Of a DNA stretch of 64,000 nucleotides, positions 1-64,000 are shown in pieces. Source of the stretch: Hemiscyllium ocellatum (Eukaryota); NCBI RefSeq assembly GCF_020745735.1, contig NC_083435.1, positions 41,441,090 through 41,505,089 on the forward strand. Direction: 5' to 3'. The notes below the pieces were generated by a model. That model did no database searches. It was given only the letters and a program-made list of their open reading frames with translations, and was not told where the DNA came from. Both the position numbers and the translations under genes were made by a program. Numbering within the stretch: position 1 is the stretch's first letter; each line of letters begins with the position of its first letter.

Positions 1-302
1 AAAAACTTATGTTTGTTTCTTATGAGCCACCAAGCTATAGGAAGATTACCTAATTACCCAGCATCAGACTAGCATTGAAATTCATATCCACCATTGCTCA
101 TTTATTAAGGTAGGCAGCACATACTTTTGGCTTGATGGCCACAGCCTGAGAGTGGTGAGCACTATTCATGTCGCTACGCTATAACTCTAAATAGAAATTC
201 TAGGGATGGGAAAGATATCAATTTTAGGGACAAATAGAAGGACACTAAAATAATAAAGGAGAAAGCCTTGAACATGTCGGCGATGGAAAGGATGACTTAG
301 AT

Positions 303-570
303 TCATAGAGTCATAATGCACAGAAACAGATCGTTCAGTCCAACTTGTCCATGTAACTAAGTTTCCCAAACTAAACAGCCCATTTGCCTGCATTTGGTCT
401 ATATCCCTCTAAACATTTCCTAATAATGTCCCAGTGTAAATGTCTTTTTAATGTTGTAATTGAACCTGCATCTATCACTTTCTCTGGCAGTTTTTTCATT
501 CCAAATATGTGCCACCCTCTGTTTGCAAAATTTGCCCTTCAGATCCCTTTTAAATTTGATGTACTTAACC
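303..570 (-). mobile_element. CR1 (HER1-like) LINE 3' end fragment
   Basis: Reverse complement of the CR1 3' UTR ending in TCTATGA; the same tail recurs at 24500, 41505, 23000-23220 and 58400. Confidence 0.8.
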
Positions 571-574
571 TTCT

Positions 575-2420
575 TGCTGGAAGTTAAATGGTAAACCTAA
601 TACAGTTGTAGGAACACTGTATGGAAATGTACCAGGAAAGAAATGGGTATTAAAACAGCAGCACTGATACAGGTGAAATGTGTTCCCTTGGAATACACTG
701 GGGAGTGGTGCCTCTGGACAGTCAAGAAAATTCTTCATTGATAGTGATAAAGAAAGTCACACAATATTTTATTTCACAACAAGGGGTATTTCCTCACTTT
801 TATATTCAAGGAGCTAAAGCTACGAAGATGTTGAGAGTTACTGGAGCAAGACAGTTACTGATGTTGGCCGATGATACAATTTGTCATCCAGTGTAGTTAA
901 TGAAGAAGGAAGTATTAACTGAAGATATATATGGAGGTTACAAACTGATCCAATTATACAGACTTATACTAAAGAGTGAATAGTGATTAAGACATTGTGC
1001 ATCATATCCCAAGCTAACAGGATCCCCTAAATTGTGCAATAAAAATTTGTAAACCAAACTTTCCAAACTGTCTTACATATAAAAGGTAAAGCCCCATAGT
1101 CCTGTCAAGCCGTCGGGTTGCTCTCTCATCAGAAGGAGATGATTGGTCGTGGTTTAACCTGAAGGTCACCACAACTCAGGCCAGGGGAGAAATCGAAACC
1201 AATCTTTTGTGGTAATTGATCCCAAAATTGATATTATCCTGGAGCACAACCTGACTGATTCCAAACTATTAGCCTCACTGCGGACGTTGGGATAGTTTCC
1301 TGACTGTGATCTGACTAAATCTTGAGCACACTGAATTAGAATTAGATTGGAAGAGGTGCCCAGAATAGGAAGTGACTTGGGAATTCAGTTATCCAACAAG
1401 GTTTCGAAAACTTAGATAAAAAGGATGAAGTAAAAAGAGTGAGACTAATAGGATTAACTCATCTTCTTTAAAGAAATGCACAAGACAGATCTTGATCAAA
1501 GCATATCAGGCAGCCTACTCAGAAACTGAATCAAAACCAATAACTGAGTATTATTATTTATAAGATAAAATGTTAATGAGAAAATGGAGAGCACTCCAGA
1601 TATCAGCCAATAAGGAATGGGATTTGGTCAATCAGGTGGTGGTCTCAGATGAGTATGAATGGCTCACAAAATTTCAATGCCAATTCACTTAGGTATTAGG
1701 AAATTTCCGGCTAAAGTACTAAAATATTTTTGTTGAACAACAAGATTACATAAGGACTTTGTCAGACATGCCATTCATATCAGGAAGCAGGGAAATCCCA
1801 ACCATTAATTAAACTTGCGTTTTTAATTCCAGTGCCAGCTCATGAAGGACCACTTACCAGCACCTTAATAGAATGCATAAAACCCAACCTGAGTTCAGTA
1901 TTGGGAATTGCAACTTTTTAAACAATTATATGTGTTTCAACTAGATCTCCTGAAACAGTGCCTTTGGGGAAAATTATGAAAAAAAGTGGGAGTGGAAAGG
2001 TTATCCAAATTTATTTTTTTTAGAAAATATAGAAAATATATTAGAAATATAAAAAATATTTTAGAAATATATAAAAACAAAGAAATCCAATCATATTAAG
2101 GTTCAGATTTTCTGTCACAAATATTCAAATAAATCTTACATAGTTGCGGGGAAACAATTTAAATCTGAAGATTATCATCCCTAATCTCAAGGAGCATTAG
2201 ATGAATACCATTGAACTTGAGGGACCATAATTTAAATTTACTGTTAAGAATGCACAAATTCATTGAGATAAAGGAATTCCTTTGCTACGGTTTACCGTTA
2301 AGGATTCTGTAAGGATTCCATAATATTCAGTCCTTTGGAAGAGACTTATGGAGGAGCTAAGAGGATCCCCTAAATTGTGCAATAAAAATTTGTAAACCAA
2401 ACTTTCCAAACTGTCTTACA
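575..2420 (+). mobile_element. Degenerate Gmr1-like Gypsy LTR retrotransposon, protease followed by integrase
   Basis: Protease-like MLRVTGARQLLML (about 820-870). Integrase remnants HLGIRK..KYF, CQTCH, STRSPETVPL, KEIQS..GS.F, YHP.SQGAL, DKGIPLL and FSPLE at 1660-2370. Protease-integrase order is typical of Gmr1. Many stops and frameshifts. Confidence 0.75.
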
Positions 2421-2679
2421 TATAAAAGATAAAGCCCCATAGTTCTGCCAAGCCATAGGGTTGCTCTCCCGTCAAAAGGAGATGCTTAGTCGTAGTTTAA
2501 CCTGAAGGGCACCACACCTCAGGTCAGGGGTGATATCGAGACCGATCCTTTGTGGTAACCTCGGACAGTTGCAATGCAGAGTAATGCTGTCAGCATGATT
2601 TCAATTCCTGCACTAGCTGAGGTTACTATAAAGAACTTTCCTTCTCAAATTTTACCCTTGTCAAAGGAGAAACTGAGGA

Positions 2680-3075
2680 AACTCATGTTGCTCCAGAAAT
2701 ACTTGGATTGACTGTGAGAGACGTCAATCAGAGAGCCCACCCACTCTGCCCATTGTCTCCTCTTCCTCTTCCAGAGCTGGTTCACTTCCTATAGGGACTG
2801 AAAACCAAGTGAGGAGATGGTGAGTGAAGGAGCAGCTTTTATACAAATTGTATCCCATAATATCCACATCAGTCTTCAGGCAGTCTGACTATCCTGTGGG
2901 TAATCAGGGGTGGAAATGTCCCTTATGCTGTGTGAGAAGATCCAGCTGAGAGAGCTGTTTACTCGGTGCTTTGTGCTGAACTGTGTGACTGGAGCTGTGT
3001 GTGGGAAATTGGGAGTGTTTGTTGGAAGCATGTCCCTTTGATTTACAGGATGAGTTTTGTTGATTACTGAATTCA
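2680..3075 (+). promoter_or_regulatory. Putative promoter, exon 1 (ATG 2817-2819, donor GTGAGT at 2820) and exon 2 acceptor (3048) of ZNF-A
   Basis: Contains GACGTCA (CRE-like), CAATCA, CCCACCC, a pyrimidine tract, ETS-like CACTTCCT and GAGATG|GTGAGT. The same cassette lies upstream of ZNF-B and ZNF-D in the orientation of each gene. Confidence 0.6.
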
Positions 3076-3679
3076 TCTCCTATACTTGGAGACACATTGA
3101 TAGCAGTGTCATTTAATGTCTCCGTTTGAGATATTTTTTCCCCTGAAACTTTGGCCTTTCGCGAAAGCCTGGACTTGGATTTGATCTTTTTGCCCAGTGC
3201 TGTGGCTGATAGCTGAATTTGGAAGGTGCACTCTGATTGAGTGCATTGTATCTGATTTCCTAGGATAAACCAGAACCCTTCTATCAGTTACACTGAAGCA
3301 ATATTTTCCTCAGCTTCTAGCACTGCTTGCTCAGTGTGTTTTCTTTAATTTCTCTTCTGCAAACAAGGCAAAACATTTTAACATATCCATTGAATTACTA
3401 TTTCTGCTGAGTGCATTTTTGCATTCAACAAATACTTTCAGGGTAAAACTTAACCACGACAGCATGTCTTGAGCAACCATCAACTGAGAGCTTATTTTAC
3501 ACTCTGCCCATCTTCTCAATGCTTGAGGAAATGGGGTGTGTATGTGGGAGATGCTGGGCAGAGGGAAGAAAGTAACCTCAGTGACTGCTTCGGGTGCATT
3601 TGCTAAACATACTGTGTGCGTAACAGTTGAGTGAGGAAAAAGAAATGACTTGAAAAGAAAAGATTTGCTGGGAGTCCAC

Positions 3680-4092
3680 CTGGGCTGAAAGGTTTCAGTT
3701 ATCAGGAGAGGCTGGATCGGCTGGGTCTCTTTTCCCTGGAGTATAAGAGACTGAGGGGTCAACTTAGAGATGTCGATAAAATCATGAGAGGCACAGATAA
3801 GTTCATTAGCCAACAGCTTTCTCCCATGGTAGAAAAGTCTCATACTAGAGGGCAAGGTGAGAGAGGAGAGATAGAAAAAAGTCCAGAGGGGCAGCTTTTT
3901 CGCATGGAACGTGGTGAGTGGTGGGGCGAGTACAATTTTGATATTTAAGAAATACTTAGGTACATGGATGGGATAGGTATGGAGGGATTTGGACCAGTGC
4001 AGGCAAATGGGACTAGATTAATTGTGAAAACTGGACAGCATGGGCAAGTTGGGCCAAAGGGCTTGTTTCCGTACTGTAAACCTCTATGACTT
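3680..4092 (+). mobile_element. CR1 LINE 3' fragment
   Basis: Encodes YQERLDRLGLFSLE; CR1 3' UTR ends in TCTATGAC. Confidence 0.85.
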
Positions 4093-4239
4093 GTATCTGA
4101 CCTCCTTTACACCACGGAATAGCAGATTCACTCACTTTGGAACTGAGGAGATGGTGGTGAGATGGTCACTGGACTCATAATCCAGAGGCCCAGAAGAATG
4201 GTTTCATGAGATGGATTGAAATCCACCACCAAAAGATAG

Positions 4240-6955
4240 ACCAGGACATAGAAAAGATGTGCAGGAACAGCAAAGTTAGAGTGATAATGGAGTATTTCAA
4301 TGTGCAGGAAGACTGGGAAAATCAGGTTAGTAGTGGATTGCAAGTAAGGTATTTGTGGAATGTCTACAAGATGGCTTTTTGGAGTAGCTTGTCATGGAGC
4401 ACACTAGCGAACAGGCAATACTGGATTTAGTGTTATGCAATGAGGCAGACTTGATAAGGGAGTTTAAGGTGAAGGAACCCTGAAGAAGCAGTGATCAGAG
4501 CCTGACTGAATTTATTCTGCAATTTGAGGGGGAGGAAATAGAATCAGAAGTATTACAGCTGAATAAAGGCATCTATAGAGACTGAGGGAGGAGCTGGGTA
4601 GGATTGACTGGGAGAGTAACCTAGCAGGAAAGGCAATGGAACAGCAAAGGCAGGAGTTTCTGGGAAATGCTGGAGACACAGCAGAAATTCATCCCGAGGA
4701 AAAAGAAGCATGGTTCAGGGAGGATGAGGAGACTATGGCTGACTGGGGAGGTCAGGGATAGCGTAAAAACAAAAGAGGAAGCATATAATGTGGCAAAGGG
4801 CAGTGGGAAACCAGAGGATTAGGAAGCTTACAAAGACCAACAGAGGGGCAACAAAAAAGAAATAAGGAGGGAGAAGATTAAACATGAGGGGAAGCTAGCC
4901 AATAATGTAAAGGAAGAATGTTAGAGTTTCTTTAGATATATAAAGAGCAAAACAGAGGCAAAAGTAGTCTTTGGACCACTGGAAAATTATGCTGGAGAGA
5001 TAATAATGGGGAACAAGACAGTGGCTAAGGAACTGAATTATTACTTTGCATCAGTCTTCACAGCGAAAGACACGAGTAATGTCCCAAAAATTCAAGAGAA
5101 TGAGAGGGCATAGCTTAGTATGGTGGGCACCACCAAGGAGAAGGTGCTAGAACATCTGAATGGCCTGAAGGTGGATAAATCACCTAGACCAGATGGACTA
5201 CACCCCAGAGTTCTAAGGGAGATAGCTGAAGAGATGTGGAGGTGTTAGTGGTGTTCTTTCTGGAATTGCTAGAATCAGAGAGGGTCCCAGAAGACTGAAA
5301 ATTCGCTAACGTGACACCCTTGTTTAAAAAAAGGAGAGCAGCAAAAGAGGGAAAATTAAAAACTGATTAGCCTAACTTCAGTTGTGGGTAAGATCCTGAA
5401 TCTGATTAGATTAGATTAGATTACTTACAGTGTAGAAACAGGCCCTTCGGCCCAACAAGTCCACACCGACCCGCCGAAGCGCAACCCACCCAGACCCATT
5501 CCCCTACATTTACCCCCGCCCCTAACACTACAGGCAATTTAGCATGGCCAATTCACCTAACCTGCACATTTTTGGACTATGGGAGGAAACCGGAGCACCC
5601 GGAGCAAACCCACACAGACACAGTCAGTCTCCTGAGGTGGGAATTGAACCCGGGTCTCTGGCGCTGTGAGGCAGTACTGCTAACCACTGTGTCACGGTGC
5701 CGCCCACAATCTATTGCAAAGGATGAGATGTCTAAATACTTGGAAATGTCTGGTAAAATAGGGCAAAGTCAGCATGGTTCATTAAGGGTGGGTTTTACCT
5801 GGCAAATCTGCTAGAACTCTTTGAGGAAATAATAAGCAAATTAGACCACCGAGAGCCAATGGATGTTATCTGCATGGACTTCAAGAAGATTTTTGACAAA
5901 GTGCCGCTACTGAATAACGTAAGGGCCCATGATGTTAGAGGCAAGGTGCTAGCATGGATAGAAGCTTCGCTGTTTGGAAAAAAGCAGGGAGTAGGGATGA
6001 AAGGGTTCTTCTCAGGATGGCAGCCAGTAACAAGTGGTGTTCCACAAGGCTCAGTATTGTGACCACAACTTTTCACTTTATACATTAAAGATTGAGATGA
6101 AGGGACTGAGGGCATTCTGGCTAAGTTTGCAGATGATACAAAGACAGGTAGAGGGACAGGTAGCATGAGGAGGCAGGGAGGCTGCAGACGGATTTGGACA
6201 GATTAGGAGAGTGGGCAAAGAAGTGGCAGATGGAGTACAATATGGGAAAATGTGAGATCATGCACTTTGGTAGGAAGAATAGAGGCATGGACTATTTTCT
6301 AAACAGGGAGAAAATTCAGAAGTCTGAGATGCAAAGAGACTTGGGAGTTCTCGTCCAGGATTCTGTCAACGTAAACTTGCAGGTTGAGTCATTAGTTAGG
6401 AAAGCAAACACAGTGATGGCATTTGTTTTGAGAGGACTTGAATATAAAAGCAGGAATGTAATTCTGAGGCCCTGTAAGGCTCTGGTGAGACCACATTTAG
6501 AGTATTGTGTTCAGTTTTGGGCCACATATCTCAGGAAGGATGTACTGGTATTGGAACGTGTTCAAAGGATACTCATGAGAGTGGTCCCAGGAATGAAAAG
6601 TTTCGCAGACAAGGAACATTTAGGGACTCTGGGTCTACACTCAATGGAGTTTAGAAAAATGAACGGGAGGATCCAGTTGAAGCTTACAAAATACTTAATG
6701 GCCCGGACAAAGTATATGTTGGGAAGATGTTTCCATTGGTCAGAGAGACTCGGACCCTAATCAATGAATTCATTGCCATAAGAAGGCTGTGGAGGTCAGG
6801 TACTGACATAGATAGGTTCTTGACTATCAGGGGGATTAAATGTTATGAAGAGAAAGTGGAAGAATGCGGTTGAGAAACTTACCAGTCATGACTGATTGGC
6901 AGAGCAGACTCAATGGGCTGACTGGCCTAATTTCTGCTCGTATGTCTTATTGGCC
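4240..6955 (+). mobile_element. Degenerate CR1 LINE ORF2 (endonuclease end plus RT) with 3' UTR
   Basis: Motifs [38 protein letters not shown] and RPHLEYCVQFW; multiple stops. Confidence 0.9.
5404..5705 (-). mobile_element. HE1 (V-SINE family) tRNA-derived SINE nested in CR1
   Basis: GGGCGGCAC head, V-domain GGGTGCTCCGGTTTCCTCCCA and (AATCT)n tail on the minus strand. Confidence 0.9.
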
Positions 6956-7259
6956 TTGTTTAAAAAGCATCTGGAAGGGTACATGAATAGGAAGGGTTTA
7001 TAGGGATATGGGCCAAATGCTGGCAAATGGGACTGGAGTAATTTTGGAGATCTGGTTGGCATGAATGAGTTGGACTGAAGGGTCTGTTTCCTTACTTTAT
7101 GATACTGTGTACATCAGCAACAACAGCAGAATTCAATTAAACCATATTTTGTAATCTCCTGGCCCAGCATATTCTCCACTCGATTTTAACATCACACATG
7201 CAGGTGCAGCACGAGGCATATCTAAAAGTGAGGTTTCAACCTGATGAAACTACAACACA

Positions 7260-8895
7260 GGTATACTTGCATGCCATAAAGCATAAGCAGCGTGCAGAAG
7301 ATAGGGCAAATTGATTTTCAACCAACAGACAAGATCTAACATTGAAGGAGACTCTACAAATATCCCTACACTTTATGATGGAGAGCCCAGTAAATGTGTT
7401 CAAAGGACTAGGCTGAAACATCTCCATCCACCTACAGTTTGTAGTGCTCTTCCATCTCAGACACCTACAGAAGTCCCAGAATCAAGATGCCAGTCTTCAG
7501 TCAAGTCGATTCACTCACATGATAGTAAGAAACAGCAGAAAGTACTGGAGACTAGAAAAGAAATCGGCCCTGACAACGTTCTGACTTAAGCTCCAGAACT
7601 AGCTGTGCCGCTAGCTAGACTGTTCCAATACAGTTATTACATTGGCATCGATCCTGCAGTGTAGAAAAGTGCCTAGCTATATAAATTGCCTGTGTATGAA
7701 AAACAGCACAATTCCAACCTGGCCAAATATTTCCGCATCAATCTACTCTCAATCATCAGTGAAGTGGTGAAAGGGTCATCTACAGTATGATCAATAATTT
7801 GTTCACTAATGCTCAGCTTGGACTCTGCCATCTCCTAAACTCGTTACATCCTTGGTCCAAACCTAGACAGAAGAACTGAATTCCAGCAGTTAGATGGGAG
7901 AGTGACTGCCTCTGACATCAAGACAGCATTTGACCAGGTGTTTTATTAAGATTTCTGAGTAAAAATAGAGTCATGGGGATAAAGTAAAACAAAGAACTGT
8001 GGATGCTGGAAGCAAAAACGGAACTGGTGAGAAATTTAGCAAGTCTGGCAGCATCTCTGGAGAAATCATAGTTGATGTTTTGAGTCTAGTGAGTCTTCAA
8101 AACAGTAATGAAGAAGGATCACTGGATTCAAAATGCTGACTGCTTTCTCTCCACGGATGCTGCCAGACCCACTGTAGTTCTCCAGTAATTTCTGCAGGAA
8201 TCCTTGAGAATTGAGGGGAAAGTCCTTGGCTGATTGGTGTTACACCTAGCATGTTGGAAGTTAGTTGTTGAAGAACAATGATCTCAGTTCCAAGACATCT
8301 CTGTAGCAGTTCCTCAGGAAGTGTCCTTGGCCCACTAATTTCAGCTGCTTTAGTGACTTTATAAATATTATAAGGTCTGAAATGGGGATGTTTTATGATG
8401 ATTACACAATATTCTGTGTCGTTTGTGACTTCTCAAATACTAAAGCAATCATGTCTGGATATCATTCTGACTTGGGCTGATAAATGATAAGTAACATTTG
8501 ATACCAGATAAGTGCTTCTGGAGAACAGTGCACCATCTCCCCATTATGGAGAGATTTTCAATGGCTTTTCAATTGCTGAGTCCCAACTGTCAAATGTCAG
8601 GGGTTACCACTGACCGCAAACTGAATTGGACCAGTCATACAAATAGTGTGGCTTGAAGAGCAGGTCAGGGTCTGGGAATTTTGAGGTAAATAACTTACCT
8701 CCTGACTCCCCAGTCCCTGTTCACCAAGTACAAGGTACAAATCAGCAGGGTAATTGAATACTGTTTCTTTGGCCTGGATGGTGAAGGTCCAACAAAGCTC
8801 GAGAAGCTACCTAACAATAGATATTCAAAAATACAGCTTACCACAAACTTCTCAAAGGCAATCAGGGATAAGCATCAAATATTGGTCTCACTAGA
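7260..8895 (+). mobile_element. Degenerate non-LTR retrotransposon RT (CR1/L2-clade), interrupted
   Basis: Remnants APELAVPLA, DIKTAFDQV and VPQ.SVLGP; its 3' tail resembles the SINE tail at 32850-32900. Confidence 0.6.
7985..8195. mobile_element. Inverted pair of Penelope-like terminal fragments
   Basis: TCTGGCAGCATC..TGGAGA mirrored by TCTCCA..GATGCTGCCAGA; related to the Penelope tail at 61660-61760. Confidence 0.55.
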
Positions 8896-9725
8896 TGCAT
8901 CAAAAATAGAGATGTATATATCACTGAATATATTTAAGAAAGAAATGTTTAGATTTCTAGAAGGAAAAGGTGTCAAGGATATTGGTGGAAAGCAAATACA
9001 TGCTGTTGATACAGAGCGTTAGAAGTGATAATTGGTGAACAAACTCAATGAGCCAAATGGCCTACTCCTGCTACCAATTTCTGCGTTTCTGAAAAGAAGA
9101 AGAAAATTGAGGAGTCAGATCTGTCAGTAAAGGAGGAGAAAGTATTCGACAAAATCATGTTTACTTTTCCTGTTTTACAGAAGGATTGTGCCGCACTACA
9201 CCAGAGAATACAGAGAGGACAGACACAGATAGATCCTGACCATCACCCAAGGAACAACTGCACAATTGTGGGAAGACATTCTATTCCTTCACAGCATTGC
9301 TCAACACAGAGAAGGTTGGGCAGTGAAACCATCATCTGGAAATTGGTCAGGTCAGGGGAGCTTTGACATATCATCAGTTCTAAAACTGGTCAGTGGTGTG
9401 CTGCCTTCCATCAGAACCAACCTATCTGAAGTTTGACCGCAGGTGATGGGTCAGGTTGAGATTGGGAAGAAGCGTGGTGATAGTTTCAGTCCTTCACTGA
9501 GCTTCATGAATCACTGACTCATTCCTATAGGGGCGAGGCAGTTCAAGAGGAGTACTCACAACTTGTGAAGCCTTGTGACACATCAGAGAAAGGAATCCAG
9601 TGTGAGATGTCCAAAGTTAATGATTCGCTGATGCATTCACACTGTGGAGAAGCCATTTGCATGTGATGTTTTTGACAAAATATTCTCATAGACATCAACA
9701 CCTCCGTGCAAATCAATGCATTTAC

Positions 9726-10829
9726 ATGATGGAGAAGCCATTCAGATGTGAGGTCTGTGACAAGTCATTCTCTCAGTCGTCACACTTCCTTGTGCACCAA
9801 CGTAGCCACACAGGGGAGAAACCATTTATGTGCAAGGTGTGTGAGAAATCATTCTCACAGTCATCAAGCCTCCATGTGCACCAACGCATTCACACAGGGG
9901 ACAAAACATTCTTGTGCAAGCTGTGTGACAAATCATTCTTGCAATCATCACATCTCCTCATACATCAACATATTCATACAGGAGAGAAACCATTTATGTG
10001 TGAGTTGTGTGGCAAATCATTCTCACAGTCATCAAGCCTTCGCATACACCAACGTATTCACACTGGGGAGAAACCATTCACATGTGAGGTGTGTGACAAA
10101 TCATTCTCACAGTCATCACACTTCCACATACATCAACGTATTCACACAGGGGAGAAGCCATTCACGTGTACAATGTGCAACAAATCATTCTCCAACTCAT
10201 CAAAACTCCTGCTCCATCAGAGGATTCACACGGGCGAGAAACCATTCAGATGCGAGATGTGCGACCAGTCATTTTCGTCATCATCAGCACTCCGGGTACA
10301 CCAACGGGTTCACACAGGGGAGAAACCGTTCACTTGTGAGTCGTGTGACAAATCATTCTCACAGTTATCCACCCTCCGCAAGCACCAACGCATTCATAAG
10401 GGGGGCAAAGCATTCACATGCAGTGTGTGCAACAAATCATTCTTGAGATCATCAAACCTTCTACTCCATCAGAGGACTCACACAGAGAAGAAACCGTTCA
10501 CGTGTGAGGTATGTGACAAATCATTCTCTGAGTCATCAAACCTCTTGCGGCATCAGAGGATTCACACAGGGGAGAAACCATTCAGATGTGAAGTTTGTGC
10601 CAAATCATTCTCTCAGTTGTCAATCCTCCATATACATCAACGTATCCACACAGGGGAGAAACCATTCACGTGTGAGGTGTGCAACAAATCATTCTCGAGA
10701 TCATCAACCCTCCGCACACACCAACACATTCACACAGGGGAGAGACCATTCAGGTGTAATATGTGTAACAAATCATTCTCAAGGTCATCGAGATTCCTGC
10801 TTCATCAGAGGATCCACACAGCAGAGTGA
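9726..10829 (+). CDS. Tandem C2H2 zinc-finger protein ZNF-A, 13 fingers, no effector domain visible
   Basis: 13 intact CxxC-12-HxxxH units, mostly with TGEKP linkers. First ATG is at 9726 (the track start at 9657 is TTG). Terminal exon acceptor TTTTCCTGTTTTACAG ends at 9180. Confidence 0.92.
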   Translation: MMEKPFRCEVCDKSFSQSSHFLVHQRSHTGEKPFMCKVCEKSFSQSSSLHVHQRIHTGDKTFLCKLCDKSFLQSSHLLIHQHIHTGEKPFMCELCGKSFSQSSSLRIHQRIHTGEKPFTCEVCDKSFSQSSHFHIHQRIHTGEKPFTCTMCNKSFSNSSKLLLHQRIHTGEKPFRCEMCDQSFSSSSALRVHQRVHTGEKPFTCESCDKSFSQLSTLRKHQRIHKGGKAFTCSVCNKSFLRSSNLLLHQRTHTEKKPFTCEVCDKSFSESSNLLRHQRIHTGEKPFRCEVCAKSFSQLSILHIHQRIHTGEKPFTCEVCNKSFSRSSTLRTHQHIHTGERPFRCNMCNKSFSRSSRFLLHQRIHTAE

Positions 10830-13379
10830 CTCTTTAACACTGAGGTTTGTGATGAGCATTTCTTGATATCTTTGGCTATCTGGAATACCACTCGGTTCAC
10901 ATGGAGGAAACTCTTCAAGTATTCATAACAAGGCTTTTGTATAGTCAGTGTATTCTCTGCACCATCAACACACAGAGGAGAGAAATCTCCATTGGTGCGA
11001 GTTCTGTAATGAAACTTTCACATAATTGTTGGACCTTCTGGAACATCAGTGAACCCACAGAGGAATGACCAGCTCATACTTTTGGCTAACTTTTATCAGT
11101 GAGTGAACTGTATAGTATCACTCAGCAGCCCCAAGGGGCTGAGAACTGCATGGTACTGGTGGGGCTGGAGGTGGGGGGGAAGGTAGCTGAGAATGCAATA
11201 GGGAGGTGAAGGCAAGTTGAAAGTGATAGATCAGTGGGACTGGGACACAGAACAAGATGCAGCTTTCACTCCCATCAAGCAACTAGTGATGATATCACCA
11301 GTGCTGAGGGATGATGATGTAACAATGGAGTCAACTTGCAGTGTGATGTCAGTGAAACAGGACTGGGAGTAAACCCCATATAGAGAGGATAACCCGCTGT
11401 GTTTATATCCAGAGTATTAACACAAACTGAACAACACTACACAGATTAAGAGAGACCATTCATTGTCTTTACTTGCAAGCATTTCAGCTAGGACCTGTTT
11501 GCGTGAGAATGACTGATAGTCAAATCTGACTTCAAGCTATTTCATTGTATGTTTCGTAAACTACTTCTGTCTGCTCCAAATGATGTTACTTAATTTGCAG
11601 AGATATTGCTTGGGACTATACACTTGAACACCTTCAAGGTTAAAGTGCAACTGAAGTGCAACAACTTGACTATGAAATATAAGATTTGTCTGGACAATGT
11701 TGCAAAATAACTTGCAAATGACATTTCAGGAATCTTTTTCCCTTTTGTTATGGGAAGGGGAATGTTTTGATAAATTACTTTTTACACTGCACCTAACCAT
11801 ATTTATGTGATTTCTGATGTTCTATGTAATAAAGATTTAAGAGCAGTAGCCATTTTACATATGTTTAAAATTTAAATTGCTCCGAATATTAACATGAGTT
11901 TCCAGAAGCTTAGGAAACTGAACGGTGAAATGGTGATGACTTTGAGAAGCAGATTACATGGAGATTTGAACTTGTTATTGTACCATCTGAATGAAGCCTC
12001 ACATTTCAGCTGCTGTCTCCGTTCTCCTGGTAAACATTTGACAGAAAATTCTAGTGTGAAAATAGCATTCTTCATCCTCAGAGGATTTCAAACTTACAAT
12101 ATCAGCGTGGGATGTGTCTGACAGATTGGAAGAGGAAAACTCACAGCATCCAAGGGAGTGCTGTTGTGCAGTAGTGGGACCGACAGACATAGGAGAGAGA
12201 AGCACAAGGTGAATGGGGCAGTTTTCACCAAGGTCTCCATCTCTCTTGGTCAAATTATTTCTTAGCGAAAGGATTTGCCAGCTTTTATTAAAAGAGATCA
12301 ATTGAGGCAAATACTCTTGATTGATTAAATAATATGGAGAATGTGAGGACTGCAGATGCTGGAGATCAGAGTCAAATCTGTTAGAAACAAAATTCAATAA
12401 AATTTAGACGAGACCACCAAAACTGGAAACAAGATAATTTATTCTATGATCTTGCAAGAAAGGACTTCAATTTGCAGAGAGCAAATGAAGTGAAGAAAAT
12501 TCAAATTTCTACAACAGTTTCAACCTTTGAGTTGCGTGAGGTCACCTCTTCTGATCCCTACATTACCCAATCTTTCTTACCATTTCGCCTCTGCCCATCT
12601 ATGCTCCACGCCCATTGCCCCCTTCTTTCCAAGTTGGCAATTTTCCCTCTTGCATGTGCTGTCATAAGGCTAAACTCTTATCTCGATGTTCCCTTTGTAT
12701 CTTTTAATGCCTCGCTTATGTTTCAGTAATCTTAGCTTTTTGCTGAAACTGTTATTTTTAAATATTATGTTAAAAGGAATTATTTTCTTTAATAATTCTA
12801 CATTAAAGTTATTTCCTAATACTTGCTTAGACCCTTTTTCTTATGCATAGAACAACACACTTTCCCATTGCTTACAAAATGTATGGTGCAGGAAAAGCAC
12901 AGCAGGGTAGGCAGCATCAGAGGAGTAGGAGAGTTGACGTTTCGATCAGCTCTTCATCAGGAATGAGGGTTGACCCAAGGGGGGGTCTATCCAGCCTATC
13001 AAAACATGTGGGATGACTTCTTTCTCCCAAAGTGTTGTTTGTATCAGTTATTGGTTTTGTAATTAATACTGATCACATTTCATTCTCTAAAACACTTTGA
13101 CATTAGATGTCATTTCATTGCCCTGATTGGTTACTTGGTCAAATCACTCTGATTGGATAATTGGATTCCAGGGAAGTGCTCATGTAACGTCAGTTTGAAG
13201 ATCTTTTTGTGCACTCAACGGATTAATGAGGGTCAAAACAAATCACTGACCTGACCAAAGTGAATCAGTTCATGAAATCAGCTCAGAGAAAACAATCACT
13301 GTGAAGAGGAAGAGGAAATATTTGTGAGAGAATTAGGGGAAATGGGATGGCATTGATTTTTGTAGATACAAAAACTCTT

Positions 13380-13555
13380 GGCTACCTTCTCTCCAGCCCC
13401 ACCCCCCTCTCATTTATCTCTTCACCCCGGAGGCTCTCTGCCTTCATTTCTGATGAAGAGTTTTTGCCTGAAACGTCGATTTTCCTGCTCCTCGGATGCT
13501 ACCTGACCTGCTGTGCTTTTCCAGCACCACTCTGATCTCCAGTCCTCACTTTTGC
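13380..13555 (+). mobile_element. Penelope-like element 3' terminus
   Basis: CTGATGAAGAG..GAAACGTCGATTTTCCTGCTCCTCGGATGCT tail, as at 29680 and 32940; an inverted partner lies near 12885-12965. Confidence 0.7.
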
Positions 13556-13821
13556 TACACAATTTTGGGGCCTGTGTTCAGGATGGGACTTACGACAGGG
13601 TTATCTGTAGGTGTCTTGAGAGTTAATTGGGAACCAAGATCACAGCCTCTTAGTCCTCGAGTCCATCCCAGATCTTCTCCCGATTGGTTGCCTGGAGGAT
13701 CTGCACTAAAATCGCCCTTGGGATCTGGAGATTCCAGCTCTATCCCCACAGAATTGTTTCCGATCGTGATGTCAGGGCCCGGGGTGGGGCTTCTCCTTTC
13801 AGGCTACGTCCATTCTTGGAG

Positions 13822-14623
13822 TTAAAAATCACACAACACCAGGTTATAGTCCAACAGGTTTAATTGGAAGCACTAGCTTTCAGAGCGCCGCTCCTTCATC
13901 AGGTAGTTGTGGAGTACACAATTGTAAGACAGAATTTATAACAAAAGTTTACAGTGTGATGTAACTGAAATAATACATTGAAAAATACCTTGATTGTTTG
14001 TTAAGTCTCTCATCTGTTGGAATGACCATGATAGTTTCAGTCAGACACACACACCCACACTCTCTCACAGACACTCACAAACCGCCACCACAGACACAAA
14101 AATCCACATGCACACATACACATGTGCATTTGCGGGGTGAATTTGTACTTGCAGAGCTACATTGTACTTTGCTCAAAAACTGCATGAATCCACGTAAGAC
14201 TCCGTCAACTCACTTTTTAGATTAGAATCAGTCTAAACATTATGACTCAGACAGGGAACACGGGGCTAACACCGTCAACATCTCAAAATCTTATCTGCAC
14301 TGACACCAATTCTTATAGTTAAGCTGAGACTGTAACTTTTTAAAAAGGTTTTGTGATTTACATATGAAAGAAGTGAAACTATCATGGTCATTCTCACAGA
14401 TGAGAGAGTTAACAAACAATCAAGGTATTTTTCAATGTATAATTTCAGTTACATCACACTGTAAACTTTTGCTATAAATTCTGTGTCTTACAATTGTGTA
14501 CTCCACAACCACCTGATGGAGCGGCGCTCCAAAGCTAATGCTTCCAGTTAAACTTGTTGGACTATACCTGGTGTTGTGTGATTTTTAACTTTGTACATCC
14601 CAGTCCAACACCGGCCTCTCCAA
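13822..14623. mobile_element. Penelope-derived non-autonomous insertion with ~220-bp inverted arms and 13-bp TSD
   Basis: 13822-14040 is the reverse complement of about 14374-14589. Flanks are TCCATTCTTGGAG (13809-13821) and TCCATTCTCGGAG (14624-14636). Confidence 0.75.
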
Positions 14624-16326
14624 TCCATTCTCGGAGGGTCCTCAGGACTGGAGGAGAGAGGGAAGTGGGAAGGGGGAAACAAAGAGGAACGTTTCAAATA
14701 CACGCCAGTCTTGACTGAGAGGGAGGGAGCCCAATGTAGGTCAGTAAATATCAGAGACAGTGGGGATTAGAGTTTGTTGCATGTTAAGATATGGGAGACA
14801 GAATTTGGCTGATTTTATCTAAAAAGATCTGTGGGTTCTCAAAAGACAGATCCTAGCAGTTTTAGACCTTTACGTCAAATGGACAAAGCCTACAGTTTGG
14901 GGTATGGAAAATCCCAGGGATGGAAACAGCTTCTGATTTTTCTCCCATGTAAATCCGCTAGTCAAATCAATCCCACAATCCAATTCTTGCAAATGGATCA
15001 TTGGTCATGATCACATTGCAGTTTGTGGGAGCTTGCTGTACACAGATCGGCTGTTGTTGTTAGAACAGGGATCACATTTCAAAGAGGGCTCCATTCATTG
15101 TGAACTCTTTTTTCATGCCCTGAGATTGTAAAACTTTATATATAATGCAAATCTTTGATTCTCAGGAAAACATCATGCTTCCCATGAACTAGAAATTATA
15201 AACCCATTGATAAGTAAAATAGAAAGTCCAGAGGCACAACGAGTATTGTCTCTGCCTCGGAGTCAGAAGGTCTGGGTTCAAGGCCCAATCCTGGTTAAAC
15301 AACTTATAGCTACCTGTAAATCCTTCCAATAGGCCTGCTTTAAGTAATAAGAATAGGGAAATCTCCTGATTGGTCATGCTTGATGCAGAGTGGTGTTCAT
15401 CAAGCTCTATCCTCTAGTGACAGGCTGATTCCCTGTTCCATGAATCTTAGCCATGGAGTGGACATCAGCAAATGCCTTGACGCATACACTACTAGAAGTG
15501 AGGAGGGAACAGAGTATCCCAGCTCAGTGACATTGACTAATATATTGTGTACAGGACTCTTACTGTAGGATCCAGAATGTTTCTGTGAATTGGAACATAC
15601 TGGGCTGACAAATTAATAGAATTTTGGTCAAGTTGATAAACATATTACTCTTTGTAAATCTATTATTACAACATGGACACGGTTGGTGAACCAAAACAGC
15701 CTTTCTCTCTCATATTCGCAACACAGTAAATTTAAAACCTTCAAAGACCCTCAAAATTGACACCAATGATTCCTACAAAGACGTTTGAATAACCAATCTT
15801 AGATCCTGCAAATAATAAATTCAAGACACTGGATTGTGTTTTTAAAAAAAGACTTAGCAATTTATTAACAACATAGTAACTTCAGCAGAGTAAAGGTAAA
15901 CAACAAAGTAATCTAATTGCTTTGTGCTCTAAACCCCAAAAAACTTTGTTTTCCAGGCTAATTCACACATAAGACAGACATAAGAAACACAGTTCAGGGA
16001 TAAATTAAAGAAAATAACAAAGCTGGCCAGATTACTTAAGCGGGTTTCAAGACACGTTGTTCCACAGGCATAGATGATGATTTCTTGACTGGCATTTTCA
16101 GAAAACCAATCAGGGTTACCTTTATAGTTCATCCAGATAAAGAAAGCAATTCCTAGTACTTGGTTTTCTATTCTCTTAGCTTCCAAGAGCTGCTCATGGT
16201 GGGTCGGGCAGGGATCTTTTAAATCTTCATGCTGTAGTATCAACAACTACTAGGCTCTTTTCCTTTTCACAGAATTCACAGTTCAAAGACCACCATGAGA
16301 TCCCACTTACCATTTAACATTACCGT

Positions 16327-16635
16327 TGGGATGACATGGTGGCTCGGTGTTTAGCACTGCTGCCTCACAGTGCCATGGACCTGCGTTCGATTCCAGTCTC
16401 GGTGACTGTGTGGAGTTTGCACATTCTCCATGTTTGTGTGGGTTTTCTCCCACAATCCAAAGATGTGTAGATTAGGTGAATTGGCCATGCTAAATTGCCC
16501 ATAGTGTTAGGTGCATTAGTCAGGGGTAAGTATGGGGAATGGGTCTGGGTGGGTTACTTTTTGGAGGGTCGGTGTGGACTTGTTGGGCCGAAGGGCCTAT
16601 TTCCTTACTGTAGGGAATCTAATCTAATCTAATCT
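16327..16635 (+). mobile_element. HE1 SINE
   Basis: tRNA-like head, V-domain and (AATCT)n tail. Confidence 0.85.
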
Positions 16636-17589
16636 ATCTGCTTGAGTGTAAGGTCTTTTCCAAACCTGCTAGAACTAATTCCCAGGAACTGATCTCCTTA
16701 ATAGCCTACTACTTCTAACGTTTTAACATAATGTTCTTCCTCAGTGATGAATCATCTGCAGAGCCTTTTGATTAGGAGCATCCAGGTCTGGCCTCATAAG
16801 TAAACAAAAGCTTGTTTGGTCTGTTTATATTTTAACACAAGCAGTTATCCACAGTTCAAATGTCATCTTTAGCTCACAGTTCCCAGCTCCAAACCAAAAT
16901 TGATAAAAGAATAACACCTAACAAAATGAAAAATGAGTGACAGCTCCAATGTTATACAGAATGTCATTGAAATAGCCATAAATAACTCAATATCCAGCTG
17001 ACACCAAACATTGAAATGAATCTTGGATGAGGGTAAGGTGAACACATGACACAGTTATTACATCGAGGTATGATGTGTTGAGGGACCTCAGGTCTCTAGA
17101 AACTTAAGGCCCACTCACCATTCTGTAATGAACCATATTTATTTCATTTTGGAATGTAAGCTAAAATGGAAGTTGGGACTAGTTTACACATAAATACCTG
17201 GAGAGCTTTGCAATTTGGAAAATTCATGTAAAATTTTAGCTGTGAAGGGCAAGTTTTGAAGTATAAAGGGGCTTACTTCAAGACAGAATAGCACCAAGAG
17301 TGCACAAAAACCTTCATAATAATACAAATCTCTTTTGTTTTGCAGAAAGTTATAGTTAAGATGGTGGAAGGTCCTAGGGTGATTTGAAAAAAATGTTAAG
17401 TATCCAGATCCCAGCACACAGACATAACTCGCCGTCCACAGGATAATCAGTTCCCAATGCGCACACACCTGAACAACAGCAAATCAGTAATAATCCTCAG
17501 ACACTCTGCACCTCCCAGATGATTACTCCTCACCTTATATTCAGAAATGAGCTATCAACAAATCTTAGCATGTAAACTGGAAGGGAAAG

Positions 17590-19275
17590 TGAGATCTTGA
17601 CAAAGATATTTGTATTCTGTTTAGCCATAGATGGGTTCCCAGAAGACTGGAGAATAGCCAGTGTAGTTCCTTTGTTCATGAAGGACAACAGGGATAACCC
17701 AGTACAGTTACAAAACACTTGCATCTACCTGACAATGTGGAAAATTGCTCAGGTATGAGCTGTATAAGTGGACTGTAGCAGTTCAAGAATGCAGCTCACC
17801 ACCATCTTCTCGAGGGCAACTAGGGACAGGCAATAAATGCTGACCAACTAGTGACAGCCATATCCCATAACTGAATAATAATTTAAAAATGGCTGTGAGC
17901 GTTACATCACTGGTAGGGAAATTATTAGAGTAGATTCTTAGGGAAAGGATTTACTTGCATTTGGAGAAGATGGCCTTATTAGGGACAATCAGCAATGGTT
18001 TTAGGAAGGAGAGGTATTGTCTCCTCTTTTTGAGGAAGTGATGAAGATGATAGATGAGATTAATGAAGTGGATGTTGACTACATGGATCTTAGCATGGAC
18101 TTAACAAGGTAGGCTGGTCCAGAAGATTAAATCACATGGAATCCACGGTGAATTGGCAAGTTGTTTACAGCACTGGCTTAGCCATAGGAATAAAGGATAG
18201 CTATAGAATGTTTTTCTGACTGGAGGTCTATGACCAGTGGTGTTCTACAAGGATCAGTGCTGGAATCTCTGTTGTTTGTAATATATAAAATCGATTTGGA
18301 TGAAAATGTTGGCTGTCTGATTAATTAGTTTGCAGATGACACAAAATGGTGGACGGTGGGGAAGTATATCAAAAGATGCAAAAGTCATAGAGATGTACAG
18401 CACAGAAGCAGACCCTTCGGTCCAACCCATCCACGCTGATCAGATATCCCAAACCCAATCTAGTCCCATCTGGGAACAGATTAGCTGGATTGTCGGGGAG
18501 GGAAATGACAGATGGAGCTTAATCCAGATACGTGTGAGGTGATGCATTTTGGGAGGTCAAATGCAAGAGAAAAGTATACTGTAAATGGCTGGATCCTGTG
18601 GAGGATTGAAATGCAGAGGGATCTTTGAGTCCAAATCCAGAACTCCCTAAAAGTGGCAGCACAAGTAGATAATCCATTAAAAAAAAAGCTTGCCGTCATT
18701 AGTTGGGGCATTAAATATAAAATTGGCAAGTCATGTTGCAAGTGTATAAGATTTTGGTCAGGACAATTTGGAGTATTGTGCACTGTTCTGGTTGCCGCAT
18801 GATGAGGCTTTGGAAAGGGTGCAGAGGAGATTTTCAAGAGTGTTGCCTGGACTGGAGTGTATTACCCATGAGGAGAGATTGGACAAACTTGGATTATTTT
18901 CACTAGAGTGACAGAGGTAGAGAAATGACCTGGTCGAAGTAAATACAATTATGAGGGCATGGATAGGATGGATAGTCAGAGTCTCTTTTCCAGGGTGGAG
19001 ATGTCAAATACTATGTTTGGCATAGGTTTAAGATGAAAGGAGGAAAGTTCAAAGCTATGCAAGATAACAGTGGTAGGTGCCTTCAACTGCTGCTGGGAAG
19101 GGGTGGGGGGTGGGGGTAGGGGTAGCAGAGGGGAGTTGCCAGAAGCAGATAGGGTGGCAAAGTTTCAGAAGCATTTCAGCAGGATGATGAATATATAGCG
19201 GATGTACAGGCAGATGGGATTAGTTTAGATTTATATCATGGTTGGCACAGACATGGTGGGTCAAATGGTCTGTTA
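17590..19275 (+). mobile_element. Degenerate CR1 ORF2 3' half with nested LINE-tail fragments
   Basis: PEDWRIASVVPLF, SGVLQGSVL and FADDTK remnants; inserts at about 17720-17885 and 18385-18470. Confidence 0.85.
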
Positions 19276-22099
19276 AGACCATAAGACATAGGAGTGGAAG
19301 TAAGGCCATTTGGCCCAACGAGTCCACTCCGCCATTCAATCATGGCTGATGGGCATTTCAACTCCACTTACCTGCATTCTCCCCATAGTTCCTGTGCTGT
19401 ACTATGTAAATGCTTTCAAACATACTAAATATCCTGGGGACTGACGCGGTCTAGACCTTGTTTCAGTGCTATCGTTCAGTATGCAGTACACCAGGATGAT
19501 TGTCGCCATTCTCTCCTGCAGAACACTGTGATCCACCTCCGGGTGTAGGTAGTAACTGAGACAGTTCTTTAACATCCCACTTAAAAGAGTGGGATGTTAA
19601 AGAGACACCTCAAAGAAATATGAGCATCAACAAACAAGATCCCCTCCTCAGTGTGTGCTGCATGAAATGGTGACATCAGTCATGGCAAGAAAGAATGGAT
19701 CTGGTCCCTAAACAGCTTCCTCACCTTCTCTGGATATGGGTGTGGTGTGTGAGTTCCTGACAGTGAAATCATTGTGGGATAATCCGGCATGACAGTGTTC
19801 AGTGTGTGAGTGTTCACATGGAGTATTCTCAGACCGTTATCACACACATGAAGGAAGGCAATTTATTTCTGTTCAGGGAGCCCTGTGAGTCTCCCTGGAT
19901 AATCTTCAATACGATCACTCACTCCCAGCACCTTGGGGAAGAAACTCTTCCATAAAACTTAAGCAAGCTCTGCTGTTGCTCATTTATTGTTGCCTTAAAT
20001 TTAAAAAGTTATTGATGCTAGCTGTTGGAAACTGGGATCCCTGAAAAACTGATTTTTCCTCGTATTTACTGTGCAACATGAGATTTCATTTAACAGCTAT
20101 TACAGCAGAAATTAACCTTCCAAAATTTAAGCATGAAAACACAAAAGGGCAGTATTAAGTGAAACACTGACGTATCTGAACTATGGCTAACCATTTATCT
20201 GAGAGCAAAAATACCCTATTATCAGTGCCCACAATTTTGGGGGAAGCAGTGATTCCATAAAACTCCAGCACGATCTGTAACAGCTTTCAGCATTGACTTA
20301 AATTTTACGAAATCATTTATGTGACAGAGCAATTAACTGTCCTCCTGCCTTCAGTATAATAAAGATAGAAAGTGCAGCATTTTAAACCACATTATAAATT
20401 TAAAAACAAAGCAGAAACTCTTTGCAATATTATCGAGATAATGCCATTAGGATGATCTGAAACTACTTTATGTAACATGGACAGGAGAAATAGTCAAATG
20501 AAATAAACTATTACTTTGTGATTTGCTAAAATAATTGCTGTCCACACAATGTAGACTGGAGTTATGAATACAACTTGAAGAGAACCTCAAAAAGTGCAAT
20601 TGGCAGAAACTCACCATTTTCATTATTCCCATCTGGGTTCTGGTAATTTCTGTGGTTAGGACCAGCTTCATGGCTGATTTTAATAAACCAGCATTAAAGA
20701 TCACAAAAGTTCAATCTTCAATTGACATAACTGACATTCAAAAAAATCCTGATACCATCAATTTCAGCTGGATTACACTGTTAAATTATATTAATTGGTA
20801 TAAACTGTTTGCTTGTGGCAGTTCCTTATTTGTGAAAGGAGTTTTTCTCTAAAAACAGCTACTCATGCTTTTGAAAATTTTAAGAAACACTATTAAGATT
20901 GTGTGAAATGGACAAAAGCAGTTTTGTTTAAGGGTGGCACATTATCAATGCAGTGTGTACACATTTACTGGATCATTTCCTCATTAATATTTCAGCATCT
21001 TTGTATTTCAAGAAAATGGTGGTATAGCTCAGTGGGAAAATGAAGAATCTTCTTGCTGATTAGAATTAGGTTATTAATTGTCTCAGGATATTTACAGTAT
21101 TCCTTGGTCTGAAAATTAGACTAAATTCAGGTAAAGACCCAAATCCTTTCACACTTAGCATTAATTCCTCTCTGTCATGATAAGGCCAAGGATCCTCTAC
21201 AGATCATTTAATTAGTCTTCAAAAGTATTGACTCTATACATACAACTAAATGATCAATCATTTGAGACTCTTCTTTGCTCATCCTTTCTGTGTCACTGAG
21301 AGAGACACCGCTTCCCACCTGACGCTAATGTCTATCTGAACGTGAGTAGCCGGTTCCAATGTGTGTGAAAACAACTTGACGAGGCCAAATGGCCAGATAA
21401 TTGTGATAAGGAAGCATCATGATTCATGGGAATGAAACTTGTTTATTTTTCAGGCGACATCTGGAGACAGCATTGAGAATGAGGAGTGAACATCTGGTTT
21501 TACATGAGCTGAGCCATGATAAAGCTGGCAACTTACTTTTAATTAACTAATGGGTTATGACAAATCCTATTGCTTGAGATCCAAGCCCATATTGTGTTCC
21601 CTAGTTCCCATTTCTGTGTTTACCCATGCTGATATCCCCAGTTTGTCAAAGCTTTCTTCCTTACATTTGCTTTTGAAATTCTTGGTCTGTACAGCTCCCT
21701 CCTCCCCACTACCAATTAAGTATTACACTAGGTTTTGCCCTGAAATATACTCTGGACTTTGGAATTTCCAACTATCTAGCCATTGATTTTGATTCATACA
21801 GCTGCTAATTTACTAAATGGTTCCTTCCTGCACCATCATTGGTATCCTTCTCCTCAGTGAAATTGTTACCATCTTTTAACATTGTTGCTTCCCTTGATAA
21901 AGCTCGCTGCCTTCAGCCTCTTAAATGTAAGACAGCTTCAGGTTTGACAGTCTCTAACAGACAACTGAGTTTTTGGTCCGTTGCTAAAACTTGGCTGAAT
22001 TGTGTCATGCAGTGATCACTAAAACTGTTCAAATTGCTTCATGACTATTCAGGAACATGAAAATGCCATCCAGCTTTACCTCTTTCAAAAAAAATCTGA

Positions 22100-22445
22100 A
22101 CAGGAATAGGTCAGTCAGCCCTTCAAACCTGCTCCCCCATTCAGTATAATTAGGGCTGACCATCCAATTCAGTACTCTGTTCCTACTTTCTCCCCCATAC
22201 CCTTTTATCCTTTTAGCCCTAATAAATATATATATGATTCTTTGAAAACATTCAATGTTTTGGCCATCACTGCTTTCTGCTGTAGAGAATTCCATTGACT
22301 CACCACTTTCTGGGTGAAGAAATTTCTCCTCGTCTTAGTCCTAAATAGCCCATCCTGTACTCTTAGACTGTGAGCCCTATTCTGGATTCCTAGGTGATGG
22401 GGAACATCCTTCCAGTGTTTATCCTGTCTAGTCTTGTTCAACATT
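22100..22445 (-). mobile_element. CR1 3' fragment
   Basis: RRNFFTQKVVSQWNSL plus 3' UTR. Confidence 0.8.
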
Positions 22446-22649
22446 TATAGCAACAGCATTCCCCCACCCCACCATCCACCGCCACCTCTGGAGAAGCTTG
22501 TGGTCTTTTTGTTGCAATAATTGAGACCACCTGCTGTTTCCCTCTCATCCCCCTTAACTTACCATGTGAACCTCCTTTGAGGTTAACCTTACCTCAGCCC
22601 TCAGTTTGTATTATTCTTGAATTTTTCATCACCTTTTCGATCTTGGATA

Positions 22650-23380
22650 TGAGTTGGGACATCACATTGCAGCAGTATGTGACATGGTAAAATACTGCGT
22701 ACAATTCTGGACACCTTTCTATTGGAAGAATGTTGTTAAACTTGTAAGGGTTCAGAAAAGATTTACAACAATGTTACTGGGATTGGAGAGGCTGAATAGG
22801 CTGGGGTTGTTTTCCCTGGAGTATCGGAGGCTGAGGGGTGACCTTAAAGAGATTTGTAAAATCATGAGGGACATGGATAGAGTGAATAATCCAAGGTCAT
22901 TTTTCAAGGGTGGGTGAGTCCAAAACTAGAGGGCATAGGTTTAAGGTGAGAGGGAAAAGATTTAAACAGGATCTGATGGGTAACATTTTCACACAGTGGG
23001 TGGTACTTGTTTCAAACGAGCTGCCAGAGGAAGTGGTAGAGGTGGGTATGATTTCAACATTTAAGAGGCATTTGGATGGATATATGAATAGGAAGGGCTT
23101 GGAGGGATATGGGCCAGGTGCTGGCAGATGGGACTTGATTGGGTTGGGATATCTGGTCGGCATGGACGGGTTGGACCGAAGGGTCAGTTTCCATGCTGTA
23201 CATCTCTATGACTCTATGACATCTGGATGGGAATATGAATAGGAAACAGTTTAGAGGAAAATAGGCCTGATGTTGGCACATGAGAATAGATCAGTTTAGA
23301 ATATCTGTTTGGCACGGTCAGGTTGGACAAAAGCATCTGTTTACATGCTGTATGACTCCATGATTATGACTGTATGACTG
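22650..23380 (+). mobile_element. CR1 3' fragment with a duplicated tail
   Basis: YCVQFW..RLRGDL..TRGHRFKVRG; tail TCTATGACTCTATGA ends at about 23220 and a second diverged tail follows. Confidence 0.85.
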
Positions 23381-24499
23381 ATAAAAATAGAGATGTGAAA
23401 ATTTCATTGGGACAGTTTGCACCATCACTCCCGTACTGACATTCTCCAAACCTGTCACCTTCACCATCTAGAAGGACAAGCCCATAGTGTTCTGGGATGT
23501 GTAGGCTAGGTGCATTTGTAGGGGTAAAATGTAGAGTAGTAGGGTAGGGGTCTGAGTGGGTTTCTCTTCACAAGGTCAGTGTGGACTTGTTGGGCTGAAG
23601 GGTCTGTTTCCACACTGTAGGGATTCTATATAAGAGATGACGTCACTGAGTCTCTGGGAGTATTGCCTCAGCCACAAGTGGTTCAGAAGAATGTGTGTCA
23701 GGACTTTCCCTGCTGTGGGCAAGAAGAAAATATGTCAATGGTTTTCTCAAATGTGATTTTTCTTCTTTCATGAAAATAGTTACAATTCTCACATTCCTGA
23801 CGTAGGGGCTGTATTTCTTTTTTTCCCCAAATCTGCAGGCTAAGTGTGGGAGCCTTTAGTTTTGAAACCCATTGGAGCTGCAGAATTTATTGTTTCTTAC
23901 CTATTAGATTACTTGTGGCAGCTCTCCCATCAATGATGACTTGTTCATGGACTCTACACAGGACATTAGGGGATAGACTGGAGGCTGTCAACTGCCCCTG
24001 TGGATTCAGGGTTGACAGGTTGTCCACAATGTTCTGTCCAGTATTGTCATTCTTCAGAAGAGAAACATTATCCTGTGAATGAAAGGGGTTTTGTTCATTT
24101 GACCTCAGTCTTTAGGTGACCTTGGTGACTTCAAATTTAGTTATGAAGATCAGCCTGTTGCTGGATCTCTTAGGCTTTCTCTTCCACCACATGTCCTTTG
24201 TCTTCCAGATTTAAGTTTGGGTGTCAACCTCAAGCTGTTGAAATGCTGCCTCCTTGAGTTGTGACTTTGGGTCGTTTTGCCCATCAGTGAGGACAAATTT
24301 TTTTTCTTCCAGGAAGTCACATATTTGAGAGTCACATTCACCAAGTTAGTCCTCGTGTTATCCTGTCTCACTAAAGTTCGGTGTTATTTCAGACCATTGG
24401 AACTGGGGGCCAGATTAAAGTACAGGGTTTTTAAAAAAAAATTCTATCTATAATATTCTAAGAGGGTGTCACCTGATGTGAGTATATGTATGTCTTGGT

Positions 24500-27400
24500 A
24501 GAGTCATAGAGATGTACAGCACGGAAACAGACCCTTCAGTCCAACCTGTCCATGCCGACCAGATTTCCCAACCCAACTTAGTCCCACTTGTCAGCACCCG
24601 TCCCATATCCCTCCAAACCCTACCTATTCATATACCCATCCAAATGCCTCTTAAATATTGCAATTCTACCAGCCTGCACCACATCCTCTGTCAGCTCATT
24701 CTGTACACGTACCACCCTCTGCGTGAAAAAGTTGCCCCTTGGGTCTCTTTTATATCTTTCCCCTCTCACCCTAAACCTTTTGTCTATTTATCCTATCCAT
24801 GCCCCTCATAATTTTGTAAACCTCGATAAGGTCACCCCTCAGCCCCCAACGCTCCAGGGAAAACAGCCCCAGCCTGTTCAACCTTTCCCCATAGCTTAAA
24901 TCCTCCAATCCTGGCAACATCCTTGTAAATCTTTTCTGAACCCTTTCAAGTTTCACAACATCTTTCCGATAGGAAGGAGACCAGAAATGCATGCAATATT
25001 TCAACATTGGCCTATCCAATGTCCTGTACAGCCGCAACATGACCTCCCAACTCCTGTAGTCAATACTCTGACCAATAAAGGAAAGCATACCAAACGCCTT
25101 CTTCACTATCCTATCTATCTGTGACTCCACTTTCAAGGAACTATGAACCTGTACTCCAAGGTCTCTTTGTTCAGCAACACTCCCTAGGACCTTACCATTA
25201 AGTGTATAAGTCCTACTAAGATTTGCTTTCCCAAAATGCAGCACCTCGCATTTATCTGAATGAAACTCCATCTGCTACTTCTCAACCCATTGGCTCATCT
25301 GGTCTAGATCCTGTTGTAATCTGAGGTAACCCTCTTCGCTGTCCATGCCGACCAGATATCCCAACCCAATCTAGTCCCATCTGCCAGCACCTGGCCCATT
25401 TCCCTCCAAACCCTTCCTATTCATATACCCATCCAAATGCCTCTTAAATGTTGCAGTTGTACCAGCCTCCACCACAATTTTGGTGTCATCTGCAAACTTA
25501 CTAACTGTGCCTCTTAATGCTCGCATCCAAATCATTTACGTATATGACAAAATGTAGAGGGCCCAGCACCGATCCTTGTGGCACTCCACTGCTCATAGGC
25601 CTCCAATCTGAAAAATAACCCTCCACCACCTCTGTCTTCTACCTTTGAGCCAGTTCTGTATTCAAATGGCTAGTTCCCCCTGTATTCCATGAGATCTAAC
25701 CTTGCTAATCAGTCTCCCATGGTGAACCTTGTTGTACGCCTTACTGAAGTCCATATAGATCACATCACAGCTCAGCCCTTATAAGTCTTCTTTGTTACTT
25801 CTTCAAAAAACTCAATCAAGTTTCTGAGACATGATTTCCCACGCACAAATCGATGTTGACTATCCCTAATCAGTCCTTGCCTTTCCAAATACATGTACAT
25901 CCTGTCCCACAGGATTCCCTCCAACAACTTTCCCACCACTGAGGTCAGGCTCACCGGTCTATAGTTCCCTGGCTTGTCCTTACCGCCCTTCTTAAACAGT
26001 GGCACCACATTTGCAAACCTCCAGTCTTCCGGCACCTCACCTGTGACTATCTATGATACAAATATCTCAGCAAGAGGCCCAGCAATCACTTCTCTGGCTT
26101 CCCATAGAGTTCTCGCTTACACCTGATCAGGTCCTGGGGATTTACCCACCTTTAACCATTTCAAGACATCCAGCACTTCCTCTTCTGTAATCTGGACATT
26201 TTGCAAGATGTCACCATCTATTTCCCTACAGTCTATATCTTCCATATCCTTTTCCCCCATTTTCTGTGGCTCCACACAAAGGCCGCCTTGCTGATCTTTG
26301 AGGGGCCCTATTCTCTCCCTAGTTCCCCTTTTGTCCTTAACATATTTGTAAAAACCCTTTGGACTCTCCTTAATTCTATTTGCAAAAGCTATCTCATGTC
26401 CCCTTTTTGCCCTCCTGATTTCCCTCTTAAGTATACTCCTACTTCCTTTCTCCTCTTCTAAGGATTCACTCGATCTGTTCTGTCTATACCTGACATTTGC
26501 TTCCTTCTTTCTCTTTACCAAACCCTCAATTTCTTTAGTCATCCAGCATTCCCTATACCTACCAGCCTTCCCTTTCACCCTGACAGGAATATACTTTCTC
26601 TGGATTCTTGTTATCTCATTTTCCAGCTGTCCCTTTACCTGCGAACATCTGCCTCCAATCAGCTTTCAAAAGTTCTTGCCTAATACCTTCAAAACTGGCC
26701 TTTCTCCAATTTAGAACTTCAACTTTTAGATCTGGTCTATCTTATTCCATCACTATTTTAAAATGAATGGAATTATGATCGCTGGCCCCAAAGTGCTCCC
26801 CCACCGACATCTCAGTTACCTGCCCTGCCTTATTTCCCAAGAGTAGGTCAAGTTTTGCACCTTCTCTAGTAGGTACATCTACATACTGAATCAGAAAGTT
26901 GTCTTGTACACACTTAAGAAATTCCTCTCCATCTAAACCTTTAACACTATGGCAGTCCCAGTCAGTCTTTGGAAAGTTAAAATCCCCTACCATAACTACC
27001 CTATTATTCTTACAGATAGCAGAGATCTCCTTACAAGTTTGTTTCTCAATTTCCCTCTGACTATTAGGGGGTCTATATTACAATCCCAATAAGGTGATCA
27101 TCTCTTTTTTATTTCTCAGTTCCACCCAAATAACTTCCTTGGATGTATTTCCGGGAATATCCTCCCTCAGCACAGCTGTAATGTTATCCCTTATCAAAAA
27201 TGCCACTCCCCCTCCTCTCTTGCCTCCCTTTCTATCCTTCCTGTAGCATTTGTGTCCTGGAACATTAAGCTGCCAGTCCTGCCCATCTTCGAGCCACGTT
27301 TCTGTAGTTTCTATGATATCCCAGTCTCATGTTCCTAACCATGTCCTGAGTTCATCTGCCTTCCCTGTTAGGCCCCTTGTATTGAAATAAATGCAGTTTA

Positions 27401-28075
27401 ATTTATTAGTCTTACCTTGTCCCTGCCTGCCCTGACTGTTTGACTCACTTCTGTTCTCAACTGTACCAGCCTCAGATTGATTTCTTTCCTCACTATCTCC
27501 CTGAGTCCCACGCCGCCACCTTACTAGTTTAAATCCTCCCAAGCAGTTCTAGCAAATTTTCCTGCCAGTATATTAGTCTCCTTCCAATTTAGGTGCAATC
27601 TGTCCTTCTTGTACAGGTCACTTCGACCCCAAAAGAGATTCCACTGATCCAAAAATGTGAATCCTTCTCCCATACACCAGCTCCTCAGCCATGCATTCAT
27701 CTGCTCTATCCTCCTATTCCTGCCCTCACTAGCTCGTAGCACTGGGAGAAATCCAGATATTAGTACTCTTGAGGACCTCCATTTTAAATTTCTGTCTAAC
27801 TCTCTGTTATCTCCCTTCAGAATCTCAACCTTTTCCCTTCCAATGTCATTGGTTCCAATGTGGACAATGACCTCTTGCTGGCCCCTCTCCCCCGTGAGAA
27901 CATTCTGCACCCTCTCTGAGACATCCTTGATCCTGGCACCAGGGAAACAACACACCATTCTACTTTTTCTCTGCTGGCCACAGAAACATGTGTCTGTTCC
28001 TCTGACTACAGAATCCCCTAACGCAATTGATTTCTTGGAAGCAGACATACCCCTCATTGCATTAGAGCCAGTCTA
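24500..28075 (-). mobile_element. Near-complete but disrupted CR1 (HER1-like) LINE: ORF1 SGNH-esterase, ORF2 EN-RT and 3' UTR
   Basis: ORF1 (27524-28057) has GDSVVRG, HIGTNDIG and DRLHLN. ORF2 has VGDFNFP, SDHN, PEDWRFANVVPLFKKG and GNYRPVSLTS. Stops and deletions are present. Confidence 0.93.
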
Positions 28076-28439
28076 GTAATGTGAGCCAGCTCTCAGGAGT
28101 GGATTATGGGGTACAATTTGACCCTGCTTTGGTTGATGATGTGAATTATAGACAGATCTTCTTCAGGTGAAGATGTTTGACTCATACCACAGGGAGTGTT
28201 TGTACTTTTTATTCTGAGAGGACTAAAATCTTGAGTATGGTGAGGGAGTTAGAATTATGTGTTCCTTTTCACCAAAAGACTCAGGGCCCTACAGTTCTGT
28301 ACACAATACATTGATCAATGTCGCTGTGGACCGAGTGTCTGGTGCGCTTATTGTTTCCAGCTCTCAGCAAATATAATGTTTCCTTGAATGAGATTTACTC
28401 ATTTATGTATCAACTTGCATTAAATTATGGCATCCAGAA

Positions 28440-28760
28440 ACATTTTACATTCTTTGAGGTACTTTGTGGGCAATTGCCTGTTGTGGCAAGGCAATGTGGT
28501 AGCCAATGTATGTACAAACAAACTCCACAAAACTGTAATGTGATCACAACCAGACAATCTGTTTTTGTGACATTGAATGTTGGAGCAATATTGTCCAGGA
28601 CATCTGAGGTAACACCCATCTGTTCTACAATGTAGTGTTCATGGTTCTTACACATCTTCCTGAGAAAACAAACAGGACTCTGCTTTAACTCAACTGAAAC
28701 ATGATTCTTCCAACAGTGCGGCACTCTCTCAGTATTATGTAGGAATTGTTGAGCTAATTA
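28440..28760 (-). mobile_element. Old Deu-domain SINE (SacSINE1/AmnSINE1-like)
   Basis: Reverse-strand TGAGAGAGTGCCGCACTGTTGGA and Deu-like core; related copies at about 51000-51200 and 59490-59870. Confidence 0.55.
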
Positions 28761-29384
28761 AAATTTTGGGGTGCTTGTCCCTGAAATCAATTTAACTTTG
28801 TACCCTAACTTACAATATTTGCACTTCTCACTGAGCTGATCTACTGCATGCAATGAAATCATGGAAACAATTAAGAGCTGTGAGCAAAGTAGATTATTAA
28901 TTATTAGCTGTTAATTTATTCACAGTAAGTATACTTAACAAAAATAGTGTAGAGACTGTGAATTAATCCTCACTTTTCACTGGCCCTTTAAATTGTTGAT
29001 AGCACTGAAATATCTTTGTCTTCATCCTGATTTGAACAATGTCTTGGGAAAGTTTTTCTTGATTCATTCATGGGATAGGGGCAAGGGTTGCTAAGACAAC
29101 AATTATTGTCCTTCCCAATTTTCCTGGAGGAGGTGGTGATGAACTGCTTTCTTTAACTGCTGCAATTTTCATTTTCTCTCTGACTTCATAAAATGAGAGG
29201 CAGGATGTGAGTAAATTAATCTGTAAATGATTGTTAAATTTACCTTGGGATGTGGAGACACACCCTGTGCTTTCAGAGAGGGATTCCTTGTTACTTTCCC
29301 AGTGGCAGTGAAGGAGCAATGACAAAGTTCCATGTCAGGATGGTGTGTAGTTTGAAAGGGACGTTGGAGGACGGTTCCTCCAAC

Positions 29385-29775
29385 ACGACGGTTGGAGGAA
29401 GAGCACCTCATCTTCCGCCTGGGAACCCTCCAACCACAAGAGATGAACTCAGATTTCTCCAGTTTCCTCATTTCCCCTCCCCCCACCTTGTCTCAGTCAA
29501 TTCCCTTGAACTCAGCACCGCCCTCCTAACCTGCAATCCTCTTCCTGACCTCTCCGCCCCCACCCCACTCTGGCCTATCACCCTCACCTTGACCTCCTTC
29601 CACCTATCACATCTCCATCGCCCCTCCCTCAAGTCCCTCCTCCCTACCTTTTATCTTAGCCTGCCTGGCACCCTCTCCTCATTCCTGATGAAGGGCTCTG
29701 GCCCGAAACGTCGAATTTCCTGTTCCTTGGATGCTGCCTGACCTGCTGTGCTTTAACCAGCAACACATTTTTAGC
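29385..29775 (+). mobile_element. Penelope-like element 3' end
   Basis: GIY-YIG C-terminal remnant (RRLEEEHLIFRLGTLQP), C-rich UTR and hammerhead-containing terminus. Confidence 0.8.
29681..29716 (+). ncRNA. Minimal type I hammerhead ribozyme motif at Penelope terminus
   Basis: ATTC-CTGATGA-A-GGGC-TCTG-GCCC-GAAA-C-GTC-GAAT: catalytic boxes, stem II GGGC/GCCC, stem I ATTC/GAAT and GUC cleavage triplet. Confidence 0.65.
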
Positions 29776-29880
29776 TTTGACATACACTCTTACACCCGGA
29801 TGCCTTTTCTCCTGCGGGAATTCCATGATGTTCAGCAGGATTGAAGATTCAGAGAGAACATTAGTGCAAACCCCCCCAGT

Positions 29881-30726
29881 TCAAGTGTGGCTCCTCTGAT
29901 GGGCCAGGAGTGTTGACAAGTGTCTGTAGGCTTTGTCACACAGCTCACATGTGAATGGTTTCTCCCTTGTGTGAGTGCGTTGGTGGTTACGGAGGGTTGA
30001 TGACCTTGAAAATGATTTATTGCACAGATGACAGGTGAATGGTTTCTCCCCTGTATGGATACGTCGGTGTTGCATGAGTGTCGATGGCTGTGTGAAGGCT
30101 CGAGCACATACTTCACATTTAAAAGGCTTCTCCCCTGTGTGAATTCTTTGGTGCATCAGGAGATGTGAATATTGAGTGAAAGCCATCTCACAAACCTCAC
30201 ACCTGAAGTGTTTCTCTCCTGTGTGAATCCTGTGATGCATTAGAAGCCTGGTAGATGTCGGGAAAGTTTTACCACAAACCTCACACTTGAAGGGTTTCTC
30301 CCCTGTGTGAATTGTCTGATGGCGCAGGAGGTTTGATGACTGTGTGAAGGCTTTGTCACATATTTCACACGTGAACAACTTCTCCCTGTTATGAGTACGT
30401 TGGTGAGCACGAAGGGTTGATAAATCAGAGAAAGATTTGATACACACCTCACATGTGAATGGTTTCTCTCCTGTATGAATGTACTTGTGTGTGAGGAAGG
30501 TTGATGACCGTGAGAATGACTTGTTACACACTTCACATTTAAATGGTTTCTCCCCAGTGTGAATCCGTCGGTGATTTACGAGTGTTGATGAGTGTGCAAA
30601 AGCTTGGTCACAAATCTCGCATTTGAATGGTTTCTCCCCAGTATGAATGCGTTGGTGACTCACCAACCTCGATAAGTGTATAAAAGCTCGGTCACAAAAT
30701 TCACACTCAAATCGTTTTCCTTCCAT
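29881..30726 (-). CDS. Tandem C2H2 zinc-finger protein ZNF-B, 10 fingers
   Basis: 10 intact C2H2 units with TGEKP-type linkers; the conserved acceptor places the exon start at 31176. Confidence 0.92.
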   Translation of the reverse strand: MEGKRFECEFCDRAFIHLSRLVSHQRIHTGEKPFKCEICDQAFAHSSTLVNHRRIHTGEKPFKCEVCNKSFSRSSTFLTHKYIHTGEKPFTCEVCIKSFSDLSTLRAHQRTHNREKLFTCEICDKAFTQSSNLLRHQTIHTGEKPFKCEVCGKTFPTSTRLLMHHRIHTGEKHFRCEVCEMAFTQYSHLLMHQRIHTGEKPFKCEVCARAFTQPSTLMQHRRIHTGEKPFTCHLCNKSFSRSSTLRNHQRTHTREKPFTCELCDKAYRHLSTLLAHQRSHT

Positions 30727-31969
30727 GTTGCTGCTCAGCTCATGGACAACTGAAATGTGTTAGGATACATCATGAATCTGTGGAATACTCCTAATTCTTG
30801 AACAGTCTTTCACCTACAGGAAAGAATTACTCGTTCAAGAAGCTTGATGAATGATTGAAGCTCTCACCACATTTGGAGCCACTCATTTTTTTCCAGCCTC
30901 ACCCTGACCGACACCCATAGCTGAACCTTCAGGAAGGTTGGTTCTGATGGAAAGCTCGACACCACTGACCAGTTTCAGGTCTGATGATATGTCAAAGCTC
31001 CTCTGATCTGACTGATTTCCAGATGATGGTTTCAATGCCCGAACTCCTCTGTGTTGAGCAATGCTGTAAAGGGATTGGATGTCTTCCCACAGTTGTACAA
31101 TTGTTCTTTCGATGATGGTCAGGATCTGTGCTGCCTATTGTCTCTGTATTCTCTGGTGTAGTACAGTGCAATCCTTCTGTAAAACAGGAAAAGGAAATGT
31201 GATTTCCTCCAACTTTGATTTGCTCCTCCTCATGAATTGAAGGGGCTGATTCCTCAGTTAAGGAATTGTTCCACAGTAAATTCCAGTCTGCTATTCACCT
31301 CTGTGGAGGGAAATCAGATACAAGTCCTTTCTTTTTCCTCACTTGACCATCATACACCCTCTGTTTCCAACAGGGACACTGGACGAAGACCAGGAGCAGA
31401 AAGTGCAGTGATTTTCTTTCATCTGCCCAGCCCTCATTTTCACAGGCACCATGACAGCAATGGAGAGTATGAGTTCACTGAAAACTAATATCACTGAAAC
31501 TTGTCAATCTGGAAAGATTCGAGGCTCCTCAGTCATCATCCTAGGTATGCTTCCTCCTGAGGTGTTAGGAAAAGTCCCTTCAAACACACAAATTCTCCCT
31601 TTCAAGCAGGTGGAGGCCAAGTGTGCTTTATTGGTCTTTGTAATATTATCAATTTAAAACAACTGCCATGAAGGTTGCTCTGAGATCATACAATTCTGCC
31701 TGACAACAGGCCACCTGGTCTGGTTACCATGTGGACAGATTGAAATTTCCTGAGCAAGATGTAAAGTTATCACACCTGAAAACAAGGATAACAGCAGCAG
31801 GGACTAACTGAACAGACTTTCAGTCTCTGAGATTACAGACAGAGAGTGAGACAGATTATAGACAGGCCTCGAGGACTACAGCCAGTGTGATCAGAGGGGA
31901 GGAGAAGGTGTTCTTCTATGGACTGCCAAGCAGAATGTGACAGGGAACACAGTCACATGGCACATTTGT

Positions 31970-32275
31970 GGGCGGCACGGTGGCACAGTGGTTAGCACTG
32001 CTGCCTCACAGCGCCTGAGACCCGAGTTCAATTCCTGACTCAGGCGACAGACTGTGTGGAGTTTGCACGTTCTCCCCGTGTCTGCGTGGGTTTCCTCCGG
32101 GTGCTCCGGTTTCTTCCCACAGTCCGAAGACGTGTCGGTCAAGTGAATTGGCCATGCTAAATTGCCGTAGTGTTAGGTTAGGGGTATGGGTGGGTTGCGC
32201 TTCGGTGGGTCAGTGTGGACTTGTTGGGCCGAAGGGCCTGTTTCCACACTGTAAGTAATCTAAAATCTAATCTAA
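31970..32275 (+). mobile_element. HE1 SINE (young, near full length)
   Basis: GGGCGGCACGGTGGCACAGTGGTTAGC head, V-domain and AATCT tail. Confidence 0.92.
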
Positions 32276-32569
32276 ATTAATGTAACAATCTTAAAACTCT
32301 GGAAAATTTGTCCTGGTGAGGCAGAGGAAGATTGGCAATTGGTTCAGCGCTTCTCTGTAAAACTCAGAGGAACAGCTTCTGATGATCATTGAAAGTTATG
32401 ATTCAGTGAATTAGGTAAAGTGCATCTCTTGAAAGCTGGATTTGAATTTGGACTCAGTTCCTTCAAAAACTGAGATTCTGGAGAACGCAGAATCTAAATT
32501 ATAACCATGATATATTTAGCTCTGTTAAATTAAAGAGAGACATTTCTTCTGCAATTCAGTGTGCTAACG

Positions 32570-32900
32570 GGAGGTGATGGCCTAGTGGTATTATCACTGG
32601 ACTGTTAATCCAAAGGCCTAGATAATGTTCTGGGAACCTGAGTTCAAATCCCACCACAGCAAATGGTGGAATTTGAATTCAATTTTTAGAAAAACTGGAA
32701 TTAAAAGTCTAATGATGACCATGAATTGATTATCAGAAAAATCCATCTGGTTCACTAATGCTCTTTAGGGCAGGAAACTGCCATTCTTACCTGGTCAGGT
32801 TGCAGACCTACAGCGATGTGGTTGACTCTTAACTACCCTCTGGATGGACAATAAATGCTGCCTATCCAGTGATGCCCTCATCCTATGTGTGAATAAATAA
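32570..32900 (+). mobile_element. tRNA-derived shark SINE with LINE-derived tail
   Basis: A-box TGGCCTAGTGG, B-box GTTCAAATCC and tail AATAAATGCTG..GAATAAA; 5' fragments at about 4150 and 43290. Confidence 0.65.
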
Positions 32901-32934
32901 ATTGTTGCTGACTTGGTGTATTTTAGACAATGTC

Positions 32935-33330
32935 GAGAGTGTGATGCTGGAAAAGCAAAGCAGGTCAGGCAGTATCCAAGGAGCAGGAGAATCAACGTTT
33001 CGGGCATAAGCCCTTCATCAGGAATGAGACTTATGAGCCGGAGGGGTTAAGAGATAAATGTGAGGAGGGGAAGGTAGCTGAGAATGCCATAAGCAAATGA
33101 AGGTAGGGGAGAGGTGATATATAGGAGAGGATGATGGACAGGTCAAGAGGGAGCGGTGCCGAGTTGGAAGGTTGGGACTGGGATAAGGTGGTGGGAGGGG
33201 AAATGGGGAAACTGGTGAAATCCACATTAATTCCATGTGGTTGCAGTGCCCCAAGGCAGAAGATGAGGCATTCTTCCTTCAGGCATCAGGTGGTTAGGTT
33301 TTGGCGAGGGAAAGTCCTCACTTTCTCGTA
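32935..33330 (-). mobile_element. Penelope-like 3' end with hammerhead motif
   Basis: Reverse complement of CTGATGAAGGGCTTATGCCCGAAACG at about 32995-33021; a second tail lies at 33995-34125. Confidence 0.75.
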
Positions 33331-33499
33331 GTTGAGGTCATGTTTCTTTGCTTTGTTGGAGTAAAATATTGAAAACTTGAAATCTTGTACTGCAATTCCT
33401 TTAAATTGCTCACGAGGATGTCAATTCTCTTTTCAAAAGTCAACAGTCTGTAAGGGATGATATCAATACCTCACTGACAAAACATTTAGCATTACAGTT

Positions 33500-33990
33500 C
33501 ATTGAAACAGACCCTTTGGTCCAAAACGTTCACGCCGACCATGTTCACAAACCAAACTAGTCCCACCTGCATGCACTTGACCCATTCCCATCCAAATCTT
33601 TCCCATTCATGAAGTTATTCAAATGTCTTTTAAACATTGTAATTGTACTTGCATCTACCACTTCCTCTGGAAGTTTATTCCACACACAAATCAGTCTGTA
33701 TAAAATAGTTGTCTTTCTCCTCTCACCTTAAAATCGCGCCCCATGCTTTTAAACTCCCTTACCTTAGAGAAAGGACCTTTACCACCTTATCTATGCCCCT
33801 CATGATTTTATAAACCTCAATAAAGTTAACCCTTCAACCTTCAACGTTAAAAAACTCCCAGCCTATTTTTAATCCTCCATTCCCAGCAACAGCCTGGTAA
33901 ATATTTTCTGAAGCCTCTCCAGTTTAATAATATCCTCCCTATAACAGGATGACCAGATTGGATACAGTACACCAGAAAAGGCTTCACCAA
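33500..33990 (-). mobile_element. CR1 3' fragment
   Basis: Reverse CR1 3' UTR and RT C-terminus. Confidence 0.75.
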
Positions 33991-34497
33991 GAGCCTAGGA
34001 GAAAGTCAGGACTGCAGATGCTGGAGATCAGAGTCGAGAGTGTGATGCTGGAAAAGCACAGCAGGTCAGACAGCATCCAAGGAGCAGGAGAATCGATGTT
34101 TCGGGCATAAGCCCTTCATTAGGAATCATACACCATCACAACAATGTTAGTGGGAGATTGCTCTGCACACACTGTCTGTCACTTTCCGACATTATGACAT
34201 CATCTACAATTCATAAAGTACTTCATTTGCTGGCGAGCACTTGGAACATCTGGTGGTTATGAAATCTGTATATAAATGTAAGGCTTTTCTTTCCTGGGAG
34301 AGTTGGAGATAGGGTGGGATGTGACCTTGGAGGGATTTGAAAAGAAAGCAAATATCAACAACTCAATTCAAATACACAAGTGACCATTTACCATCCACAA
34401 GATAATAAACAGCGCCTACCACACACACAAAACTCAACACCAGGAAACGAATAAGGATTCTCAGACACTCTTCACTTCCCAGATAATGACACCTCAC

Positions 34498-34910
34498 CCT
34501 CTCATATTCAGGAATGAGTCACCAACAAAATTCAGCCTGGAAATCAGAGGGAAATGCTTCCAATAAACACACTCAATATCCAACACACAACTCCAGTCAC
34601 ACAGTTCAGCACAAAGCACCAAGTAAACAGCTCTCTCAGCTGGATCTTCCTACACAGCATAAGGGACATTTCCACCCCTGATTACCCACAGGATAGTCAG
34701 ACTGCCTGAAGATTGGTGTGGATATTATGGGATACAATTTGTATAAAAGCTGCTCGTTCGCTCACCATCTCCTCACTTAGTTTTCAGTCTTTATAGGAAG
34801 TGAACCAGCTCTGGAAGAGGAAGAGGAGACAATGGGCAGAGTGGGTGGACTCTCTGATTGATGTCTCTCACAGTCAATCCAAATATTTCTGGAGCAAACG
34901 GAGTTTCCTG
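34498..34910 (-). promoter_or_regulatory. Putative promoter, exon 1 (ATG 34768-34766) and 39-nt exon 2 (34536-34498) of ZNF-B
   Basis: Near-identical to 2680-3005 and 60150-60470; canonical GT/AG boundaries. Confidence 0.6.
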
Positions 34911-35739
34911 AAACTTTGGAAACTGACCGGGGAGATGGAGGTGACTGAGCAGCAGATCAGGCGGGGTTTAAATTTGTCATTGTCCCATCTAAATAGTATT
35001 TGACAGAGATTTCTAGTATGGGAATAACATTCTTCATCCTCAGAGGCTTTCATACTGACAACATCAAAGTGGGGTGTGCAGCATCGAATGTGTTTGACAG
35101 CAGATCAGAAGTGAAAGACATATAGCACCGAAGACAGTGATGATGTGCACTGGCAGAATCAGCACATGCACAGGAGGGAGGGGCACCGGACATTGAAAAA
35201 TCACTCTCACGCGAATTTGAAGGGATCACCATCAGGCAGCCCCCCCCCCACAATCAAAACTCACAGAGAAGCTACAGCATTTGTTACTTACAGTCACGCT
35301 CCATGCAAACTGACCCTGGTGTGTAGGTTTAACCCGGGTCACTCACACCTGGATCAGGATCAAGACTTATGTACCTCAGATATTCAGATGTTCCTGTATT
35401 CCTGACTTTAATGTTATCGGACACTAGATTTAGAAGCAGAACCTGGGCCAAATGGAAAGAGGCCTCTCGACCCAATGTATCCAGTGGTGACAGGGTGCAC
35501 TGCAGCTCCCTCTCGCTGAGACATAACTGCAATTTCCAGATGTTAAATGATTGTTCTGAAGTATGCTTGTATTTAATCAAGTGGGATTTAGAATGTTTAG
35601 GTTTTTGATGTGGGGATCATCTATTATTACTGAGCCTGTGGGTTTAACTTCGTCCTGAATTCTACACAGTCCTCCCCATCGATTTCTGTTCTCCTGACAC
35701 CAGGGACTTTCCCATCTTTCACAGTGAAACTCCTTGAGT

Positions 35740-36290
35740 GTGAGGTTTACGATAAAGGTGACACCTTTCAGCCTCCAGATACACCAGGTAATTCACATTG
35801 GTGAGAATCTCTTCCAATTTGAGGTTTGTGAAATGGCTTTTATTCAAATCTCTGATCTTCAAGGCAACAGAGAATTTATAGAGAAGAGAAATGCTTTGAT
35901 ATTCAGGTTTACGGCCAAGCCTGCACACAGTTATCTACCCATGTGGATCACTGATTTATTCATATGAGGCAGAAGCAATTCCCATGTGAGGTATGACAGA
36001 TCCACCTTGAGGTCATCATACCTTCTGAGATATGAGAGAATTCACACAGGGGAATATCTCTCAGATGTGATGTTTCTGAAAAGGCTTTCACCCAAACCTC
36101 TGATCTCCTAAAACACCAGCGAATGTGTATTCGTGAGAAAATATTCAGGTGAGACATGTGATTGGTCTTTCACACAAACAGCGTACCTCCTGGTCCATCA
36201 AACCACTCAAACAAGGGGAGAAACTGTTCAGGTGTGTATTCCACAATAATGGCTTCAGACAGATGTCAGATCTCCTGGAACATTAGTGTT
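35740..36290 (+). pseudogene. Heavily decayed C2H2 zinc-finger array
   Basis: IHIGENLFQFEVCEMAF, CACACAGGGGAA and KAFTQTSDLLKHQR remnants with stops and frameshifts. Confidence 0.75.
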
Positions 36291-36494
36291 ATGAACCAGC
36301 CCAAACCACCTCAAAATATGTTAAGACGAAAGTATAGATCTTAATATTTTCTTATCTTAAAAGTAAGTGTAAGGCATTGCATTCCAGATGCAATTTAATT
36401 GGTCAAACTACTCTACCTTTAGCAAAACAGGCTTCATTTTTATATTCCAGTTAAAATGCAGACAGAATAAAAACGAAAGAATTGACTTAACAGA

Positions 36495-38170
36495 GAGTAG
36501 AGATGATGTTGTCATCCCCATACTGAAGTTCTACAAGTGAGGTCAGTGTCATTTTCATTTTGGATTTTAATAGGTTTAGGTTGAAAAATTTTTTGATCAT
36601 CCTTCAGAGAATGTCAACATCATCCAGAAGCTAGTTCTTGACAAGATGAAGAATGTTGGAGATGCAGATGTAGAAAAGGGTTGGGGTGATAACAGGTCCC
36701 TGGTTGACTCCGGCTTTGACCTCAAGGATTCTGTCGTATTACTATCCGTGAGGACCACTGCTAACATCTTGTATGGAGGAGACGGAAGATGTTGATGAAT
36801 TTCTCTAGACAGGGTCTTCCACAGCATTTCTCAAATGACTGAGCTAAAAGCTTTGGTCAGATTGATGAAGGCTGTTTAGAGTGGTTGGCGTTTTCTTGGC
36901 ATTTTGTTGAAGTTGTTCAGCAGTGAAAATCAAGTCCACAGCTCCACAGATGGTTCAAAAGCCACACTGGCTTTCCAGAAGGATTTCCTCAGAGACCGTG
37001 AGAAGGTGCCGAGTGAGGATTGAGGGGGTGTGGAATGATTCTTCAGTAATTCTCACAGTTCACTTTGTCTCCTTTCTTGATGATGGTGGTGATTGTAGCA
37101 TCTGTGAGATCAGCAGGAATTTTTCCTTTGTCCCTGATTTTTCAGGAATATTTGATGGAGATGACAGGTACGCTTTGCTTCTCTAAATTTTAAAATCTCC
37201 ACTGGAATCCCATCCATTCCTGCAGTTTTTTCCTTTCTTCACTTGTCTAATGGTAGCTTCGGCTAAACTAGATGGGAGTGCAAGATCATTTTTGATAGGG
37301 AGTTGGAGGATGTCCTCAAACACATCCTCGTCAATGACTGCATTATGGTTTAAGGGTTCTTTGAAGTGTTCTCTCCATCAAAAGCTGATATTTTTTCTGT
37401 CCCTCAAAAGGGTCCCATCCTGACTATGCTCCGAGGCCAAGGCTGTTGGTGATGTATTGTATTGGTGGCAACAAATTGCAGCTCCTGAGGTTTGTCAGTT
37501 CACCACTGGCTCTTGTCTTTGCTAGTTCTTCTTTGCAACTTCACCTTTGTTGTTTGATGAGTTCTCCTCTTCAGCTTGCTGGTGATGTTATTTTGTCAGG
37601 TACATTGAGTTTTCGTCTCTCATTGATGAGATCTTAAATGATGCGGTCAATCTTGTTGAACAAGTCTTGGTGTTTCCTGGTCTTATAACCAATAGTTTCA
37701 TTATAGCATGATATGATGACTGTTTTCAGTCTTAATAGATTTTCTACACTCCATTATAATAAATTCTTTGGAGATTTTAGTAAAGACAGTGTTGGACGTT
37801 CACTAGCCTGTTTGGCTCTTGATGTCACTGAACTTTTTCTTCGTCTTCAGCTGTTTCTACTGATGGACATGGAGGAGCAGATGAGCCGGTGGTCTGTCCA
37901 GCAGTCATCTGCACTGATCATCAATTTGGTAATGAGGACATCCCTTTGGTATTGGAATCAAATGATGACGTAGTTGATCATGTGTCACTGCTTTGATCAT
38001 GGATTTCTCCAAGCATTCTTGAACTTGTCTTTATGGCAGAACAGTGAGCTGGTGATGACAAGCTGGTATGCAGGAGAATCCTGGTGGAATTGCAATTCCT
38101 AATTCCTTCATTTCTGATGGTTTCGTTCCAGATTTTGGACTGCTTTCCAACCCTGGCATTAAAGTCCACA
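36495..38170 (-). mobile_element. Degenerate RTE-clade LINE
   Basis: Minus-strand DFNARVG, WTDHR, SQCGF and AFINLTKAF motifs. Confidence 0.8.
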
Positions 38171-38292
38171 CCTGCCTCTGGTTAACACATACAGTAATGA
38201 GCCAACAAGAAAACTCAACTTGTAAATCAGAAAGGGACTAATTCCAAAAAAATACATTCAATATGGATAATGCAACTCCAGTAAAACAGTTC

Positions 38293-39245
38293 TTTTTATT
38301 TCAAAATATACTTTATTCATAGAAATAAATCTTTGGTACCTGTACAATTTGTCATGTCGTTCATAGATAGATATATATATATACACATTGCATGTCTTAA
38401 CATTACAAAGAACAGATTGAATCAATCGAATTTACAGTTATCCTATTTACAGTTCCCTTTATTAACCATCCACTTTCTTATTATTTAGCTGTGGCTTCAG
38501 CGGAACCCACCTAGTGAGTGGGTGCCCTGTTATACGATAGCAAAGGAACCTTCTTTAATCCCCAGTTTATGGGGTTACCATTGTCCATTTGACTGTCCTG
38601 TCTCTGGGGTAGCTGTCTGCATCCCCATGGTAAGCACGAACTGCTGGACCTTCGCTGGGCTGAGGTAGCTATCCAGCTCCTCACTGGGGTCATTTACCCG
38701 CTCTGGTGTCATTGAGCCAAGGCAAGGGTCCGCACCGCTCAGTTCTGTGTCTGACAATGGGGCTGTCAGAGGATCACAGCTTTCAGTTACCTGTAGTTGT
38801 GGGGCAGTGGGTACTCCCTGGTTCTCACTGGGTGGAGGGTGGACTTCTGGGGGTCCGTTGTTTCCTGATTGGGAGGAAATGTCCTCCTCTTTATCTACGG
38901 CGCTTTGTCTCTTCTTCTGGTGGTGATGACCTTCCTTTGCACCCGTCTTCCCCATCCGAAGCGCTGGCCGTCTCTCCCTCGTGCAGTTGTCTTTTCCCCC
39001 TTTGCTGTGAGGCTTTGGGGGCCTGGCAGGATTTTCTCTTCCTGTTTTTTAACAGGTATCCACTCCTCTGCCTTCTCAATTACCTCGTCCTCCATTGCTT
39101 CCATCTGCCCAGCTAGAGCTAGGATCAGCTGCTGTGTCTCTCCACTGGCTGCTGCCTCCTCCACTCCAGCCTGTTCTTTTTTCTGTGTGCCACCAGACTC
39201 CGTTTCCTTACTGTCTGGGTGGACCTTGCTGGTCTTTGGGGATCC
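38293..39245 (-). mobile_element. Tx1/L1-like non-autonomous retrocopy with 18-bp TSD
   Basis: ACTCCAGTAAAACAGTTC at 38275-38292 and 39246-39263. Minus-strand AATAAA and A-rich tail at the left end. Charged ORF1-like peptides, no RT motifs. Confidence 0.65.
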
Positions 39246-39560
39246 ACTCCAGTAAAACAGTTCAGCACAAAGTACTGAGTAAACAACTCTCTCAGCTGGA
39301 TTTTCTCACACAGCATAAGGGACATTTCCACTCCTGACTACACAGGATAGTCAGACTGTCTGAAAATTGGTGTGGATATTATGGGATGTACAAAAGATGC
39401 TCTTTCACTCACCACCTGCTCACTAGGTTTTCAGTGCCCATCTGAAGTAAATTAACTTGGAAGAGGAAGAGGAGACAATGGGCAGAGTGGGTGGGTTCTC
39501 TGATTTGCAGCTCTCACAGTCAATTCAAATATTTCTGGAGCAATTTGAGTTTCCTGAAGC
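39246..39560 (-). promoter_or_regulatory. Degenerate orphan copy of the ZNF promoter/exon 1 cassette
   Basis: About 85% similar to the other copies; ATG mutated to GTG; exon 2 remnant at about 38180-38290. Confidence 0.6.
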
Positions 39561-40244
39561 TTGGGAAACTGAGCAGTGAAATAAAGGTGACTTTGAGCGA
39601 CAGATCAGGTGGGGATTTAAAGTTGTCATTGTCCTCTCTGAATTAAAACCTGACTTATTGTAGTTGCTGTCTCAGTTCCCTTGATAAATGTTTGACAGAG
39701 ATTTCTAGTGTTGGAACAGAATTCTTCATCCTTGGAGGCTTTCAAACTGACAACATCCTGTCTCAGCTCATCTCCTGCTGAAACCCTTAACCCTAAATTG
39801 GTAGGCTCTAGATTCAACCATACAATGTTCTCCTGGATGTTGTCACATTGTGTGCTGTAAATCTGAGTTCGTCCAAACTCTACTGTCCAAGCTAAAATCA
39901 AAACCCATTCACCACTCATGCTTCTGCTTGCTGATCTACTTTAATCAAACAACACAACAATTTTTCTCTTTCTTGTTTTCAGATCTTTCCATGGCTTTTC
40001 CGTGAGTAAGCTAACAAATACTTAGACTGTGATATGTCTTATGTCCCCAGTGGTACGCTGTCCTCGAAAATTAAAATTGAGTGCAAACGTCAAATATATT
40101 AAGAACTGTGTCTTACCAGTATGAATTTGGAATCTGAGCAATTACAATTCTGAAGCCATTTCAGCATTGGTTGTTAGTTGCAGATGTAGGACACTTTATT
40201 CCAGAAACTGTTGCATTTGGATTTTAACCATCTTATGTTGATTA

Positions 40245-40586
40245 CATTAGAGCTAAAGGTAGACAAGTCTCCTGGCCCTGATGGAATGCATTCCTGGCAC
40301 TAAAAGAGATTGGGGCAAATGGCAAATGCACTAGTGGAAATTTTCCAAAATTTGCTGCACTCTAGGGAAGTTCCAGCAGATGGGAAAACAGCAAATGTGA
40401 GGTCACTGCTTTGACAAAAGTTGGGGAAATTACAAGCTGGTTACCTTAACATCTGTCGTGTGGAAGTTACTTGAATCTACTGTCAAGGAGAAAATAGCAA
40501 GACATCTAGATAGAAATTGTCCCATTGGGCGGACGCAGCATGGGTTCATGAAAGGCAGGTCATGCTTAACTAATCTACTGGAATTC
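40245..40586 (+). mobile_element. CR1 RT fragment
   Basis: KSPGPDGMH and QHGFMKGRSCLTNLLEF. Confidence 0.8.
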
Positions 40587-40912
40587 GGGGTGGCACGATG
40601 GCTCAGTGGTTAGCATTGCTGCCTTACCGTGCCAAGGACCTGGGTTTGAGTCCCACCTCGGGCAACTGTCTGAGTGGAGTTTGCACATTCTCCCTGTGTC
40701 TGCGTGGGTTTCCTCCGGGTGCTCCGGTTTCCTCCCACAAACATGTGCAGGTTAGATGAATTGGCCATGTTAAATTGCCCATAATGTTAGGTGTGTTAGT
40801 CAGGGGTAGATTATAGGGTGGGGGAATGGGTCTGGGTGGGTTTCTCTTCGGTGAGTCAGTGTGGATTTGTTGGGCCGAAGGGCCTGTTTCCGTACTGTGA
40901 GGAATCTAATCT
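40587..40912 (+). mobile_element. HE1 SINE
   Basis: Head, V-domain and AATCT tail. Confidence 0.88.
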
Positions 40913-41369
40913 TTGGTTGTGTCTTTCTTTGCTATTTCTATAGCAATTTGGCTTTAATTAGAAATGATGTTCAATGACTAAAGATTTCCCTGGAAGGCCT
41001 TAGCTTCTTCCAAAGATTTAGCTTGGATTTGACAGTTTTGCCCAGTGCTGTGGCTGAAATCTGAATTTGAGATGTGCATTCACAGTGAATGCAGTGCGTC
41101 TAATTTCCTAGGATAAACCAGAACACTTCAATCAGCTACAGTGAAGCAATATTTTCCTTAGCTTCTGGCACTTCTTGTCTAGTGCATTTTCTTCAAACAA
41201 CTTTGGAAAACAAGAAATTTTAAAATTGCCATTGAATTTATATGTCTCTTGAGTGTTTTTGAATTTAAACACACATTCTAGCAGTAAAACTGGTCTTCAC
41301 CATTACAATTCAAGCTTATAGTGAATTGATGGCACAGTTTACATTGCATCCAACTGTTGATACCCTAAG

Positions 41370-43065
41370 GCATATCAATATTAAGAAGTAAAATGTTTTG
41401 GGTGTTTTGAAAAACATTAAGGTAGATAATTCCCCATGGCCTGATGGGATCTATCCCAGGATGCTGAAGGTGGTCTAGCAAGAGATTGCTGAGGCCTTTA
41501 CCTAGAGTCATAGAGATGTTCAGCATGGAAATAGACCCTTCGGTCCAACCTGTCCATGCCGACCAGATATCCCAACCCAATCTAGTCCCACGTGCCAGCA
41601 CCCGGCCCATATCCCTCCAAACCCTTCCTATTCATATACCCATCCAAATGCCTCTTAAATGTTGCAGAGATCTTTTGTTTCCCCTTTGGCCACAGACGAA
41701 GTCTCAGAAAACTGATAAATACCCGATGTTACTGCTTTGTGCAAGAAGGCAATGGGGGATAATCCAGGAAATTAAAGGCCTGTGAGCCTTATATTTCTGG
41801 GAAGGATATTGTTGGAGAAGATTCTGAGGAACAGGATTTACATTTGGAGAAAAATGGACTTATGGAATATTTCAGCATAGCTTTATGCAAGGGAGGTCTT
41901 GTCTCACAAATTTGATTGAGTTATTTGAGCAAGTGGTTGATGGTGGTAAGGCAGTGGATGCTATCTACATGGACTTTGGGGGCAAAGCCTTTGATAAGGC
42001 ATGGTAAGCTGATCCAGAAAGTCCAAATGCATAGAATCCATGGTGAGTTGGCAAGTTTTTACAAAATTGGCTGAGCCACAGAAATAAATAGTAGTGCAAT
42101 AGAGGTCTATGACCAGTTGTGTTCTGTGAGGATCAGTGGGGACCTCTGTTGTTTGTAACATCTCAGACTGATTTGAATGAAGATGTTGGCGATCTAATTA
42201 GTAAGTTTGCAGATGACACAAAATGGTGGAGCTGTGGCCAGTGAGAAAGGATATCAAAAATGTAGCAGGACATAGATCCGCTGGAAAGTTGGGCAGAGAA
42301 ATGACAGATGGAGTTTAATCTGAAAAAGTGTGAGAGTCGAATGTAAGAGAGAAGTATACTGTAAATGGCTGGATCCTTCGGTGCATTGATATATGGACAG
42401 ATTTTGGGGTCCAAGTCTATAGCTGCCTGAAAGTGGCAACGCAAGTGGATAGGCCATAAAGAAAGCATACAGCATGCTTGCCTTCATCAGTCGGGGCATT
42501 GAATATAAAAGTTGGCAAGTCATGTTGCGACTATGCAAGATTTTGGTCAGGTCACATCTAGAGTATTGTGCACAGTTGTGGTTGCTACATGAAAGGCAGT
42601 ACGTAAAGGCTTCAGAAAGAGTGCAGAACAGGATTTTCGTGGTGTTGCCTGGATTGGAGGGCATTAGCTATAAGGACAGGATGGAAAAACGTGGATTGTT
42701 TTCGCAAGAGTGTTGGAGGCTGAAAGGTGACCTGATAGAAGTAAATACAATTATGAGGAGCATGGATAAAGTGGATAGTCGGAGTCTCTATTCCAGGGTG
42801 GAGATGTCAAATACTATGTTTAGGTTTAAGATGTGAGGGGAAAAGTTTAAATGAGACATGCGAGGAAAGGTTTTGATGCATAGTAGGAGAAGATATAGTG
42901 GAATAAGGTAGCAAAGTTTAAGAAGGATTTGGACAGATACAAGAACAGGAAGAGAATACCAGGATAAGGGCCATGGGCAGGCAGATGGGTTTATTTCAGA
43001 ATTGCATCATGTTCAGCAAAGACATGGTGGGCCACAGTCTATTCTTGTGCTGTACTGTTCTATGA
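41370..43065 (+). mobile_element. Degenerate CR1 ORF2 with antisense CR1 tail inserted at about 41505-41665
   Basis: KFADDTK, RSHLEYCAQLW and RLKGDLIEV. Confidence 0.85.
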
Positions 43066-43872
43066 TACTAAGACTATGTTTTCCATTTACCTCACGGTGC
43101 CTGGGAAGATGGCGTGCTCTAGGTGAGGGAAAGAAAGCAGCCACACTGTCTGCTCCTGGTCACTATCCAGTGTTTCTACTGGGAACTGTGTGTAACAGTC
43201 AAGTGAGGAAAAAGAGAGCTTTTATATCTCATGTCCCACATAGGAGAACAGCAGACTAGTATTCACTGTGGAACAGTCTGTAACTGAGGTGGTGGTCAGA
43301 TGGTCACTCCACTCATAATCCAGAGGCCCAGGATAATGCTCTGGGGATAGAGTTGAAATCCCACAATGCTAAGGACTAACATTTAAATTCAAATATCAAA
43401 CCTGGGGTAATGCCATATCCTGAATTGCACCGTACTACATAGGAGAATAAGAGAGGACAAGCACTGTAGATAAATTCAATCCATCAGTCAGAGACCAACT
43501 GCACAACTGTGGGAAGTCATCCAGTCCCTTCACAACACTGCTCAATATAGAGAAGGTTGGACAGTGAAACCATCATCTAGAAATTGATTGGGTCACAGGA
43601 GCTTTGACAGGCCATCAGACCTCAAAGTGGTCAGTGTTGTGGAGACTTCCATGGGAATCAACCTTTCTAAAGGTTGGGCTGTGGGTGATCAGTCAGGGTG
43701 AGGCTGGGAAGAAGTGTGAGTGGCTCCAAGTGTGGTAGGTGTTTCAATCATCCATTGAGCCTCATGAACCACTAACTCATTCCTACAAGCTAGTTGAGTG
43801 TGAGAATTGGCCACAGATCTGTGAAGTCTCAAGACAAATATGTTGTACAACTGCAGAAACAAGGACAGCTTC

Positions 43873-45440
43873 ATGGAAAGGAAGCCCTTCAAATGTGAGG
43901 TGTGTGACAGAGCTTTTACAAAGTCAGTGATGCTCGTGAATCATCACACAGGGAACAAGCCATTCAAATGCGAGGTGTGCAACAGGGGCTGTTCACAGCT
44001 GTTGGGTCTTGTAGATAACCAGCCCATTCATACAGGGAAAAAAAAACATTCACATGCAAGATGTGCAACAAATCATTCTCAGAGTCACCAACCCTCCTCA
44101 TGCACCAATGCATTCACATAGGGGAGAAACCATTCACCTGTGAGGTGTGTGACAAAGTATTCTCAGTGTCATCAAATCTCCACGTATACAAACAAATTCA
44201 CACAGAGGAGGAACCACTTACATGTGAACTGTGTATCAAATCATTCTCAAACTTATCTCACCTCCTCAGACACCAACATATTTATACAGAGGAAAAACCA
44301 CTTATGTGTGAGGTCTGTGACAAATCATTCTCACAGTCAGATCACCTCCACACACACACTAATGTATTCACACAAGCGGAGAAACCATTCATATGAGATG
44401 TATAACAGATCATTCTCACAGTCATCAATCCTCCATGTACACCAGTTCATTCACTGTGATATATGCATCAAATCATTCTTTGATTCATCGACTCTGCAGA
44501 CACCATTGTATTCACACAGGGAGAAACCATTTAAGTGTGAGGCGTGTGGCATATCATTCTTGAGGTCATGCAGTCTCTTTCAGAGGATTCACACAGAGAA
44601 GAAACCATTCAAGTGCGAAGTGTGTAACAAATCATTCGCTTTGAACCTCTGCAGACATGAACACTCACACAGGGAAAAAAACTGGTGTGTGAGACAAATC
44701 GTTCTCTCAGCTAGAAAGCCTCCACAGAGACAAATGCATCCACGCAGGTGAGAAACCATTGAAGGGTTTAAATTAGCTTAGTGTTAAAGCTTTAGTCACT
44801 GTTGTAATAAGCAAAGTGAGTGGAAATCACAGATGTACAAAGAATGAATGATTGAGATTTTCAATCAAATTTACTAGCATACGAACCACACTATTAGCAG
44901 GATAGTTAACCTTGGGTGGAGTACAAACAATACCAATGAAAGGGATGACAAAGATAATGTGAGATAATTAGACAGTGAAGTATGCTGTAACCTCTATCAG
45001 ACTCAGAAGTGTATTGTAATCCACCAGAGTGAGCTTTACAGTTCACAGGGTAGTTGACTTTCCATAAGTACCCATGAAATAAATGACCGTAATCTGACTT
45101 CCTGAGTCCTCTTATCAATTTGAGGAGTTGTCTGGTATCACCATTCATATGCAAGGTGTGCAACAAATCATTTGAGGCTCTGAAGCCTCCTCCTGCCTCA
45201 GATGATCCACACAGAGGAATAATCCTTCACGTGAGATTTGTAATGAACCTTTCATGATGTCTCAACCATCTGAAAATTCACAAGATTTACACAGAGACTC
45301 TTTAGGTCCAGATGTTTGTTCCAGTCAATGTATAGTCAACACATCTCCTGACCCATCAATGCATTCAGTCAGGAAAGGATCCTTAACACTAATAAAACCT
45401 TGACCCAATTGTTGGACCTCCTGGAACATTGATGAACCAC
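43873..45440 (+). pseudogene. C2H2 zinc-finger pseudogene ZNF-C
   Basis: MERKPFKCEVC start, then frameshifts (about 44040 and 44360) and broken fingers. The conserved splice acceptor is missing near 43410. Leader and 3' flank are paralogous to ZNF-A. Confidence 0.85.
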
Positions 45441-46183
45441 ATAGATTGTAAGAGCCTGGCTGGATGAGCCTGTGTGTGTGAACCTGTACACAGTCTCACT
45501 GTGCAGGGTGTCCAGTGGGACTGGGACACAGAACAAGAAGCAGCTTTCACTCCCATCAAACAACTAGTGATGACATCACCAGTGCTGAGGGATGATGATG
45601 TAACAATGGAGTCACCCTGCAGTGTGATGTCAGTGAAACAGGACTTGGAGTAACCCCCATGCAGTGAGGACAACCCGCTGTGTTTGTATCCAGAGGGTTT
45701 ACACAAACTGAACAATGTACACAGATGGAGAAACAGACTCCAGATATTGTCTTTGTTACTGAGAATTTCACCAGCACATGGTTGGGAGAAACAAAATGAC
45801 AGTGGGCATCTAACCACAATCCATTGTAAAAATATTTCTTAAACCTCTTCTATCTACTGCAGTGCAGTTACTGAAGATGGGAGTCAATTTGCAGAGATAG
45901 CGCAGCAATTGCCATGACAACAACATCTCCCAGTGATACCACTTCAGGACCTGGCAGAAGCAAGAGAAACAGTGAATAAAACAAGCATATATTTGTTCCT
46001 GAACATTTTAAAGGTTATCTGCTGTGTAGAGACAAATAATATTGGAAACCTCTGGACGAATAAATAGTTTTGTTCACGAGTGATAATCTGGACTCTTGTA
46101 TGTTGGGTAACTTAACAATGGATAGTGCATACAAATATTATTTTAAGAAACAGGAAAATGAATTTTTGGGTAAATACCTTTAT

Positions 46184-49100
46184 TGTTATGAAGATGTGGT
46201 TGTACTGTACCTTTAAGAGAGTAAAAGCTAGCAGTGACAGCACCAAATGTTCTCTATAAGACACAATGTAATATGTGCTCCAGCTACTGGGGTAGCTGGT
46301 TGGCTGGAAATGACAAAACAGATTCGAATTACATCAATAAGTTTAAAGTATATCCCGAAAAATACCAAATTCCAATCAAGTTTGAATTGAATATATTGAT
46401 AACCTTAAAAGCCAATGACACAATCATATGCCTTGGGGTATATGACTGGGGAAACTTGAACAGTTGGGAGGAGAACTGCTACCAGACCAACATATGTAGA
46501 CTGCTAATCAGAATTTTCTGATAGGTACCTGTCTAGAGAAGGAGTTTGCACAGAGAAAAACCTCAACACCAACCTGGAGAGCCAATCTACTGACGAAGAT
46601 AAAGAGAAGATTCGACCACTGGCTGGTTTTAAAATTTGAATTTTTCTGTAAGTCTTAATTTTATCGGACTAGTATTGTGGAAGGGAAGGTAAGAGATAGG
46701 TTAGGGGAAGGAATTGTAAAGCATTGTTAGTTAAGTATTCTCTTTTATATTTTAAGAAATAAAGTTGTTAATTTTTACTTCAAAAGTTCTTGGCCAATGA
46801 ATTTTTACAGATTCCTGCACGGGATAAAAGTTTTCTGTGTTGCTGGTGTTAAATTAAGCAGGAGGGTTTACTTAACACTTTGGGGGCTTGGGTCGATGAT
46901 TTGAACTGGTTAGATATATTTGAATAGATTTGGGGATACGAAAATCCCAGCAGATTTAAACACTTGCAGGTTAGTGTCTTAGATCTTTAAATAAAACACA
47001 GGTGAGACAATTTTTTTAAATTGCGGTGACTTGTGGTCGAGTAAATTAAAAGTGCGAGAAATGGCTCTTAAAATTGCTAAAGAGGTTCTGGGATTTGAAG
47101 ATGATTCTCAACTTTGCCAAGAAAGTTTAGAAGTAAAGAAAAAAGGCCATACATTTAGAATTATCAAATAAGTTATATTTGGGTTTAACTAAGGACAAAA
47201 GTAAAGCTGAAATTGTCAGAGAACTACTCAAATACTTAGGGATGTCAGAGAAACAGTGAAGTAGAGGTAGAAAAACTTAAATTACAATTGAGGAAAATGG
47301 AGTTAGAAGATAAACAAAGGGAGAGAGACAGGGAGAGAGAGAGAGAGAGCGAGAGAGAAAGAGAAGGTTCATAGCTGAGCAAAAAGAGACAGAGAAGAAA
47401 GGTAGAGAGAAAGAGAACTTGAGAAGTTGAAACTTAGTCAGCAAAGTCAAGTTAACAGAATGAAAATTAAAAGAGAAGGCAGTAATACATATATAAATAT
47501 GTCAAAACTATGCCATACTTTGAAGTGAATGATGTTGAAGCCTTCTTTATTTCATCTGAAAAATTGGCTCGGCGAATGAAGTGGTCCAAGGATTTATGGG
47601 TAATGCTAGTTCAGACTAAACTGGTAGGCAGAGCTAATGAGGTATTTGCCGCACTGTCAGATGAGGTGTCAAGAGATTATGAAGAGGTGCAACAAGCTAT
47701 TTTAAGTGCTTATGAGTTGGTACCAGAAGCATATAGACAGCGGTTCAGAAACACAAAGAAGGAATCAGGTCAGACTTATGTTGAGTTTGAAAGAATTAAA
47801 CAAAGTCACTTTGATCGATGGTTGCATGCTATGAAAATAGATAGGACATTTGAGGCTCTAAGATTTGTTCTGCTGGAGGCGTTTAAAAACTCACTTCCAG
47901 AAATGGTAAGAATTCATGTGGAGGAACAGTGAGTTCAGGAACAGAGAAAGGCAGCAGAATTAGCAGATGAGTACATGTTGGTGCATAAGACAAGCTTCTG
48001 GCCAGAATTCCATCCTGTGAGGGATAGAAGTTGGGAGAACGGGAGATCCTACACTACAAAACCAAGAGTACAGAACACTGGTAAGAATTTACCACAGGAT
48101 AAAAAAGAAGCTGAAGGTAACAAGGAGGTGAAAGGCCTCAGGAGTTTCCACTGTGGTAAAGTGCAACACGTAAAATCACTGTGCTGGTCATTAAAGAAAG
48201 GCACTGTGGGAAAAGATGTGATAAAAGAAGCTAAGCCAGTGGCATTAGTGAAGGTAGTAAAGGAGACCCCAAGAAGAGCCGAGGAGTTGCAAAAGAGTGC
48301 ACGCCTAGGCAGGGGCTGGGTATGGAGTTAGTACCTCATCTCTATAAAGAATTCACCTCTGTGGGTAAAGTTTACTCAGAAAGAACAGGGGGAGAAGGAC
48401 AAGAAGTTATAATTTTGAGATACAGGATCCAACCAGTTGCTGATAGTAAGGGGTGAGCGAATATGCACTCTTTTTTGATCTGTTACCCAAGTGTGTGGTA
48501 ATTTGTGGGATAGATGGACAGAAAATTGGCATGCCCCTATGTAAGGTCAGGTTGGAGTGCCAACTTTAAGACTGGGGAAGTTACAGTTGGAGTGATTGAC
48601 AGTGTGTCAGTTCAAGGAATTCAGTTTGTTCTTGAGAACCATTTCGCAGGAGCCAAGGTGGGAGTGACACCCCTTGTTGTGGAGAAGCCCAAGGAAGACC
48701 AAGAAACTGAGGAGTTAACACAGAAATATCCTGGTATTTTCCCAGACTGTGTGGTAACCAGATCCCACTATCATAAGTCATAGCACCAAGCAAAAAGTAA
48801 AGAGAAAGATGAAAGAGTTGAGGTTCAGTTAGTGGATATCCTGTTTGATGTAATGGTGCAGGAAAAGGTCAGACAGAAGTGTTTAGTCCTGAAAGACTAA
48901 GAGACTTGCGACAACAGGACAATGAAAGATATATATCTGGATGAGTACTCTGAAAAGGAGGCAGAGAATATTCTGGAGGGTTATTATCTGCAAGGTAGAA
49001 TCCTAACATGGAAATGGAGACCACAGCAGGTTAGTGCAGAGGAGAAGTGCCAACAGACTAACAGATATAGATTGCTAGTCAGAACTTTCTGAGAGGTACC

Positions 49101-49463
49101 TGTCTAGAGAAGGAGTTTGCACAGAGAAAAACCTCAATACTGACTGGAGAATCAATCTACTGATGAAGATAAAGAGAGGATTCGACCACTGGCTGATTTT
49201 AAAATTTGGATTTTTCTGTTAGTCTTAATTGGGAGTTTTATCAGACTAGTACTGTAGAAGGGAAGGTAAAAGATAGGTTAGAGGAAGAAATTGTAAAACA
49301 TTGCTAGTTAAGAATTCTCTGCTATATTTAAGAAATAAAATTGTTAATTTTTACTTTAAAAAGTTCTTGGCCACTCAAACTTTTACAGATTCCTGCACGG
49401 GATAAATCTTTTCTGTTTTGCTGGTTTTAAAATAAACGGGAGTGTTTACCCCATGTCGTAACA
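46184..49463 (+). mobile_element. Gmr1-like Gypsy LTR retrotransposon, internally deleted: 5' LTR, PBS, gag, protease and partial 3' LTR
   Basis: TGTTATGA...TCGTAACA ends with near-TSD TTAT/TTAC. 46480-46877 repeats at 49050-49463. tRNA-Pro-like PBS TGGGGGCT at 46881. Gag has ELVPEAYRQRFR..LLEAFKNSLPE and a degenerate zinc knuckle. Confidence 0.88.
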
Positions 49464-52225
49464 TTACACACTGTTATTAGTGACCTCTGATGTCATCATA
49501 TACAAACACAGGTTTGATGCAACACACCACATGGAACACTGTTTAAATTCAAATTGCTCCAAATATTTCTGGAGCAACATGAGTTTCCTGAAGCTTGGGA
49601 AACTGACTGGTGAAAAGGAAGTGACATTAAGCAGCAAATCAGGAGGAGATTTAAACTTTTCATTATCCAATGTGAGTAAAACTTCACTTATTGAAGCTGC
49701 TGTTTCAGTTCCTATGATAAACACCTGACAGAGATTTATAGTGTGGGAATAATATTCTTCATCTTCAGAAGCTTTCAAAGTGACATCAGTATAGAATGAG
49801 TATCCTTGGATATGTTTGACGGCAGATCAGGAGAGGAAGATTTATAGCATCCAAGAGAGTGACGATGGGCAATAGTGCGATCAGGACATGCTCAGGAGGG
49901 AGGGTCACAGGATGAAGGGGCACTGGAGGGAGGAAAAAAGAAGAATGTGGGAGAGTAGATTGACTTTCAGCCCAAAGCAGTGATTTTGGGTTTCATTCTG
50001 CAAGATGTGGAATGATTCTGAGCTCCAAAGGAGTGATTCTTCACACCTTACGAAATCTCCTCATTGGCCTATCATTTTCCACCTTATCCAACAAGACTAA
50101 TCCCAGACTCTGCCTCTCATCTCCCAGGTAATCCATGTCCTTTTCCAGTATCTAGGAAGTAAAAGCATATTGAAGGAATTTAGAGATAGGGCAGTAGTTT
50201 AGAAGGACAGGAGGCAAGGCATTTGTTTTTTTTTAGGACAGGATGATAACAGTAGATTAAAAATGAATGAAGGGCAATATCTGAAGACAGAACCGTAACA
50301 CTGCTAACATGGAGTCTAGGAAGGGAAGTTTTGTGATCAGTATGTTGGTGAGAATAGGGTTGTGGGAACAGGGGTTTGGTCTCATGGATAAGATGAGTTC
50401 GGAAAGGGCATGAGGGGAGGTCGGGGAGAAATTACAGAAAGATGAGAGTTCAGGCTGAGGGGAGATGCTTGTTTCAGGCAGACATGTGGAAGACAGGGAA
50501 GTGACAGAGGCAGTTTATGGGATTCTTTCAATCTTATTTCCCTGAGCAGAGAAGTCAATAATCAGGGAGTATAGATTTAAAGTATTGATGGGAGGATTAT
50601 GGGAAATGGAGGATAATTTTTTTCACCCAGAGGCTTTTCAGATAGTGGATGGGTGTTCTGGAATGTAGGATTTAGCATGTTTGGCTTTCTTGCTTGGTGT
50701 GGAGGTGCTTTATCAGCACCCAGTCTGTCCGTTCCTCGCTTTGGAATCTACCTACTTTTCTCCATCAGTTTCACATCTCCTGACATCAGGGTATTGACCA
50801 TCTTTCATAGTTTCAGAAAACCAGGCACAAAGACAACTCTGACACCTATCATTCTAAACTAGTTACAGCTTTAAATCAAATCAAACATTCAGGCTGCCTG
50901 CTTACAGTGGGGAAAGTATTCTGTACATAACTTTGGGACTTAATCCATTAGAAACTGAATGGAATACATCAGAAACATTAATCCACAACTGACAATAACA
51001 GTTAGCACTCTCATCTGAATCAGAAAGTTGTGGGTTCAAGTCTTACTCCAGAGACTTGTGCACGGAGGCTGATAATCCAAAGTGGTATTGAGGGAATGCC
51101 GTACTGTCAGAGGTAGTATCTTTCAGATGGGTTGTATCACAGCCCTGCCTTCTTTCTTAGCTAAATTTGAAAGTTAAATCTGGAGGAATGCAGTGGACAT
51201 ATTGCTGATTGTCTTTCGCAAACGCTCTTACATGCGTCTGATACACAAAAGGACTTTCTGCAGTACTGGAGCATGATAACAACAACTGGTCTGTCTGATT
51301 CTGTTCAATTGAGAAAGTTTTGTTGCTTGTTAAAATTTTGTTTGTGGGATGACAGCAGCGCAGGCAAAGTCAACATTTGTTGCTCATCCCTATTTGTCTT
51401 TGAAAAGATGGTCAATAAAACCCCTGCTGCTATCATTTGTAACAAGGCTGAACTGACACAATTGATCTGGTGCTGGGTCACTTCAAAAATGGAGATCTTT
51501 TGAGAGAAATGGCCGTCAAGGTCTGAAAAGTTAAAAAATATGTTCCGAAGTCCCTATGTCAACATATATTGGTGGAATAGTTGGCTGATATTTCATGGAT
51601 TAATAAGAGTTTGGTTTTGGCAAAATTCGAAGGCAGTACTGAGAAAGTCTGTAGCCTTAAAACCTGTCTTTAAACATTTCGACTAAAATGTAATGCCAAA
51701 TTACAGAACACATTTGATGCACACTAGAAAATAGACAGAACAGGCCGGAAGGCTCAGAGAAAGGAGGTGAAGATAAAAACCAAGTGATAACAGGATGGTC
51801 TAAGGCAATTAAGAACATTTGCCTGAACATCAGTGAATCTGTGTGAACAGGACGCCAAGTGATAACATTCATGGCCGTTCCCTTGTGAAATTAATGAAAG
51901 TGTTAGATTCAGATCCTGAAATGAAACTCGGTACTATCAAAAGCCTTGTAATTGATGGTTAAGGCCTTTCAATTATAATGGATTCTTACTTCCCTTGCAA
52001 GCGGGGCAGACACAGAGAGAAAAACATCTTTACTGTTGCAAGTCCCTGACTTGAGAGTTCAAAAGGACATTAGAGAGAGAACCATTTTAGTGCTGAGTCT
52101 GCTGAAGCCAGTAGAAAATTAACTCAGTGCTTACCTGCTATGGATTGAATATAATTGCATTTTTGTGACTTTATGATGATATTGAGTAGCCATTACTGGT
52201 TATTAAATACAAACTCTGTAAAAGA

Positions 52226-52410
52226 TTAAAAATCACACAACACCAGGTTATAGTCCAACAGGTTTAATTGGAAGCACACTAGCTTTCGGAGCGACGCTCC
52301 TTGGTTGCTCCGAAAGCTAGTGTGCTTCCAATTAAACCTGTTGGACTATAACCTGGTGTTGTGTAATTTTTAACTTTGTACACTCCAGTCCAACACCGGC
52401 ATCTCCAAAT
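52226..52410. mobile_element. Penelope-derived palindromic mini-element
   Basis: 67-bp inverted arms (52226-52292 and 52307-52373); same family as 13822-14623. Confidence 0.75.
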
Positions 52411-54289
52411 CATTCTGTTAAAGGTAATATTGACGAAGCTTTAACTTACTTGGTGTTCTTTCAGACCTTACAGACTACCCCACTATCAATTCTAACTAAT
52501 CAGATCTTATGTGTCATTTGAATTTGAATCACAACCCTCAAAAGAAAGCATGTTTAATTCAAGACAAATGTATCAGTTTAAATGCATTCTTACAGTAACA
52601 TCTCAGCCTCAGGTACAGAACGATTCAATGCTTAAAAAGAAGTCTGCTCCTAGCTTAGAAATTATTCTAGGCCTAACATTGAAGAGATTCTGGCACAATG
52701 TGTCAGGAAGCCATTTTATGGTCAAAAGTTTGCCCTCCTTGCTAAGAAGCCATTTTGTAAAAAATTGTATCTGACATGTGAACTGTGCAAGGTTACCTTA
52801 TGAACTCTCCAATTAGCTCAGACTGGTACCTCTTTATGATCGGAGTTTATCTCGCTTGCGGGCGCCAAACTTGGCTGGGCATGTTTTTCCCTGGTGAATG
52901 GCCTAGGGCCTTTAGGAGTGATCAGTCAAGCGTACACAGACCTGTCAATTAACTTTTCTTCCTTACGAATTATTGTCTTTCACTTTTATCTGTCTAATTA
53001 GGAAGATGCAATGTTTTCGTAAACTTTTGTACAAAGGAAGCCACTTTGTAGCAGTACATCGTAGTAGCCTGCTGGGGCACTGGAAGGGCTGGTAACCTAC
53101 TCTCCCAGGTTATTAGAACCTAGTTAGTTTAGCTTTAGGGTCAGTGTTATGTTGTAACAGAGATGCCAATGGTAAATTAAACTAAACTGCCTGTAAAAGA
53201 TTTTTTTATTCCACACTACCAAAGAGTACGATCTCCGGAACGAACCAAGAGAAAGGCTTGCAAGGGATTCCCTGGGCTGTCTCAGATCTCAACTTTAACA
53301 GTACCAAGTTTCCTCTCACAGAGAATTGAAGAGTGTTACAATCCCAGACCTGACCATGAAATCTATGATACAATCTGGCTAAGGATCAGTAACTTTTGTT
53401 TGAAAGTGGTCAAAATATAAGGTGCGCGGCATGTATCAATAGAATAAAGACATCATGATGCTTTAGATTTGAATAAACAACAATAAACTTTACTTCACAT
53501 CATCAGAGCAATAACACAAACAATACATGTACAACTTATATTCAAACATGCGAAGCTAACATTGTAAATGTTTATTATTAACTCCACAGCACATATCACA
53601 CAGCAAGTAGAACCAAGTATGATGCCAGAGATTTCTCAGTAATCGACAAGGTGGGTCATCAACTCTCATTAGTTTTCACAAGGAGTCACAATTCTTCACT
53701 TTTGTCGATCTGTCTTTGATGCTTTCTCCCAAGAATTACTCAGTCACGTACTGCTTCAATGACTGCTCCAGTTCAGTTTGATCACTCTTTCTTCCTGCAT
53801 CTACACTTCCTTGGACCTCAAAACTGCACTCCTATATCCATAGGCTTAGTTTAGCTTTGCACCGAGAGCTAACTTCACCAAGCTAAGCTCTAATCCTGCC
53901 GAGTTGCAACAAGCAAATATTCCTTGTTGAGTTCTTCAAATGGTCACATTCTCAGCTGGACTGAATTCTTAGCAACTCAGATTCTTTTGAGCCAACATAG
54001 TTCCCAGACAACAAACAAGGCCCTGACTCAACATTTAGATGTTATCCAATTCTCTGAACCTCTTCCTGAGTTCTAACAACATAGAGAATATCCAACTGCT
54101 CTGAACTCTTTATTGGGAGCATGCACAGAACCTTTCTAATTCAGCTGTCTTCCCAGCAGTATGGCTAACAGCAGCATGGAGTCTGCTTCTGTTTGTCTTG
54201 TAAATTCACTGTAACTCTGGAATTGCTCTTATCTGTGATTGAATGAAAACAATGTAAGAAGCCACAACTGTAATGCTGTGCAAAATTGA

Positions 54290-54655
54290 ATGTAGTTACC
54301 TTGCAACTCTTGCACTGAGCGTCCTCTGAATATTACAATTCATAGATTGCTGGCTTCTCCTGTACAAATGGATACAACAGAAAATTGGATTTCATCACAA
54401 AGGATTGACTGTGGTTTGTAAATTTGTTGTAGAGTGGACTGCAAAACTGTGGTCATCTGAGAACTGTGGATTACATATATATGTGATGGTCAATTTAGTT
54501 TTGGCATAGAGGGGATGGAGGTAAATGGGGTTCACAGAGAGATGATAGTTAAAACTGACCAGAGGGCAATTGATCTTTGAGGAGATAATGGTCACTGTCA
54601 GGTTGACTATAAATAGAGTGGGGGCTATCACACAACCATGCTTAACATAGGTCTG
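54290..54655 (-). mobile_element. RTE-clade RT fragment
   Basis: VKHGCVIAPTLF and QFSDD remnants. Confidence 0.6.
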
Positions 54656-55009
54656 GATTTTGCAGGTTTTGTTTCAGATCTCCCATTCAAGACAATCATA
54701 TCAGCATGAAGCTTGCAGGATTGTGTTGAAGTTCCTTGGACTTCAAAATCAACGGACTACAATCCGCAGAGCCCCTCGAGTTATTCTGTCAAGTGCTTTG
54801 TTTACAATGAGATATATAATGAAGAATTTCTGTTGCTGTTCTCAATATTCTCCTTGGATTTGTCTGGCAACAAAGATCATGTCAGAGGTGGGCAAACTAA
54901 CCCAAGGTCACAACTCAAGAAGGCAGCCCATGAGATCTAATACTATGCTGATCATCATCATCATTATATGAAGGTTTTCAAGTTACCAGGGCCAAGGTCC
55001 TGACTAAGG

Positions 55010-55430
55010 TCAAATGTTCAAAATCCCAGATGGTGGTTTTTTTTTTACAAAATGATGGACAGCATTTTGAACAAATTCTCAACTATAAATTCACAGGACA
55101 ACTGAAACTCTCCAGTCAATCCCCCAGTGCCCTATGGTAGAATCCTTGGGTGAGTCACCAGTGAGACAGCAGCAACAAGAAAATAAAATGATGAGAAACA
55201 ACAAAACCTGTGGCCCAGGTGGTCTAAATGCTCAGGCCTTCAAAGTTGGAGCGTTTTTGCAAAATTTAGACTTATCATGCAGATTTGGGAAGCAAATTAA
55301 CTTTGCCTGACTTTGTGAATATGATAATCATAAATATTTTCAAAAAGGAAGATAAACTTTGCCACATAAACTATCGATGCATTTTCCTCTTGTCCATAGA
55401 AGGGAAAATCCTGACACACTCTCCAGTGGA
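55010..55430 (+). mobile_element. RTE-clade RT fragment
   Basis: NKTCGPGG and IFKKEDK..NYRCIFLLSIEGKIL. Confidence 0.65.
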
Positions 55431-55716
55431 GAGTCTCTCCAGTTTGAATTGTCTGTTAGTGGAGGAGGCTCCTTTAGCTGGTGAAGGCTTTGTCTCACAC
55501 CGACCAGTTGCTTCCTTGTGTTAATATAATGGAGCATGCATTAAATTCAAGAATGATTTGTCACTCATTTGTCAAACATGTTGATGGTTTCTTCTCTGCG
55601 TAAATGTGCTGGTCTATCAGGAAATTAAAGGAGTGAATTAAAACCTTCTCACAAATTAAAGCCCTTAAATGAATTCTCCCCGTGAATTCTCCAGTAAAAC
55701 AAAAGGCTGTGACATG

Positions 55717-56772
55717 TCACGAAAGCTTTGCCGAAACTTCACACTCCAAGATTTTCTCTCCATTATGGATCTTCTGATGGATGACTAGGTTTGATAAGCG
55801 TGTGAAAGCTTTGTTACAAACCTCACATTGGAAGCGTTTCTCCCCAGTGTGAATCCTCTGGTGCCTCTGGAAAGTGGAGGATTGGGTGAAGGCCTTCTCA
55901 CAAACCTCACACCTGAATGGTTTCTCACCTGTGTGAATCCTCTGGTGTCTCCTGAGTTTTGATAACTCAGAAAATGATTTGTTGCACACCTCACAGGTGA
56001 ATGGTTTCTCACCTGTGTGAATTCGTCGGTGGGTGCGGAGAGTCGATGAATCTGAGAACGATTTGTCACACACCTCACATGTGTAAGGTTTCTCCCCTGT
56101 GTGAATGTATTGGTGTTCAAGGAGGTGTGTTGGCCGTGAGAATGATTTGTTACACAATCCACACGTGTATGGTTTCTCTCCTGTGTGACTGCGTTGATGG
56201 TCAAGCAGAGTTGATGACCGTGAAAAAGACTGGTTGCACACAGCACACGAGAATGGTTTCTCACCAGTGTGAATGCGTTGGTGTACACGGAGGTGTGAAG
56301 ACTGAGAGAATGATTTGTCACACACTTCACAGATGAATGGTTTCTCTCCTGTGTGACTGCGTTGGTGTGTGTGGAGGTTCGGCAACTGTGAGAATGACTT
56401 GTCACATATCGTGCATGTGAATGGTTTCTCCCCTGTGTGAGTACGTTGGTGTAGACGGAGAGCTGATGACTTCGAGAAGGCTTTGTCACATACCTCACAC
56501 GTAAATGGCTTCTCTCCTGTGTGAATGGGTTGATGCATGAGAAGGCTCCATGACTTAGAAAAGCATTTATTGCACACCTCACACTTGAACGGCTTCTCTC
56601 CTGTGTGAATGCGTCGGTGATTTACCAGTGTTGATGAGTGTGCAAAGGCTCGGTCACAGACTTCACACTTGAAGGATTTTTCTCCAGTGTGAACTCTCTG
56701 GTGTATTTGAAGGGTGTACAGTTTCACAAAAGTTTTATCACAAATTTGACACTTGAATGGTTTCTCTTCCAT
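55717..56772 (-). CDS. Tandem C2H2 zinc-finger protein ZNF-D, 12 fingers
   Basis: 12 intact C2H2 units with TGEKP-type linkers; the conserved acceptor places the exon start at 57240. Confidence 0.93.
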   Translation of the reverse strand: MEEKPFKCQICDKTFVKLYTLQIHQRVHTGEKSFKCEVCDRAFAHSSTLVNHRRIHTGEKPFKCEVCNKCFSKSWSLLMHQPIHTGEKPFTCEVCDKAFSKSSALRLHQRTHTGEKPFTCTICDKSFSQLPNLHTHQRSHTGEKPFICEVCDKSFSQSSHLRVHQRIHTGEKPFSCAVCNQSFSRSSTLLDHQRSHTGEKPYTCGLCNKSFSRPTHLLEHQYIHTGEKPYTCEVCDKSFSDSSTLRTHRRIHTGEKPFTCEVCNKSFSELSKLRRHQRIHTGEKPFRCEVCEKAFTQSSTFQRHQRIHTGEKRFQCEVCNKAFTRLSNLVIHQKIHNGEKILECEVSAKLS

Positions 56773-58399
56773 GTGCCAATCTTGTTGACAGTATTTTTAA
56801 CAAATGCACCAAATGTGAGGAGAATGTGAATAGCTGTAGAGCCCTCTTCACGCACTTCACACTTGCTCTCCTGTATAAATGAGTCAGTGGTTCATGAGGC
56901 TTGATGAATGATTGAAGCTCTCACCACACTTGGAGCCACTCACACGTCTTCCCAGCCTCACCCTGATCGATCACCCACAGCTGAACCTTCAGAAAGGTTG
57001 GTTCTGATGGAAGGCTCCACACCACTGACCAGTTTCAGAACTGGTGAGATGTCAAAGCTCCCCTGAACCGACCAATTTCCAGATGATGTTTTCACTGCCT
57101 AACCTTCTCCGTGTTGAGCAATGCTGCAAAGGGACTGGATGTCCTCCCACAGTTGTGTTGTTGTTCCTTGGGTGATGGTCAGGATCTTTCTGTGACCTCT
57201 ATCCTCTCTGTATTCTCTGGTGCAGTATGGTGCAATCCTTCTGTAAAACAGGAAAACGAAACATGATTTCCTCCAACTCCCTCTCCTTCTTTGCTGAAGG
57301 GGCTGACTCCTCAGTTCCAGACTGTTCCACAGTGAGTGCCAGTCTGCTAATCCCCTGTGTGGGTATTCCGATACAAATCCTTTCTTTTTCCTCACTTGAG
57401 GTGGTCACACACCCTCTGTTTCCAGCAGGGTCTCTGGATAGTGACTGTGATCAGATAACATAGCTACTATCTTTTCCCCTTTCTTCGTAGATGCCATAAG
57501 TCAGTAGAATGCAAGCTCAAGTTACTATGAGCTCATGTCCTGCTGGGAAAGAGCAGTTTTACACTGAGAATATGTTTTTAATATGAAAACACTCAAGAGA
57601 AATATTAATTCAATGGAGATTTAGAAATTTTTCCACTTATTCTTCAAATGTATTTGAAGAAAAAACACTGAGCAGGAAGTGCTAGAAGCTAGAGAAAATA
57701 TTGTTTCAGTGTAGCTGATTGAAAGGTTCGAGTTAATCATAGATACACTGCACTTGTTCAGACTGCGCATCCCAAATTTAGCTATCATTAATCGTACTGG
57801 GCAAAACTATGAAAAACAAACTCAGGCTTTTGGGAAAGGCCAAGGCCTTCAGACTAAATCTTTAAAAGGGAGCTTAAAAGACCTTTGCTAATCACTGATT
57901 TCAACAAGTGAGTCTTCAAGTCTGGCAGCTAAATTGCTATAGTGCTGAATTAACAATGCAGAGAGTGAGAGTTCAAATCTAACTATGGAAAGTTACATAC
58001 ATAGAATTATTAAGAGAAACGGGCCATTCAACCCAATTGGTCCATGCTGGTGTTTATACTTCCCATTAACCTCCTCTCACCCAACCAACAGTTCCTTTCT
58101 TCCTCATGTGTTTACTCAATTTCCCCTTAAAGGTATCTGAGCTCTTCACGTCAACCACTCCATGTTGTGAAGGGAAATTTAATCAATTTGTCATTTCCAG
58201 AATACAACGAAAATAAAAACATGAAAACATTCAGCTTGTACTAAAACCTTAATGTTGTGCTTTGGAGAAGGTTACCTGTTGTTACTCCCTGGTCTGGTCT
58301 GCAAGTGACTCCAGTCCCAAATAATTTGGTCAACTTAGAACTGCCTCTGAAGGTGACTGAACAAACAATCTCTGCAAGTCTAATCATTAGAAATCTCAC

Positions 58400-58735
58400 T
58401 CAGTGATTAGCAAAGGTCTTTTCCCTAGGGTAGGGGAGTTCAAAACGAGGGGGTATATTTTTCAGGAGAAAGGAGAAAGATTTAAAAAGGACCTGAAGGG
58501 CAACCTTTACACACAGAGGGTGGTTTGTATGTGGAATGAATCACCAGATGAATTGGTAAATGCAGGTACAGTCACAACATTTAAAAGATATTTGGATAGG
58601 TACACAAATAGGAAAGGGTTAGATGGAAATGGGCTGACTGAAGGCGAATCAGACTCGTTTAGTTTGAAAAAGTCGGTTGGCATGGATAAGTTGGACTGAA
58701 CAGTCGGTTTCCATGCTGTACGACTTTACTACCTC
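58400..58735 (+). mobile_element. CR1 3' fragment
   Basis: KGLFPRVGEFKTRG..TQRVVCMWN plus UTR. Confidence 0.8.
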
Positions 58736-59489
58736 TCAAAGCAATCTGATAACATAGTGGTTTGAAATTCTCTTCTTTGTTTTCAAATTAATCCACAGAT
58801 TCACTCCTCCCTGTCTCTGTAATCTCCTCCAGCCCTCCAACCCTTTGACATCTCTGAATTTCTCCCATTCTACCTCATGAACACCTTCCATCTGAATTGC
58901 ACCACCACTGGTGGCTGCTACTTCAACTGCGAAGGCCCCAAGCTCTGGAATTTTCTCTCTAAACGTCTCCACTTCATCTTCCTCCTTTAATTCCTGATGA
59001 AGGGCTTATGCATTTGACTCAGTGTCAGTGATTGGCTGACTCCTCGATATTATAGCTAGAACAATGGAGTCTTATGAAATTCTCCTGCCCTAACTGAACA
59101 CCAGCCACTTCCTGCATTGTACACAATGACATATGACAGCAAAAACCAGCATTTATATAACACTTTCAACATAGTCCAATGGCCCAAAGTGATTTGCTGA
59201 AGTGTCAATAATATGTGACCCTGAAGCACGAGGTAATCTCAGTATAAAATTTGGTTAAAGTGGTAGATTTTAAGGATTGCCTTATTGGGTGGGGGGGGGG
59301 GACAGAAACAGAGATATTTAGGGAGGGAATTCCAGAGTTTAGAAAGTAGGCAGCCGAATTTTCAGCCATGAATGGTAGAACGATTAAAATCATAAATCCT
59401 CAAGAAATCAAAATTCTAGAGTGTGGAGATCTTAGAGGGGCACAGGTCCATGGTGGTTGTCAATCTTTTCTCTTTGTAGGGTTGTCGGC

Positions 59490-59870
59490 TCATGCCCCAT
59501 CCCAGATCTTGAGCATGGAGGCTGACACACCAATATTGTAGTGAGGGAATGCTGCATTGTCGGAGATAAAAACTTTCAGATATGATCTTAATCCAAAGCA
59601 CCTTCTGCACTCGCTAATGTCATGCAAAAGATCCCCTGGAAGTGTTTTAAGGAAAAGCAGGAGAGTCATACTTGGTGTCCTGGTGAATTCATCAGTTAAC
59701 ACCATGAAGAAACAGATTCTCTGGTCACATTGCTGCTTGTTCACATGTTGTTGCTGGAAAAGCAACAGCCAGTGTCCACATTTGAGGGGAAGTTAACAGG
59801 CTGCAATGCACTTTGGGAAAACAAAGGTCATTGAAAGTTCTATGCAAAAACACATTTTTGATTTCTGAGG
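59490..59870 (+). mobile_element. Old Deu-domain SINE
   Basis: GAGGGAATGCTGCATTGTCGGAG..AAAAGATCCC..GGTGTCCTGG core. Confidence 0.55.
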
Positions 59871-60066
59871 TGGTTACACAGATAGAATGTTGAGAAGCTA
59901 CAAAGTAATTTGAAAAGTCAGGCAACATCCAGATCCCAACACACAGAACAGACCATTCACACTGCCCAGGATAATAATTAGCTTCCAAAACACAAAAAGA
60001 ACACAACAACAGGAATTCAGTAGAAATCCTCAGACACTCTGCTCCTCCGAGAAAATTACACCTCAC

Positions 60067-60480
60067 CCGTTCATATTCAGGAATGTGGCATCAACAACAC
60101 TCAGCCTGGAAATCAGAGGGAAATGCTTTCAATAAACACACTCAATATCCAACACACAGCTCCAGTCACACAGTTCAGCACAAAGCACCGAGTAAACAGC
60201 TCTCTCAGCTGGATCTTCTCACACAGCATAAGGGACATTTCCACCCCTGATTACCCACAGGATAGTCAGACTGCCTGAAGATTGGTGTGGATATTATGGG
60301 ATACAATTTGTATAAAAGCTGCTCCTTCACTCACCATCTCCTCACTTGGTTTTCAGTCCCTATAGGAAGTGAACCAGCTCTGGAAGAGGAAGAGGAGACA
60401 ATGGGCAGAGTGGGTGGGCTCTCTGATTGACGTCTCTCACAGTCAATCCAAATATTTCTGGAGCAACATGAATTTCCCGA
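60067..60480 (-). promoter_or_regulatory. Putative promoter, exon 1 (ATG 60337-60335) and 39-nt exon 2 (60105-60067) of ZNF-D
   Basis: About 99% identical to 2685-3003; donors GTGAGT and GTGAGG, acceptor TTTCCAG. Confidence 0.6.
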
Positions 60481-60649
60481 AACTTGGGAAACTGACCAAT
60501 AAAATGGAGGTGACTTTGAGCAGCAGATCAGGTGGGGATTTAAACTTGTCATTGTCTCATCTAAATAAAACCTTGTACTGGCAGCCGCTCTCTCAGTCCT
60601 GGTGAATGTTTGACAGAGATTTCTAGTGTAGAAATTGTAGTCTTCATAT

Positions 60650-61510
60650 AAAACAGAAAACATTGAAAATCGGAACTGGAGCAGGCGATTCAGCCCCTCG
60701 AGCCGGCACCACAATTCAATTTGAACACAGCTGAGCATCAAACTCAATCTCCTAATTTCGCCTTTCCTTCTTATCCTTTCATCCATTTAGCTCTAAAAAC
60801 AACGTCTTACATATTCTTCAAACATTCCATGTTTTAGCTTCTAACCCATGTTTGGGTGAAAACATTTCTCTTCATCTCAGTCCTCAATGACTACCCCGCC
60901 CCCTCCTTCACTATAGACTGTGACTTCTGGTTCTGGATTTCATTGTCAGCGAGAATATCATTCCTGTGTTTAATCTGTCTAGTCCTGTTCAGATTTTATG
61001 GGTTTCTCCTAACTGATCCAATCTCTCTTCATACATCAATCTTGTCATCCAGGAATCAGTCTGGAAAGCATGTGTTTCCTCCATAGCTGGAATATCATTC
61101 TTCAGGTAACAAGATCAAAAATGCATATAGCTGTGGTCTCACCAAATCTTCATACAACTGCGACAAGACATCCCTGCTCCTTTACTCAAATCCTTTCATT
61201 ATGAAGGTCAATATACCATTTGCCTTCTTCACCACCTGCTGCACCTGCATACTTATTTTAAATGACTGATGTACAAGAATACCCAGGTCTCATTGCACGT
61301 TACCCCTTCCAAATCTGTTATCAGTCAGTAATAAACTGCCCTCCTTTTTTGTTACTGAAATGGATAACTTCATATTTATTCACATTTATAATTCATTATC
61401 ATATATTTGCACACTCACTTAACTTGTCCAAATCAAAAATGAAATCATCTCTGTATCTTTCTCACAGTTCACCATCCCACTCAGCTTTGTTCATCTGTAA
61501 ATTTGGAGAT
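60650..61510 (-). mobile_element. CR1 3' fragment
   Basis: Reverse CR1 3' UTR and RT C-terminal remnants. Confidence 0.7.
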
Positions 61511-62029
61511 ATTGCATTTATTTCTATTCTATATTGGGCAGTTACTAGATTCCAGTTAGAACTAAAGAACGTACAAAACTTGTTGTGTGCTGCAACCCAG
61601 TACGATGGCTTTATTCTGAAGCTCTGCATACTATAAACCCGAAACAAGTCAAAGTACTTGCTCTGATGAAGAGCCACTGGACTTGAAACATTAACTCTGC
61701 TTTCTTCTCACAGATGTTGCCAGACCTGCTCAGTTTCTCCAGCAATTTATGTTTTTGTTAACAAGTCTGCAACTTGACTGATGACTCACAAATGCTCATG
61801 TAACTCATCTCTTACAGAAGCACCGTCCCAACAAAATATACATTAACTATAACATTTGAAATCCCTACCCTTTACTTTCAAACTTTTCCTTAAATAAATC
61901 ATAGAACGTTCATAGTTCCAGATATAACATATATATACAAACAAAGAGCCAAACTAATTACAAGGACAAGGTATATGTTTCCATTAGATACAACAAACAG
62001 GTGATGCTATCTAATAAGACAGAACCTAT

Positions 62030-63990
62030 ATGGCAGATACCTGTTGCTTTGAGCCACCTATCTTCGTACTTTCGGTGCAGGATTCTCCTTTGGTGTACCG
62101 GGAACCTCAAGTGAAGAGGGAAGGACAGATATTTTCTTCTACAGGGGCAATATCCTCATTGACTATGTTGGATTGGTCTGGGATCAGTGTGCTATCTTCA
62201 TGAAATAAGACAGAGGCCTCTTCTTGAGCCACTGTGGATGATGGGTGGTTCCAACACCTAACAATTGGTCAGCATACCTTCACCATACAATCTCATCCCA
62301 GGTCTGAACATCCCAGGATCCGTCTATGCCAGGGCCTGTGGCAAGTACTCACTTGCCAACCATGTTGTACTTCTGGGTCAGTACTTGGTCACCAATGAAA
62401 AAAGCACCTCTTGGAGCCTTTCCCTTTGGGACACCTGGGCTCACTGGTTCTTCTTGACAATCTCATGCATTTCATAAGGTAGCAACAGGTTGCATGTGGA
62501 TCATAACTTCCTCCCAAATAGGTTTTATGTGGAGGAATCTGGGTATTGCCTTGGGGTGTGTTTCAGTACACAGCCAGGAAGTTGTGTACTCAATGAACTA
62601 GTAACCCCACCCCCTGTGATGCTTTCAATGAAGTCTCTGACAATTGCACAAATATTTTCACAAGAAAAAGTTGAGGAATGATAGAGCACCAAATTAATGT
62701 GTCGAATGCCATAATCAGTAAATTCCTGCACAAGGAACTGAGGACTATTGTCACGAACAAACTGATCAGGATTATTGAATCTGATTAACATGTTATCCAG
62801 TTGGTCAGGTTTGCAGAAGTGGATTTCATTACTGTCACTTCTGGCCGCTCAGAATGAGGAACAACTACCACCATCAGTATTTGACCCTCAGAGAGGCTGG
62901 TAAAATCAATATTGACACATTACCATGGCATTTTAAGCCATTCCCAGAGGTGTAACGGTGATAATGGGCAGTGTAGCTGATTTTTATGCAAGCTTAGGAC
63001 AACTAAGGGGCGGCACGGTGGCTCAGTGGTGAGCACTGCTGCCTCACAGCGCCAGGGTCCCAAGTTCGCATTCCAGCCTCAGGCAGCTGTCTTTGTGGAG
63101 TTTGCACATTCGCGTGTATGCACCAATTCCATAAAATGATTTCACATGCCACTTGCAAAGCATTCAACCTAACGTTGAAATGCATCATGACATTTGATAG
63201 TGAGATGTCAGTCAGGGTTCCATTTCCAAGATTGACCTGTGCGTAGAAGCTTGTGTTATGACTTCAAAAGCATGAAATCTTTGAAAGAATTTTCATAATA
63301 ATTCACAAGGCCCAGGAAAGACCTTAGTTGGGACACCTTAGTTGGCTGAGGAGCCTCCATTGATTGCCTCCGTTATCACTGGTGCCTTGTGAAGCTCTTT
63401 GCTGATGTTGACGTGCCCTAATTATTCAATCGAGTTCTGGAAGAAGTCACTCTTTTCTTTTTTTTAAAATCTTGTAACCAGTGTTCTTGCAGGCATTTTA
63501 GGGTCTCCTCCAGACTTCTAAAGTGCTGCTCCTCTGTGGATCCAGTGATCAAGGTATCATCAAGGTAGATTTATATCCTTTTCAGTCCACTTAGGATTTA
63601 ATCCACAGGCCTCTAAAATTAGGCTGGAGCTGACATGATCTCAAAGAGGAGCCTTTTATAGCAAAACAAATCCTGATGAGTGAGTATAGTCAGCAACTGT
63701 TGGGGTTCAGCAGCCACCCATATCTGCAAGATGGCCTGTGAAAGATCCATCTTCGTGAATTTTTGCACCCCTGCTGGGCAACTGAACAGATCTTCAATCA
63801 AGGGCAATAGGTATTTAGCTGCACATTGTACCAGTTTTAAATCACAATCAGGTTTGCCAAGTCACTGGTTTGAGATCACTGCTGTCTACCAACCTCATCA
63901 GATCTGCCTTTACTTGCAGACAGTTGGGTTCTGGATCAGTGTGAGCCTTCAAACTTTTTGGTGCTCCATCTGTGCCTGGAGGGTGATGCT
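62030..63990 (-). mobile_element. Degenerate Gypsy pol (RT then integrase)
   Basis: PLIEDLF..FTKMDLSQA, YLDDTLITG, FLGLVNY and DNSPQF..EF..YGIRH remnants; HE1 head nested at 63007-63112. Confidence 0.8.
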
Positions 63991-64000
63991 CATTGGCAGA

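Follow-up and report, generated by a model that had tools for sequence, protein, structure and literature searches.

A probable 5′ regulatory end, shared by the zinc-finger genes of a shark gene cluster, as the best-kept part of a duplicated gene unit

Zinc-finger genes of the window and their predicted structure

The window, i.e. the whole stretch of 64,000 nucleotides that was analysed, is a vertebrate zinc-finger (ZNF) gene cluster with abundant LINE and LTR debris. It contains four finger arrays, three in intact C2H2 ORFs (genes A, B and D) and one that is broken (gene Cg; Table 1). All three intact ORFs carry a copy of the same block sense-upstream, at a distance of 3.1-6.4 kb. The 351-residue ORF of gene D, which starts at the first finger, is identical with a gene called on one contig of assembly GCA_020745735.1. 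Opposite to gene D the assembly has a further gene call (+ strand, ~45700-64000 and beyond) with a product of 667 residues that extends over more than 21 kb and continues beyond either end of the range retrieved.

None of the ZNF genes in the window encodes a KRAB, SCAN or other N-terminal or effector domain. The arrays of A, B and D comprise 33 fingers, which vary most at helix positions +6, +3 and -1 and in which the zinc ligands and the linker are fixed. Such a distribution is typical of diversifying poly-zinc-finger arrays, in line with an earlier note on this DNA, which had suggested that the DNA-binding arrays diversify freely. Protein searches with the finger ORF of gene D (the whole ORF as well as residues 1-100) retrieved only generic poly-zinc-finger proteins from a wide range of animals, none of them a close shark paralogue. 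Exact look-up of the A, B and D ORFs in a clustered protein collection gave no match, and neither did a metagenome scan with a 25-mer from the core of the block.

The ~450-550 nt in front of the first finger consist of decayed fingers with stops in all frames, and these stops are common to the paralogues. In these leaders (9181-9725, 57240-56773, 31176-30727 and 43424-43850) the decayed fingers lie in shifting frames, yet ~84% of the sequence is kept. One in-helix stop, NH*LI, is common to the leaders of B, Cg and D and was lost in A together with a 16-bp deletion; as B, Cg and D share this stop, the leader was already non-coding before they duplicated.

The predicted splice acceptor at the start of the leader, CCTGTTTTACAG/AAGGATTG (the slash marks the exon border), is an excellent site, identical in A, B and D and destroyed in Cg. 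In gene A the last base of CCTGTTTTACAG is 9180, and the predicted exons start at 9181 (A), 31176 (B) and 57240 (D). On the other side, every copy of the block has a short stretch that closes in GGAG(A/G)TG/GTGAG, with a GTGAGT or GTGAGC donor in four of four copies. Because the conserved donor pairs with the conserved acceptor, a two-exon gene with introns of 6.4, 3.6 and 3.1 kb is predicted, and the block likely holds a non-coding leader exon. Moreover, acceptor-like and GTGAGG donor-like sites frame a 39-nt piece just 3′ of the core in B and D, a possible non-coding mini-exon whose donor is kept in remnant F and in copy C and is absent from A.

The ATG of exon 1 might be taken for the coding start. 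However, when it is spliced in silico to the conserved acceptor it opens only an upstream ORF (uORF), which has 14 codons in B and D and 62 codons in A, and no in-frame path leads from it to the fingers. These short uORFs, together with the called ORF of gene D that begins at the first finger, rule this ATG out as the start codon.

A ~300-bp intron segment of 78-85% identity is found in the A and B units and in the region of remnant F (40587-40912, 31966-32275, 16328-16634 and 5404-5709). As the segment is inverted beside Cg, the 5′ region of this gene is a rearranged patchwork. The surrounding debris includes reverse-transcriptase-like fragments at 6194-6760 and 42474-42836 and a LINE remnant at 24771-28057 (- strand) with an ORF (27524-28057) that has a match to a GDSL esterase domain, as found in ORF1 of CR1-like LINEs.

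Table 1. Copies of the block, associated flanks and remnants, and ZNF genes in the 64-kb window (exons as predicted).
Feature	Coordinates	Strand	Remarks
Copy A	2677-3068	+	core (2708-2992) near-identical to D; ATG 2817-2819; donor GT 2820-2821
Copy D	60090-60477	-	ATG 60337-60335; donor GT 60334-60333
Copy B	34517-34909	-	ATG 34768-34766; donor GTGAGC
Copy C, 5′ part	39247-39555	-	orphan; no finger array downstream on the same strand
Copy C, 3′ continuation	38186-38292	-	homologue of A 2978-3062
Insertion splitting copy C	38293-39246	-	954 bp, retroposed; AATAAA signal and short A tail
Upstream flank of D	60478-60668	-	common to B (34910-35194), C (39556-39804), E and G
Downstream flank of D	59880-60089	-	common to B (34313-34516) and remnant F, ~69-71% identity
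Remnant E	49558-49918	-	upstream flank and first ~35 bp of the block, then truncated; downstream of broken gene Cg
Remnant G	11891-12215	-	content and truncation junction as in E; downstream of gene A
Remnant F	17354-17588	-	3′ tail of the block and downstream flank only
Possible mini-exon	D 60105-60067; B 34536-34498	-	39 nt, non-coding; begins inside the block of copy D, 3′ part and donor in the downstream flank
Gene A, predicted last exon	9181-10829	+	~545-nt decayed-finger leader, then 12-finger ORF; array 9657-10829; MMEKPF at 9726
Gene D, predicted last exon	55717-57240	-	468-nt leader, then 351-aa 12-finger ORF (56772-55717)
Gene B, predicted last exon	29881-31176	-	450-nt leader, then 281-aa 9-finger ORF (30726-29881)
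Gene Cg	~43850-44760	+	broken array; acceptor destroyed; no sense-oriented block upstream

Block copies and the longer duplicated unit

When copy A (2677-3064) is compared by BLAST, D aligns over 388 bp at 96.1% identity, B over 393 bp at 92.6% and C over 320 bp at 85.9%. A 25-mer taken from the block is found four times in the window, as compared to zero occurrences expected from shuffles. Between 2685 and 3003 copies A and D differ at four positions (2702, 2869, 2872 and 3003), whereas ~14 positions separate B from D and 18 separate it from A. In the core, which comprises 285 bp (2708-2992), A and D agree at 283 of 285 positions (99.3%); the other pairs reach 95.8% (A-B), 96.5% (B-D) and ~89.5% (C-D). 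For the next 76 bp (2993-3068 in A) the values are 81.6% (A-D), 82.9% (A-B), 90.8% (B-D) and 63% (C-D). Upstream of the block B and D are 85% and C and D 80% identical, and downstream of it B and D are 69% identical; A has neither of these flanks. An intron segment (3084-3500 in A) shows 70-76% identity to its homologues, the pre-finger leader ~84% and the finger arrays ~72-76%. Thus, the core, including ~170 bp 3′ of the GT donor, is the best-kept part of the whole unit, the remainder of which ranges from 69 to 85%.

GACGTCA, CAATCA, CCCACCC, CACTTCCT and ATG/GTGAGT are present in both A and D. Copy D has no private substitution in the 285-bp core. Copy B has ten, including those at both CpGs and the loss of the TCCTATAGGGA dyad; it also lacks the ACGT centre and the T of GTGAGT, so that the corresponding motifs read GACATCA and GTGAGC. 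Its front end looks like one under relaxed evolution, despite the intact ORF. In copy C the ATG is changed to GTG and a TATA box on the antisense strand is mutated; the 954-bp insertion that splits it is bracketed by a 17-bp target duplication, GAACTGTTTTACTGGAG, at 39263-39247 and 38292-38276.

Most of what the earlier note had described here is borne out. All four copies lie at the places and on the strands it gave, with the block upstream of each intact ZNF gene in that gene's orientation, and the GACGTCA, CAATCA, CACCC, ETS-like and ATG/GTGAGT motifs it named are found in A and D. The identity of the block far exceeds that of adjacent paralogous DNA and of the fingers, and the copy attached to no intact gene has indeed decayed to about 85%. 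Its difference counts were slightly low, i.e. about three for A and D, and about a dozen for B. The description of the block as a cassette of ~320 bp, however, fits the limits of copy A only.

The extent of the flanks and the remnants were obtained by a more sensitive comparison combined with a profile search of the window. Upstream of the block, homology of B, C and D continues for another ~190-285 bp, and downstream of it that of B and D for another 200 bp or more. Copy A, in contrast, ends at hard breakpoints on either side (~2677 and ~3068), and the profile of the upstream flank detects no trace of this flank upstream of copy A. Just upstream of A, where the flank is replaced, lies a 204-bp direct repeat of 90% identity (1012-1215 and 2355-2558). 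Because B, C and D have homologous flanks, a bounded mobile cassette is ruled out: the block is the best-kept part of a longer duplicated gene unit, the collinear pieces of which are upstream flank, block, downstream flank, intron segments, leader and fingers.

Three remnants (E, G and F), which the earlier note had overlooked, retain only pieces of this unit. G and E share a truncation junction downstream of gene A and Cg, respectively, which identifies the modules of these two genes as sister duplicates. Each of the three intact blocks accompanies an intact gene, whereas all four orphans (C, E, G and F) are truncated, split or mutated.

The regions downstream of A and Cg contain a second island of identity (11232-11446 versus 45513-45726; 215 bp, 91.6%). 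Elsewhere these regions are 67-77% identical, and the island may represent either a further exchanged tract or a repeat of recent origin. Between Cg and remnant E lies a small LTR-flanked element (46468-49449) whose LTRs (46468-46871 and 49039-49449) are 86.7% alike and whose ORF (47510-47932) matches a SCAN (gag capsid-like) domain.

Proposed role of the block and origin of its uniform core

Based on these findings we suggest, with a probability of roughly 0.6, that the block forms the 5′ regulatory end of a duplicated KRAB-less ZNF unit and that its core is kept alike by gene conversion and some selection. The unit would have been duplicated in tandem and inverted within the shark genome. 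The block most likely holds a core promoter, a short non-coding leader exon that closes in GGAGATG/GTGAGT, and the beginning of intron 1 (~170 bp). The transcript would be spliced from the donor of the block, possibly via the 39-nt mini-exon, to the acceptor ~450-550 nt upstream of the first finger, and the protein would consist of fingers only, with the leader ATG giving rise to a short uORF. The latest event of interlocus gene conversion, between A and D, would have overwritten no more than 300 bp (2703-3002). In the genes that are still functional some purifying selection may act as well, with the orphans C, E, G and F left to decay and B relaxed.

We infer promoter activity, the exon model, the role of selection and any co-regulation from the position of the block and from splice-like signals, and on these grounds the reading as promoter plus leader exon is likely. 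The sense strand of the block contains no canonical TATA box, and the block is CpG-poor (observed/expected 0.1, as compared to 0.24 for the window). Nothing points to a structured non-coding RNA gene: an Rfam search of the block gave no match at E ≤ 1 and the post-donor segment folds no better than shuffles on either strand (z = +0.18 and +0.55).

The earlier note had left it open whether gene conversion or strong selection keeps the block alike. In order to separate the two, variable sites were sorted with C as the outgroup, which leaves A, B and D as the three informative copies. A and D differ at four sites in 2677-3002 (326 bp) versus 14 sites in 3003-3068 (66 bp; p = 7e-9). At ~3000 their identity drops from 99.3% to 81.6%, which would mark the 3′ edge of a tract. 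At the same point the grouping switches: sites that unite A and D against B and sites that unite B and D against A stand at 10:2 in the core, as opposed to 3:10 in the 76 bp that follow (Fisher p = 0.005), although the informative sites are few (12 and 17). Private changes are rare in the core and frequent in the adjacent segment for A (2 of 285 versus 10 of 76; p = 5e-6) and for D (0 of 285 versus 4 of 76; p = 0.002), whereas B shows no such difference (10 of 285 versus 3 of 76; p = 0.74), and the heterogeneity of private changes is significant (p = 0.002). In a run test on the 81 polymorphic sites A-D reaches p = 0.0066 (~0.04 when corrected for six pairs), and the other pairs are not significant. 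At the 5′ edge of the A-D tract no comparison is possible because A has no homologous upstream flank.

As the lineages are not slowed in proportion, A and D differing from B in this respect, uniform constraint is contradicted. The simplest reading would be that up to 300 bp (2703-3002) were recently exchanged in a non-reciprocal manner, either between A and D or from a third copy into both. Inside the tract A and D differ by a clustered pair of A-specific changes (2869 and 2872), which would be later or unrepaired. Nevertheless, the identity of the core also stands out in B-D and C-D, and with similar edges; some constraint, older exchanges or donors outside the window would therefore contribute as well. 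Thus, of the two processes named in the earlier note, conversion between A and D is backed by the switch in site pattern and by the lineage-specific rates, with some constraint besides.

Selection alone would demand a regulatory element of 285 bp that is ultra-constrained in A and D and has lost its constraint in B, without any exchange. Such a scenario agrees with the core being less diverged than the flanks, with similar edges, in every pair, and with intact blocks accompanying intact genes. Moreover, a relaxation confined to B would explain why its private changes strike the ACGT core, the dyad and the donor. Promoters, however, typically show patchy constraint, whereas here virtually no change is found over 285 contiguous bases, ~170 bp of which lie behind the donor, and the adjacent 76 bp took 13% private change in A. 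In addition, the grouping flips at ~3000, from A with D to B with D, so that selection alone needs both a B-specific loss of constraint and a sharp constraint edge. We therefore consider it an improbable explanation.

A second alternative concerns the direction in which the block works. Its only canonical TATA box, TATAAAAG, is located on the opposite strand just past the donor (A 2843-2835, - strand; D 60311-60319, + strand; B 34742-34750, + strand), and in B, C and D it is preceded on that strand by a CCAAT box ~25 bp upstream. The sole two A-specific core changes (2869 and 2872) remove this CCAAT box from A. The block might thus act mainly or also in antisense direction, with a TATA promoter firing away from the ZNF gene and giving rise to a bidirectional head-to-head pair or to an upstream antisense transcript. 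Apart from the TATA box shared by A, B and D (mutated in C) and the CCAAT box, this is favoured by a donor-like AG/GTGACT site on the antisense strand of the upstream flank, which is kept in B, C and D according to the alignment. In addition, the would-be antisense promoter segment is the best-kept part of C (raw identities of 92% for the post-donor part and 86% for the promoter-exon part), and C is directed antisense towards the finger array of Cg; the antisense partners of A and D would fall beyond the ends of the window. However, past the upstream flank no homology is shared in antisense direction, whereas the sense side has the collinear gene unit. The sense donor is much nearer to the consensus and has a conserved acceptor as its partner, and A is entirely devoid of the upstream flank. 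An antisense role thus seems unlikely to us.

We regard it as very unlikely that a young transposable element, or a promoter derived from one, inserted independently beside the ZNF genes and makes up the block. In favour of this reading, the block is short, CpG-poor (0.1) and near-identical in distant copies, and LINE and LTR debris abounds in the cluster. However, the flanks of B, C and D are homologous on both sides, and the block therefore predates their duplication. The earlier note had listed target duplications or terminal inverted repeats as signs of a mobile element; none bound the copies. The only inverted match, 8 nt in A, is at chance level (~1.2 expected by our own estimate) and absent in B and D, and the block matches no Rfam family and no tRNA-like sequence. 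Finally, all seven full or partial copies in the 64-kb window lie in the context of a ZNF unit, and none lies outside it. It is extremely improbable that the near-identity is an assembly artefact, i.e. a collapsed or mis-polished repeat: nothing specific speaks for it beyond the general difficulty of assembling paralogue clusters, and the tract is only ~300 bp long, is set in unique, diverged flanks at both loci, contains two clustered A-specific differences, and the pattern recurs in B and C at graded identity.

Relation to known zinc-finger systems

The combination of one shared front end with variable arrays in a fast-evolving poly-zinc-finger family resembles the FiNZ genes, the ZNF expansion on zebrafish chromosome 4. 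There, the shared first exon is reportedly so alike that 447 of 684 genes can be targeted at their start site with a single morpholino, and TATA and TATA-less promoter classes are expressed in successive waves at zygotic genome activation (PMC10547256; 10.1101/2021.08.09.455629). On the side of the shark the likeness is one of DNA sequence, with co-expression as a possibility. The two systems differ in several respects. The shared FiNZ exon holds a real start codon and a conserved N-terminal domain, whereas the ATG of the shark leader opens a uORF only; a conserved N-terminal coding domain of the FiNZ type was not found in the shared first exon of the shark genes, and all frames of the leader contain stops. 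Furthermore, the early zebrafish class has a TATA box in sense orientation, whereas the canonical TATA box of the shark block is antisense.

Globin and protocadherin promoters are cases of homogenisation by interlocus gene conversion. The shark tract resembles such events in being a near-identical stretch of a few hundred bp within old flanks, with a change of the tree at its edge and with inverted partners on the same chromosome; as compared to typical cases it is judged from three informative copies and by its 3′ edge only. In mammalian KRAB-ZNF clusters the 5′ exons are conserved among recent paralogues. The shark cluster shares with them the tandem arrangement and diversifying fingers with variation centred on the DNA-contact positions, but its genes lack a KRAB, SCAN or other effector domain and have two to three predicted exons with a long leader of dead fingers.

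The earlier note regarded the locus as its best candidate for an undescribed system. This does not hold, as the FiNZ genes with their shared first exon and promoter classes have been described and homogenised promoters of tandem families are known, with one case of promoter homogenisation within a tandem cluster on record (PMC3749932). One shared switch combined with variable arrays is an already described idea. The present case differs in the shark lineage, the absence of an N-terminal coding domain and the leader of dead fingers.

The locus is a clean, small example of how a ZNF cluster keeps its regulatory front uniform while the binding arrays diverge, and it provides a gene model, composed of a leader exon, an optional mini-exon and a long dead-finger leader, for the KRAB-less ZNFs that fill the shark genome. 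We tentatively extend this to the idea, possible though rather doubtful, that one promoter-leader module, homogenised by continual conversion from consensus-like copies, heads KRAB-less ZNFs throughout the shark genome and switches on their large, freely diversifying repertoire of DNA-binding arrays together, e.g. in the embryo or the germ line. If so, it would constitute an independently arisen counterpart of zebrafish FiNZ in cartilaginous fish that does without an effector domain, and the post-donor segment with its antisense TATA and CCAAT boxes might add a divergent transcript to the switch. Should many clusters indeed begin with this module, it would serve as the mark of a co-regulated family and aid annotation.
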